Shown here in pieces: positions 1-55,685 of a DNA stretch of 55,685 nucleotides. The notes beneath the pieces are model-generated. The model was not told the DNA's origin and ran no database searches. It saw only the letters and a list, made by a program, of their open reading frames with translations. Positions within the stretch are counted from its first letter, which is position 1; every line of letters starts with the position of its first letter. The stretch is taken from positions 1-55,685 of the forward strand of contig JAAYYW010000128.1 of NCBI GenBank assembly GCA_012515195.1, in the 5' to 3' direction. This DNA comes from Leptolinea sp. Lineage in GTDB: Bacteria; Chloroflexota; Anaerolineae; Anaerolineales; Anaerolineaceae. Made by a program: the position numbers and the translations under genes.

Positions 1-1040
1 AGGATCTTGTCGCCTTTTGGACTAAAGTGGTAGGTGTAATCTTCCATGAAGCTGGTGCCGCCCTTGAGGCCGGTGTTCATCACTTTCATGGTACGCACCA
101 GGGCTGCGGTCTTCCAGTCACCCTCGGCTCCGAAGCCATAGCCATCAGCCATCAGACGCTGGCAGGCCAGACCCGGGAGCTGCGCCATACCATGCAGGTC
201 TTCAAAGGTAGTTGTGAAGGCGGTGAAGCCGCCTGTTTCCAGGAAGTGTCGCATTCCCGCTTCAAGGCGTGCGCCTTCTCGCAGGGATGAATGTTTTTCC
301 TTGCCGGGCAGCAGATACGGCATTACATCATAGGTATCCAGATAGATCTTGACCAGCTCATCGATCTCTTTGTCGCTTACCTCATTGACCATCTTTACCA
401 GGTCACCGATGCCGTAGCCATACACATCGTACCCAAATTGGATCTGGGCGGATACTTTGTTACCTTCAGTGACGGCCACTTCGCGCATGTTATCGCCAAA
501 GCGCGCCAGTTTCCCGGTTTGTGAATCGGCCATTCCACATGCCGCGCGGGACCATATCCCCAGCTCTTTCTGGACGGTTTCGTCTTTCCAGTGACCCACA
601 ACAACTTTGCGGTCAATCCGCAGACGGGTACCAATGAACCCGTATTCGCGGTCGCCATGGGCAGACTGATGGAGGTTCATGTAATCCATATCAATATCGG
701 CCCAGGGAATCTCGCGGTAATACTGCGTGTGCAGGTGGGCCAGCGGTTTATAGAGATTCTTGAGCCCGTTGATCCACATCTTGGCGGGTGAAAAAGTGTG
801 CATCCATGTGATCAAACCAATACAGCTCTCAGAGGCGTTAGCCTCACGACACAGCCGGGTAATGTCATCGGGAGTGGTCATGACCGGTTTGAAAACAACA
901 TTAACAGGTATATGATCACAGGCGTCCAGACTGGCAGCTATCTCTTTCGAATGGGTGGCAACCTCATCCAGGACTTTGGGACCATAAAGGTGCTGGCTGC
1001 CTGTTACAAACCATACTTCATACTTTTTTAAATCGATCAT
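1..1040 (-). CDS. araA: L-arabinose isomerase (3' end runs off the window)
   Basis: Absent from the ORF track because it is open at the window edge. Minus strand from ATG at 1040 reads [20 protein letters not shown], the typical AraA N-terminus. GGAGG RBS at 1046-1050; follows araB-araD. Confidence 0.93.
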
Positions 1041-1055
1041 GATTTCCTCCGGGAT

Positions 1056-1697
1056 TTACTGGCCATAAATATGCGTATAACGATAGTGTAATTTTTCTAC
1101 GTCATCTGGTGCGATGGGGATTAGCTGCCCTAACTGCCGGGCGATCCAAACAGTATGAGCTGCGTCTTCCACCATAACGGCGCTCTTTACGGCCGATTTT
1201 GCTGTTTTACCAATGGTGAATACTCCATGATTTTGAAGCAGGCAGGCAGTGGACATGCCAATGTGGTCCACAACTTCTTTTCCGATGGCTTCATCGCCAA
1301 TGCGGACGAAACCGGCGCAAGGAATGTCGCAACCGAATTCATCTCCCATGGCGGTCAGCACACAGGGAATGGGCTGTCCAACTGCGGCAAAAGCTGTGGC
1401 GTAATTGGAATGGGTATGCACAACGCCATTGACATCATCGCGATGTTTGTAAATATACAGGTGACTGAATACATCTGACGATGGTTTTAGATTACCTTCA
1501 ACAACTTTTCCATCCAGGTTTACAACGACCATGTGTTCCGGACCCATACCCTCATAAGGCACCCCCGATGCCTTGATGACTACCAGGCCGCTTTCAGGGT
1601 CGCGGGCTGAAACATTTCCGCCCGTCCATACAACCAGATGATTTTCCACCAGTTTCAAGTGCAGCTTTACAAGTTCTTCTTTCAAATTCTCTAGCAT
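1056..1697 (-). CDS. araD: L-ribulose-5-phosphate 4-epimerase (class II aldolase family)
   Basis: WTGGNVS, KPSSD, VVHTHS and QNHG motifs; lies between araB and araA. Confidence 0.92.
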   Translation of the reverse strand: MLENLKEELVKLHLKLVENHLVVWTGGNVSARDPESGLVVIKASGVPYEGMGPEHMVVVNLDGKVVEGNLKPSSDVFSHLYIYKHRDDVNGVVHTHSNYATAFAAVGQPIPCVLTAMGDEFGCDIPCAGFVRIGDEAIGKEVVDHIGMSTACLLQNHGVFTIGKTAKSAVKSAVMVEDAAHTVWIARQLGQLIPIAPDDVEKLHYRYTHIYGQ

Positions 1698-1716
1698 GAT
1701 ATAAACTCCGGTACTG

Positions 1717-3387
1717 TCAGCGTGTGCTGACCTTAATGGCTTTCAGGCGTTTCATGACATCATTGGCTCCGCGGCCGAAATAGTCATGAAGCAGTACATA
1801 TTCCTGGTACAGTTTTTCGTAGATTTTTTGATTTTCGGGATTGGGTTTGTAAACAATATCTTTGATGGCAGCCATGGCTTTTGCGGCGTCCACAATACTG
1901 TCATAACCTCCGGCCGCTTTACCGGCGGCCACCGCTCCGAACATGGCAGAGCCCAACGCGGGCGTCTGTTTGGATGCGCTAAGCTTAAGCGGAACACCAA
2001 TGACATCCGCGTAGATTTGCATCAGCATGGGATTTTTCTCGGGTAATCCGCCGCACGTTACCAGTTCATTGATCGGTACACCATTCTTCTGGAATGTTTC
2101 GATGATGATCCGCTTGCCGTAGGCTGTGGCTTCGATGAGAGCGCGGTAGATCTCTTCCGGTTTGGTGGCTAGGGTCATCCCCAGCATCATACCGGTCAGA
2201 TTCACATCCACCAGAACAGAGCGGTTGCCGTTCCACCAATCCAGAGCCAATAGGCCGCTCTCGCCGGGTTTTAGTTTTGAAGCTTTTTCTTCCAACAGCT
2301 TGTGAATGTTTAGATTTCGATCGGCGGCTTCCTGCTTGTACGAGGCCGGGACACAATTGTCCACGAACCAGGCGAAGTGATCACCCACACAGGATTGTCC
2401 GGCTTCATAACCAAAGTAACCCGGAATGATGCCATCTTCCACGTAACCGCACATGCCCGGAACAATGTGTTCTTCGGTGCCCAGTACCATATCGCAGGTA
2501 GAGGTTCCCATGATCATCACCATGGTTCCAGGTTTGGTGACTGTTGCCGCCGGGACAGCCACGTGGGCGTCCACGTTGGCCACGGCCACGGCAGTACCAG
2601 CCAGCAGGCCGGTCCATTTGGCTGCTTCATCGCTCAACCCGCCGGCTTTTTGACCGATGGGAACGATGTCTTTGGTCATCTTTTCTTCCACCACATTCTC
2701 GATGAGGGGATTCAAGGCTTTAAAGAACGCTTTTGACGGGAAACCATCGCGTTTTGACCAGATAGCTTTGTATCCTGCCGTGCAGGAATTCCGGGTTTCT
2801 ATTCCGGTCAACCGCCATACCACCCAATCGGCGGCTTCAATCATCCGGTCAGCGGCTTTATAAATGGAAGGGTCTTCATTGGCGATCTGTAAGACTTTGG
2901 AGAAAAACCATTCTGAAGAGATCTTTCCGCCATACCGGTCCAACCAGTTCTCGTTCATCGCACGGGCGGTCTCGTTGATCTTATCGGCTTCAGGCTGGGC
3001 GGCGTGGTGTTTCCACAACTTGACCCATGAATGCGGATTCTTCCGATACTCCGGCAGTGTGCAGAGTGGGGTACCATCAGCCTTTACCGGCAGCATGGTA
3101 CAGGCGGTGAAATCAATACCGAGCCCGATCACATCTTCCGGTTTGACACCGGATTCGCGCAACACAGCCGGGATGGTGTTCTGGAAGGTGCGAATATAAT
3201 CGTCCGGGTCCTGAAGAGCCCAGTCAAGGTCAAGACGGATGTCTGTGCCGGGTAATTTCTCATCGATGACAGAATTTGAATATGGGTAAACCGATGAGGC
3301 TATCTCTTTCCCGTTGCTTACATCAATTAACACAGCCCGGCCTGATTCTGAGCCAAAATCAACTCCAATTGCGTATTTACTGGGCAT
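1717..3387 (-). CDS. araB: Ribulokinase (FGGY family)
   Basis: [28 protein letters not shown] and LDWWNGNRS motifs; AGGAGG RBS upstream. Confidence 0.93.
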
Positions 3388-3564
3388 AACCCCTCCTGGA
3401 CAAAAAAGAATGGATTAAACCTTCCGGGCAGGAAGGTAATTTGTGTTTAATAAGTTGTTGACATCGAGATGTAGATGGATATGTATGGGAATTGGAAGCG
3501 AATGAAGATAACAGGGTGGGAGAGGATTGCCAAACAAAACTACCGGGAAGCCTCCTCCGGATCA

Positions 3565-3621
3565 CCCGTAGAAAAATACCATTCCTGATGGCCGCGGGAA
3601 TGGCAGTATTCTGGCTACGGG
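3565..3621. other. Long interrupted stem-loop between lacI and araB
   Basis: Nested inverted repeats CCCGTAG/CTACGGG, AATAC/GTATT and CCATTCC/GGAATGG. Confidence 0.45.
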
Positions 3622-3651
3622 GAGTCCGCGGTTTTCGCAAACCCCATTGCT

Positions 3652-4713
3652 TCATGAGGTTTCAGGCTCCAGTATTCTGGCCCTGTTTGAACTTTCTCTG
3701 ACCAACAGTTCAGGGCTGAGAATGATCGTGCGTTGGCTTTCGTGGTCAGATTGGACACGGGACCGTTCAATGGAGTGGACTATTTCATCCACGGCTGTGC
3801 ACCCCAAAAGGTACTGGTCGAGAACGATCGTTGTTAATGGTGATTGATAATAAGCCGCTTCGGGCAGCCCATCCACGCCTACCACACCGAGCTGTTGCGG
3901 AATTGCTATGTCTCCCTGGTAGGAAATTTGAACAACTGGAGCGGCCATCTGATCATTACCAACAAAGACAGCGTCTATTTCAGGGTATTGGTTTAGCAAT
4001 TGTTTGAAGGCAACTTCACCGCTGGAAGAAGACCAATTGCCTTCAGCGCAATGAGATTCAAGTCCCTCAATCCCTGCTGCGTAAAGGGCGGCTTTCCAAC
4101 CTGCTTTTCGTTGGCGGCTTTCCCACCAATCCAGGGGGCCGGAGATATGTCCAATGTGCCGGTAGCCCTGACGGAGGAGATGTTCTGTGGCCATCCTTCC
4201 CGCCAGGAAATTGTCAAAACTGATGATCGTTAATCCCGGCTGATTTTCCATGGTTAAGAAAACGATTGGTACCGGAAGGTCTGAGAGTTCAGTGTGGATC
4301 CAGGCACGGTTGTCGCCAACTTCCGGCACAGCCCAAAGAATACCATCCACGTGATGCGCCAGTAGATTTTGAAGCAGGGGTTTTATGTATTCAGTGTCAA
4401 AACGGGGAAGTTCCTTTAACAAGAGGGAATAACCCATTTTCTCAGATTGAAATGTAATACCATTGAGTGTGCGGGAGGGGCCCATAAATTTCAAACCGGC
4501 CGTAACAACACCCAGCGAGTAACTGCGTTGTTGGATCAAACTACGCGCCAGGGCACTGGGTTGATAACCCAGTTCTTCGATTACCTGGTTTACCTTGATC
4601 CGGGTTTCTTCGGCCACATCAGGCCGATCGTTGATAACACGAGATACGGTCTGGGTGGATACTCCAGCAGCCTGAGCGACTTCTTTGATGGTGGGACGTT
4701 TGTTGAAGTACAA
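3652..4713 (-). CDS. LacI-family transcriptional regulator (probable arabinose-locus repressor)
   Basis: PTIKEVAQAAGVSTQTVSRVIN HTH plus sugar-binding domain. Start placed at TTG 4713 because the ORF-track extension to 4776 overlaps the promoter and operator. Confidence 0.9.
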   Translation of the reverse strand: MYFNKRPTIKEVAQAAGVSTQTVSRVINDRPDVAEETRIKVNQVIEELGYQPSALARSLIQQRSYSLGVVTAGLKFMGPSRTLNGITFQSEKMGYSLLLKELPRFDTEYIKPLLQNLLAHHVDGILWAVPEVGDNRAWIHTELSDLPVPIVFLTMENQPGLTIISFDNFLAGRMATEHLLRQGYRHIGHISGPLDWWESRQRKAGWKAALYAAGIEGLESHCAEGNWSSSSGEVAFKQLLNQYPEIDAVFVGNDQMAAPVVQISYQGDIAIPQQLGVVGVDGLPEAAYYQSPLTTIVLDQYLLGCTAVDEIVHSIERSRVQSDHESQRTIILSPELLVRESSNRARILEPETS

Positions 4714-4740
4714 AATCCAAACCCTTTCCGCCAATGATTC

Positions 4741-4795
4741 CCGGTATCGGTATCGGGAACGATAACATCGTAGCAAATAGAAATGTGTTTGTCAA
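4741..4795 (-). promoter_or_regulatory. Sigma70 promoter of lacI with adjacent LacI-type operator
   Basis: Minus strand TTGACA (4795-4790), 17 bp spacer, extended -10 TGcTACGAT (4775-4767), followed directly by GTTATCGTTCCCGATACCGATACCGG. Confidence 0.7.
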
Positions 4796-4982
4796 GCAAT
4801 CTTACCATAGGCCGTAATCCAACGGCCCTCTGGAATAGTTAGAGAGCGCAAAAAATGACAAAAAAACACGAAGAATCTATGTAATTTGTAGCAAATAAAA
4901 CAGAAAATAACAATAAATACCAAAAGAAAGTGATTATCGTCATGAAAAATGTTACAAAGGTCAGGTATTTTCAAGAATCCAC

Positions 4983-5042
4983 TTGACATTGGTGGTTTAC
5001 TTTGCTAATATCTCAATGTGAACGATAACGGGAACGTTATCG
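4983..5042 (+). promoter_or_regulatory. Sigma70 promoter of the ABC operon with operator palindrome
   Basis: TTGACA (4983-4988), 17 bp spacer, TGcTAATAT (5003-5011); downstream inverted repeat CGATAACG-ggaa-CGTTATCG (5023-5042). Confidence 0.75.
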
Positions 5043-5386
5043 AGTGCTCTCCAGCTTTTGGCAAGATCTCAGGGCCAGGAGCACCCCCTAACGGTAAATT
5101 TTACAGGTATGGACAATAAGGAATTACCCGGGCTTCGCCAAGGTTCTTTTTGTGGGTGATTCACGCATAACTTGCTTCCCCCGACCAGGGCAGATAATTT
5201 GCCAACGGTCATTCGAATGTCTGTCGATCAAATTTGGAAGAATTTGTAAAAAAATCGCGGACAATGGTTTTCTGAGAGAACCAAAAAAACTCAGGAGGAG
5301 GAGAACAATAAGAGATATACGAAGATAGACAATACAGCACAAGCTATACTAAATTCGTTGTATGAAAACTATGAAGGAGAAATGGG

Positions 5387-6421
5387 ATGAAAGTCTTGAA
5401 AGTCGTATCGAATATCGCATTGTTGATGGTCCTCGTGTTTGCCATGGTTGCCTGTGCGGCACCTGCCACACCCGCGCCCGCCGCTGCACCTGCTGAACCG
5501 GCTGCTGCCGAACCGGCCGCTCCGGCCGCTGCTGAGGAAGCACCCAAGGAATTCACCTACAGCAACATGACCATGTGCTACCCGCAGTTGGGCGCTGAAT
5601 CCGACTGGCGCACCGCCAACACCGCTTCCTTTAAAGAGACTGCCGGTGAACTCGGCGTTCGCCTGATCTTCTCCGATGCCCAGCAGAAACAGGAAAATCA
5701 GATCTCCGCTATGCGCGCCTGCATTGCCCAGGGTGTGGATATCATTGCCCTGCCTCCTGTAGTAGAAGATGGTTTCGAAGCCGTCCTGACCGAAGCCAAA
5801 GATGCCGGAATCCCCGTGATCATTGTTGACCGCTCCGTTTCCGCTGACAAATCCCTGTACGCTGCCCACATCGGCTCCGACATGGTTCTGGAAGGCGAAA
5901 AAGCTGGTACTGAAATGTCGAAACTGCTGCCCGAAGGTGGCAAGATCGTTGAACTCTCCGGTACCACCGGCTCCGGCGCTGCAGTTGGCCGTGCCGAAGG
6001 TTTCCGCAAGACCCTGGCCTCCAACATCGAGATCATCGATTCCCAGACCGGTAACTTCACCCGTGCCGAAGGCAAACCCGTTATGGAAGCCTTCCTCAAG
6101 AAATACGGCGACGAAATCAAGGGTGCTTTCATCCACAATGATGACATGGCCATTGGCGCCATCGAAGCTATGAAAGCTGCCGGCCTCAATCCTGGCGATA
6201 TCAAAGTTGTCTCTGTTGACGGTACCCGCGGTGGTTTCCAGGCTATGGCTGATGGTTGGATCCAGGTCGACGTGGAATGCAATCCCCTCCTCGGACCCCA
6301 GACCATGGAACTGGCTCTGAATATCCTCAACGGCAAACCCTTCGAAGCTGAAACAATCACCATCGAAGAAGTCTACTACGCCGAACAGGCTGCCGAACTG
6401 CTTCCTGGCCGCAAGTACTAA
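5387..6421 (+). CDS. Sugar ABC transporter substrate-binding lipoprotein, YtfQ-like
   Basis: Lipobox MVAC, Pro/Ala linker, GAESDWRTANT, SDAQQKQENQI, HNDDMAIGA and VECNPLLGPQ motifs. Confidence 0.9.
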   Translation: MKVLKVVSNIALLMVLVFAMVACAAPATPAPAAAPAEPAAAEPAAPAAAEEAPKEFTYSNMTMCYPQLGAESDWRTANTASFKETAGELGVRLIFSDAQQKQENQISAMRACIAQGVDIIALPPVVEDGFEAVLTEAKDAGIPVIIVDRSVSADKSLYAAHIGSDMVLEGEKAGTEMSKLLPEGGKIVELSGTTGSGAAVGRAEGFRKTLASNIEIIDSQTGNFTRAEGKPVMEAFLKKYGDEIKGAFIHNDDMAIGAIEAMKAAGLNPGDIKVVSVDGTRGGFQAMADGWIQVDVECNPLLGPQTMELALNILNGKPFEAETITIEEVYYAEQAAELLPGRKY

Positions 6422-6472
6422 ATCGTTGCACCACGCAGTTGTAAGCTAATACCAATGTAATTTTGCATAAAG

Positions 6473-6505
6473 AGAGAAGCGGCGTTGTTTCAACACCGCT
6501 TCTCT
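6473..6505 (+). terminator. Stem-loop after the SBP gene (mRNA stabiliser or partial terminator)
   Basis: AGAGAAGCGGCGTTG/CAACACCGCTTCTCT inverted repeat with one mismatch. Confidence 0.65.
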
Positions 6506-6569
6506 TCAAGAAAGCTCCACATTATTCTCCTGCACTATTATTCAAACAGCTCCAAAAAAGGCAGACGAT

Positions 6570-8087
6570 ATGGAAGAAACACCTAATATTTTAATCGCTA
6601 AAGGCATCACCAAATCTTTTCCTGGTGTGCTCGCCCTTGAGAATGTCGACTTTTCCCTTCGAAAGGGAGAGATCCACGCGCTGATCGGCGAAAATGGGGC
6701 TGGTAAGTCAACGCTTATCAAAGTCTTGACCGGCGTGGAAAAGCCCGATGCCGGTTATATTGAATTTGACGGTAATAAGATCGATGTAAACTCTCCTCAG
6801 CAAGCCCAGGAAATTGGTTTGAGTACGGTGTACCAGGAAATTAACCTGTGCACGAATATCTCTGTTGCAGAAAATATTATGCTTGGGCATGAACCCAAAG
6901 GCTTCCTGGGAAATATCAGCTGGAAAAAGATGAATGAATTGGCCGAGAAGTCTTTGATGAAACTCGGAGTGAAGATTGACGTTTCCAAACCCCTGGGAAA
7001 CTATTCGGTAGCCATTCAGCAAATGGTGGCCATCACCCGTTCCCTGGAATTTGAAAATGCCAAAGTGTTGATCCTGGACGAACCTACGTCAAGCCTCGAT
7101 GCGCAGGAGACAAGAAACCTCTTCGAGGTGATGCGTAAACTGAAGAGTGAAGGGCTTGGCATCATCTTCATTACACACTTCCTCGACCAGGTATACGAGA
7201 TCACCGACCGCATTACGGTATTCCGTAATGGTAAGTTTGTAGGCACTTTTGAAACATCATCTCTTCCCCGGGTCAATCTGATCGCCAATATGCTTGGCCG
7301 CAGCCTCACCGACCTTGATGATCTTTCCAAAGGAAAACATAAGATAGAGAAGGATTTAAAAGGAACCCCGGTACTGGAAGCCAATTCCATGGGTAAGACG
7401 GACATTTTTGAGCCGATCGATATGGAATTAATGGAGAACGAGGTTGTGGGTATCGCCGGTCTTTTAGGGTCTGGACGCACTGAACTGGCTCATTTGATTT
7501 TTGGTATTCAATCACCTGACACCGGTGACCTGATCATTAATGGAAATAAGGTGAAGAATTTTTCACCTCTTGATTCGCTAAAACGAGGTGTTGCTCTTTG
7601 CCCTGAAGATCGTAAAGCGGAAGGTATTGTAGGCGATCTGACCATACGTGAGAATATTATCCTGGCATTACAGGCCAGGCTTGGATGGTTTAAATACTTA
7701 TCAATCCAGAAACAATATGAGATCGCGGATAAATACATCAAGTTACTGGGGATCGTAACGCCATCCCCCGACCAGCTGGTGAAGAATTTGAGCGGTGGCA
7801 ATCAGCAGAAGGTTATCCTGGCTCGCTGGCTGGCTACCAATCCACAGGTTCTGATCCTTGATGAACCGACCCGCGGTATTGATGTGGGCGCGAAGACAGA
7901 GATCCAAAAATTGGTGCTGGACCTGGCTGATGAAGGCAAATCTTGCATTTTCATCTCATCCGAGCTCGAAGAGGTTCTGCGTTGCAGCCACCGGGTTCTG
8001 GTTCTGCGTGATCACAAACTGGTGGCAGAATATGGCGCCGAGGTGGATGACCAGACCATTATGCATACCATGGCAGGTAATATATGA
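6570..8087 (+). CDS. Sugar ABC transporter ATP-binding protein (two NBDs; YtfR/RbsA-like)
   Basis: GENGAGKST, LDEPT twice, LSGGNQQK. Confidence 0.93.
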   Translation: MEETPNILIAKGITKSFPGVLALENVDFSLRKGEIHALIGENGAGKSTLIKVLTGVEKPDAGYIEFDGNKIDVNSPQQAQEIGLSTVYQEINLCTNISVAENIMLGHEPKGFLGNISWKKMNELAEKSLMKLGVKIDVSKPLGNYSVAIQQMVAITRSLEFENAKVLILDEPTSSLDAQETRNLFEVMRKLKSEGLGIIFITHFLDQVYEITDRITVFRNGKFVGTFETSSLPRVNLIANMLGRSLTDLDDLSKGKHKIEKDLKGTPVLEANSMGKTDIFEPIDMELMENEVVGIAGLLGSGRTELAHLIFGIQSPDTGDLIINGNKVKNFSPLDSLKRGVALCPEDRKAEGIVGDLTIRENIILALQARLGWFKYLSIQKQYEIADKYIKLLGIVTPSPDQLVKNLSGGNQQKVILARWLATNPQVLILDEPTRGIDVGAKTEIQKLVLDLADEGKSCIFISSELEEVLRCSHRVLVLRDHKLVAEYGAEVDDQTIMHTMAGNI

Positions 8088-9163
8088 AGAAGAAGACTAA
8101 TTTTTTTGACAATTTTCGTCACAGCCGTCTGTTTTGGCCGCTGGTTGCTTTGGCGATCATCCTTATATTTGATGCGTTCTATGCTCCCAGTTTTTTCAAG
8201 ATCGGTATTCTTAACGGCCACCTCTATGGAAATCTCATCGATGTATTGAATAACGGAGCCCCCCTGGCAATCGTTGCCATTGGTATGACCCTGGTCATCG
8301 CCACGGGCGGTGTTGACCTATCGGTGGGTGCGGTAATCGCCATTTCAGCTGCCATGGGTGCGGTTCTCATCAACCCGGCGTTGGGCGATAAACTGATCGA
8401 TGTGGAGATCCTTACCGCGAACACCACCAACACTCCGCTCCCGTTGATCGTACTGGCCGATATCGCGGCAGGAACATTGTGCGGTCTGTGGAATGGCTTC
8501 CTGGTTTCCCGTGTGCGTATCCAACCCATGGTTGCCACACTGATCTTGATGGTAGCGGGACGTGGTATTGCCCAGCTCATCACTAACGGTCAGATCATGA
8601 CCATTTACTACACACCATATTTCTGGTTTGGCAACGGCTTCATCTTCGGCCTTCCGGTTTCCATTTATATCGTGGCACTGGTTTTCCTCATCGGGTGGCT
8701 GCTGGTGCGCAAAACATCCATTGGTCTGTTCATTGAATCGGTAGGCATCAACGCCAAATCCACCCACTACAGTGGTATCAGTGAGAAGAACGTAAAGCTG
8801 TTCGCTTATACTTTCTGCGGTTTTTGCGGTTCCATTGCAGGACTGATCCTCAGTTCATATGTTCATAGCTGCGACGCGAACAATATCGGTCTGAATTATG
8901 AGTTGGATGCCATCCTCTCAGTGGTTATCGGTGGAACACTGATGGCGGGCGGCCGTTTCTCACTGGCTTCCAGTATCCTGGGCGCCATGATCATCTGGAC
9001 GTTCACTCTGAGCATGTACACCATTGGTATTCCGGCGAACACGCTGCTAGCTGCCAAAGCCGTACTCGTTATGATCGTTATCCTGCTCTACTCAGACCAG
9101 TTAAAGACTCTGCTCAACCGCTTTGGCGCACAGAAAGGTGGAAGCCATGTGGAATCGAACTAA
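8084..9163 (+). CDS. Sugar ABC transporter permease (YtfT-like)
   Basis: GGVDLSVG, IQPMVATLILMVAGRGIAQL, ELDAIL; multiple TM segments; ATGA overlap with the ATPase gene. Confidence 0.92.
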   Translation: MKKKTNFFDNFRHSRLFWPLVALAIILIFDAFYAPSFFKIGILNGHLYGNLIDVLNNGAPLAIVAIGMTLVIATGGVDLSVGAVIAISAAMGAVLINPALGDKLIDVEILTANTTNTPLPLIVLADIAAGTLCGLWNGFLVSRVRIQPMVATLILMVAGRGIAQLITNGQIMTIYYTPYFWFGNGFIFGLPVSIYIVALVFLIGWLLVRKTSIGLFIESVGINAKSTHYSGISEKNVKLFAYTFCGFCGSIAGLILSSYVHSCDANNIGLNYELDAILSVVIGGTLMAGGRFSLASSILGAMIIWTFTLSMYTIGIPANTLLAAKAVLVMIVILLYSDQLKTLLNRFGAQKGGSHVESN

Positions 9164-10136
9164 ACTCTTCCTCCTGAATAATGGTCCCCTCTTATTCACT
9201 ATCATCATCTTTACCATTGGTTATTTCATCTCAGGGCAGCTTTATCCGGCCATGCAGAAACCACAGGTGTTTTTCAACCTGTTCGTTAATAATGCCAGCC
9301 TGTTGCTCTTATCCATCGGTATGACGTTTGTTGTTATCTCAAATGGTATAGACCTGTCTGTGGCCGGAATGTTGGCTTTGACCACGGTTGCCACAGCCAC
9401 CTTGCTAAATCTCGGGGTCAGCCCGTACATCATCATGCCTTTGATGATCCTGATGGGTATCGCGTTCGGAGCCCTTCAGGGGTTTATTATCTACAAACTT
9501 AAAGTGGAAGCCTTTGTGGTAACCCTGATGGGAATGTTCTTCTGCCGTGGAATGGCTTACATAATCAGCCTGACATCTGTAACGATCACGGATCCTGTGT
9601 ACAAAGCCCTTGCCTTTCAAAAAGTCTTGATACCTGGCCTGGGAAAAACCTATGTGTATCTTTACTCGATTGTTGCTTTAGTTATGTTCTTGATCGCCAT
9701 ATATATCGCGAAATACACCCGTTTTGGGCGCACCATGTATGCCATTGGCAATAATGAGCAGTCGGCACGGCTCATGGGTCTTCCTGTGGAACGAACCCGG
9801 ATTATGGTTTATGCATTCAGCGGATTCTGCTCCGCATTGGGAGGCATTGTTTTTAGCATGGCGCTGCTATCCGGGTATGGGCAATACGCCTTCGCCATGG
9901 AAATGGATGCCATCGCCTCAGTGGTCATGGGTGGTACCGTGTTAACCGGCGGTATGGGAAATGTGATCGGTACGTTGTTTGGTGTGCTGATCGAAGGCAC
10001 GATCATAAGTGTATTGCAGTTTAATGGAACTTTGAGTTCCTGGTGGACACGCATTGGTGTTGGTGTTCTCACTCTGTTCTTTATCGGAATTCAAATGGTG
10101 TTCCAGCAAATGGGTAAAAAATCGTCCTCATCATAG
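9147..10136 (+). CDS. Sugar ABC transporter permease (YjfF-like)
   Basis: GIDLSV, TRFGRTMYAIGNNEQSARLMG, LSSWWTRI; start placed at ATG 9147. Confidence 0.9.
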   Translation: MWNRTKLFLLNNGPLLFTIIIFTIGYFISGQLYPAMQKPQVFFNLFVNNASLLLLSIGMTFVVISNGIDLSVAGMLALTTVATATLLNLGVSPYIIMPLMILMGIAFGALQGFIIYKLKVEAFVVTLMGMFFCRGMAYIISLTSVTITDPVYKALAFQKVLIPGLGKTYVYLYSIVALVMFLIAIYIAKYTRFGRTMYAIGNNEQSARLMGLPVERTRIMVYAFSGFCSALGGIVFSMALLSGYGQYAFAMEMDAIASVVMGGTVLTGGMGNVIGTLFGVLIEGTIISVLQFNGTLSSWWTRIGVGVLTLFFIGIQMVFQQMGKKSSSS

Positions 10137-10162
10137 GATAGATTTGGGTTGTTTGGGGAGAT

Positions 10163-10203
10163 CAGGCAGCGGCCGGGGGATACATCCGCTGCCTGTCTTC
10201 TTT
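10163..10203 (+). terminator. Intrinsic terminator after the ABC operon
   Basis: CAGGCAGCGG/CCGCTGCCTG stem followed by a T-rich tail, between convergent genes. Confidence 0.6.
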
Positions 10204-10274
10204 AAATACTCAAAAAAAAACCTCCACTTGGAAGGTTTTAAGCAAACCGGTTGTGAAATGAAAATAGCAGAAGA

Positions 10275-11303
10275 TTATGACCTGTTGAGAGTCTGTGCCA
10301 GGCAGCCATCTACCGCCAGTTTTAAATCACGCCGCCAGGTATCGCGATTGACATTTAAACGGGGCAGGAGCATAGCCTTTTTGTGGTGATTCTGGTATAC
10401 GTTGCCGGTTTCAGTCGTCACGGCAGAATGAAATCCAAGCCTGGCAGCCAACCGGGCTTCACGGTCTGTAACGTCCAATTTTGATCCATAGGGATAGGAA
10501 AAATGGACAACATCCAGACCGATTTTCTGCCGGATGATTTCCATGGATTTCCCCATCTCATCTCGGGCTTCCTCTTCAGATAAACCAGCCAGAGGTGGGT
10601 GCGAGCATGTGTGCGCGCCGATGGTTACCAGCGGATTGCGGCTCATTTCAATGATCTGGTCCCAGGAAAGTGTCAACCGTTCGGTGTAAGCAGAATAATC
10701 CACATGGAACAGAGAGAAAACAGCACGCCATGCGGCTGAAACCCCGACTGGCGATTTCATCACCAGGGAACAGATCGTCTGGAATGCCTTTCTTTTTTCA
10801 TCCAATGTCCGGGTGGAGATGCAGTAGTCTTTGTCATCGAGCGCGAATGACACTTCTTCATGTTTGACGAGCGTCTCTTCTAGAATATCCCACCAGAACA
10901 TGGCTTTGCGGTCAGGGAAATCTGTGGTGACATACATACAAAACGGGATATTCTCTTCTTGCAGGACAGGCATAGCCGTAGTCAACGTGTCGGTATATCC
11001 ATCATCAAACGTGAATGAGACAAACCGATTAGCCGATTTTTTTCCATTTATTCGATCCATCATCTCATCAAGGCTGATAAAATCAAAGCCCTGTTGACGG
11101 TAAAATTTGATCACATCTCGCAGGATCTGAGGAGTTACTTCATAAAGCTGGTTTTCCGGCAACCGTTGACCGCCATCAGGCTGTACTATGCGGTGGAACA
11201 TAAGGATCTGTCCCAGATAGGCGGCAAATGGTCTGGCGAACCGGGATAATTGCTTTTCATATAAATAATTATTTACGCGGTCTTTGATTGTTGGATTATT
11301 CAT
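10275..11303 (-). CDS. Polysaccharide deacetylase (CE4/NodB family)
   Basis: ILMFHRI, TFDDGY, GAHTCSH and FSYPYG motifs are intact. Confidence 0.88.
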   Translation of the reverse strand: MNNPTIKDRVNNYLYEKQLSRFARPFAAYLGQILMFHRIVQPDGGQRLPENQLYEVTPQILRDVIKFYRQQGFDFISLDEMMDRINGKKSANRFVSFTFDDGYTDTLTTAMPVLQEENIPFCMYVTTDFPDRKAMFWWDILEETLVKHEEVSFALDDKDYCISTRTLDEKRKAFQTICSLVMKSPVGVSAAWRAVFSLFHVDYSAYTERLTLSWDQIIEMSRNPLVTIGAHTCSHPPLAGLSEEEARDEMGKSMEIIRQKIGLDVVHFSYPYGSKLDVTDREARLAARLGFHSAVTTETGNVYQNHHKKAMLLPRLNVNRDTWRRDLKLAVDGCLAQTLNRS

Positions 11304-12765
11304 GAGAAAATCTTCTATTAAAACGTGTAATCAGTTTTCCAGCTTCAGCCTGGAAAAGCTGTAAGTCTTCTCTCCGGAGAATGCCGGAATTAAAGCTGAT
11401 AACAGTGAACATAACGAGAAACACCAGATCAATGATGATGTTGCTTTCATACACAAAGTACAGAGCCAGTCCGAGGGAAAGCAGGAACAATGGCTTGACA
11501 TAAGCGCTTATGCTGACCTCTACTTGTTTTCGTCTCAGAAAAAACACGTTCAAAGGGTTGACGACCGCCAGACCGATCAATGATGCGATGACCGCGCCAA
11601 CAACCTGGAACATGGGGATCAGGATAAAGTAACTTCCGAGAACAATTCCAAACCGGATGATATTAATGAACAACGGCTTTTCCTGTTCACCAATGGCAAC
11701 CAGAGTGTAGCCCATATTCGAATCAAGGGCAATAAAGATCAGAACGACCATCAGGGCGATGAATGGCGGCACGCTGGGAAGATACTGTTCGGAAAAGAAT
11801 ACTCGAAAGAACCAATCCCCCAACCCGAATGAAAGAATAACAGCCAAACCTCCCAGGAATGCTGTCAGCCGGTTTGCATGGTTGACCATATTGGAAATTC
11901 TTTCGAATTGTTTGGAAGAAAATAGATTGGTAATATACGGGAAGAATACTTCGATGAAAGACGTGTACAACATTTCAATACTTTCGGGAATCCGCCGCGC
12001 GAATTCATAGATGGCAATTTCGGCCGGACCGAAGAAATAGCCAATCACAAGAGTATCAGCCCGACTGTAGGCAAAAGCCAGGAGCTTATTCCCATAAAGG
12101 GGCAGACCAAATTTGAACAAGCGTTTGAACCATTCCAGGTCAAATTCAAATCTGAACCCGGATTGAACGGCCATAATGGAAATTATGAGACAAAGGATAT
12201 TGGGGACTAATCTGGCCCAGACCAAACCGTGCGCGCCCATATCCAATGGAATTACCAGGATGACTGTCAAAATGAGGCTGGTGAGACCATAGGTAAAATT
12301 GATGATCGCCAGAGATTTGAATTTTAACAATCCCTGCAGAATGTACGCATAATAATCGAGCAAGCCTTCAACGAAGAGAAATGCCGGAAGATACAGCAAC
12401 AAAAGCTGAGGAACTTTGCCACCCATTAACTGATAGAGATTATCATCAAAAAGAAAGATCAAAATACAGATCAGCACCATGCTTAAAGCCCTGAAGATAA
12501 TACCGGTGTTGATAATCTTCCGGCGTTCGCGTATATCTTCTGTACCGGCAATGAAACGGGTTGTGACGGTATCCATTCCAAGCTCGCCGAAAGACAACCC
12601 CAGGCTTATCAATACCTGTAGTAGGACAAACCCACCGTATTCTTCCTGTGACATCCACCGGGCATAGACGAGCATGCAAAGAATACCGAATACCACGGTC
12701 GACACTTTCCCCAGGCCGGACGAAAGGACATTACTAAAAAAATGGGAAAGAGAGGATTTCGACAT
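11296..12765 (-). CDS. wzx: Oligosaccharide flippase (Wzx/MOP family)
   Basis: 489 aa, many TM helices, AR-x-M-x-x-EEYG N-terminal pattern, SRADTLVIGYFFG; located in a glycan locus. Confidence 0.85.
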   Translation of the reverse strand: MSKSSLSHFFSNVLSSGLGKVSTVVFGILCMLVYARWMSQEEYGGFVLLQVLISLGLSFGELGMDTVTTRFIAGTEDIRERRKIINTGIIFRALSMVLICILIFLFDDNLYQLMGGKVPQLLLLYLPAFLFVEGLLDYYAYILQGLLKFKSLAIINFTYGLTSLILTVILVIPLDMGAHGLVWARLVPNILCLIISIMAVQSGFRFEFDLEWFKRLFKFGLPLYGNKLLAFAYSRADTLVIGYFFGPAEIAIYEFARRIPESIEMLYTSFIEVFFPYITNLFSSKQFERISNMVNHANRLTAFLGGLAVILSFGLGDWFFRVFFSEQYLPSVPPFIALMVVLIFIALDSNMGYTLVAIGEQEKPLFINIIRFGIVLGSYFILIPMFQVVGAVIASLIGLAVVNPLNVFFLRRKQVEVSISAYVKPLFLLSLGLALYFVYESNIIIDLVFLVMFTVISFNSGILRREDLQLFQAEAGKLITRFNRRFSHE

Positions 12766-12880
12766 ATTCCTTTATAGATAAATCAAGGTAGTGATAGTTC
12801 TTTAATGTAAGACCGGTTATGAAACAGCACGGGAGGCAGCACGTATAAATAAGAGCGCAGCCGATTTGTAGGTGACCGTA

Positions 12881-13531
12881 TTATCCGGCGCCTTTGGCAA
12901 AGATCACCGCAGGAATTGTGAGAATAATGAGTTTCAAATCCAACCAGATCGACCAGTTACGAATATAGCGGATATCCATGCGAAGCTGGTCATCAAAAGC
13001 CACCCGCCCCCTGCCGTTGACCTGCCAGTAACCTGTGATTCCCGGGAATGCCAGAAATCGTTCGTTGTGCCACAGGCTGAATTCTTCCACTTCATACATG
13101 GGGAGCGGCCGTGGTCCAACAATGCTCATCTCGCCCTTTACGACATTGATCAACTGAGGAAGCTCATCCAGGCTTGTTTTTCGCAGCAGCTTTCCCATTC
13201 GCGTCACCCTGCGGTCATTGAGCAATTTCACATCGGTTCTTATGTCTACTTTGCCGGAGATGTAATCTTTGATGTGTTTTTTGTGTATCGATTCGTCTGC
13301 ATTGGCCTGCATGGTCCGGAATTTATAGCAATAGAAAGGGATGCAATCGATGCCGGCGCGTTTTTGTTTAAAAAAAACAGAGCCCTTTGAATCAAGTTTG
13401 ATTGCGATGGCAATAAGGGAAAAGAGGGGAATGAGAACTGGTAAGGCTATCAAGATCAGGCCGATGTCGGCTGTCCGCTTAAGAAAAAAATCACGCAATC
13501 CATAAATGGAATTTCTTCTATCGATTTTCAC
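12881..13531 (-). CDS. Small priming phosphoglycosyl transferase (PglC/Bac_transf type), motifs intact
   Basis: KRTAD, YKFRTM, RKTSLDELPQ, GEMSIVGPRP and PGITGYWQV. Confidence 0.9.
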   Translation of the reverse strand: MKIDRRNSIYGLRDFFLKRTADIGLILIALPVLIPLFSLIAIAIKLDSKGSVFFKQKRAGIDCIPFYCYKFRTMQANADESIHKKHIKDYISGKVDIRTDVKLLNDRRVTRMGKLLRKTSLDELPQLINVVKGEMSIVGPRPLPMYEVEEFSLWHNERFLAFPGITGYWQVNGRGRVAFDDQLRMDIRYIRNWSIWLDLKLIILTIPAVIFAKGAG

Positions 13532-13641
13532 GGCTGAATATTACCACACATTGATTTTTGACTGGATTTGCCTCACCGACTCTGATAATACGATCGAATC
13601 GGGGGGTTCCAAAGGATGCTGACGCCTTTGAGCCTTGATGC

Positions 13642-14601
13642 CTAACGGGATTCATAAATGCTGATATTGTCGACATAGATGGTCGCCGGATCGGGCGCAA
13701 TACGGTCGGCATAACTGTTGACACTCCAGAAAACGTTTTTTCCGCCCGGTTTGGTCGCGATATTCCTGATATCAAAGATCTTTGTTCCGTCCTGGTATAT
13801 CTCAACATAACCTGTTTCATCACTGCTTGCCATGAAGTAGCCTGTAATATTGACCCAACGGTCTGTTGGGAATGGTATGGGATTGGATTGTGGGATATGT
13901 TCAGATGGCGTATCCGCATCTCCGTTCGGGGAATAGAAAAGATTGGCATACAACGCGGCTCCGCGATTTAGAATATTCAAACTTATCACTGGAATTTCAT
14001 ACCCGTTATCTTCACTCTTCCATTGCCATACATTCCACCAATTGCCGGTAAGGATATTCCCGGGGATATAGAAATCAGCTGAATAGATACCCAACGGAGT
14101 TGAAGGCACCCGGTATGTAAAGAAATATGCTGCCGTAGTGTTGCCCGAACCAATGGAGAGCGACGCGGCAAAATTTCCAATGGCGGGTTGTGTAACAATC
14201 GAGTGATTGAAATAGACCCCCTTGCCAAAAAACTCGGCGTCATTGCCTTCAAACATGGAGAAGTCGCCGGATTCGAAATCGGCCATGAATATCATGTTTC
14301 CAGATGGTTGCGACGGGAAGGAATTTTCAGATAAATTTTCCCCAGTCGATGGCTGAAGGGTGGGTGGCGCTTCGGTCTCAATGGGGGGCAAGGTGCTCTG
14401 ATTATCCGGGCAAAAACAAACCGGTGTAGAGGCGGATAGCGTTTGGTAACAGGCTCGTTCAATAACCTCTTGTGACATACAGCCGCTTAGCACAACGGTC
14501 ATCATAACCACTGTCAGACCACGGAACATTACCAGGCGTGTTAACTGGCAGAGTATTCCGGGTATGTGTGTTGGTGAAATAGTGGCGGGCAAATTTGGCA
14601 T
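13642..14601 (-). CDS. Lipoprotein with a polysaccharide-lyase-like beta-jelly-roll domain
   Basis: Lipobox VVLSGC (alternative start 14529), Pro/Thr linker, then DFESGD...WWNVWQWKS...GYVEIYQDG...IYVDNI domain. Paralogous to the C-terminus of 36101-38350. Confidence 0.65.
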   Translation of the reverse strand: MPNLPATISPTHIPGILCQLTRLVMFRGLTVVMMTVVLSGCMSQEVIERACYQTLSASTPVCFCPDNQSTLPPIETEAPPTLQPSTGENLSENSFPSQPSGNMIFMADFESGDFSMFEGNDAEFFGKGVYFNHSIVTQPAIGNFAASLSIGSGNTTAAYFFTYRVPSTPLGIYSADFYIPGNILTGNWWNVWQWKSEDNGYEIPVISLNILNRGAALYANLFYSPNGDADTPSEHIPQSNPIPFPTDRWVNITGYFMASSDETGYVEIYQDGTKIFDIRNIATKPGGKNVFWSVNSYADRIAPDPATIYVDNISIYESR

Positions 14602-15091
14602 GGTAATTCAAGGTATATCGTTATAGCTATTATCGGCTTCAAATTCAAGACCATAACCCAATTTTACAGCTTTCCCGGTTGAAGCAAAAAAGTTCACAAT
14701 GGATATTCAAATCTATTGAAGGTTCTATTGATCAGGTGACAACCGGGAGTAGAACTGTTTCGAAAAGCCTGTAAGAACTTATTTACATTCTGAACCAGAT
14801 TATATTAAAAGGAAAGAAGAAATAAATTGAGCGCAAAAACAACTTAATTCATGGTTTTTTACAATTTCCACAAATAAACAGGCGTATAATTTACACACAG
14901 AAGTAAATAATTCAAAACGTTTGCCGTTGTCTCGGATAAATCTCATATATTTCAGGAACATTATCCTTTAAATATGTGGCAAACCTCAATTGATTTTTTT
15001 ATTTTTTCCATTCGATTTTAATGTGGTAATCTTGTATAATCGAAAATGAATCCAACGAAAATCCTACGGTATTCTTAAAAACAGGAGATCC

Positions 15092-16111
15092 ATGGAAAAA
15101 CTCATCGATGTTGCCGTTATTGGATGCGGTTATTGGGGAAGGAATTATGTCCGCTTGTTATCACAATTACCGGGCGCTAACCTGGCAGGTATCTGTGATC
15201 AATCTCCTTCCCGTAAAGAAGAAGCTGCCAAGATCAATCACGACGCCCCGTTTTTTGATGATCTTGACACAATGGTCAGGGAGTGCAAGTTTGACGCTGC
15301 AATTGTTTGCACCAATCCGTCAGGGCATTTCGCCATCACCAAACGTTTACTGGAAGCTGGTAAGCATATTCTGGTCGAGAAACCCATTACCACCTCTGTC
15401 AACGATGCTGAAGAATTAATAAAGGTCGCAGATTTAAACAATAAAGTATTGATGGTTGGACATACCTTCCTCTTTAATGCAGGTATTCAGGAAGTAAAGA
15501 ATTACATAGACTCCGGCCAGGTAGGCCGGGTCTATTATATGTACGCCAGGCGTACCAATCTTGGACCCATCCGGGATGATGTAAACGCTATATGGGACCT
15601 TGCGCCGCACGATATTTCGATTTTTAATTTCTTTATGGGCGATCGACCGGAATGGGTGAGCGCGGTCGGCAGCGCATTCCATAGCACCAGGGTTGATGCA
15701 GGTTTTATTGTTCTGAATTACCCCAACGGGAAGAAAGCGAACATCCACGTTAGTTGGGCCGACCCACACAAGGTTCGCGAACTGGTTGTGATCGGAAGTG
15801 ACCAACGGGTAGTTTTTAATGATATGGTCTCACAGGAAAAAGTAACCATATATAAGAAAGGCATTCCGGCATCATCGTTACCGAATTTCAACTATGTGGA
15901 TTATCAATTCTCTCTGCGCGATGGTGATATTGTAGTTCCAACGATCTCGTACGGAGAACCGCTCAAGAACCAGGTTCTGCATTTCATGGATTGTGCGGAG
16001 CATGGAAAGCGCCCGATAACCGATGGAAAAAGCGGCGCGGATGTGATCAGAGTACTGGAAGCGATCGACATGTCCATCAAGCAGGATGGAGTTCCGGTAA
16101 AGATAGGATAG
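15092..16111 (+). CDS. Gfo/Idh/MocA oxidoreductase (WbpB/GnnA-like nucleotide-sugar 3-dehydrogenase)
   Basis: IGCGYWG, ILVEKP, DLAPHD; AGGAG RBS; adjacent to a DegT aminotransferase. Confidence 0.85.
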
Positions 16112-16116
16112 GAAAA

Positions 16117-17238
16117 ATGGCCAACACAGAAATCAATAAAGTCTCGTTTGTAGATCTTGCCGCTCAATATCAGACCATTAAAACTGAGGTAGATGCGGCT
16201 ATCGCTTCGGTGATTCAGAATACCGCCTTCATTCTGGGACCCGAAGTCCGGAAATTTGAAGAGGAATTTGCGCAGTTTTGCGAAACAAAATACGCCGTGG
16301 GTGTTGATTCTGGCACTTCGGCCATTGAATTGATCATGCGCGCGCTTGAAATCGGCCCCGGTGATGAAGTGATCATCCCGGCTAATACATTTATTGCCAC
16401 GGCTTTGGGTGTTTCTTTCACCGGTGCCAAACCGGTATTTGTGGAACCGGAAGCGAAGACTTACAACATTGATGTTACCAGGATAGAGGCAGCCATCACT
16501 CCGCGAACAAAAGCCATTATGCCCGTTCATCTGTACGGGCAAACGGCTGATATGGACCCGATTTTAGATATTGCGAAAAAACACGGACTGTTTGTGGTTG
16601 AAGATGCCTGCCAGGCACACGGCGCACGGTACAAAGGCAAACGCGCTGGCTCAATGGGTATCGCGTCTGCTTTCAGTTTCTATCCGGGAAAGAATCTTGG
16701 TGCATACGGCGATGGCGGCGGGATCACCACCAATGACGAGAAAATACTCGCGAAATTGCATCGCTTGCGGGATTATGGGCAATCGGAAAAATATCATCAT
16801 GACGAACTTGGGTACAACCGTCGACTCGATTCCATGCAGGCGGCCATTCTTCGTGTCAAATTGCGCTACATCGACTCGTGGAATCAAGCCCGGCGCGACC
16901 ATGCGGATTATTATTCAAAGCTTCTCTCTGGCACGAAATATGTAACTCCTATAGTTCCTGCATATGCTGAGCCAATCTGGCATTTGTATGTCATTCAAAC
17001 AGAACAGCGTGATATGTTGATGAAATTCCTCTCTGGAATGGGCATTTACACAGGTATCCATTACCCGATACCCATTCATTTGCAGGGAGCCTACAAAGAT
17101 CTGGGTTACAAAACGGGTGATTTTCCTCTTACCGAAACCCAGAGTCAGAAAATTGTCTCCTTGCCTATGTTCGCAGAATTGAGTGACGAAATGGTTAAAT
17201 ATGTTGTCGATGGCCTGTTGAAATTTACTGGCTCCTAG
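16117..17238 (+). CDS. DegT/DnrJ/EryC1/StrS sugar aminotransferase
   Basis: EDACQAHGA and [16 protein letters not shown] (PLP lysine); start at ATG 16117. Confidence 0.92.
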
Positions 17239-17269
17239 ATTTTTTCTCTTACACGATCGGACTGAAACG

Positions 17270-18058
17270 ATGTATGTAATCTCAATCTCACAGGGGAAAG
17301 GAGGGGTGGGAAAAACAACAACAGCGATCTCGCTTGGATCCGCTCTTGTTGAGCTTAATAAAAGAGTTCTGATTATTGATATTGATCCTCAAGAACATGT
17401 GCAGGTGTCATTCAATAGCAATAATCATGAGCACATGTATGGTATGGATGATGTTCTGCTGGACAAGGTTCCCATATCAAAAGCCATTCGCAAAACCGCT
17501 TTCAAAGACCTTTTCTATATTACTTCCGGGAAACGGATTATTTTGGCGGAACAGTACCTTCCCATACATAAAAAGTACTACAAGACAATAAAAAATTGTC
17601 TGCAGGAACTTACGTTTTTCTTTGATTATGTGATCATTGATTGCCCTCCACTATTGGGTGCCCTTACGATGAATGCCATTGTAGCGGCTGATTTGGTGAT
17701 AATCCCTTCACTCCCTGATGCGTATTCGATGGTTGCCGTGGGACGGACAGTAAATTGGATTACCCAAATACAGAAAAAATATAACCCGGGCCTGACATAT
17801 CGGATTCTAGTTACGATGTTCAGTAAAGGTGTAATGACACACACGATGATGTATGAGAAACTGTCTGATTCTTTGAAAGATAAACTTTTCCAGACAGTAA
17901 TTTTTACAAACAGTAAGTTGCGGGAAAGTCAAATCGCAGGGATTCCGATCATTAATTATTCGCCCAAAGCTATTTCATCAGAACAATATCGTCAGGTTGC
18001 CAAGGAGGTGTTAGATCATGTCCAGTCTGAAAGTGAAGTTAGACAAGCGGATAGATAA
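17270..18058 (+). CDS. ParA/Soj-family (MinD-like) ATPase
   Basis: Deviant Walker A KGGVGKTT, A' DIDPQ, Walker B IIDCPP; no parB nearby. Confidence 0.88.
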   Translation: MYVISISQGKGGVGKTTTAISLGSALVELNKRVLIIDIDPQEHVQVSFNSNNHEHMYGMDDVLLDKVPISKAIRKTAFKDLFYITSGKRIILAEQYLPIHKKYYKTIKNCLQELTFFFDYVIIDCPPLLGALTMNAIVAADLVIIPSLPDAYSMVAVGRTVNWITQIQKKYNPGLTYRILVTMFSKGVMTHTMMYEKLSDSLKDKLFQTVIFTNSKLRESQIAGIPIINYSPKAISSEQYRQVAKEVLDHVQSESEVRQADR

Positions 18059-19904
18059 GATCGTTGGCGCCATTGATATATCTGGTAATGATACAGAGTT
18101 AGTTCAAACCAGTGTCGAGTTTCCCGGCTGGTCATGGAAGTGCGATGCCAAAGGGAAATTCCTTACATGCTCTGATGAAGTCTTTGATTGCCTGGGGATT
18201 ACGCCAAATGAATTTATCAATAAATCACTCATCACATTCCGGTTAACCAATGACAGCTCCTGTGAGCTGGGAAAGTACATCGCCGAATCCAATGAAGGTG
18301 GGAATATTGTTGTCTCGTATGAACACGCGGATGGCAAACATGTAGTTGTCAATCTGAATCTGGCCCCACAGGTTAACAGTAAGAATGAGTTTATTGGGTG
18401 GAGCGGATTTAATCAGGTTATAGAAGAAATTGCTGCTCCCCCAGTGCCAACACCTGCCGCGGCTGGAGAACCAGTTATCGAAAAAACCTCCATTGAAACT
18501 CAGCCGACTGTTCCCTTAACATCATTGCTATCTTTACCGGCGACTGAGCCGCTTTCGAGTTCGAAACCGCCGGTTTACGAAGAAGAACCCTTCGCATTGT
18601 CAGATTACTTTATGATCCTCCTGCGACGCCGGTGGGTCGTGCTGATGACATTCTTCTTTACCATGTTAATCGTCGCTTCCATTCTGTCGCAAATGCCCAG
18701 TCAGTACACGGCGAAGACTATTGTCAGGGTGACCAATCCGCGTTCGGGCAGTGCTGATTATGTGGACTACAACACAGAGTTGGGGCAAAGGCTTCTGGGT
18801 ACTTATGTTGAGATCGCCAATGGTGAAGTAGTAAAACAGCAGCTGAGTAAATTTGTTGACCGCATGCCGACCATAAATGCGGAACAGATCGCCAACTCCG
18901 AATTGTTTGAGATTACCGCTGAAGATCCTGACCCAGGTCTGGCTCAATTTGCGGCTAACAAACTGGCGGAGATCATCATCGCCGAAGGTGCCCAGCGTAT
19001 CAGCACAGATACTACGATAAACGTCTACATCGCCGAAGCTGCCTCGCTGCCGTCAGAACCTTCCAGCGCGAGCCCCTGGCTGTTGATTGGACTGGCTGCT
19101 TTCGTTGGTCTACTGGGTGGCTCTGGTCTTGCCTTTATCTTCGAAAATCTGGATACCCGCCTGTACTCGGATAAGCAGATTGAGTCGCTGACTGATTTGC
19201 ATGTTGTTGGTAATATCCCTGATGATGGAAATGTGGACAACAAAAAAGGCGTGGTATTCACAAAGAGAATACACAATGAAGCATTTCAACGGATGCGCAC
19301 CAACATCTTCACCCGCGATGGGCGAAAAACATTAAAAACACTGTTGATTACAAGCCCGGTTCCCCGAGATGGTAAATCAACTGTTGTAGTGAACTTTGCG
19401 CTAAATCTGACAAAGGGAAATCGATCTGTCTGCCTTTTGGATGCGAACCTTCGATTCCCATCGATTCATACTTTTTTTGACATTGATAACCAGATTGGTT
19501 TAAGTGATGTGTTGGAAGGGCGAGCCAACCTTGAAGATGTGACACACAAAACCGGGTCTACTTTCCTGAGTGTTATTCCCAGTGGGTCATCGGTTGCGAA
19601 CCCGGTGGATATTCTAGACTCGGATAAGATGCGGGAAGTAGTCGCACAGCTGGAGAAAGATTTTGAAATCGTTCTAATCGATTCCCCGGCGTCTACTTCG
19701 GTAACCGACCCGGCTGTTCTTTCCAGCCTGGCAGATGGCGTTCTACTGGTTGTGCGTCATGGATGGGTGCGGCAAGAAGCATTGACCCGTGCGATAAAGT
19801 ATCTAAAGAATGTCGATGCGAATATTGTCGGGGTTGTGTCAAATAGAACTGACCAGGGTGTACGGGCGAAATTATTCCAGGTGGCAAGCAGGAAATCGAA
19901 ATGA
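18018..19904 (+). CDS. Polysaccharide co-polymerase/BY-kinase (Wzc-like) with N-terminal PAS domain
   Basis: AAGGAGGTG RBS at 18002-18010. PAS-like region (WKCDAKGKFLTCS...LGITPNEFINKS...HADGKHVVV...IGWSG), Pro linker, two TMs flanking a Wzz-type loop, kinase motifs TSPVPRDGKST, LDANLR and LIDSP. Confidence 0.82.
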   Translation: MSSLKVKLDKRIDKIVGAIDISGNDTELVQTSVEFPGWSWKCDAKGKFLTCSDEVFDCLGITPNEFINKSLITFRLTNDSSCELGKYIAESNEGGNIVVSYEHADGKHVVVNLNLAPQVNSKNEFIGWSGFNQVIEEIAAPPVPTPAAAGEPVIEKTSIETQPTVPLTSLLSLPATEPLSSSKPPVYEEEPFALSDYFMILLRRRWVVLMTFFFTMLIVASILSQMPSQYTAKTIVRVTNPRSGSADYVDYNTELGQRLLGTYVEIANGEVVKQQLSKFVDRMPTINAEQIANSELFEITAEDPDPGLAQFAANKLAEIIIAEGAQRISTDTTINVYIAEAASLPSEPSSASPWLLIGLAAFVGLLGGSGLAFIFENLDTRLYSDKQIESLTDLHVVGNIPDDGNVDNKKGVVFTKRIHNEAFQRMRTNIFTRDGRKTLKTLLITSPVPRDGKSTVVVNFALNLTKGNRSVCLLDANLRFPSIHTFFDIDNQIGLSDVLEGRANLEDVTHKTGSTFLSVIPSGSSVANPVDILDSDKMREVVAQLEKDFEIVLIDSPASTSVTDPAVLSSLADGVLLVVRHGWVRQEALTRAIKYLKNVDANIVGVVSNRTDQGVRAKLFQVASRKSK

Positions 19905-19935
19905 TCCGGCGATTAGATGAGGTGGTTGGAGAATT

Positions 19936-21417
19936 ATGATCCAGGGCTCACTACGCCAGGGAATAGCTGTTGAAGATAGTACTCAGCTACTGCTTGCAGG
20001 AGTAGTTGGTGTATTGCTTGGCCTGGCATTCGCGTACGTTCCGGCGACCTATATTGCCATTGCGATGGTTGCGCTTTTTGTGGTTATCCTGGCCATAAAG
20101 TCTCCACAATATGCCATTCTGGCGTTCCTTTTCATCCATTCCACTTTTCTTTCCGGCGATGAACTCCCAAGGCTGGGCGTTGGTGGGATAAACATCTGGA
20201 TCACCGATATGATCCTTGTCGGTTTGCTGGCATTGATAGCGGCACGACTGTTGGTTGACCATAAATTCAAGATTTTCCGGTCACCGGTGATAGTTCCTTT
20301 GCTCACATTCATTATCTGGGTGGTTTTTACAACGCTGCGTGGTTATTTCTATGGCGGAAGCTCGCGCTGGGATATGGTGATTGAAACTCGGATTGCCCTT
20401 TATTACTTGCTGACTTTTTGTTGTATCTACCTGATCAAGAGGGAAAGCGAGATCAAGAGCCTGTTGAGGTGGTTCTATTTACTGGCTGTGGTAGCCTCGG
20501 TTTTCGTCATTATCCAGTTCGCGCTGGGATTCCAGGTTTCATTCCTCTCATCCGGCAAGATTTATGAATTTTCTTCTACCGGTGGTCCGGTAGTTGCCCG
20601 CGTTCAGGGAACGGTGGGCGAAGGATTAATTACCTTCGCGCTGGTCTTGAAAACTATAACCATGTTCATTGAAAAATTCCGGGTGAGCAAGATATATGAT
20701 CTGTTGCAATGGCTGGTCATCGCGTCGGCGTTGGTAACAACTTTCAACCGCACCCACTGGCTGATCGTGTTCATATCCCTCCTCGTTGCGGCTTTCTTTG
20801 TGGGCCGCAGGGAAAAGCAGCGGGTTTACATCTGGGGAATGATCGTCATGATAGTCGTTGTAGGGATGAGTTCCTTTATTGTTATGTATTCGCCGCAGTC
20901 TCGAGCTGCCAGCTTAATAAATGCCGGATTGAGCCGCTTGCTTACATTGACCCAGCTAGCTGAATACACTGACCCCGAAGTAAGTACGGTCGTGTGGCGT
21001 AACTTTGAATATGAGTATGGCATACCACAAGTATTAAAAAACCCAATAATGGGCATTGGATTGGGTGCAAGGTACCGCCCAACATTGGAGCATGATTATC
21101 CCGGTTTTACCGGCGAGCTATATACCCATAATTCGAATCTCTGGATTGCCATGAAGACCGGGCTCCCCGGTTTATTTCTGTATCTATGGTTTTCAAACGC
21201 GTATGTGTGGCATGCGTTAAAGAACTGGAAATTAATCAAAGACATTCCGCAGAGAGGGTTTGTTCTGGGGAGTGGAATTGGAATTTTTATTGCTTTATTG
21301 GGAGCCAACCTTCACCCGTTCGGAATGACCCTTGAATGGGTTCCCGTAATTTCAATTATTATTGGATTGGGTGAAGCGATCATATACCATCAATACTGTC
21401 AAATGGATATTACATAA
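19936..21417 (+). CDS. Wzy polymerase/O-antigen ligase family membrane protein
   Basis: Many TMs, TFNRT, loop WR...NPIMGIGLG...YTHNSNLWIAMKTGLPGL of the Wzy_C family. Confidence 0.82.
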   Translation: MIQGSLRQGIAVEDSTQLLLAGVVGVLLGLAFAYVPATYIAIAMVALFVVILAIKSPQYAILAFLFIHSTFLSGDELPRLGVGGINIWITDMILVGLLALIAARLLVDHKFKIFRSPVIVPLLTFIIWVVFTTLRGYFYGGSSRWDMVIETRIALYYLLTFCCIYLIKRESEIKSLLRWFYLLAVVASVFVIIQFALGFQVSFLSSGKIYEFSSTGGPVVARVQGTVGEGLITFALVLKTITMFIEKFRVSKIYDLLQWLVIASALVTTFNRTHWLIVFISLLVAAFFVGRREKQRVYIWGMIVMIVVVGMSSFIVMYSPQSRAASLINAGLSRLLTLTQLAEYTDPEVSTVVWRNFEYEYGIPQVLKNPIMGIGLGARYRPTLEHDYPGFTGELYTHNSNLWIAMKTGLPGLFLYLWFSNAYVWHALKNWKLIKDIPQRGFVLGSGIGIFIALLGANLHPFGMTLEWVPVISIIIGLGEAIIYHQYCQMDIT

Positions 21418-21418
21418 T

Positions 21419-22282
21419 ATGAAACGATACCTCTATTCTGTTGTTGGTCTGATACTTTTTTACGGGTTGTTTTTCTACGGTTCGACCTATCTAGTCAATG
21501 GTCAGGCAATTATCCACTTTCAATACTTCTTTCCACCATTGCTTGTGCTTTTTCCCCTATTGTTGCTTCTTATACCTTTTGTCGGTCAAAGAATTCGGTG
21601 GATCACAACCATTTTGGGATTTGTGTCTTATTTGGGTTTAACGGTGTTCAATCTGCCTGTCCTCAGACAGCTAAACCATAATTTGATCCCATCATTAATC
21701 ATAGAAGTTTTTTGCCTTTTGACATTGCTACTATTGGTAAACGATCTTGCCAAACAGAATGAAACTCTTGAAAATCTTATCGAATCATTCATTACGCCAT
21801 CAAATCAGCATCGATTGCTCGACATTTCAGCGGATCAGACAACCATTGATGATGAATTCTATCGGGGCAGACGGTTTGGCTACCCGGTTTCAACCTTGAT
21901 GTTAAGCTTTGGTTCCGAAGTGGATTCTATGGGGAAGGATTCGACATTCGATTTCCTGCTCAAAGACTTGCAGGATTGGATCGGTCAGCGATATGTGTAT
22001 TACCGATTCACAAAATTAATGGGAAGCATGATCCGCAAATCAGATCTGATCGTAAAGCTGGATGAAAAGAACAAGCTCTTGTTGGTATGCCCTGATACGC
22101 CGGCGGAAAACCTTCCCGTCCTTGCGGAAAAGCTTCAAAAACATTTCAAAGCACAACTGGATGTGAATGTTGTGTGCGGAACAGCTTCTTTCCCTGATGA
22201 TGGTTCCACCTTCCGCGCGTTGTTGTCCAAGGCGGATGAGTCATTGGTCAACGCTTTCCAGTCCACAGAGATCGACCATTAG
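21419..22282 (+). CDS. Four-TM protein with degenerate GGDEF domain (PelD-like putative c-di-GMP receptor)
   Basis: Four hydrophobic helices, then EFYRGRRFGYPVS, IRKSDLIV (RxxD), active site replaced by LDEKN, GTASFPDDG...LLSKAD. Start ATG 21419 sits just after the wzy stop. Confidence 0.75.
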   Translation: MKRYLYSVVGLILFYGLFFYGSTYLVNGQAIIHFQYFFPPLLVLFPLLLLLIPFVGQRIRWITTILGFVSYLGLTVFNLPVLRQLNHNLIPSLIIEVFCLLTLLLLVNDLAKQNETLENLIESFITPSNQHRLLDISADQTTIDDEFYRGRRFGYPVSTLMLSFGSEVDSMGKDSTFDFLLKDLQDWIGQRYVYYRFTKLMGSMIRKSDLIVKLDEKNKLLLVCPDTPAENLPVLAEKLQKHFKAQLDVNVVCGTASFPDDGSTFRALLSKADESLVNAFQSTEIDH

Positions 22283-22316
22283 CGAGGTTAGCCGGAATTA
22301 TGAGAGGAAGTATCCC

Positions 22317-24743
22317 ATGAACAAAACGTGGAAACGACCCATAACCAGATCGGTCATTCCGGTATTGGTTTTTCTCATTTTCACGGGAGGTCTGGTATTC
22401 ACAAGTCCTGCTGTGGTTGCTGCCACGCTGCCCCCACCCACTCCCACAATGGCAGGCACTATTCTGCCGAAACTAGCTCCAACTCCCCGCCCTACCACCG
22501 GTCCAACCCCGACCCGGTATCCGACTTTGAGCAATTTCAATGAATATACTGACAATGTCAAACTACACCTATCGCAGCTCGATTATTCTGAATTGGTGCT
22601 TGATTTTCCAGAGGCAGTGGAGTTTTATGTGCGATTGCCAGACCAATGGCAGGTGAAGGCAACCAGCTCATTTACCATGCATTACACCCTGTATGACCAG
22701 GTTGAAGATTCACAGCTTTTGGGTGGTTACTATGCCTTTGATCCGCCGGCGGTGAGGATATATGTTAACGATTTTATGGCTGCCACTTTCAACCCTGTAT
22801 CTGGTAAGGACCAGTATTATACGTTTGATATTCCTCTTCAAGTCACAGATCGGGTAAATTCCAATCCGAGTAACGAATTTTCGTTCCGCTTTGAATTTGT
22901 GGATGAGCACGATTTTTACTGCGGTTATGTTGGTCTTTTGACCATGCACGAAGATTCTTTTTTCAATGTAAATTACGATTTCATGCTCCCAACGCTGGAC
23001 TTATCCCGCTTTCCCAATCCTATTTCTCAGAATTCATCATTATCCGAGATCATTTATTTTATTGTTCCCGATAATTTTAACGGTAGTGATCTCTCGGCTG
23101 CGGCAACTACAGCCTCGATCATCACCAAATCTACGGTGTCATTCGCAACTTATAAGTTGGTAAGAGAATCAGACCGATTGGGTATCCCGAACAAGGCGAA
23201 TATTGTGGTAATTGGCCCGCCATCGCGCAATGCATTTCTTCGGGATGTTCTATACAGGCGAAGCGGAACAGGCATCGGAATGCCGTCATCCCTGGTCAGT
23301 GGAAATAAAATATATGTGAAAAGTGCCGATCGCATGCTGGCAGACAATGAAGGTCTGATCCAGCTTATGCCGAGTATTATGGACCCGCACTATTCATACA
23401 TGATCGTAACCGGAAACTCTGATGAGAGTGTGCAACTGGCCGCCAAGGGATTATCATCTCCTCCGATCGGGCAGGTTGGAGCGGGGTATATTGTTGGCTC
23501 GAATTTTAAGATACCTCCTTTCGAACTTAATAACATTATTACCCTTAAGAGTCTGGGCTACAGAAGCACCACATATTATGGTGCCGGCACAAATATCATC
23601 AACATCCCATTTTACATTCCCCGCAATTGGCGAATGGAAGAAGGAACCGCCCTTATTTTAAAGTACCGCAACTCGGATAATTTGGACGAAATCAACTCAG
23701 GACTGGCATTGTACATCAATGACCAACCGGCTGGTTTTGTTAAGATTGATGTCAAGAGAACCGGGGAAAAGGAAGTGACTATTCCCATCAACAAGGGCGA
23801 TATTCGTTCGGGTTGGTTGAATATTTTGCGGATCGAAGCAACCAGCGATATGTTGAAAGCCTGTCTGTACAATCCACGGGCATTCATGATCAATGTTCAG
23901 GATACCAGTTTGTTGCTCTTGCCACATTCGATTATTACTGATCCAAAAGAATTATCAAAGATAGTACACCCCATTTTTTATATGGGAACCAATCCATCGA
24001 TCTATGTTTCCATGCCTAAAAATCCGACGACAAAAGATCTGGATATGTTGATGAGCTTTACATCACTCTTTGGAGGATTGAGACTACCTACGATCGATTT
24101 TCACGTAGGTTTAAAAGGTGAAGAAGACCTTACGGAAATGACGGGCTACAATGTTCTGGTTATTGGCCGACCGTCAACAAATGGTTTGCTTGATACGATC
24201 AACGAATACCTGCCGCAAAAATTTGTGGATCAGACAGACGCGCTTGAACAGATGGTTGGGAATGTAGCTTATCAGGTTCCGCCTGGAGTAAGCCTGGGCG
24301 TTATGGAGGTCATCACATCACCGTTTGATCCGACAATGGGACTGACCCTGGTGAGCGGTACAAATGATGAGGGGCAGAGATTCGTGTATGACCGGTTGGT
24401 TCAAAATCCGCTCAACCTTGTTGAACTAGAGGGAGACCTGGTCTTCTTTGGAAATAAGACAGTCAAAGCTCTGACTACTTTTGAAGGTGTTCCAGTTGCC
24501 CTGGATATAGCCAGCTCCAGTGTCACCGGTACGCAGGTTGCTCTGCAAGCTGTTCCAACCGGTGGTGTAAACGCCACACAAACGGACAAAACAGAAGTGC
24601 CCAAATATGTCAGCACTGTGACGGTTGAAAACCCGGTCTCTCAGATGTTGGGAAAATACCTGCTGATTGGCCTGATCGCTTCTGGGTCGTTCATCTTACT
24701 TCTGGCAGTCATCCGAACGGCAAGGGGAGGAAGGCGGTCTTAG
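22317..24743 (+). CDS. BcsB-like protein (cellulose synthase subunit B family)
   Basis: Signal peptide, PT linker, two internal repeats (VRLPDQW/YIPRNW; IYVND/LYIND; NIVVIGPPSRN/NVLVIGRPSTN; MIVTGNSDE/TLVSGTNDE) and one C-terminal TM. Start ATG 22317 with GAGGA RBS. Confidence 0.75.
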   Translation: MNKTWKRPITRSVIPVLVFLIFTGGLVFTSPAVVAATLPPPTPTMAGTILPKLAPTPRPTTGPTPTRYPTLSNFNEYTDNVKLHLSQLDYSELVLDFPEAVEFYVRLPDQWQVKATSSFTMHYTLYDQVEDSQLLGGYYAFDPPAVRIYVNDFMAATFNPVSGKDQYYTFDIPLQVTDRVNSNPSNEFSFRFEFVDEHDFYCGYVGLLTMHEDSFFNVNYDFMLPTLDLSRFPNPISQNSSLSEIIYFIVPDNFNGSDLSAAATTASIITKSTVSFATYKLVRESDRLGIPNKANIVVIGPPSRNAFLRDVLYRRSGTGIGMPSSLVSGNKIYVKSADRMLADNEGLIQLMPSIMDPHYSYMIVTGNSDESVQLAAKGLSSPPIGQVGAGYIVGSNFKIPPFELNNIITLKSLGYRSTTYYGAGTNIINIPFYIPRNWRMEEGTALILKYRNSDNLDEINSGLALYINDQPAGFVKIDVKRTGEKEVTIPINKGDIRSGWLNILRIEATSDMLKACLYNPRAFMINVQDTSLLLLPHSIITDPKELSKIVHPIFYMGTNPSIYVSMPKNPTTKDLDMLMSFTSLFGGLRLPTIDFHVGLKGEEDLTEMTGYNVLVIGRPSTNGLLDTINEYLPQKFVDQTDALEQMVGNVAYQVPPGVSLGVMEVITSPFDPTMGLTLVSGTNDEGQRFVYDRLVQNPLNLVELEGDLVFFGNKTVKALTTFEGVPVALDIASSSVTGTQVALQAVPTGGVNATQTDKTEVPKYVSTVTVENPVSQMLGKYLLIGLIASGSFILLLAVIRTARGGRRS

Positions 24744-25330
24744 ACGGGGGAAACCCGACCGTCAATAACCTGGTATTGTCTTCCACAGGACGGGCAAAAG
24801 GCTTTTTGTCCGTCCTCTTTTAATCTCAGACCGCACTGGCAAACCCAGCCAATCTGCCGGGCTGGATTGCCGACAACCAGCGCGTAGGGTGGAATATCAT
24901 GTGTGACCACGCAACCAGCCCCCACCATGGCAAATTCGCCGATGGTGTTATTGGACACAATGACTGCCCCGGCTCCCAGGGATGCGCCCCGGCAGACTTT
25001 GGTTTTGAAAAGCCAATCACTTGATTCATACCGATATTTACATTGTTCCAGGCGGGGTGAACGTGGATACAGGTCGTTTGTAAAGAACACATGCGGTCCA
25101 ACGAATACACCTTCTTCCAATTCAACACCATCAAATAACATATTCCCGTTCTTGATGGTCACATTATTGCCTACTATTACACCAGATTCTACAAAGCAGT
25201 GATCGCCGATGTTGCAATTCGAGCCGATGGTTACATTGTTCATCACATGGGCATACGCCCATATACGGGTTCCCGCTCCTATGCGGGCGGTTTCAACAAT
25301 GGCTGTGGGGTGCGCGTAGAATTCGCTCAT
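24740..25330 (-). CDS. Hexapeptide-repeat N-acyltransferase (WbpD/WlbB/FdtC-like) with C-terminal Cys knuckle
   Basis: HPTAIVE, IGAGTRIW, VFFTNDLYPRS, VVGNPAR, CQCG...CPSCG. Confidence 0.88.
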   Translation of the reverse strand: MSEFYAHPTAIVETARIGAGTRIWAYAHVMNNVTIGSNCNIGDHCFVESGVIVGNNVTIKNGNMLFDGVELEEGVFVGPHVFFTNDLYPRSPRLEQCKYRYESSDWLFKTKVCRGASLGAGAVIVSNNTIGEFAMVGAGCVVTHDIPPYALVVGNPARQIGWVCQCGLRLKEDGQKAFCPSCGRQYQVIDGRVSPV

Positions 25331-25401
25331 TTTTGCCTCTTTTGGGGACTTTCTGTTATATTTCAGGATTATTGCCTGTTGCTGTTACCTGCATTTCTTA
25401 G

Positions 25402-26598
25402 CTACGTATCAAATCGCAGGTTATTTTCGTCAAGATGGACACTTCCGATGGTCTGCGGGTATGTCGGATTTCGCGGGTTGGCTGCAGAACGTTCTCTCCA
25501 CCATCGGGCGGTATCCCGTGGAAGGGCATGATATACCGAGTCTTTCGTCTGCATTTCTTCGAGGAAGCGGGTATATACATACTGTGTTCGGGTATCCTGT
25601 AGATAATCAGGGTGTGAATTGATCAAGGCCATTCCGTGGTATTGCTCAATGAAGGCGGTCTTTTCAAGCCATAATCGCGGGGTATCTTGCTGCATGAAGG
25701 AAGCCAGAGTGTAATCCTGCATCAAGGTGTAGGGAAGCTCAACAAATTTCCCCAATAAATACGGATAAATGCTCATTGTCCCGCCTGGCATGGGTTCATA
25801 CGGATCGGTGTCAAAGAAGGATGAGTCGTACTCAACATCCAATGCCTGCATCCATTCCGGGTTACGGTGGGTAAGGGGAGAGCGGAATCCGGCTGCGCCG
25901 TAGGTTTCAAGATAACCATTGATCCGTTTGACGCGTTCATCAAACCCTTTTTTTGAAAGGAACAGTTTTCCGTCATGTCTTAACCCGTGTATTCCGATTT
26001 CAAAACCCCGGCGTTTAAGCTCGTCCACCAGGTTGTTATCTATGGTGTATCGCTCCGGAATGAAGTTGAATGACGAACGGAATCCCATCGATTCTTCCAA
26101 ATCCGCGATAGCCCGGATATTCTCCTGTCCTGCCTGAGTCTCGACATCATGGGTAAGGATCAGCGCGTAACGCCGGCCTTCCGGCCAGAAGTTGATGTAC
26201 CGAAGGGACTTTGTTCCGCTGAGGAGCATGGCTTGACGTAAGACCTCTCGTAGATAAAGGGCATACCGTGGTTCAATCGGCCATTGAAGAGGGAATTTTT
26301 GTCGATTGGGGTTGCTGTACCATTTTCGCAGCACCCATGCCAGAGGTTGGGGGAAAAAGGGTTTGACCCGGTAATAGACCCGTTTGGCAAAGCCCATCCG
26401 GAAATGGTCTGGACCAAATTGTCCCTCCCCCAGAATGGTTTCCAGTAGGGCGTCAAATCCGGAGGATAGATCTATCCCTGCTACTGCCAGAACTGGCAAG
26501 GCGGCGGTTGCAGCCTGCACCCAGATATCCTCAGGGATATCCGATTCGCAGCGCCAAATGTCCTGTGGACGATTACCTTTCCAGAGTGATTTGTTCAT
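25402..26598 (-). CDS. Polysaccharide deacetylase-family protein
   Basis: LTHDVET, EIGIHGLRHD, YDSS, VELPYT; start 26598 by ATGA coupling to the upstream gene. Confidence 0.78.
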   Translation of the reverse strand: MNKSLWKGNRPQDIWRCESDIPEDIWVQAATAALPVLAVAGIDLSSGFDALLETILGEGQFGPDHFRMGFAKRVYYRVKPFFPQPLAWVLRKWYSNPNRQKFPLQWPIEPRYALYLREVLRQAMLLSGTKSLRYINFWPEGRRYALILTHDVETQAGQENIRAIADLEESMGFRSSFNFIPERYTIDNNLVDELKRRGFEIGIHGLRHDGKLFLSKKGFDERVKRINGYLETYGAAGFRSPLTHRNPEWMQALDVEYDSSFFDTDPYEPMPGGTMSIYPYLLGKFVELPYTLMQDYTLASFMQQDTPRLWLEKTAFIEQYHGMALINSHPDYLQDTRTQYVYTRFLEEMQTKDSVYHALPRDTARWWRERSAANPRNPTYPQTIGSVHLDENNLRFDT

Positions 26599-27623
26599 CC
26601 TACATGCCTGTATAGGAGTTCCCCGATGATTTGGGAAACCCACATGGGAGAACGGCGGAGCACAATTGCGGCCAGGTCCATAAATCGGCTCTCTTCCCTG
26701 GGTTCGCAACCCAGATAGGAATACGTAAGTGGTTTTTCCTCATATTTCCACTGATTCTTAAAGTTGCGAAGACCGGAATTATTAATATCGCTTCTCCCAA
26801 AGTCATATCGCTGGTATCCGGCGGCATTGCCGCGACGAATTGTTTCCCAGTTTAGCAGGTAATTGGGGTGAAGATTGGTCAAGTCTACATCACCCGACGC
26901 GCTGTACTTGATTGTTACTGTTTGGCCATATTTTAGATAAACAAGCCCGGCAATACAATCTTTTCCCAGATAGGCCAGTAATACGCCGCCAAAACCTTTT
27001 TCCAGCACATTCTTTCCAAGGTTTGTGAAATACTTCCAGGGTTGAACCGGAACCCCGTGACGCCTTCTGGTAAAGGAATGCAGTCTGTAGAATTCTCGCA
27101 GGGAGTCTTCAGACGTTCCCTCCTCCACGCGAACCCCCCGTTCGATGGTTGTGCGGATGGAATAGCGCACCTTTTTGTTGAATTGTGCCAACAATTCCTC
27201 TTCCGTTTTCCGGTGGAACGACCCGATATGAAAAACATTCTGGCTGGATGTTGTTATCTCAGGGCGGGGTGGGTACTCCCATCGTAATTCGATTCTCGGG
27301 ATACCTGCCTCGTGTTTAATATTAATAAGACCATCTGTAAGGATTTCAATATCCTCTGCCCGGTATGAGAGCGGAATACAATAATCACTAAAAGGTAAGG
27401 AAACCCAACGATTCCCGGTCAGGCGGCTGTTAACCTCAGCCATGGGAACACCAGCTGTTATTTTGTTTCCGGTGTCTTCAAGGACCGCAACAAATGTTTT
27501 GTACTGATATGTGTCTTCCAGATTTTTCATCCAATTGGGATGATGAAAGATCATGGCGTTGGGATGTGATTGGATGAAGTCCAGCCAGCGTGGGTCTTGC
27601 GGCGAAATCCTGATCACGGGCAT
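26595..27623 (-). CDS. FemAB-like/GNAT acyl- or aminoacyl-transferase
   Basis: IFHHPNW, SLPFSDY, PNYLLNWETI and YDFGRS...GLRNFKNQW. Confidence 0.82.
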   Translation of the reverse strand: MPVIRISPQDPRWLDFIQSHPNAMIFHHPNWMKNLEDTYQYKTFVAVLEDTGNKITAGVPMAEVNSRLTGNRWVSLPFSDYCIPLSYRAEDIEILTDGLINIKHEAGIPRIELRWEYPPRPEITTSSQNVFHIGSFHRKTEEELLAQFNKKVRYSIRTTIERGVRVEEGTSEDSLREFYRLHSFTRRRHGVPVQPWKYFTNLGKNVLEKGFGGVLLAYLGKDCIAGLVYLKYGQTVTIKYSASGDVDLTNLHPNYLLNWETIRRGNAAGYQRYDFGRSDINNSGLRNFKNQWKYEEKPLTYSYLGCEPREESRFMDLAAIVLRRSPMWVSQIIGELLYRHVG

Positions 27624-28837
27624 AGTTTATGTCGCTTTCCGGTCAACCCGTCCAGCAATCGGAAATAGTCCAAACGGCCTTTTACCCAGGAGAACTCCTG
27701 GCTGTATTCCAGGTCGGCCTGGGTCATAAGTTCCTCTGCCAGCTCTGAGTTGGTATAGATTTCCATCACGCGGGCTATGAACTGATCCAACACGTTGGAT
27801 TCAAAATAGAGAATTGCCTTATCTGAAAACATCTCTTCTAAAACGGTCAACCGCGTGGCGACAATGGGCAAGCGCATCAGGGAATATTCAAAAACCTTTT
27901 CAGGAACAGCCACATCCATGTACTGGTCTCTGATGGCCGGATAGATGCCAAGGTCAGCGGCTGATAGCAGCTCCGGGACCTTGTCAACCGGTACGGCCGG
28001 GATGAATTCGACCCGATTCGTTACGCCCAGTTCTTCTGCCAGAACCTGCAGCTCGCGGGTATAGTCATTTTGCCACCCGATGATCTGTAGGTGCACATTC
28101 TCGATTTTCCGGGCCAATTCCGGCATGGCACGGATGGGGATGTCCAATCCATAACGCGGTGCCTGGGTACCCGGAAAGATCAGCGTGAACCGCGAACGTT
28201 TGGCTGACCGGATTTCTTTAAATTTCTCACGGTTAAAAAAGCCTGTGTTGGGTGTGTTATAGATGACAAGCAGTTTTTTTTCGGGAAGACCACGATTGAC
28301 CAATTTCCGTTGAAAACCACGGCAGGCTGTGATCACTGCGTTGGCAAACATTGTCGAGAGTTTCTCCTGGAATCGGATGACTTTTACCATGTAATGATCG
28401 GGCTGAATGCCAAATTTGGAAACATAAAATTCCGGCATGATGTCATGAATATCCAGAATGACCGGGGTTCCCAGAATGCGGGGTATTAGCGCAGTGAAAA
28501 CAAGGAAGTCAGGCATGTTATGGATATGAACGACTGAAAAACGGTGCCTGAAATGTAAAATAGTCAATTTAAAGAAGTACAGAAAAAAAGCGTGTATGTA
28601 TCCCAGCAGAAAATCTGCTTTTGACTGATAATCCTTATCCACCGGGATGGTATGCACGGTGATGTTGTTCATCGCTTTCGTGTTCGATCTGGCCGCGTCT
28701 GCGATACACAGAACATCAATAAAGGCACCTTCTGCAGCCAACGCTTCACAATAACGGCGCACGCGGGCATCGTCAAAATAGTTCTGATGGACTACCATAC
28801 AAACCCGCATTGGTTCTGCCTTTGTCGAATTCTTCAT
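27614..28837 (-). CDS. Glycosyltransferase family 4
   Basis: DARVRR, HIHNMPDFL, PEKVFEYSLMRLPIVAT; ATGA coupling. Confidence 0.88.
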   Translation of the reverse strand: MKNSTKAEPMRVCMVVHQNYFDDARVRRYCEALAAEGAFIDVLCIADAARSNTKAMNNITVHTIPVDKDYQSKADFLLGYIHAFFLYFFKLTILHFRHRFSVVHIHNMPDFLVFTALIPRILGTPVILDIHDIMPEFYVSKFGIQPDHYMVKVIRFQEKLSTMFANAVITACRGFQRKLVNRGLPEKKLLVIYNTPNTGFFNREKFKEIRSAKRSRFTLIFPGTQAPRYGLDIPIRAMPELARKIENVHLQIIGWQNDYTRELQVLAEELGVTNRVEFIPAVPVDKVPELLSAADLGIYPAIRDQYMDVAVPEKVFEYSLMRLPIVATRLTVLEEMFSDKAILYFESNVLDQFIARVMEIYTNSELAEELMTQADLEYSQEFSWVKGRLDYFRLLDGLTGKRHKLCP

Positions 28838-29793
28838 TGGTGAATTGCTCCGTTGTAAACTTCCATTATGCGCGCAGCAGACCATTTGGTGTCACGGGCG
28901 GTCGCTTTTTCTGGTGGTTTGATCCTACGGTTGTTGCCAAAGACCAACTTTACCTTTTCCGCAATATCAGCCGGATCATAGCTGCAAATATGACAGCCAT
29001 CAACATCCGCGATCAAATCCACCACATCTCCCACCGGTACTGAGACGACCGGCAATCCACAGGCCAGGGCTTCGCGTACGGCTACCGGCGAGCCTTCATG
29101 GCTGGAAACCAGCACCATCACATCGCTGGCATTCATAAAAAACGCGATTTTCTCACGGGGTTTTCCGAAAACTGCAATAAGCTGAACGAACATCTCTGGC
29201 TTTAGCTTTTCCACTGCTTTTTCGAGTAGATGAAATTGTTTCTCTGTGCGTGACGGATTGTACGGAAAAAGGATGATCCGCTTGTTAGCAGACAATTGCA
29301 ATTCCCGGCGAGCTTCAGCAACCGGTATGGGGTGAAATATCGTAGTATTTATCCCGTAGGGAATAACGGCCACTTTGCCGATATCCCCTGGCACGGCTTT
29401 CGCCATTTCATCTGTTTGGACGATAACACGCTTCGCCAGATGGGCCACCAACCGGCCGATCAATGAATCACGTTCACCGGTCAAATCGCTACTATCCCGG
29501 TTGACAAGATCTGATCCTAACAGGCTGACTATCACCGGGTATTTCCACTGGAGAAGAGCGATGAACCCGTTGAGGCTGTATGTCGCATGGATCAGGTCAT
29601 ATCGACGTGGATGAAAGTTCAACCCCAAAATCCGGAGGGCTGTCACCACGTAAGAGCGTTTACACCTGGCCCGCACCATCCAAATTTCAAATTCGACACC
29701 CATCTTGCCCATCTCGGTGATCTGGTCGGAAATACCGGGCGCGCTGACAACTTCCGGATCCCCGATAGAATGGGTGATGAGCAACACCTTCAT
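28834..29793 (-). CDS. Glycosyltransferase family 4
   Basis: SSHEGSPVAVREALACGLPVV (EX7E motif). Confidence 0.88.
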   Translation of the reverse strand: MKVLLITHSIGDPEVVSAPGISDQITEMGKMGVEFEIWMVRARCKRSYVVTALRILGLNFHPRRYDLIHATYSLNGFIALLQWKYPVIVSLLGSDLVNRDSSDLTGERDSLIGRLVAHLAKRVIVQTDEMAKAVPGDIGKVAVIPYGINTTIFHPIPVAEARRELQLSANKRIILFPYNPSRTEKQFHLLEKAVEKLKPEMFVQLIAVFGKPREKIAFFMNASDVMVLVSSHEGSPVAVREALACGLPVVSVPVGDVVDLIADVDGCHICSYDPADIAEKVKLVFGNNRRIKPPEKATARDTKWSAARIMEVYNGAIHQ

Positions 29794-30755
29794 AATGGTT
29801 GTTCCGCCTTTTCCGCCAGGGCAGACATGGTTATGGATTGAAGCCTGCCGGAGGTTTGTTCTTCGGAGACAGCTTCGAAGATATAACGCATCTTGTCCAT
29901 ATCTTTTTCGGTCTGAAATTCCCAGGGGTGTGCCCAGAGGTGAATGATTTTCTTCTGTTCAGCGGCTTTATGAATTCCGCGAACCGCTCGGCGTAATCTC
30001 AACCGATGCAAATTGACCGAATCAAGTATCCGTTCAACACCCCAGTTGAATCCTTTGAGGTGCATCGATTCTGTAATATCGATCATCCCGTCAGGAGTGC
30101 GGGGAAGCCCTTTCAGAGAATAGAGTGGAGGAGTAGTAATGCCAAGAATATGGTCCAGCGTTTTTAAATAGCTTCCAAAAAAACGGTTGCGGATCCAGAT
30201 GGACAAATTTGCTTCCGAACGGTAGCTGGTAAAACCGTGGCGGGAAAACAAGTCCAGATGCCCCATCTTATCGCGCGGGAAGATTACGGATTTGCCTTCA
30301 ATACCAACCCGTGAAGCCACACGCATCCATTCTGTGATCTCAAATTCGGCTTCCTGAGTTGACATTGTTTCAGGTGTAAAGACGCGATGCGTATAGCCGT
30401 GAAATCCGATCTCATGCCGACGCCGACGCTGGATCTCTTCCACTACATCTGCTCCGTACCAGAGCGGATGATTGGTGTCGTAGGCTTCGTCATAGCTTCT
30501 GTATTTGCCTTTCCATTCTTTTACCGGGCACACAGGGCACTTTTCACATTCACGGTAAAAGATGTGGCCGGTAATCGCCCAGGTGGCACGAATATCAAAT
30601 TCGTCCATTAAGTCGAGCAGGCTGCGGATCGACCAACGTTCCCGTGAGCCATCCGGGGAAAAGAGGGCAGCGCGCTCTTTATCCAGGTCAAAGAAACCGG
30701 TGGCAAGCTCTGTGTCCAATGAAAAAACAAAATAACCGGTACTATCAGCTGCCAT
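29790..30755 (-). CDS. Polysaccharide deacetylase-family protein
   Basis: FSLDTEL, ATWAITG, EIGFHGYTH, IFPR, HLWAHP. Confidence 0.8.
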   Translation of the reverse strand: MAADSTGYFVFSLDTELATGFFDLDKERAALFSPDGSRERWSIRSLLDLMDEFDIRATWAITGHIFYRECEKCPVCPVKEWKGKYRSYDEAYDTNHPLWYGADVVEEIQRRRRHEIGFHGYTHRVFTPETMSTQEAEFEITEWMRVASRVGIEGKSVIFPRDKMGHLDLFSRHGFTSYRSEANLSIWIRNRFFGSYLKTLDHILGITTPPLYSLKGLPRTPDGMIDITESMHLKGFNWGVERILDSVNLHRLRLRRAVRGIHKAAEQKKIIHLWAHPWEFQTEKDMDKMRYIFEAVSEEQTSGRLQSITMSALAEKAEQPL

Positions 30756-31914
30756 TTTTCCTCATTCCGAGATCCAAAGCATTTGCCAGATTTAAGGCTG
30801 ACTCAGTCCATGTCCAGTGGGTGGATTCGAGTCGGGCAAGTTTACCCATCTCTTGAAGGTGCATGCGGTTTTCCCAGGCATTCTTTAATGAATAAACCAG
30901 AGAATCAAGGGTGGATTCTTCTGCCCAGACCACATATTTACCATCACCAATCACGTTGGTATGACAGGTGATGCGGGTGGCAAGAATCGCCAGTCCAGCT
31001 GCGGCATATTCAAATAATTTTATCGGGCTGCTGACCCTGAACTTGAGTTCATCAGGAAAGGGAAGGATGCCGATGTGAGCCGGTGTGAGCCAATCCTGAA
31101 TGGTGTCGTGGGGAACCGGTGGTTGGACGCGGATGCACCCGCCTGAATCCTTTTCCAACCGGAGGAGGTCATTCATCTCGGTGCCTCCACCCACGAATGT
31201 AATATGAAAGTTCATACCCTGTCGGTTGGCTTCAATCACCGCCCGGGCAAACAGGGCAAGGTTTCGTCCATCGCTCATTGAACCGATGTAAATCAGCTTG
31301 ACCTGCCGGCCGACATCTGACCAATCACGGTTTCCGGCTGACCGGTCAAACATTTCCGGTTGTACGCCGGAGCTCCAGGTACCCCAGAACCTGTCTGGCG
31401 GTATATTCAGCGCCTCTGCCATGGGTCTGGTGATCGTGATGCGGCCATCAACGGCACCGAGGTTGGCCAGTTTGTTTTCCAGATAGAAATAAAAACTGCG
31501 TACGCGGTCCTTTACCCCTGCAATATTTTCTGGTTGCATGGGCAACGAACGGATATCCTGAACATAGACAGGACTTTTCCGGCCGGTAATCATACGGGCT
31601 ATTTTGGAAAAGAAAAAGGATGGAACAGAAAACTCGTGGAACATCACAACATCCGGCCGTTGATCAAGTTTGTTAATGAAGTGCTTCACCCGGTTGTGGA
31701 ATATCAACTGACGGATCAGGTAGATGTCCGGCATGCGAATTCCGGTATATTCAACTCCTAATTTTTCATGGGTGCCCGGTTCATCCGGAGCGATCAGTGT
31801 TACCATCCACCCAAGTTTGCGAAGCTCCTTAGTGGTGAAGAGCCAGGTGGAAATATCCAACCCATCGAATGGACTTGTATTGACCCACACCAGGTGTCTC
31901 AGGTTCTTTTCCAT
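30745..31914 (-). CDS. Glycosyltransferase family 4
   Basis: LIYIGS and SSPIKLFEYAAAGLAILAT. Confidence 0.85.
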   Translation of the reverse strand: MEKNLRHLVWVNTSPFDGLDISTWLFTTKELRKLGWMVTLIAPDEPGTHEKLGVEYTGIRMPDIYLIRQLIFHNRVKHFINKLDQRPDVVMFHEFSVPSFFFSKIARMITGRKSPVYVQDIRSLPMQPENIAGVKDRVRSFYFYLENKLANLGAVDGRITITRPMAEALNIPPDRFWGTWSSGVQPEMFDRSAGNRDWSDVGRQVKLIYIGSMSDGRNLALFARAVIEANRQGMNFHITFVGGGTEMNDLLRLEKDSGGCIRVQPPVPHDTIQDWLTPAHIGILPFPDELKFRVSSPIKLFEYAAAGLAILATRITCHTNVIGDGKYVVWAEESTLDSLVYSLKNAWENRMHLQEMGKLARLESTHWTWTESALNLANALDLGMRKNGS

Positions 31915-31965
31915 GGGTTCTATTCAATACCATCCGGTTTGAGCGTTGTTGTTATCATGTTGTTC

Positions 31966-32829
31966 TTATTCAGAGAACCGCCTTTGGATCGGATAAAGAA
32001 AGATGGTCTTGAGGGTAAGCCATGGTGATTGACCGAAGGCATAAAAAATAAACTGTATGACCGCCGAAAAATCACGGATGGAAAATGCTTTCCGGGCCAG
32101 TTGAAGGAATGCCCTGACTCTTGTGGTCGCATCCATCCAGGGCATGCGGGGAAAGTATTCCCGAATCACCTGTCCGTGGATCCGATAGATCTGCCGGGAT
32201 TTCGTATTGGTCAGAGAATCAGGATGGTCCCGGTACTGATATAAATTCCTAGCCATCGGATGGAACTTAAAACCGTTTACCATTGCCCTGAGCTCAAATT
32301 CCAGGTCTTCGGCTAGATACGTGTTTTCATCATAATAACCGACAGCTTCGTGAATAGCACGCCGGTACATAAAACAGCCGCCAATAACATCTGTCAATCC
32401 GAGTTTCTTCCAATCACCGGCTTCAACGACTTCTGTGGTATTTCCAGCTTCATCTATGATGTCCGAATCCGCGTAGATAAACGCGATGTCCGGATTATTG
32501 TCGAGGTGATCCGCCATCTCCTGGAAAGCGGTTGGTTTATACAGGTTGTCGTCAGATGTCCAGGTTACATATTCCCCCGCTGCCATTCGAAAACCCGTAT
32601 TCAACGACCCCGGTAAACGCTTATTTTTTTTATTCCGCACAGATTTGATGCGTGTATCCTGGTCGCGGAATTCCGCAATGATTTCGGGAGTTGAATCCGT
32701 TGAACAGTCATCGATCAGCAATAATTCCCAGTTTCTGTGGGTCTGGTTCAGAATACTCTGGATGGATTGGCGAAGGTATTGCTCCCCATTATATACAGGT
32801 AGTACCACAGATATACTGCTATTTGACAT
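31966..32829 (-). CDS. Glycosyltransferase family 2 (soluble, single domain)
   Basis: SVVLPVYN, IDDCSTD, WTSDDN, AEDLE; 287 aa with no TMs and no QxxRW motif. Confidence 0.9.
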   Translation of the reverse strand: MSNSSISVVLPVYNGEQYLRQSIQSILNQTHRNWELLLIDDCSTDSTPEIIAEFRDQDTRIKSVRNKKNKRLPGSLNTGFRMAAGEYVTWTSDDNLYKPTAFQEMADHLDNNPDIAFIYADSDIIDEAGNTTEVVEAGDWKKLGLTDVIGGCFMYRRAIHEAVGYYDENTYLAEDLEFELRAMVNGFKFHPMARNLYQYRDHPDSLTNTKSRQIYRIHGQVIREYFPRMPWMDATTRVRAFLQLARKAFSIRDFSAVIQFIFYAFGQSPWLTLKTIFLYPIQRRFSE

Positions 32830-32883
32830 TTAATAATTATATCAGCAGGGGGAAAAATGACCTGACGGGCTAATATACCGGGG

Positions 32884-34362
32884 TTAGACAGGACGCTCTT
32901 TACGCCTACGTTCAAAAAGAACCATGATAGTGCGGATCAATATATGGTAATCCATCCAGATCGACCAGTTGCGTATGTAGTACTCGTCCAACCGCGCTCT
33001 TGTTTTGTACGATGAGTCACGGTGACTGGCAACTTGCCACAGTCCGGTGATCCCTGGTAATACCTGGGAGAACATTGGGTAAAAATCACCGTAATGAATG
33101 CTCTCATCTTCTGTGATGGCCTGTGGACCGATGAAGCTCATTTCACCCTTGAGAATATTTACCAACTGGGGTAAGTTGTCCAATCCGGAATGATAAAGAA
33201 AGCGGCCGATGGACGTGCGTAGATGGTCTTCTTTATGGATTCGTTTGATCCCTGTGTAGGGTTGGGTTTCCTGGTTGGGTTCCCGATTAGCCCTTCTTTC
33301 TTTGTCTGCCTCTTCTCGCAGGGTTCGGAACTTCCATTTCTTGAAATATCGGTTGTGTCGTCCCATGCGCTGCCGGTACGTAATCACCTTTCCGGGGGAG
33401 CCAATCCGAATGAAAAGAGCCAAAATCAGATAGAGAGGGATGGTTATCGGGAGTGTGAGAATAAGGAAGGCCAGGTCGCATAACCGTTTTCCCGCCTGGT
33501 TCCAGGTATTTAGCAGATTGTGACCGATTTCCAACCCAAGGATCTCTCCAATCTCATAAGGCCGCGACCACAGGCTGTTGATGCTGCGGTCTTTGGAAAT
33601 AACCAGAAGGTGACGAAATCTCAGGTATTGTTCGTCTGTGACGAGTTGAAGGAACTCTTGGTTGATCTCATCTGTCACGAGGATCGCCGTATAAATACCT
33701 TTGAACAGGTCCACCATTTCCGGGTTCTGCATAAGATCGATCGCGCGGATGATCGGCACACGGGCTGGTTCGCTCCGGTCCGCCAGTCTCCTGTCTACCA
33801 CTACCACGGGCCATAATCCCGATTGCGGATGGTCGGAGAGATACTCAGCAACTTCTGATCCTGCCGGACCAAACCCAATGATGACGACTGGTTCAGAGCA
33901 CAGGGGTTTCCCCGCACAGGATCCCCGGATGATCTCGCGGCCGAGTGGAATAAGCATCAATCCGATCAGCCAGGCTACCAGAAGGAAAAATCGCGAATCA
34001 TGGCAGGAACCGGGCAGATAAAATGAGATGGCTACCAGCACCATAAAAAATGTAGCCGATGCGTAGGTCAGGCGGTGCACTTCCTGTATATGTGATAATC
34101 CACCGGAGTACAGCCCGGTAAGAAAAAAGATGCCAAATGCGAGAGGAATAAAGGCAAACAATTCCAGGTACATTACAGGGATCGTATATCTATGTATGGA
34201 GAACTGGAATAAAAGGGCGGCTCCCAACGAAACAGCTATGGTGAAAAAATCGGACAGGCAAAATAAGACATATTTAAAAAACCGGGAATGGCGATTCATG
34301 AAATCCGGTTTAATGTCTGGAAATGTTGAACGGTTGACCGTTTTTGTTGGATTATCTGGCAT
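32884..34362 (-). CDS. Large WbaP/WcaJ-type polyprenyl-phosphate sugar transferase homolog with degenerate catalytic motifs
   Basis: Four N-terminal TMs, nucleotide-binding-like domain and Bac_transf domain. LDELPQ is changed to LDNLPQ and GPRP to GPQA. Confidence 0.82.
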   Translation of the reverse strand: MPDNPTKTVNRSTFPDIKPDFMNRHSRFFKYVLFCLSDFFTIAVSLGAALLFQFSIHRYTIPVMYLELFAFIPLAFGIFFLTGLYSGGLSHIQEVHRLTYASATFFMVLVAISFYLPGSCHDSRFFLLVAWLIGLMLIPLGREIIRGSCAGKPLCSEPVVIIGFGPAGSEVAEYLSDHPQSGLWPVVVVDRRLADRSEPARVPIIRAIDLMQNPEMVDLFKGIYTAILVTDEINQEFLQLVTDEQYLRFRHLLVISKDRSINSLWSRPYEIGEILGLEIGHNLLNTWNQAGKRLCDLAFLILTLPITIPLYLILALFIRIGSPGKVITYRQRMGRHNRYFKKWKFRTLREEADKERRANREPNQETQPYTGIKRIHKEDHLRTSIGRFLYHSGLDNLPQLVNILKGEMSFIGPQAITEDESIHYGDFYPMFSQVLPGITGLWQVASHRDSSYKTRARLDEYYIRNWSIWMDYHILIRTIMVLFERRRKERPV

Positions 34363-34677
34363 GGTTCATTCACCTCGTGACTCAATCATCCCTGAACTTG
34401 GAACGGGTTGCTGGAATCATTCCGGAAGGTATCGTGGGACCCGGGTGAACGATGACTGAATAATGAAAAACGTACTATGAAACAGGCGGGCCTGGCGGTT
34501 GCCGGCGTTAGGGATTCGGACAATCAAAATAATGGCATTGTTGATATATTTATTATATACATGTGAATGGAAAGTGGAACGATGTAACCAGTGAGCGGCG
34601 CACACATGAGAAATGCAACAATGATAGATGTTTTACTATCATAAGTTCATACCCGTTCTTTGGAAGGAGCCGGATTT

Positions 34678-35376
34678 ATGTTTGACATGATCGCCTTTGA
34701 TGCTGACGATACCCTGTGGGAGAATGAAGTCTACTACCAGCAGGGACGGGAAACATTTCACCGGATCCTTGAACCTTATGGTGTTCCCGCAGACCTGGAC
34801 GAACGGTTGGATAAAATTGAGAACCACAATATCCCATATTTTGGTTATGGCGTGAACAGTTTTGTTTTTTCGTTGATCGAAACAGCCATAGCGGTGACAG
34901 GTGAAAAGATCAATGCCGGAGATATTCAAAAAATCGTGGATATCGCCCATGGGATGCTTGATCATAAAGTTGACCTGTTTGATCATGTGGAACCCACACT
35001 TAAACAACTATCGGGAGCATATCCGTTGATGCTGATCACCAAGGGAGACCTGTTGCATCAACAAAACAAATTGACCCGGTCAGGGCTTGAATCATACTTT
35101 TCCCATGTTGAGGTTGTGGCTGATAAGACCCGGCAGACCTACGATGATATTCTGTCCAGGCAACAGGTTAATCCTGATAAATTTCTGATGATTGGCAATT
35201 CCATGCGGTCAGACATCATCCCTGTGCTGGAATTGGGCGGTCATGCCATTTATATTCCCAGCAAACTGATGTGGTTCCATGAACATCGGGAACTACCGGG
35301 GGAATTGGCACAAAACTTCACTGAACTTGAGCATCTCGAGCAGGTTGTGGAGTGGCTGGCCGCGAACGGGAAATGA
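34678..35376 (+). CDS. HAD-superfamily hydrolase
   Basis: FDADDTLW, ITKGD, MIGNSMRSDI; GGAAGGAG RBS before ATG 34678. Confidence 0.88.
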   Translation: MFDMIAFDADDTLWENEVYYQQGRETFHRILEPYGVPADLDERLDKIENHNIPYFGYGVNSFVFSLIETAIAVTGEKINAGDIQKIVDIAHGMLDHKVDLFDHVEPTLKQLSGAYPLMLITKGDLLHQQNKLTRSGLESYFSHVEVVADKTRQTYDDILSRQQVNPDKFLMIGNSMRSDIIPVLELGGHAIYIPSKLMWFHEHRELPGELAQNFTELEHLEQVVEWLAANGK

Positions 35377-35500
35377 TGCCCGGGAATCACGCTTTGGGTG
35401 AAAAACAAAATTTAAGAGAATCGCCGGATTGAAAACGGGTATTGACCGGCCATAAGTGGTAAACTGATTTTTGAATTCTGGATTAATTCCCGGGAATATT

Positions 35501-35565
35501 GATTAGTGCATCAGGTTTAAATTGACAAGCGAAAGATGTCTGAGCCTGATGTGGAGCTACTAATC
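35501..35565 (+). other. Long imperfect hairpin capped by a c(GAAA)g loop (candidate structured RNA)
   Basis: GATTAGT/ACTAATC, GCATCAGGTTTA/TGAGCCTGATGT (three G-U pairs on the + strand) and GACA/TGTC. Confidence 0.35.
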
Positions 35566-35793
35566 GGGTAGAACGATAGAAATAGAGATTTCTATATAAA
35601 AAGTCTGGCACTGTCCGCCAGTGATTTAAAGGTGCATATTTTTTTGATCATCCACGCCACACAAGATGGCTTATTTATTATGGGTAGATGTATGTCTAAA
35701 TGGTCCTCATTTCAAATGTACAAAATATTGGGTATCCGGCTGATGTTTGCGAGCGTACAGCCCGTGGTATAGCAGATGCTCATCCCCGGAGGA

Positions 35794-35911
35794 TTTGAGG
35801 AACTCATTGGTCAGGAGAATGGCTTATGGTCAGCTGATCAGGCCATTGTTGAAGCCTAAAACGCGGGTGCGGGTTATGTGGAGCACCGGCTTGATCCTCA
35901 AAAAGGAGGTG
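35794..35911 (+). other. Candidate multi-stem RNA leader next to a perfect Shine-Dalgarno
   Basis: TTTGAGGA/TCCTCAAA encloses AATGGC/GCCATT and GGTGC/GCACC stems; AAGGAGGTG follows at 35903-35911. Confidence 0.3.
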
Positions 35912-36100
35912 TTTGTTTCAAATATCAACAACTATGAAAATGCTTCTCAAAAAGACACAATCAAATATGGAAGTAAATCCGTAGAGTGAATTGCGTATCA
36001 GTTAGACAAATTACCGCCTTCATCGAGCTTATCTACACCGGATCATCACAAACGCAGCCTTTGAGTGATCAAGGACTGGCATTTGAAGGGAGATTTCGTT

Positions 36101-38350
36101 ATGGTAGTATGCTCCATAAAAAGGGCTTTCCGATTAATTGTTATTCTGGTTTTCATCATGCTGGTTTTTCCGGGTAATTTTTCTCCGGTTCTGGCAGATG
36201 CGACATATTCCATCAGTGGGTCCATCACACCGGCCTTCTCGGTTTCCAGTGTAAAATTTGCTGACGGGGCGGGGGAATGGCCCGGCGTCATCGCAGAAGA
36301 CGGCCTGACCTACAAAATTGATGGATTGACTGAGGGCGCAGAAGGTTCTGTGACCGCCGAACCCGCGGCTGGTTATACCCTTGAACCGGAAAATGGCTAT
36401 TCCGATGTTATCGTCGGGATGCGAATTGCAGGATTGGATTTCCGGGGTATTCCCGTTATGTATACTATCAGTGGGAATGCCGGAGTTGCATTGGCCGTTA
36501 TTCATATTGCAGGCAGTGAGCCTGTAACGGCAGACGAAAATGGGCGATACACGTTCACTGTCCCATACAATTGGTCGGGGCTGGTGGTGCCCACTCTGAC
36601 GGGTTACTCCTTTAATCCTGAAAACAAGGAATTCACGCCGATTCAATCTGACCAGGAGTTCAATTTTTTGGCTGAACCGGCTGTCTTAACCATCTCGGGT
36701 AACGCGGGAATTTCGGGAGCAGTATTAGAGATAACCGGATTGGACCCGATCACCTGTGGAGAAGACGGTTCATACCATTTTACAGTTCCATCTGGTTGGT
36801 CTGGCACGGTGTCTGTCTCATTGGAGGGATTTACCTTCAATCCTGTTGAACAAGTATTTGTTGATGTGCGGGAGGACCGAACCCTGAGTTTTTCTCCAGA
36901 ACCATTAGCGACGGTGACACCGTTGCCCACGGAAACATCGATCCCCACCAACACTCAGGAAGCAACCCCAACAACGGGAATTACACCTTCCTTCACGCCA
37001 ATTCCGTCGGCAACAACAACTCCGCAGAAAAAAGTCAATTCCATCGAAATCAACGCGGTGGGGCCCGGAACGTATGATGACATCTCATCTGACATTCAAT
37101 ACTCTGCCAAATGGTCCCTCATCCGTACGAGCGGCCCGATAAATCGGACAGATCATTACACTCGTGTTTCCGGCGCGGAAGCCAGCCTTGTATTTAACGG
37201 AACCCGGGTGGATTATTACTATGTAAAATACAGGACCCGCGGTCATGTGCGTGTTAGCATTGACGGCAACCACATGGCCGACCTGGATTTGTATTCCAAA
37301 AAGCTTCAGTGGCGCCAGAAATGGACGAGCCCGGCATTGGATATGGGTATTCACACGATCACCATCACAAGATTGGACGGCATTGTGGACCTTGACGCGT
37401 TCATCATTTATGGCGATGAAACACCCCAACCAACCCCCGTGCCAACCCGGACAGTTCAGAATACTTCGACACCTGTGGTGCCAACAAATCAACCGCCAAC
37501 GTCGACATCAACAACCATTTCAGTGAGCACGCAGACCGCTTTATCTCCAAACACCCCGACCGCGATGCCAACGTCAACCGGAACCCCTGTTCCGACAACT
37601 ACACCTGTTGCCACAAGCACATCTACCACCACAAACACACCCACGACCACGCCAACAGTGGCGGCCCCCACACCCACCTCCATACCATCCGGCGGAGGGA
37701 CTGTCTTCCTGTCAGATTTTGAATCGGGTGACTTCTCGACCTTCGATGGCTCGGCCGGGGAAATCTTTGGCAAGGGCACATATTATGATCTCAGCGTGGT
37801 CAGCTCTCCAGCCATCGGCAGTTATTCAGCTGCGTTGACCATTGGTTCCGGGCGCAATACCGCCGCGTATCTGTTCACATACGCGGTGCCGACTACCGAC
37901 CTGGGTGTTTACTCGGTGGATATGTACGTTCCAGGGAATATAGTACCGGATGACTGGTGGAATGTAATGCAATGGAAGAGCGTGGATAACACGTACAATA
38001 AACCGGTCATACACATGAACATCCTGGGGGAGAGTGGCAACCTGATGCTGTATATGTTCTACACGGCGGGTGGAGTTTCATCCAACCCGGATGTGCTTGT
38101 CTCTCCGATCAATCCCATCCCGTTCCCCACAGATCGCTGGGTGAATATCACCGGGTATTACATGGCGAAGAGCGACAGCTCGGGCTTTGTGGAGATCTAC
38201 CAGGACGGCGTGAAGGTCTATGATATGCGCGGTTTCATGTCCAAACCGGGGGATAAGGATGTGCTGTGGAGTGTGAACAGTTACGCGGACCGCATCAGCC
38301 CCAATCCGGCAACCATTTATGTGGATAACATGAAAATTGCTGGAGAGTGA
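36101..38350 (+). CDS. Secreted modular protein: Ig-like repeats, PT linker, CBM-like domain, PT linker, polysaccharide-lyase-like domain
   Basis: Signal peptide ending PVLA; three (Y/L)(S/T)ISG repeats with G(R/S)YxFTVP..WSG in two of them; YDD..IQYS..W...FNGT..V.IDG..GIHTITI beta-sandwich; C-terminal DFESGD...QWKS...IYVDN domain. Confidence 0.75.
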   Translation: MVVCSIKRAFRLIVILVFIMLVFPGNFSPVLADATYSISGSITPAFSVSSVKFADGAGEWPGVIAEDGLTYKIDGLTEGAEGSVTAEPAAGYTLEPENGYSDVIVGMRIAGLDFRGIPVMYTISGNAGVALAVIHIAGSEPVTADENGRYTFTVPYNWSGLVVPTLTGYSFNPENKEFTPIQSDQEFNFLAEPAVLTISGNAGISGAVLEITGLDPITCGEDGSYHFTVPSGWSGTVSVSLEGFTFNPVEQVFVDVREDRTLSFSPEPLATVTPLPTETSIPTNTQEATPTTGITPSFTPIPSATTTPQKKVNSIEINAVGPGTYDDISSDIQYSAKWSLIRTSGPINRTDHYTRVSGAEASLVFNGTRVDYYYVKYRTRGHVRVSIDGNHMADLDLYSKKLQWRQKWTSPALDMGIHTITITRLDGIVDLDAFIIYGDETPQPTPVPTRTVQNTSTPVVPTNQPPTSTSTTISVSTQTALSPNTPTAMPTSTGTPVPTTTPVATSTSTTTNTPTTTPTVAAPTPTSIPSGGGTVFLSDFESGDFSTFDGSAGEIFGKGTYYDLSVVSSPAIGSYSAALTIGSGRNTAAYLFTYAVPTTDLGVYSVDMYVPGNIVPDDWWNVMQWKSVDNTYNKPVIHMNILGESGNLMLYMFYTAGGVSSNPDVLVSPINPIPFPTDRWVNITGYYMAKSDSSGFVEIYQDGVKVYDMRGFMSKPGDKDVLWSVNSYADRISPNPATIYVDNMKIAGE
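37420..37695 (+). repeat. Low-complexity Pro/Thr/Ser linker coding region
   Basis: TPQPTPVPT...TTTNTPTTTPT; a second linker lies at about 36905-37025. Confidence 0.7.
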
Positions 38351-38375
38351 GAACAGTACACTGGTGTTACGGTCA

Positions 38376-38407
38376 AAAGCTGCCCGAAATTTCAGGCAGC
38401 TTTATTA
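38376..38407 (+). terminator. Intrinsic terminator
   Basis: AAAGCTGCC/GGCAGCTTT stem followed by ATT. Confidence 0.7.
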
Positions 38408-38448
38408 ATTCATGGCTTCTCCTAATTCCGGTAAAATAATAAATTATT

Positions 38449-39027
38449 ATGAACAGCGCGTATCTTTTCCTCAAGCGGTATCTGGAAGACTTGCCGTTGA
38501 ATGAAAATGCCGTCAACGATGTTTTATCCTGCTTCAAGATCAAAACGTATCGGCGTAACCACTATTATGCTCTGACCGGTGATGTTCAGGACCGGCTGGG
38601 TTTCGTTGTCGAGGGATTATTTGTGATGATGGTGGAAAAACCCGGTGAGACGGCATTTGTTAAGAACTTCCTGCAGCCGGGGGATTTCCTTCTGGCTGCG
38701 TTTGACCCGGCCATGCAAAATGTGGTCAATATCCGGGCGTTGCGCGAATCGTTGGTGCTTGAAACACGCCACTCGGATATTCGTCTGCTCTATGACCGCT
38801 ACCCGGATTTTCGAAAGCTTTCAGAAAGAGGAATGCAAAAGCGGTATCAGGATATCTGCGACAGGTTGGAGCAGATGGCATTGCAAGATGCCGGTGGACG
38901 ATATGAGATATTCAAGCGAACCTTTGGCGATCTGGAGGATGAGATTCCTCAACATATGGTGGCTGCTTATGTGGGGGTGACTCCCACCCAATTAAGCCGG
39001 ATCCGTCGAAAAACACAGATTGCCTGA
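38449..39027 (+). CDS. Crp/Fnr-family regulator
   Basis: cNMP-binding-like N-terminal domain and C-terminal IPQHMVAAYVGVTPTQLSRIR HTH. Confidence 0.85.
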   Translation: MNSAYLFLKRYLEDLPLNENAVNDVLSCFKIKTYRRNHYYALTGDVQDRLGFVVEGLFVMMVEKPGETAFVKNFLQPGDFLLAAFDPAMQNVVNIRALRESLVLETRHSDIRLLYDRYPDFRKLSERGMQKRYQDICDRLEQMALQDAGGRYEIFKRTFGDLEDEIPQHMVAAYVGVTPTQLSRIRRKTQIA

Positions 39028-39104
39028 TTTTTATCAACATTTGTAAATGACAGAATCACAACCCTACCGTATTGTTGGGGAAATTCAATTTCGGAGGGAT
39101 TGCT

Positions 39105-39590
39105 ATGTCAGACCAACCTGTTTTAGATGAAATGACAATTAAACAGGCTTTAAAAAGTGTTCATACAATGTATATTAAGCAGCAGATCACGCTTCTAGAT
39201 GCGTTGAAGGCTGAATATGGGACAGGGGTGGTAGAGATCGTGCGTGAAACAAACAGCCGGGATGTATGTCAGACGTTTCGCGCCCTGGCGGTTCAATCAG
39301 GGAAGAATTCCATTGAGGATCTGGTCAACGTGTTGTGGGAGCCGCTTCGCAGTAAGGGGTACGCATTTACGATGGAAGCAGTTGATGGCGGCATCCAAAT
39401 GAATTGCACGGCGTGCCCATTCGCGTCCATGTATAAGGCACTGGGTGGAGAGGAATGGGGTTATGCCCTTTACTGTGCCGCCGATGAAGACCTGGCCCGG
39501 GCGTTCAATCCAAAAGTTGGTTTCAAACGCGAGCATACTCTAATGGAAGGTCATCAGTGTTGTGACCATTTCTATTATTATCTGGATTGA
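39105..39590 (+). CDS. L-2-amino-thiazoline-4-carboxylate hydrolase-like (V4R-related fold) protein
   Basis: CTACPF, YCAAD, FNPKVGFKREHTLMEGHQCCDH; GGAGG RBS before ATG 39105. Confidence 0.7.
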   Translation: MSDQPVLDEMTIKQALKSVHTMYIKQQITLLDALKAEYGTGVVEIVRETNSRDVCQTFRALAVQSGKNSIEDLVNVLWEPLRSKGYAFTMEAVDGGIQMNCTACPFASMYKALGGEEWGYALYCAADEDLARAFNPKVGFKREHTLMEGHQCCDHFYYYLD

Positions 39591-39623
39591 GAGATGACAT
39601 TCGGGAAGTAATATAAAACGAAA

Positions 39624-39658
39624 GGGGCGGTGGTAATCCGCCCCGATCTGTTTTTTTT
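39624..39658. terminator. Terminator between convergent genes
   Basis: GGGGCGG/CCGCCCC stem with a T-run downstream and an A-rich flank upstream. Confidence 0.65.
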
Positions 39659-39680
39659 GGTCATAAGTATAGGATCGCGG

Positions 39681-40490
39681 TCAATCTGGTAGAAGTTCCC
39701 GCATCTGTGAATAGATGAATTTCGCTGCCAGTTTGGGGGATACTCGGGCGAGATAATACATAAACCTCGCGTCTGAACCTACCAGCACGTGATAACCGTT
39801 CGATTCGATGCCGTTGATGATCTGCCGGGCCGCCTCCGGTGCGCTTGTCATCTTGATGCGCGATTCACCCGCCTGTGCGTGACCGGCTTCCATCGCCACG
39901 CCCGAATTAGCCGAAATGTTGGTTCCGATCGCCCCGGGATAGACCGTTGTAACATGGACGTTCGTGTCCAATAGTTCCGAATGCAATCCATTCGTGAAGG
40001 CATTGACCGCCGATTTTGAGGCGCCGTATGCCGTCTGCCCCGGTACGGGGAGATAACTGCCCATACTGGAAATATTGACAATATGCGCTTCGGGTCGGTT
40101 CAGCAGGTGTGGGAGGAATGCTTTTACCATCAGAACGGTGCCCCAAAAATTGACATTGAATACGCGTTCCATCTCTTTCACGTCCAGATCTTTGATACGC
40201 ACAAATCGCTGGATGATCCCCGCGTTGTTGATGATGGCGTCTACTGCTCCATGGGCTTTAATGACGGCATCCGGCAAAGCTGATACGGCAGCCTGGTCTG
40301 TGATGTCAACAACATGGTTTGACAACTGGCCACGGTTTTCCCCCGCGAGGTCGGCGGTCTCATCCAATGTGGTTTTGTTGATATCAACTGCGGCAACCCG
40401 CGCGCCTTTTTTTAGGAGCTGCAACACCAGCTCGCGTCCCATTCCATTCCCGCCGCCCGTTACAACAAAGACTTTCCCCTGTGTTTTCAT
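39681..40490 (-). CDS. Short-chain dehydrogenase/reductase
   Basis: TGGGNGMG, NNAG, YGASK. Confidence 0.9.
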   Translation of the reverse strand: MKTQGKVFVVTGGGNGMGRELVLQLLKKGARVAAVDINKTTLDETADLAGENRGQLSNHVVDITDQAAVSALPDAVIKAHGAVDAIINNAGIIQRFVRIKDLDVKEMERVFNVNFWGTVLMVKAFLPHLLNRPEAHIVNISSMGSYLPVPGQTAYGASKSAVNAFTNGLHSELLDTNVHVTTVYPGAIGTNISANSGVAMEAGHAQAGESRIKMTSAPEAARQIINGIESNGYHVLVGSDARFMYYLARVSPKLAAKFIYSQMRELLPD

Positions 40491-40684
40491 GTTTTTCCTT
40501 TCTTGCCTGAAACAGTCACAGCGTCAGAAAAGTAACAAAAAGTTATTCCTGATTAATATATACATTATCTATCAATATTATATGAATAAATATATAAAAA
40601 TACCAACCGATGCATATCACCAATGAAGCAATTAATCCGTTGATAGGCGAGTTTTTTTCATACACGGAATGGTAGAGGTTAAAT

Positions 40685-40715
40685 GATGAAAGCTCCCATT
40701 TAGGGAGCTTTCATC
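40685..40715 (-). terminator. Stem-loop downstream of the FAD oxidoreductase gene
   Basis: Perfect 13-bp inverted repeat GATGAAAGCTCCC/GGGAGCTTTCATC. Confidence 0.7.
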
Positions 40716-40740
40716 CAAAACCAGGAGATTGGAGTGTGCG

Positions 40741-42240
40741 TCAGTTACGGATGGTCGCGAAGTCTTTCCCATCTTCTTTGCAGAGACGCTTGATCATGTT
40801 GCGACCAGAAATACCGGCTGTTGGCAATCCGCCACCCGGTTCCACCCATTGGCCTACCATGTAGAAATTGCGCAAACCGGGAAGTGTATGGGCTAGCCCT
40901 CCGGTAAACGACTTGCTCATGTTCTGCGTGGTCAGCCGCCAGCCTTCAAACGAACCCTGCCAGTTTCCGGTATAACGCTCCGTGGTCAGTGGTGTCGCCA
41001 CGTCCACCACCTCCACGTCTTTTTCGAATCCGGGCAGGTATTTATCGATGGCTGAAATGACCGTCAGGGCGGCCTGTTTTTTCTCAGCATCATACCGTTC
41101 GGGATCTTCCGCCAGTTTCTTCCAGTAATCATATTTGGTATCGAACATAGCCATAACAACGGTCTTTCCTTCAGGAGCGAGGGTGGGGTCATAGCCATAG
41201 TGCTTGACCTGGATGTATTCCCGTTCTTTGCCGGCGATAGTGATAGGTTTGTCCAACATTCGGACCATTGTCTGCGGTTGATCGGCCATGTCGCGTTTAA
41301 CGCCAAGAGAGACCATCACCAGCGGCTCGAATATTTCGCTCTTACGGTAGTATTCCTCCAACTCGGGGTCGCGGTATCGCCCGCCCAGCATGTAATTAAT
41401 GGTTGCAAATCCGTCGGCTGCCGAGATGACGCGCCCGGCGCGGAATTCGCGTCCGTCGGTCAACCGGATGCCTACAGCATGGTTGTCTTCCACCAGTATC
41501 CGTTCCACCTTCGCGTTGTAGTGGATCTCTCCGCCCAGTTCCGTATAGCGTTTCTCTATGGATTGGGAGAACGGCAGGCTCCCGCCGATGGGATATCCCG
41601 CGTCTTTCTTGTTCTGCCAGCCCAGGGTATAGAGCAATCCCATCATGGGGAAATCGGGCATGTCGAACATGCTGTTCCAGACCTTATTCAAGAACGGGTC
41701 TTTGAACCGGGCAGCAAATTGTTTGGCGTTCATCTTTCCGTATTTCAAAAAAACACCTGCCATAGGGAGCATGGCAAATGCCCCTTTGATTTTCCCGCCC
41801 AGTCCCCTGGGTTCGTCCATGGGCATATCCAAACTGCCCAGTTTCCGGATCGTGCCGCAAAAATCGCGGATCACGGCGGCATCCACCGGAGCCAGTTCCA
41901 ACATGTGTTTTTCCAGGCGGTCGATATCCGTATTCATGTGGAAGACACGCCCGTCTGTGTTCTCAACGGTGACGAAAGCTTCATGGTTGACAATTTCCAC
42001 GTCTTTCAATGCGCCCAGCTCTTCCCACATAATGTGCGAGCCGGATTCCGGATTGGAACCCACAAGCCAGTGGATACAACCGTCCATGGTATAGCCCTTG
42101 CGCTTCCACGATGTGCACAGTCCGCCCGGCAGCGTGTGCATTTCAAAGATCGTGGTTTTGTAACCGTTCATCTGACCGTAAATACCCGTGGCCAGTCCGG
42201 CAATACCACCGCCGATGATGATGATCGAATTTTTGTTCAT
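40741..42240 (-). CDS. NAD(P)/FAD-dependent oxidoreductase, phytoene dehydrogenase-like
   Basis: IIGGGIAGL, PGGLCTSWKRKGY, ATPLTTERYTGN, YMVGQWVEPGGGLP. Confidence 0.85.
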   Translation of the reverse strand: MNKNSIIIIGGGIAGLATGIYGQMNGYKTTIFEMHTLPGGLCTSWKRKGYTMDGCIHWLVGSNPESGSHIMWEELGALKDVEIVNHEAFVTVENTDGRVFHMNTDIDRLEKHMLELAPVDAAVIRDFCGTIRKLGSLDMPMDEPRGLGGKIKGAFAMLPMAGVFLKYGKMNAKQFAARFKDPFLNKVWNSMFDMPDFPMMGLLYTLGWQNKKDAGYPIGGSLPFSQSIEKRYTELGGEIHYNAKVERILVEDNHAVGIRLTDGREFRAGRVISAADGFATINYMLGGRYRDPELEEYYRKSEIFEPLVMVSLGVKRDMADQPQTMVRMLDKPITIAGKEREYIQVKHYGYDPTLAPEGKTVVMAMFDTKYDYWKKLAEDPERYDAEKKQAALTVISAIDKYLPGFEKDVEVVDVATPLTTERYTGNWQGSFEGWRLTTQNMSKSFTGGLAHTLPGLRNFYMVGQWVEPGGGLPTAGISGRNMIKRLCKEDGKDFATIRN

Positions 42241-42402
42241 ATTCTTTCTCTGTATGGGGGATTTGTAATGAATGATGCTGACAATTTATACGGTATATGG
42301 CCGTATCAGTTGTAGGCGGAAAGGAACATTGATGGTTGGTTCTTTATTCACATCACGGTCATAGAAACCTTTCTAAAGGATATAGTATTACGCATCCGGA
42401 TA

Positions 42403-42467
42403 TTGACATTTTACCATAATTCGATTATTATCGAAATAGATATATATAAATATCGACGTATATCAAA
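42403..42467 (+). promoter_or_regulatory. Sigma70 promoter overlapped by an ArsR-type operator
   Basis: TTGACA (42403-42408), 17 bp spacer, TATTAT (42426-42431). Palindrome TTCGAT-tatt-ATCGAA (42420-42435) and a weaker copy ATCGACgtatATCAAA (42452-42467). Confidence 0.65.
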
Positions 42468-42485
42468 ATATAGATCGGACATCAA

Positions 42486-43100
42486 ATGGCACAATACAGT
42501 AAAAATTCATTGCTAGACATGTTGAAAGCTCTGGCGGATGACAGCCGTCTTACGTTGCTGCGTTTGCTTAACGAAGGTGAACACACGGTGGGGGAATTGG
42601 CCGGCCTGCTGGATCTGGGTGAGCCGACCATATCCCATCACTTGTCTAAGCTGCGGGCGAACGGGCTGGTGAATCTGCGCATGGCCGGGAACCAGCGATT
42701 CTACCGCGTCAACGAGACCGGGCTGCAACGGTTCAAGCGCCTGGCAGCGGAAATTGAAAAGAACCGTCCAGAGCCCGAACCTGTACAGCCGGACCATGAG
42801 TGGATTACCGCCCTCGGATGGAGCCAGGCCGACCAGAAGGTGCTGCGGGATTACACGGAAGGCCGAAAATTGACCCATTTGCCGTCCAAACGCGGAAAGA
42901 CTCAGGTAATCCTGCGCTGGCTGGCAACGCTGTTCGAGCCGGAGCGGTTGTACAACGAGGCGGAGGTCAATGTGATCCTCAAGTCGGTCTATGAAGTGGA
43001 TTTCGTCAGCCTGCGCCGCGACCTGATTGACATGGGTTACCTGCGACGGGAGATGGGCGGCGGCAAGTACTGGCGGACGATGGCTAAGGAAATAGATTAA
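42486..43100 (+). CDS. ArsR/SmtB regulator fused to a DUF2087-like domain
   Basis: KALADDSRL..TISHHLSKLR HTH; C-terminal YNEAEVN...DFVSLRRDLIDMGYLRR. Confidence 0.82.
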   Translation: MAQYSKNSLLDMLKALADDSRLTLLRLLNEGEHTVGELAGLLDLGEPTISHHLSKLRANGLVNLRMAGNQRFYRVNETGLQRFKRLAAEIEKNRPEPEPVQPDHEWITALGWSQADQKVLRDYTEGRKLTHLPSKRGKTQVILRWLATLFEPERLYNEAEVNVILKSVYEVDFVSLRRDLIDMGYLRREMGGGKYWRTMAKEID

Positions 43101-43104
43101 AAAA

Positions 43105-43134
43105 AGAGAGACGCCAGTGATCAGGCGTCTCTCT
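43105..43134. terminator. Terminator between convergent genes
   Basis: AGAGAGACGCC/GGCGTCTCTCT stem with an A-run on the left (a U-tail on the minus strand). Confidence 0.7.
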
Positions 43135-43151
43135 CAAATACCGTAAATTGA

Positions 43152-43427
43152 TCAGACAAACAGGAAAAGCAGTGATTCTTCACCGCCGGACAGGCTGGAG
43201 AAAATACTGAAAAACCCGAGGATTAGGCCTACAGCAATGGCTATGAGCCAGATGGTCATGGGTTTCTTGATGTCAGCTTCTTTGAAATGGATTAAACCCC
43301 AGATAAACGGGTAGAGATTGAAGCTAAAAAGGCCAAGAATTCCATGCAGAATCCCTTTTTTCTGAAAGAGTTTGATCAACATCCATAAACCAGCAAACCA
43401 GCTGACAAAACCTGCAAGTTGTTCCAT
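43152..43427 (-). CDS. Small membrane protein, unknown function
   Basis: 91 aa, about three hydrophobic segments, AGGAG RBS. Confidence 0.65.
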   Translation of the reverse strand: MEQLAGFVSWFAGLWMLIKLFQKKGILHGILGLFSFNLYPFIWGLIHFKEADIKKPMTIWLIAIAVGLILGFFSIFSSLSGGEESLLFLFV

Positions 43428-43508
43428 TATAAAACTCCTGATTAATAGATTAAAAATTTATTAAGATGCAGTATACTCCCGTTCCTGATCCCCGGCAAGA
43501 TTTCTTCT

Positions 43509-43958
43509 TTACGCAGGCTTGTTGAAAATATCGCCCAGATGCATATTCAAGTGTCGTAAGTAATCGTCCATCACGAATTCCAAGCGTACAGGTTTTTCAT
43601 GGCCGATGCCGCACGGATTATCAAAGACTTCCAACGGCAAACGGTCCAGCAGGGCGCATAGATGGCGGTTGACCATCACCCACAGGTCAATGAGTTCCCG
43701 CCAGTCGCGTTCATCATAGCCCTGCAATTCCACCCAGGTTTCCTGCCGGTAAGGCGGGAAGTCTATGGCAGCATTGTACCCGCCGCGCACAAAGCGCTGG
43801 TGATTATTTAACGCTGAATCGATGAGATGTCCCAGTATCTGCTGTTTGCACCATTCCTCCGGTGCGGGTTTCTCGCGTGCGGCTTCGGGGGTGATGGCTG
43901 TTAGTTTTGTGGCGGCCTTTTCGACGGTTTCACGGATGGCACTGGCGGTGGGATGCAT
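43509..43958 (-). CDS. DinB/YfiT-family putative metalloenzyme
   Basis: WCKQQILGHLIDSALNNHQRFVR and DYLRHLNMH. Start ATG 43958 with AGAGGA RBS; the longer ORF-track start crosses a terminator. Confidence 0.82.
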   Translation of the reverse strand: MHPTASAIRETVEKAATKLTAITPEAAREKPAPEEWCKQQILGHLIDSALNNHQRFVRGGYNAAIDFPPYRQETWVELQGYDERDWRELIDLWVMVNRHLCALLDRLPLEVFDNPCGIGHEKPVRLEFVMDDYLRHLNMHLGDIFNKPA

Positions 43959-44017
43959 GGGGTTTTCCTCTCTGGCAAATGATGTACCAATTTTATTACA
44001 GGTACCTTTTTTTTCGG

Positions 44018-44054
44018 AAAAAAAGATTTGGGGCGGGTCCATCAGACCCGCCCC
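44018..44054 (-). terminator. Terminator downstream of the GGDEF gene
   Basis: GGGGCGGGTC/GACCCGCCCC stem with a nearby A-run (a U-tract on the minus strand). Confidence 0.65.
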
Positions 44055-44097
44055 TGCCGTTGTAACTGTAATGACCGGTAAATAGGGAGAGGGAGGT

Positions 44098-45153
44098 TTA
44101 GTAAAACCCGATGCGCAGGTCGGTTTCGCCGACGTATGTGATCGGCTCGTATTCCTTGACTGGCGGGGCCCAGGTGGCTGTCTGATTACCGCCATAGCGT
44201 TTGGCTTGCGTGAGTGCCTGGTCGCAACCGTTGATCAATTCTTCCAGAGTTTTCATTGATGGATCCAGTACCGCCACCCCCTGGCTGATGGTTATGGGAA
44301 CGGGAGCGTTATCCACTTCCAGCGGGATATCGGTGACCCGTCGTCTCAACCGCTCGGCCAGCATTTGGGCGTAACGTATGGTAGTTTCCGGCAGCAGGAC
44401 AAGTAGTTCTTCACCGCCCATACGCACACGGATGTCCGATTCCCGCAATTCACGGTTGAACAGTTGTGATAGTTCTGTCAGTATATGACCGGTTATTTCG
44501 GAGCCGTAGGCGTCAGTTAGCGAGGCAAAATCATCAATATCCACCAGAATGGCACTCAGTGGGCGGTGATAACGTTTTGCCCGCCGGAATTCGGTTTCGG
44601 CCACCTCGAAGAAAAGTCGTCGCGACATTATCCCTGTATATCCACTGATGGGGATTGTATCCTGTGCCGAGAGGTCTCCTTCCTTCAGCTTTTGGCGGGC
44701 GCGAAGGTTGGAAACTACAACACCTGCGTGAAGCGACAACAAACGGGCGATATTGAAGAAATGTTGGTCCGGAGGGGGGATGTCGCCGAAATCAAGTGAT
44801 ACGATCCCCTGCAATTCACCGTGACAGATGATGGGAAATACAGGGGTGGTCGATTGGTCAATCGATTGATTCGCGGGTTGGATCTGACTGGCCAGATGGA
44901 TCAATTCCCTGATTTTTCCTTTGGGGGTTTCCATCGGTCTAACAAATTGTGCAGAGCCATCATGCATGGCGATGTAAATTAAATCCTGCGGTTGGAACAC
45001 GGTGCCAAAAACGTGAATGATCTCACGGATGGCTTCATCTTCTGACCTGGCACAGGATAGATTGGCCAGAAGATCAAGTGCCTCGGAATAACTGTTATGA
45101 GATGGTTTCCTGGTGGTTACAGGCTTGTTATAGGGACTGGAATAGGTTTGCAT
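44098..45153 (-). CDS. GAF-like + GGDEF-domain protein, probably catalytically impaired
   Basis: RESD I-site and GGEEL present, but DIDDFASLTDAYGSEITG replaces DIDxFKxxNDxxGHxxGD. Confidence 0.82.
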   Translation of the reverse strand: MQTYSSPYNKPVTTRKPSHNSYSEALDLLANLSCARSEDEAIREIIHVFGTVFQPQDLIYIAMHDGSAQFVRPMETPKGKIRELIHLASQIQPANQSIDQSTTPVFPIICHGELQGIVSLDFGDIPPPDQHFFNIARLLSLHAGVVVSNLRARQKLKEGDLSAQDTIPISGYTGIMSRRLFFEVAETEFRRAKRYHRPLSAILVDIDDFASLTDAYGSEITGHILTELSQLFNRELRESDIRVRMGGEELLVLLPETTIRYAQMLAERLRRRVTDIPLEVDNAPVPITISQGVAVLDPSMKTLEELINGCDQALTQAKRYGGNQTATWAPPVKEYEPITYVGETDLRIGFY

Positions 45154-45690
45154 TTGTCACTCCTTTATTATTCGTTCGATGAACGGATAACGGCGAAGAT
45201 TAAATTCGCGCCAGCCGGCAATAGGAGAATGGCAAGCAGTAATTTGTAAAGATAGCGTTTTCGGTTATATGAAGTTGTCTGTTGTTTATCGTGATCGCTT
45301 TGGGTACCGCTAATTTAAGAAAGTTCAATGATACGGGTGATGAAAAAAGCTCTGGTGACGACAGTTGCTGTTGACACGCAACGGTTGTACCCCCCTGAAA
45401 CAATGGATCCGGAAAGACCGCTGCTTTCTGGAAAGTCGCCATATCACCTGCCCAACAGATCAATGCCGGAGAGATGGTGTGATAGATATAGGATAATATA
45501 ATCCAGGGGAAAAGTCTACTAAGAGTTCACTCATATAAGCAGAATTCGGGGATCAATTTTTACGTAAATGTAAGCTGCAATAGCCGGTTACAGGTAAGGA
45601 TTTACAAATACCATATCGGGAACAACTCTCTGATATCAGCTGGCCTTGGGAACCTTTTTTTGACAAAAAAATACGTTGGGCTGAAGTGCT

Positions 45691-46167
45691 TCAGACCAGT
45701 TCCATCTGGGAGGCTTTATCTGTCAACTCACGCAAATGACGGGCTGCCTCCTTCCTTTGGTCAGGCTCAATACGGCCTGCCAGATTACGGATCCAATTTA
45801 GGTGGGAATTAACGGATCCATCAGCCTTTCTCTGGCCCTGTTCTGTCAGTTCCACCAATCGTACCCGACGGTCTCCAGAAACTTCACGTCGTTTCACCAA
45901 TCCCTGTTGCACCATTCTTTCCACCATCTGACTGGCCCCTGGCGGGCTAACCTGCAGCAATTCTGACACATCACTTACCTCACATGGCCCATGGTAATGG
46001 ATATGCAGTAATAGGTTCATTTGTCCAAATGTAAGACCGGTTTCGCGGTTGAAGCGGTTGATTTCGTACATCCAGAGCCGCGCGAATATTGCTGTCCATT
46101 CCATAATCGCTTCATCCAACAGGCCTGATTCTTTTGGGGGTGTAATCGCATCTTGACAGGAGTCCAT
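45691..46167 (-). CDS. MarR-family regulator
   Basis: GLTFGQ, ASQMVERMVQQGLV, DRRVRLVELTEQG; divergent from the SDR operon. Confidence 0.88.
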   Translation of the reverse strand: MDSCQDAITPPKESGLLDEAIMEWTAIFARLWMYEINRFNRETGLTFGQMNLLLHIHYHGPCEVSDVSELLQVSPPGASQMVERMVQQGLVKRREVSGDRRVRLVELTEQGQRKADGSVNSHLNWIRNLAGRIEPDQRKEAARHLRELTDKASQMELV

Positions 46168-46242
46168 TACCCGATTATATATAATATTACTTAACTATTC
46201 AAGGTGATTAACTAAAATTGATCCCAGGGTGAGGTAACACAC

Positions 46243-47109
46243 ATGAATACTCTTAAAGGAAAGATCGCGGTAATAACGGGCAGCACCCGTGGATTGGGTC
46301 TGGCTATTGCGAAGGCCTTTGCGGAGGAGGGCGCGTCGGTGGTTATCACATCGCGTTCAAATGAGGCTGTCAATCGCGTGGTTGATGATATGCGGAGCGC
46401 TGGACATCAGGCTGCCGGAATGGCAGTTGATGTGTCAGATATTCATCAGGTTCGAACCCTGGCTGATTTTGTCGTTAAAACGTTTGGTCGGATCGATATA
46501 TGGGTTAATAATGCAGGAATTACAGGCGCGTACGGACCGACAATCGGGATAGATCCGGAAGTTTTTTCTGGTGTGGTGAACACGAATATCCTGGGGACGT
46601 ATCACGGCTCGATCTTTGCTCTGAACCAATTCAAGAAACAGGGCGGAGGAAAATTGATCAATATGCTGGGAATGGGTTACAAGAAGCCCGCTCCCTGGCA
46701 GAATGCCTACGGTTCCAGCAAAGCATGGATCCGGAATTTCACGAAAGCGCTGGCGAAAGAAAATAAGGCTTTTAAAAATATTGGTATCCATGCCCTTAAC
46801 CCCGGCATGGTGCTGACTGATTTATTGGTGCGAAATGAAGTCGTCGCCGGATCGGAAGATCGACTAAAGGTATTCCCAACAATTGTACGTATGTGGGCTA
46901 AACCCGGTGATGTTCCTGCCCGCAAAGCTGTCTGGCTGGCGTCTCCGGCTACCGACGGGAAGACCGGGCTTGAAGCCAATGTTTTCTCCTTCGGGGTTAT
47001 GTTGAAAGGCGCGGTGTTGGAGGGGTGGCGGTTGGTCACAGGGGGTGTACCTCCCAAAAGTGACGTGGATATGACTGTGGTTCCCGGATGGGAACCGGAT
47101 AAAAAATAG
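46243..47109 (+). CDS. Short-chain dehydrogenase/reductase
   Basis: TGSTRGLG, WVNNAG, YGSSK. Confidence 0.9.
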   Translation: MNTLKGKIAVITGSTRGLGLAIAKAFAEEGASVVITSRSNEAVNRVVDDMRSAGHQAAGMAVDVSDIHQVRTLADFVVKTFGRIDIWVNNAGITGAYGPTIGIDPEVFSGVVNTNILGTYHGSIFALNQFKKQGGGKLINMLGMGYKKPAPWQNAYGSSKAWIRNFTKALAKENKAFKNIGIHALNPGMVLTDLLVRNEVVAGSEDRLKVFPTIVRMWAKPGDVPARKAVWLASPATDGKTGLEANVFSFGVMLKGAVLEGWRLVTGGVPPKSDVDMTVVPGWEPDKK

Positions 47110-47120
47110 AAGGTGTCGGG

Positions 47121-47807
47121 ATGACTCAGGAGTTACGGATCTTTATTGAGCTTGTTTTCAACATTGCCTACCTGTTCACCATCTGGACAATGGTTGTTTT
47201 GATGCTTATCCGGTTTACCAAATCGGCGGATAAGCATAAGCCGCTTTTCATGCGGGTTTTCTGGATGTTTGCCCTATTGGCATTGGGTGATACCGGACAT
47301 GTGGGCTTCCGGGTATTCGCAATAATGAATGGTGGATTGGAAGCTAATTCCGGATTGGTGGGTTTGGGCGCGTTAAGTACGGCCGTAACCATCACGTTCT
47401 TTTATATGATCTTGCTTGAAGTATGGCGGATGCGATTTAACTGTTCCATGGGATGGTTCCAGTGGATGTTGCTGTCTGCAGGTGTGGTCCGTCTTGTCAT
47501 CATGGCCTTCCCTCAGAACCAGTGGGAATTACTGGTGCCGACTTATGGATGGAGCCTGTTGCGCAACAGTTTTCTCGTGATCCAGGGATTGGGTGTAATG
47601 ATACTCATCCTGCGCGATTCCCGCCGGGCTGGTGACCAACCCTTTGAATTGATTGGATGGATGATCGCACTCTCCTATCTCTTCTATGCACCGGTGATCC
47701 TGTGGTCAGCATCTGTGCCTTTGCTGGGTATGCTGATGATCCCCAAAACCTGTGCCTATGTAGCCGCGGCATTCATCTCCTGGCGGATGATGGAGAACAG
47801 CGTTTAA
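47121..47807 (+). CDS. Multi-pass membrane protein, unknown function
   Basis: About seven TMs, GDTGHVGFR and GMLMIPKTCAY segments; 11 bp downstream of the SDR gene. Confidence 0.7.
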   Translation: MTQELRIFIELVFNIAYLFTIWTMVVLMLIRFTKSADKHKPLFMRVFWMFALLALGDTGHVGFRVFAIMNGGLEANSGLVGLGALSTAVTITFFYMILLEVWRMRFNCSMGWFQWMLLSAGVVRLVIMAFPQNQWELLVPTYGWSLLRNSFLVIQGLGVMILILRDSRRAGDQPFELIGWMIALSYLFYAPVILWSASVPLLGMLMIPKTCAYVAAAFISWRMMENSV

Positions 47808-47885
47808 CCCAACCGAATTGAATAAGACCCATGCCACCATATTCAGGCGGGAAATAAGACAATCTTACCGGATATCTTTCAGGCA

Positions 47886-49238
47886 TCAGGGTGGGGCGAT
47901 CAGCGTCAGCAAAGGTTTTTTGAGGGTCAAAATAATATGCGGTGTAATTTCCAACGCCGGTTCTTCAGGTTCTTCCGGTGAAACTACGTTGATCAGTACC
48001 CAGAACGCGTTGCTGCCGTTCGGTTGGATACCGAAAATGAAGCTGCCCGGAGCGCGAAGCTTGAAAAAGCCCTGGTATGAACCGGGGTCAGCCGGAGCTT
48101 TCAGGTTGACAGAAATATCCAGGTTACCATTGGGGGGCACGCTGGCATTGGTCAGGGGAATGGCGGCTGGCGCGCCCATGGCGTCACCGCTCTGGAACAC
48201 CAGCCTGTAGTCAGACGTCCAGGTACAGGTTCCAATATTTTGCAGACGCCAGGTCTTTTTGAAGGTTTCTCCCGGCTGGAAGGAGGTATTGTCCGGAACG
48301 GTAATATCAGCCACAAAGGCGGCCAGATTGGTGCAGCCCGCGGGTGAATTCGTCACCGTCATGGTGGGCTGGGATGTGGGTTTGCCGGGCGCTGGGGCCT
48401 TCTTTTCAACAACCATACTTTTGATCATCGCGTCCAGCGAAGCCAGATTGGGGGCGAAAGACCCCGGTTGTTCGGTGTTGATCAGCTTTTGAATATAATC
48501 CACATAGGCGGGATAATCCGCCTTGAATTTTGTGTAGTCGTTTTGCAGGCGTGCAAAGCCGTCATCCCCTTCAAGGGCTTCGTGATTGACCGGCAGTATG
48601 GCGCTGACGTAGTAACCGCCGTCATTGGTCAAACCCTGGAAGGTGTAGAAGAGCCGGCCGTTATCGAACGGCCACGGCTGTTCACCGTATTGCGCGATGT
48701 AGCGAACCCCCGCGCCGTTCTGGAATTTGATGTATTCCGCCCCGGCACGCATCAACTGCGTGGCCGGTTCTCCAAGCAGCATGGGCTGATACCCGTCCGG
48801 TGTGGCCGGTTGTTCGGCGGTCAACCGTTTCAGGGCTTCCACCTGTTTTAGAACTGATTCCCCGCCTATCTCCACAAAATCCTGCACGGCAAAAACGCGG
48901 ATGCGTGGCTGGATCTGGGAGACAACGCTGTATTCTTCAAAATCAAACTGATCCATCTTCGGAGTGATGGGGTTATTGACATCGAGGCTTTTGTCCACCG
49001 CGCGCCCGGTTACTTTCGTGGCGACGGAAGATATGTAATAAAAGGAGATCTCTTCAAATTGCATGAAATGCCGGGTGGGGGGTTCTTCCGTGGGAGTGGG
49101 TTCCGGTGTGTGGGTGGATTCCGCCTGCAATTTGCCTGCCGGATTTTCCCCCGGCAGCACAAAGCCGGAAAGTAATCCAATAGTAAGGGTTCCCATGAAC
49201 AGGATGGAGATCAATTTTCTGGCAAGGGGGGTATTCAT
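47886..49238 (-). CDS. Exported protein with C-terminal NBR1-Ig-like domain
   Basis: N-terminal hydrophobic segment, PT linker, FVADITVPD...FKKTWRLQNIGTCTW...APADPGSY...FWVLINV; start ATG 49238 with GAGGTG RBS. Confidence 0.75.
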   Translation of the reverse strand: MNTPLARKLISILFMGTLTIGLLSGFVLPGENPAGKLQAESTHTPEPTPTEEPPTRHFMQFEEISFYYISSVATKVTGRAVDKSLDVNNPITPKMDQFDFEEYSVVSQIQPRIRVFAVQDFVEIGGESVLKQVEALKRLTAEQPATPDGYQPMLLGEPATQLMRAGAEYIKFQNGAGVRYIAQYGEQPWPFDNGRLFYTFQGLTNDGGYYVSAILPVNHEALEGDDGFARLQNDYTKFKADYPAYVDYIQKLINTEQPGSFAPNLASLDAMIKSMVVEKKAPAPGKPTSQPTMTVTNSPAGCTNLAAFVADITVPDNTSFQPGETFKKTWRLQNIGTCTWTSDYRLVFQSGDAMGAPAAIPLTNASVPPNGNLDISVNLKAPADPGSYQGFFKLRAPGSFIFGIQPNGSNAFWVLINVVSPEEPEEPALEITPHIILTLKKPLLTLIAPP

Positions 49239-49599
49239 AAACACCTCTCTGATAGAAAAAACCTTGCTGGTTTGAAATTCAGCGTGGACTTGCTGTCGAA
49301 CTTCTGTTATTCCGTCAGTGTGAGCGGCTTGCTTGATCCACGCTCCGAAAAAGAGGAACACAATTGAACGTAATCATTTTACTCTTTTGAGGAGCTTCAT
49401 ACTAAACGGTTTGCTTAAAAACGCCTCACAGGAAGCCCCAGGAGCGACGAAAACGACCCCCGAGGTATAAAATGACCTGTGGATTTCACTTGATTTTTAA
49501 TCCGGCTATAATCTCACATACCTATCCAGCAAAAACCAGAATAGAGACCGGCGTAAGCGGAATTAAGCTGCCACATCCTGCCGGGACAGGGATTACTGT

Positions 49600-50529
49600 A
49601 TGTCACGAGATATCAGCAGATTGGAATACCTACGGCGCATTCATTGCGTGCAGGACTATATTGAATCAAAAATTGCCAATCCCTTTACGCTTGAAGAACT
49701 GGCGGAAGTCGCGGGTTTCTCGAAATTCCACTTCCACCGAATTTTCAGCGGAATTACCGGTGAATCCCTTCTGCATTATGTGAACCGCATTAAACTGGAA
49801 CGAGCGGCTGCTGCTCTCGTCCAACGGACAGACTTGTCGGTAACTGATATTGCCTATCAGTACGGGTTTACCGATTCCGCCATATTCTCACGCGCGTTCA
49901 AAAACTACCATGCCGCCAGCCCGAGCGAGTACAGGCGGCAGTTCCGCAAGAATCGCAAAGAAACGGAGGAATCCCCGACGTACAATGGGAACCGTTCAAT
50001 CCGTGATGCGGATAATGATAAGAGAGCGGTCAGCGGCAGGATCGAAATCCTGCCCGTGAAAGACCTGCGGGTGATATATATGCGTTACACCGGTTCGTAC
50101 CAGGGACTGGCTGCTGCGTTCCCGGATCTGCTTTCGAAGCTGTTCGGATTTGCCGGACGGAACAGTCTCTTTGATCCGGGTAAGTCGGCCGTTCTTTCTA
50201 TCTATCATGACAACCCGGGTTTTACCAAAGCCGATCATTTGCGCACCAGCCTTTGTCTCACCATCCCCGCGGACGCGGCAATCCCGCAGGATGACGAGAT
50301 CGGGAACATGTTCATCCCCTCCGGAGATTATGCCATTGGCCACTTTGAGATCGTGCCAGGTGAATATCCCTCGGCCTGGGACTTCATGTATCGTGAATGG
50401 TTGGCGAACAGTCATTACCAGCCGCGGGATTCGCTGCCGTTTGAACTGTACCGCAGCAACCCCGATATCAACCCTGGCGGTAAACAGCAGGTGGACATCT
50501 ACCTGCCGGTTGAACCACTTATTATTTGA
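49600..50529 (+). CDS. AraC-family regulator with C-terminal GyrI-like effector domain
   Basis: LAEVAGFSKFHFHRIF, FSRAFK; SIYHDNP, EWLANS, FELY, DIYLPV. Confidence 0.88.
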   Translation: MSRDISRLEYLRRIHCVQDYIESKIANPFTLEELAEVAGFSKFHFHRIFSGITGESLLHYVNRIKLERAAAALVQRTDLSVTDIAYQYGFTDSAIFSRAFKNYHAASPSEYRRQFRKNRKETEESPTYNGNRSIRDADNDKRAVSGRIEILPVKDLRVIYMRYTGSYQGLAAAFPDLLSKLFGFAGRNSLFDPGKSAVLSIYHDNPGFTKADHLRTSLCLTIPADAAIPQDDEIGNMFIPSGDYAIGHFEIVPGEYPSAWDFMYREWLANSHYQPRDSLPFELYRSNPDINPGGKQQVDIYLPVEPLII

Positions 50530-50550
50530 TCCCTGATTGGAGAAGATTGG

Positions 50551-52959
50551 ATGGAAAATATTGTCATCAAAGGCGCCCGAGTTCACAATCTCAAAAATTT
50601 TGACATTTCCATCCCCAAAAACAATCTGATCGTCGCTACCGGAATCAGCGGCTCAGGGAAATCCAGCCTGGTGTTCGACATCATTTTTGAAGAGGGGCGA
50701 CGGCAGTATTTGCAATCGCTGGGAATACTCGCCGGGTTCAACGAAGAGGATAAATTTGACAGCGTCTCCGGCATTGGACCTACCATCGCCGTTCAACAGA
50801 GTACCATCCGCCAGAGCAATCCGCGTTCGACCGTCGGGTCGCGTACCAACCTGACCAACCGGCTGGTATTGTTGTATGCCGCGGATGGCCGACCGGACTG
50901 CGCGAACTGCGGCACACCGACTGGCGCGGACCTGGTCTGCCCGGCTTGTGGTCATGTGGAGGAGCGGCTGCCGGCCACATTTTTTTCCAATAACTCCCCT
51001 AATGGGATGTGCCTGAAGTGCCAGGGGCGGGGATCCTATTTTGTTATCGATCTGGAAAAACTTGCCCCAGGGGAACGCATGACCCTGAACCAGGTAATTG
51101 ACCATGTGGAGATGTCACCCGGATTCCAGCGGCTTTTCAGGCGGAAATTCGCGGATCACCTGGAAATACCTTTTTATCAGCTTTCCGAAGAAATAAAAGA
51201 TGATTTACTCTATGGTCATTATGTCAGTGGGCGATCCGATAAAACCAGCTCTTGCCTGACCCGAATCTTTCAGGGACGGCTGCGCCGCGGCGAAGACCTG
51301 GGGGGCCTGTACAGCCGGATGATCTGCCCGGAATGTAACGGATACCGCGTGGGCGAAGACGCCCGCCGAGTGAGTATCCACGGACGGCATATCGGTGAGT
51401 TGGGGATGATGACCATCTCCGAATTGCACGGATTTCTTGGATCCCTGATTGGAACGGATGACATCTCCATTTTTGGGAGAAACCAGGTGAATGATATTCT
51501 TCGTAAAACCGGACAGCTTATCCGCTCACGGTTGGGACACCTGACCCTGTACCGTGAAACGCCCACCCTGAGCGGTGGTGAGATCCAGCGGTTGTTCCTC
51601 AATGTTCATCTGGATTCGCGGATGGATTCCCTTATCTATGTTCTGGATGAGCCGACGGTGGGATTGCACGAATCGGAAAAGGCTGACCTGCTGGAATCGG
51701 TGCGGGAATTGAAGGAGATCGGCAACACGGTCATTGTGGTGGAACACGACCGCGGCACGATCGAAATGGCGGACCACATCATCGACATCGGCCCCGGCGC
51801 GGGCTTGCACGGCGGGCGTGTCATATACCAGGGCGGCCTGGCCGGGTTGCTGGACTGTAATGAATCCGTCACCGGGCAGTACCTTTCCGGGCGGAAAGCC
51901 ATGCCGGTACGGGTTCGACTTCCCATTGATGAGGTTGTTCCCCGACTGGTTGTCGGGAACGCGTGCACGAACAACCTGAAAAACCTGACTGTATCATTCC
52001 CGTTGGGACGGATGGTGGGTATTGCCGGTGTCTCAGGGAGCGGAAAAAGCTCGCTGATATCTGATACCCTGCTGCCTCTGGTCAAACACGGCGCACGGAA
52101 CGGTTATCCGAATGTTGATGAAATTAACCTGGATGAGGATGATGAGCCGGATATCGCCCAAACCGTGGCTGACCGCCTGGAGGGAATCTGTTACATCGAC
52201 GGCTACGCGGAGATCTCCCAATCGCCGATCGGACGAAACATGAATTCGACCCCCGCGTCCTATATCGGCATTTGGGACAAGGTCCGCGCCCTGTTCGCCG
52301 CCCAGCCGGAAGCGGTAGAGGCAGGACTGACTGCCGGGCATTTTTCCTTCAATTCAGATGGCGCCTGCGAGACCTGCGGCGGCAGCGGTGTGGAACTCAT
52401 CCGCCTGGGCGGGAACCTGGTGATCGAAAAGACCTGCGCGGGCTGCGGCGGAAAGCGGTTCAACGAAACCGCGCTGTCCGTGTTGTTTCACGGCCGGAAC
52501 ATTCATGATGTGCTGGAAATGAGCGTATCCGAAGCGGCCCTTCTGTTCGCGGATGTCAGGGGAATCGCTTCCCCGCTGCGGGTGATGGACCGCATCGGCA
52601 TGGGATACATCCGCCTCGGGCAGCCCACGCCCACCATCAGCGGCGGCGAAGCGCAGCGCATCAAGCTGGCAAAGGAGATCGGCCGGCGGCGCAAGGGTAA
52701 CATCCTCTACGTACTGGATGAACCCACCACAGGTCTCAGTATGTATGACACGGCGCGACTGATCGAACTTCTGGATGAGCTGGTGACCGCCGGAAATTCG
52801 ATAATTGTCATCGAACACAACACGGATGTCTTGAAAGCCTGTGACTGGATCATCGAGCTGGGTCCGGGCGGCGGCATGGATGGCGGCCGGATCATCGCGG
52901 AAGGAACGCCGGACATATTGAAAAGCAATCCGCATTCCATCACAGGGAGGTATTTATGA
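50551..52959 (+). CDS. UvrA-like ABC ATPase, short class II (UvrA2/DrrC-type)
   Basis: GARVHNLKN, GISGSGKS and GVSGSGKS, LSGGE/ISGGE, zinc fingers. At 802 aa it is shorter than canonical UvrA; no uvrB/uvrC nearby. Confidence 0.85.
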   Translation: MENIVIKGARVHNLKNFDISIPKNNLIVATGISGSGKSSLVFDIIFEEGRRQYLQSLGILAGFNEEDKFDSVSGIGPTIAVQQSTIRQSNPRSTVGSRTNLTNRLVLLYAADGRPDCANCGTPTGADLVCPACGHVEERLPATFFSNNSPNGMCLKCQGRGSYFVIDLEKLAPGERMTLNQVIDHVEMSPGFQRLFRRKFADHLEIPFYQLSEEIKDDLLYGHYVSGRSDKTSSCLTRIFQGRLRRGEDLGGLYSRMICPECNGYRVGEDARRVSIHGRHIGELGMMTISELHGFLGSLIGTDDISIFGRNQVNDILRKTGQLIRSRLGHLTLYRETPTLSGGEIQRLFLNVHLDSRMDSLIYVLDEPTVGLHESEKADLLESVRELKEIGNTVIVVEHDRGTIEMADHIIDIGPGAGLHGGRVIYQGGLAGLLDCNESVTGQYLSGRKAMPVRVRLPIDEVVPRLVVGNACTNNLKNLTVSFPLGRMVGIAGVSGSGKSSLISDTLLPLVKHGARNGYPNVDEINLDEDDEPDIAQTVADRLEGICYIDGYAEISQSPIGRNMNSTPASYIGIWDKVRALFAAQPEAVEAGLTAGHFSFNSDGACETCGGSGVELIRLGGNLVIEKTCAGCGGKRFNETALSVLFHGRNIHDVLEMSVSEAALLFADVRGIASPLRVMDRIGMGYIRLGQPTPTISGGEAQRIKLAKEIGRRRKGNILYVLDEPTTGLSMYDTARLIELLDELVTAGNSIIVIEHNTDVLKACDWIIELGPGGGMDGGRIIAEGTPDILKSNPHSITGRYL

Positions 52960-53996
52960 TAGAGCGGGATTACTGGCCAACAAAGGAATGGAGGTTCACC
53001 GAACCCGAGGACGTGGGTATGGATAGTACCGTACTGGCCGGGCTTGAACCGTTGATCCGCGCCCGGTACTCCAACTTGAACGGGATCCTTATCGTGCGGC
53101 ACGGGTATGTGGTGCATGAACGGTATTACAACCGGACCGGCCCTGATGATGCCCACAATGTGGCTTCCGTAACGAAGAGCGTACTCTCGGCACTGATTGG
53201 CATGGCCGTTGGGGATGGGCTGATCGGGAGCCTGGATGACAAAGTGCTGGACTATTTCCCCGAATATGCTGTCGGATCGGCAGACCGCCAGAAGCAGGCA
53301 ATAACCATTCGAAATCTGTTGACGATGACTGCGCCGTATCCGTTCCCCGACTGGCACGAACCGTTTGACCGGATGCGCCGGCAGCCGAACTGGGTGAAAT
53401 TCGCGCTGGATATGATGGGGCAGGGCGGCCAGATCGGAGTGTTCAAGTATTGCACCTCCGGCGCTCATCTGCTCTCAGCCATCCTGACCCGCGTGACGGG
53501 TAAGAGTGCCCGTGAGTTTGCCAATGAGCGGTTGTTCGGTCCGACCGGAATGCGCCTGATCCCGGATAATCCGGAGCAGGGTTTTTCTCCGGATCACCTG
53601 TACGGGTCCAAGGTGAAGGGATGGCTGCATGACCCGGCAGGATTATCTACAGGCGGGTTTGGACTTACGCTGACCACGCGCGACATGGCGCGCTTCGGAT
53701 TCCTTTACCTGAACGGCGGCCAGTGGGACGGTCACCGGGTGGTACCGGAAGCCTGGGTGAACCAGTCATGGCAACCCGCGGTGGCGGCTTTTGAGAAATT
53801 AAACTACGGCTACCTGTGGTGGCTGGGTGAAGAGGACGGCGTATCCGTCCGATTGGCCACCGGGGACGGCGGGAACATCATCTGTTGTGTGCCGCAATTG
53901 GATCTGGTGGTGGCCGTGGCCTCAAAACTTGTACGCCGTGCCGCCGACCGTATGGAGCTGGTGCGAAAGTTTATGATTCCCGCGGTCAGGGAGTGA
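52956..53996 (+). CDS. Serine hydrolase, beta-lactamase class C/NylB-like family
   Basis: SVTK (SxxK), LLTMT, FKYCT, YGYLWW; ATGA coupling to the uvrA-like gene; no signal peptide. Confidence 0.85.
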   Translation: MIERDYWPTKEWRFTEPEDVGMDSTVLAGLEPLIRARYSNLNGILIVRHGYVVHERYYNRTGPDDAHNVASVTKSVLSALIGMAVGDGLIGSLDDKVLDYFPEYAVGSADRQKQAITIRNLLTMTAPYPFPDWHEPFDRMRRQPNWVKFALDMMGQGGQIGVFKYCTSGAHLLSAILTRVTGKSAREFANERLFGPTGMRLIPDNPEQGFSPDHLYGSKVKGWLHDPAGLSTGGFGLTLTTRDMARFGFLYLNGGQWDGHRVVPEAWVNQSWQPAVAAFEKLNYGYLWWLGEEDGVSVRLATGDGGNIICCVPQLDLVVAVASKLVRRAADRMELVRKFMIPAVRE

Positions 53997-54026
53997 ATCC
54001 CACAAAAAAACTTCATAATAGCGGTC

Positions 54027-54059
54027 AAATGGGTGGGACAATTGCAGTCCCGCCCATTT
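54027..54059 (+). terminator. Stem-loop ending the AraC-UvrA-hydrolase operon
   Basis: AAATGGGTGGGAC/GTCCCGCCCATTT. Confidence 0.65.
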
Positions 54060-54242
54060 GATCGATTTTGAATATGATATAATTTACCCTAGTTCGCAGA
54101 ATGGCGGTATGGCGGGGAAAAAAATTAACAGCATTTTTACTGTCAAAATCCCAGACAATATCATACTTAACATGTTAGAAAAGTTTATTGGGAAATTGCA
54201 GAATAATGGTTCAATACCATTAAAAACTTACTGGAGGGGAAA

Positions 54243-54827
54243 ATGACCCAATTTGTCGCCCTTGTTGAGGGTGTAGAGGTAAATGGTGAAACAGTTTTAT
54301 CGATAGTGGATGGCATGGGGATTCTTAAAGATAAGGCTCTCAAAATACTTTCTGATTATGGAATTGATAACCCCCAACCCGGTCTCTGGTACTCTCAGCA
54401 GGCATGGCTCGATAGTTTCAAACAGATTGCGGCAAAATTCCGGCCGCTGACATTAACCAGTATCGGACGAAAGATACCGGAAAACGCCGTCTTTCCGCCG
54501 GATATAGATGAAATAGGCAAGGCCCTGGCCGCCATCGATGTGGCATACCATATCAATCACCGGATCGACTCTGTCCCGTTGTTCGATCCATCCACCGGAG
54601 TGATGTCCGAAGGTATTGGGCATTATTTTGTGAAATCCACCGGACCGAATTCAGCCATTTTTATTTGTAACAATCCGTACCCCTGTGATTTTGACCGGGG
54701 AATTATCGACGCCATGGCTTTCCGGTATCGGCCAGCGGGTTCAAACAATGTGACTATCACACACGATGATGAGAGTCATTGCCGAAAAAACGGGGGACAG
54801 GAATGCCGGTATATTGTTCGGTGGTAA
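54243..54827 (+). CDS. Conserved hypothetical protein with V4R/H-NOX-like ligand-binding fold
   Basis: WYSQQAWL, IGRKIPE, AYHINHR, CNNPYPCDFDRGII and CRKNGGQECRY; GGAGG RBS. Confidence 0.6.
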   Translation: MTQFVALVEGVEVNGETVLSIVDGMGILKDKALKILSDYGIDNPQPGLWYSQQAWLDSFKQIAAKFRPLTLTSIGRKIPENAVFPPDIDEIGKALAAIDVAYHINHRIDSVPLFDPSTGVMSEGIGHYFVKSTGPNSAIFICNNPYPCDFDRGIIDAMAFRYRPAGSNNVTITHDDESHCRKNGGQECRYIVRW

Positions 54828-54986
54828 AAACAAAGGGTTGATGATGTAACCCGTTCGTATTGGTTGCGAACAGAAGTATTATGTTTGACCATATCCAACT
54901 GGCTCATCAATCAGAACAATACTGGTGATCTTTATAGTTAAAAATATAAAAAAAGATAATTTGTTGCCACAAATTTTTGAATGGCA

Positions 54987-55685
54987 TTACACCCGGTCAA
55001 ACCCGATAAGTTCCGGCAGTTCGCGCAGTGAGCGGATCACCATATGAGTCCGGCAGGTAAGGCGGGCGATGACGTATTCCAATCCGTCGCGGCGGAGCAG
55101 AGCGGTTCGAAGACCCATACCATGGGCGGCGTCACAGTTCGTTTTGCTGTCATCCACATACAGGGCTTCCCGCGGGCTGATGTTCAATTCATGCAGCGCA
55201 GCCTGGAAAAGGCGCGGATCGGGTTTGGCCAGCCCGAGCTGCGTGGATATGACGAAGCTGGAAAAATGGTGGCGCATACCGGCGTGCTGGAAAACATCCT
55301 CCAGCGAAGGCCATGAATCGGCTGCCACGGCCAGTTTGACGCAACTCTCTAACCGGTTGATTGCTTCCATCGCGTCTGGCAGAAATTCAAATTTGCCCGG
55401 GTTGTTCACCATATCTGCCGCGACGGCTTCGATCTGACGGTTCGTGATCTGCAGGCGGGGCAGGCAGGCGAAGAACATCCGGTAGTACTCAATAAAGAGT
55501 TGAAGCTCATCCTCTTTCGTCTGAACCACCGGGTAATCCGCAAGAACCTCCGCCGCCTGGGCGAAGGCGGCGTTGCGTTCGATGTCGTGGTAGGTATCGA
55601 ACCCCCGGGATGGGATGATCTCGAAGAAACGGGGCGGGATGAACCAGTGACCGGTCACCGGACGCACCAGCACCCGGTGGGCTTC
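54987..55685 (-). CDS. HAD-superfamily hydrolase (5' end outside the window)
   Basis: AKPDPRLF and ALYVDDS motifs; the frame is open to the window edge. Confidence 0.78.
   Translation of the reverse strand, partial: EAHRVLVRPVTGHWFIPPRFFEIIPSRGFDTYHDIERNAAFAQAAEVLADYPVVQTKEDELQLFIEYYRMFFACLPRLQITNRQIEAVAADMVNNPGKFEFLPDAMEAINRLESCVKLAVAADSWPSLEDVFQHAGMRHHFSSFVISTQLGLAKPDPRLFQAALHELNISPREALYVDDSKTNCDAAHGMGLRTALLRRDGLEYVIARLTCRTHMVIRSLRELPELIGFDRV

What the first reader, a model, noticed from the sequence alone, without database searches (positions are those of the whole stretch)
17270..24743. Hybrid exopolysaccharide machine: ParA, PAS-Wzc, Wzy, PelD-like c-di-GMP receptor and BcsB-like protein in one operon, without a synthase
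Seen: five tightly packed co-oriented genes (41-bp overlap, then gaps of 31, 1 and 34 bp) inside a locus with Wzx, priming transferases and non-processive GTs. Established: Wzx/Wzy/Wzc define the repeat-unit pathway. BcsB, the MinD/ParA-like BcsQ and the degenerate-GGDEF receptor PelD belong to synthase-dependent systems (Bcs, Pel), which are treated as a separate class. Inference: a Wzy polymerase has recruited the accessory parts of synthase systems. That would give c-di-GMP-gated, PAS-sensing, ParA-positioned polymerisation, with BcsB as the extracytoplasmic guide. I know of no described system with this combination.
Basis: partly seen in the sequence, partly recalled or inferred. Interest (0 to 1): 0.92.

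Follow-up and report, generated by a model that had tools for sequence, protein, structure and literature searches.

The report
ParA-tagged, BcsB-equipped Wzy polysaccharide machine
An operon of an Anaerolineae bacterium joins a repeat-unit (Wzx/Wzy-type) polysaccharide pathway to a true relative of the cellulose-synthase helper BcsB, a likely c-di-GMP receptor, and a ParA ATPase with its likely docking tag grafted from a signalling kinase onto the chain-length regulator, which would be an undescribed way to switch and position this common pathway.

Summary
The five genes, their order and spacings are real. The BcsB fold, PAS-Wzc, the Wzy/WaaL-clan protein and the dead GGDEF domain with an intact RxxD site are all confirmed.

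Two labels fail. The ParA is not BcsQ. It nests among Anaerolineae ParAs encoded before PAS-GAF histidine kinases, and that kinase's N-terminal peptide and PAS domain now head a Wzc lacking its tyrosine tail. The GGDEF protein is YdaK/PssE-like, not PelD.

The genome does hold a bcsA, but it has its own CcsB-like partner, and one relative has the full operon with no bcsA found.

The exact five-gene order was seen in only 4 genomes of one genus. The wider pairing is class-wide: 31 of 58 BcsB-like loci hold Wzx/Wzy-pathway genes, none with a QxxRW synthase. The GGDEF family usually abuts, and once fuses to, the priming transferase; many relatives carry a co-polymerase-GGDEF fusion.

Likely mechanism: c-di-GMP-gated, ParA-organised Wzy polymer assembly with BcsB as outer guide. 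Every interaction is inferred; the ParA-Wzc complex model gave only weak support. No description was found in 10 literature searches. Earlier scan notes cover the wider system but not the ParA graft.

The parts
15092..16111 (+). Gfo/Idh/MocA oxidoreductase, first gene of the co-oriented run (likely nucleotide-sugar synthesis)
   Evidence: Pfam; contigs from RNA libraries of three studies begin at 15060-15075 (weak hint)
16120..17238 (+). DegT-family aminotransferase (likely amino-sugar synthesis)
   Evidence: Pfam 410 bits; conserved before parA in 3 relatives
17270..18058 (+). ParA/Soj-type ATPase of the Anaerolineae histidine-kinase-associated clade; not BcsQ
   Evidence: AAA_31 146.6 vs BcsQ 60.7 bits; best PDB hits are ParA/Soj; tree
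18018..18077 (+). N-terminal peptide of Wzc, homologous to the K(Q)L..RL..LF head of the proteins encoded after ParA; predicted ParA-docking tag
   Evidence: kept without PAS in G002; complex model weak support
18123..18422 (+). PAS domain grafted from a PAS-GAF-HisKA-HATPase-REC hybrid kinase
18018..19904 (+). PAS-Wzc: co-polymerase with a short extracytoplasmic domain and a BY-kinase-fold domain that keeps Walker A and B, has an altered Walker A' (D-A-N-L-R) and no Tyr-rich tail
19936..21417 (+). Wzy/WaaL-clan membrane glycosyltransferase; the only full-length candidate polymerase found in the genome
   Evidence: Wzy_C 56.8 bits; model matches WaaL 7tpg, E 2e-8
21419..22282 (+). 4-TM protein with a catalytically dead GGDEF domain (YdaK/PssE-like predicted c-di-GMP receptor)
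22034..22045 (+). RxxD I-site motif (R206-K-S-D209), five residues before the degenerate active site (LDEKN, 22061-22075)
   Evidence: invariant in 15 of 15 aligned sequences
22317..24743 (+). BcsB-fold extracytoplasmic protein with an N-terminal hydrophobic segment and a C-terminal TM anchor
   Evidence: Pfam 92.2 bits; AF2 pTM 0.74 and Foldseek to 7l2z/6yg8, E 3e-34, TM 0.55/0.67
11296..12765 (-). Wzx flippase of the surrounding locus
   Evidence: Pfam
12881..13531 (-). short (216 aa) priming phosphoglycosyl transferase; candidate target of the GGDEF receptor
   Evidence: Pfam; family neighbourhood; orthology to the GGDEF-adjacent transferases not resolved
24740..34362 (-). convergent block: acetyltransferase, DUF2334, FemAB/GNAT, three GT4, deacetylase, soluble GT2, long priming transferase
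   Evidence: Pfam; conserved in 3 relatives

Best explanation
The operon likely encodes the membrane core of a Wzx/Wzy surface-polysaccharide pathway in which a BcsB-fold protein would guide the polymer outside the membrane, a dead-GGDEF membrane protein would gate synthesis by binding c-di-GMP, and a ParA captured from a signalling locus would dock on the co-polymerase and position or reorganise it. Shown: the gene content, the folds, the motifs, the origin of the ParA-peptide-PAS head, the loss of the Tyr tail, and the class-wide pairing of BcsB and GGDEF modules with Wzx/Wzy genes. Inferred, step by step: (1) flanking transferases build a lipid-linked repeat unit and Wzx flips it; (2) the Wzy_C protein polymerises it with PAS-Wzc as co-polymerase; (3) BcsB, anchored by its C-terminal helix, holds or channels the chain, where diderms use an OPX; (4) c-di-GMP acts through the RxxD site, on the priming transferase (the family-wide neighbour) or, in this lineage, on the BcsB/Wzy core (the local neighbour); (5) because Wzc cannot cycle through tail phosphorylation, the ParA ATP cycle acting on its N-terminal tag is the likely source of spatial control. 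BcsB and the GGDEF receptor are shared modules of monoderm polymer systems rather than recent loans from Bcs or Pel.
For: BcsB: 31 of 58 BcsB-like loci examined hold at least 2 of Wzx/Wzy/co-polymerase/priming transferase; 0 of those 31 hold a QxxRW synthase and 22 of 31 hold no membrane GT2 in the DNA fetched. In a 301-genome class sample BcsB-like genes occur in 30 genomes, but in 18 of the 21 with the locus-type co-polymerase and 13 of the 19 other genomes with the TM-GGDEF protein (kin are not independent). G004 (98% complete) has the full operon and no bcsA match. The bcsA of this genome sits between a 2-TM CcsB-like gene and a GH5 gene; that partner occurs in 10 of 61 genomes, all ten directly beside the synthase, two of them with no BcsB match. 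c-di-GMP: RxxD kept and GGDEF lost; 15 of 19 class-wide homologues abut a priming transferase and 1 is fused to it; co-polymerase-GGDEF fusions make up 104 of the best 150 representatives, 85 of 104 with RxxD and 0 of 104 with GG[DE]EF; 20 of 22 GGDEF-like ORFs listed in this genome have an intact or near-intact active-site motif. ParA: 24 of the 25 closest ParAs outside the EPS loci are followed by an overlapping gene with the same N-terminal peptide, and those read in full are PAS-GAF histidine kinases. Complex model of ParA dimer with Wzc 1-140: score 0.54 against a best control of 0.00, runs agreeing in at least 87% of contacts, partner pLDDT at least 80; the tool rates this weak support (at 0.60 or under, 18 of 157 solved complexes and both of the 2 passing mismatches of 215).
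Against: No interaction was measured. The exact five-gene order was seen in 4 genomes of one genus only, and PAS-Wzc in 8 protein clusters. The BcsB gene has no fixed neighbour, and in 4 of 58 loci it sits by a QxxRW synthase and in 2 by polyglutamate genes, so it is not Wzy-specific. 9 of the 31 Wzy-type loci hold a membrane GT2 without QxxRW that could be a processive partner there. The Wzy_C model matches the ligase WaaL, so polymerase activity is not shown. RxxD is missing in 10 of 26 distinct TM-GGDEF homologues, including the transferase fusion. The window's short transferase does not group clearly with the GGDEF-adjacent ones. The ParA is on a long branch and lacks an arginine kept in donors and Soj (its DNA-binding role is recalled).
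Confidence: 0.55

Rival explanations
1. The BcsB-like protein serves the bcsA synthase on another contig and is only parked in this locus.
For: G000, G005 and G009 each hold a BcsA with QRDRW and a PilZ-like tail, and only one BcsB-like gene was found in each.
Against: That bcsA has its own adjacent CcsB-like gene in 10 of 10 cases, the architecture of clostridial ccsABZ (bioRxiv 10.1101/837344, passages). G004 has the operon without a bcsA match. Of 25 BcsB-positive genomes among 61, 14 had no near full-length CelA match.
Confidence: 0.1
2. The Wzy_C protein is a ligase or oligosaccharyltransferase that attaches short glycans to an envelope acceptor, and the BcsB-like protein is that acceptor or an anchored glycan-binding scaffold, not a polymer guide.
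For: The model's best match is WaaL. BcsB-like proteins here carry Pro/Thr-rich linkers, and some homologues carry extra extracellular domains.
Against: A co-polymerase lies beside it, and no other full-length Wzy candidate or second co-polymerase was found in the genome with profiles built from these loci.
Confidence: 0.17
3. The parts are real but act separately: BcsB modifies or retains the finished polymer with the deacetylases and hydrolases, c-di-GMP acts only on the priming step, and the ParA-PAS head is a leftover of a rearrangement with little function.
For: BcsB neighbours vary and often are deacetylases or GHL15 hydrolases. Most Wzy-BcsB loci have no ParA. The donor kinase locus was not found in the genus.
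Against: ParA is 72-93% identical across four genomes with its Walker motifs intact. A second, differently arranged parA-wzc pair in G002 keeps the peptide though not the PAS domain.
Confidence: 0.18

Closest known systems
Listeria monocytogenes pssA-E (PMC4125290, passages read)
   Same: BcsB orthologue (PssD) and an I-site degenerate-GGDEF receptor (PssE) in a monoderm, making a non-cellulose polymer
   Different: Pss uses the GT2 PssC as predicted polymerase; here there is no synthase, but Wzx, priming transferases, a co-polymerase and a Wzy_C protein
Bacillus subtilis YdaK of ydaJKLMN (PMC5422440, passages read)
   Same: four predicted TM helices plus a degenerate GGDEF domain with RxxD five residues before the dead active site; needed for EPS
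   Different: acts on the putative glycosyltransferases YdaM/N; no Wzx/Wzy genes named in the passages read
BcsAB cellulose synthase with BcsQ (PMC8892547, passages; PDB 7l2z, 6yg8, 4hg6)
   Same: full-length BcsB fold and C-terminal anchor; a ParA/MinD-family ATPase in a polysaccharide operon
   Different: no BcsA in the operon; the ATPase is a Soj-like ParA from a kinase locus, not BcsQ
Wzc/CapAB co-polymerases and the BY pseudokinases EcpK and HfsB (PMC12004946, passages read)
   Same: co-polymerase with a BY-kinase-fold domain; like EcpK/HfsB it lacks the Tyr-rich tail
   Different: keeps Walker A and B, is fused to the co-polymerase, and carries an N-terminal peptide-PAS head with a dedicated ParA
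ParA/MinD cargo-positioning systems: ParB, ParC/PpfA, McdAB (PMC11407121, passages read)
   Same: ATPase encoded before a partner with an N-terminal interaction region
   Different: the predicted cargo is a membrane polysaccharide co-polymerase; no such cargo, and no histidine-kinase cargo, appeared in the passages read

Membership tests
Wzx/Wzy-dependent pathway | Wzx flippase, priming transferase, non-processive GTs and a co-polymerase in the locus | tested here: met
Wzx/Wzy-dependent pathway | Wzy polymerase (as opposed to a ligase) | tested here: inconclusive
   Wzy_C hit and WaaL/SEDS-clan fold; context favours polymerase
BcsB family | Pfam PF03170 over cut-off and the tandem BcsB fold over the whole ectodomain | tested here: met
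   92.2 vs 21 bits; Foldseek E 3e-34 over 733 columns
BcsB family | C-terminal membrane anchor | tested here: met
   hydrophobic helix 773-804
Bcs/Pss synthase-dependent system | processive GT2 synthase encoded with BcsB | tested here: not met
   the only GT2 in the locus is soluble with no QxxRW; bcsA lies elsewhere with its own partner
BcsQ | closest profile and clade; Walker A GVRGGVGTTT without the signature Lys | tested here: not met
   TIGR03371 85 vs cut-off 158; motif is KGGVGKTT; nests among kinase-associated ParAs, far from E. coli BcsQ (quick tree)
ParA-type cargo-positioning ATPase | deviant Walker A, A' and B motifs intact | tested here: met
   KGGVGKTT, DIDPQ, DCPP
ParA-type cargo-positioning ATPase | binds an N-terminal region of its partner | tested here: inconclusive
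   homologous peptide present; complex model weak support, 0.54 vs 0.00
ParA-type cargo-positioning ATPase | binds a matrix (nucleoid or membrane) | not testable with these tools
   one basic residue kept in donors and Soj is lost; its role is recalled
PelD / Pel system | PelD_GGDEF or GAF domain; pelFG in the genome | tested here: not met
   no such hit at E<=1; pelG 0 of 5 genomes; PelD architecture is recalled; pelF not searched
YdaK/PssE-type I-site receptor | 4 TM helices, dead active site, RxxD five residues upstream | tested here: met
YdaK/PssE-type I-site receptor | binds c-di-GMP | not testable with these tools
   needs a binding assay
BY-kinase (canonical Wzc) | Walker A and Walker B | tested here: met
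   RDGKS and IDSP
BY-kinase (canonical Wzc) | Walker A' and Tyr-rich C-terminal tail | tested here: not met
   second Asp is Asn or Ser in 8 of 8; at most 1 Tyr in the last 35 residues and none in the tail

The most novel reading that the evidence does not exclude
Anaerolineae run a third kind of polysaccharide machine: a Wzy polymerase that threads its chain through a BcsB crown in place of an OPX, is switched on directly by c-di-GMP, and in this genus has replaced the Wzc tyrosine-phosphorylation cycle by a ParA ATPase cycle acquired by grafting a kinase's cargo tag and PAS sensor onto the co-polymerase.
Probability: 0.25. Interest if true: 0.9.

Novelty: new variant of a known kind. Interest (0 to 1): 0.72.

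Why it matters
Wzx/Wzy and synthase pathways are treated as separate classes. In the papers read, BcsB always works with a GT2 synthase. Here a true BcsB fold and I-site GGDEF modules recur in Wzx/Wzy loci across a class of monoderm bacteria found in anaerobic bioreactors, which makes direct c-di-GMP control of Wzy assembly, and chain guidance without an outer-membrane exporter, testable. The ParA graft is a clean natural case of a positioning system changing cargo by gene fusion. A cultured strain (L189, Leptolinea tardivitalis) carries the TM-GGDEF, co-polymerase-GGDEF, Wzy, Wzx and BcsB genes, though not the ParA graft.

Tried and rejected
ParA as BcsQ: rejected. GGDEF protein as PelD: rejected. 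Assembly chimera: rejected, because the order recurs in three other genomes at 58-87% BcsB identity and PAS-Wzc occurs in 8 clusters. Homology of the TM-GGDEF protein to the N-terminal half of the long priming transferase: none. Orthology of the window's short transferase to the GGDEF-adjacent ones: unresolved. Promoter and terminator scans were at or below chance (15 vs 22.8; 11 vs 11.8). Contigs of four RNA libraries cover gfo to wzc and patches of wzy and bcsB, with little on the opposite-strand GT block, but contigs cannot show transcription, level or a single transcript. The genome-contig scan returned one locus only, so the range outside Anaerolineae was not surveyed by neighbourhood. 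The careful ParA tree did not finish; the quick tree is cited and the G002 join is a long-branch meeting. No Wzy-BcsB or GGDEF-transferase complex was modelled; the single job went to ParA-Wzc. Wza/OPX was not searched genome-wide; none was among the 45 window proteins scanned. Supplements were not read and bioRxiv supplements were closed; operon tables of PMC7112194 could bear on novelty.
Full report
Observation. The five ORFs, strands and spacings are as described. The co-oriented run begins two genes earlier with gfo and degT. It is flanked by opposite-strand blocks with Wzx, two priming transferases, three GT4, a soluble GT2 and modifying enzymes; no processive synthase is in the locus. 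Homologue names and Atlas taxa place the organism in Anaerolineae, Chloroflexota, probably near Leptolinea. The genome is 90% complete in 438 contigs.

Domain calls. BcsB passes Pfam (92.2 vs 21 bits), and its model matches E. coli BcsB over 733 columns (E 3e-34, TM 0.55/0.67). The fourth protein has four hydrophobic segments and a GGDEF fold just under the Pfam cut-off, supported by profile hits to solved cyclases and by the Atlas model. It keeps RxxD five residues before a dead active site. That is the YdaK/PssE pattern (PMC5422440, PMC4125290, passages), not PelD. The third protein is of the WaaL/Wzy/SEDS clan; fold alone does not separate polymerase from ligase. The second protein is a co-polymerase with a short outer domain and a BY-kinase fold. 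In 8 of 8 homologues the second Asp of Walker A' is Asn or Ser and there is no Tyr-rich tail, two features that define active BY kinases (PMC12004946, passages).

Conservation. The five-gene order recurs in G004, G005 and G009, 4 of 11 genomes of the genus counting this one. G059 has GGDEF-bcsB at a contig end. G002 has bcsB-bcsB-parA-wzc-flippase-wzy without PAS. The looser pairing is wide. Of 58 BcsB-like loci examined (five shorter than 3.1 kb, all counted), 31 hold at least two of Wzx, Wzy, co-polymerase and priming transferase. None of the 31 holds a QxxRW synthase; 9 hold a membrane GT2 without QxxRW; 4 other loci hold a synthase (the profiles were built from these loci after Pfam confirmation). 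Two loci pair BcsB with polyglutamate genes. In a 301-genome class sample BcsB-like genes are in 30 genomes, but in 18 of 21 with the locus-type co-polymerase and 13 of 19 with the TM-GGDEF protein. Kin are not independent.

The synthase rival. It lies between a 396-aa protein with two terminal TM helices and a GH5 gene, the ccsB-ccsA-ccsZ architecture (bioRxiv 10.1101/837344, passages). That partner was found in 10 of 61 genomes, each time beside the synthase, and in two of them no BcsB was found. G004, 98% complete, has the whole operon and no bcsA match. The rival is therefore weak but not excluded.

Where c-di-GMP may act. Of 19 class-wide homologues of the TM-GGDEF protein, 15 abut a priming transferase, 1 is fused to it, 2 lie one or two genes away and 1 is at a contig end. 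Many relatives also carry a co-polymerase fused to a degenerate GGDEF domain where Wzc has its kinase: 104 of the best 150 representatives have both parts, 85 of 104 keep RxxD and none has GG[DE]EF. Against this, RxxD is missing in 10 of 26 distinct TM-GGDEF homologues (27 rows, one duplicate dropped), including the fusion. In this lineage the gene has moved next to bcsB, and the window's short transferase does not group clearly with the adjacent ones. The target here is open.

The ParA graft, specific to this locus. The ParA scores far higher as Soj-type than as BcsQ. Of the 25 closest ParAs outside the EPS loci that could be read (one further locus gave none), 24 are followed by an overlapping gene starting with a K(Q)L..RL..LF peptide, usually with the same PAS domain. 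Those read in full are PAS-GAF hybrid histidine kinases. The window's ParA nests in that group on a long branch (quick tree, SH-aLRT 96 for the enclosing groups), apart from chromosomal Soj, chemotaxis ParA and E. coli BcsQ. The donor head was not found elsewhere in the genus, nor the donor's neighbours in this genome. So the ParA gene and the head of its partner were moved together onto wzc. ParA-family ATPases often bind a partner's N-terminal region (PMC11407121, passages). A model of the ParA dimer with Wzc 1-140 scored 0.54 against 0.00 for the best of three controls, which the tool rates as weak support.

Mechanism and standing. The likely working is Wzy-type polymer assembly gated by an I-site receptor, guided outside by BcsB, and organised by ParA through the captured tag (confidence 0.55). 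Each contact is inferred. Ten full-text searches found no description of BcsB or degenerate GGDEF modules in a Wzx/Wzy locus, nor of ParA with PAS-Wzc; three of them returned no paper at all. The library lacks most subscription papers. I read passages of PMC8892547, PMC7112194, PMC6843789, PMC12004946, PMC4125290, PMC11407121, PMC5422440, PMC13274460 and 10.1101/837344, and only listings of the others. Earlier scan notes describe the wider Anaerolineae system but none the ParA-PAS-Wzc graft; they are not independent evidence. That Chloroflexota lack an outer membrane is recalled. Verdict: real, a new variant of the Wzx/Wzy kind, interest 0.72.

Noticed in passing
L138:1-15220, L141, L142, L143 (many Anaerolineales): Conserved signalling locus: membrane Cache/HAMP/GAF sensors, ParA, a 1,600-1,730 aa peptide-PAS-GAF-HisKA-HATPase-REC kinase, a PLP enzyme fused to REC, a multi-TM membrane protein and response regulators. 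A ParA that may position a histidine kinase.
   Followed up: partly
L174:1351-5214 (G168): Wzx and BcsB-like sequences in one 1,288-aa reading frame; single case, could be a true fusion or a lost stop.
   Followed up: partly
L187:10182-11966 (G208): TM-GGDEF fused to a priming transferase; RxxD is lost in this copy.
   Followed up: partly
L042:2384-6595 (G039): BcsB-like domain fused behind a glucose/sorbosone dehydrogenase domain (1,404 aa) in a Wzx/Wzy locus.
   Followed up: no
L053:8278-15920, L056:6362-13426: BcsB-like gene plus a membrane protein with a weak GGDEF hit directly before polyglutamate synthesis genes (Mur ligase, CapC).
   Followed up: partly
L092:1099-5347 (G000 contig C356): Clostridial-type ccsB-ccsA-ccsZ glucan synthase operon in 10 of 61 related genomes.
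   Followed up: yes
window 13642-14601 and 36065-38350: Two paralogous polysaccharide-lyase (PF14099) genes bracket the locus.
   Followed up: no
window 44098-45153: A GGDEF protein with RESD and GGEEL, 20 kb from the operon and conserved in two relatives; possible local c-di-GMP source.
   Followed up: no
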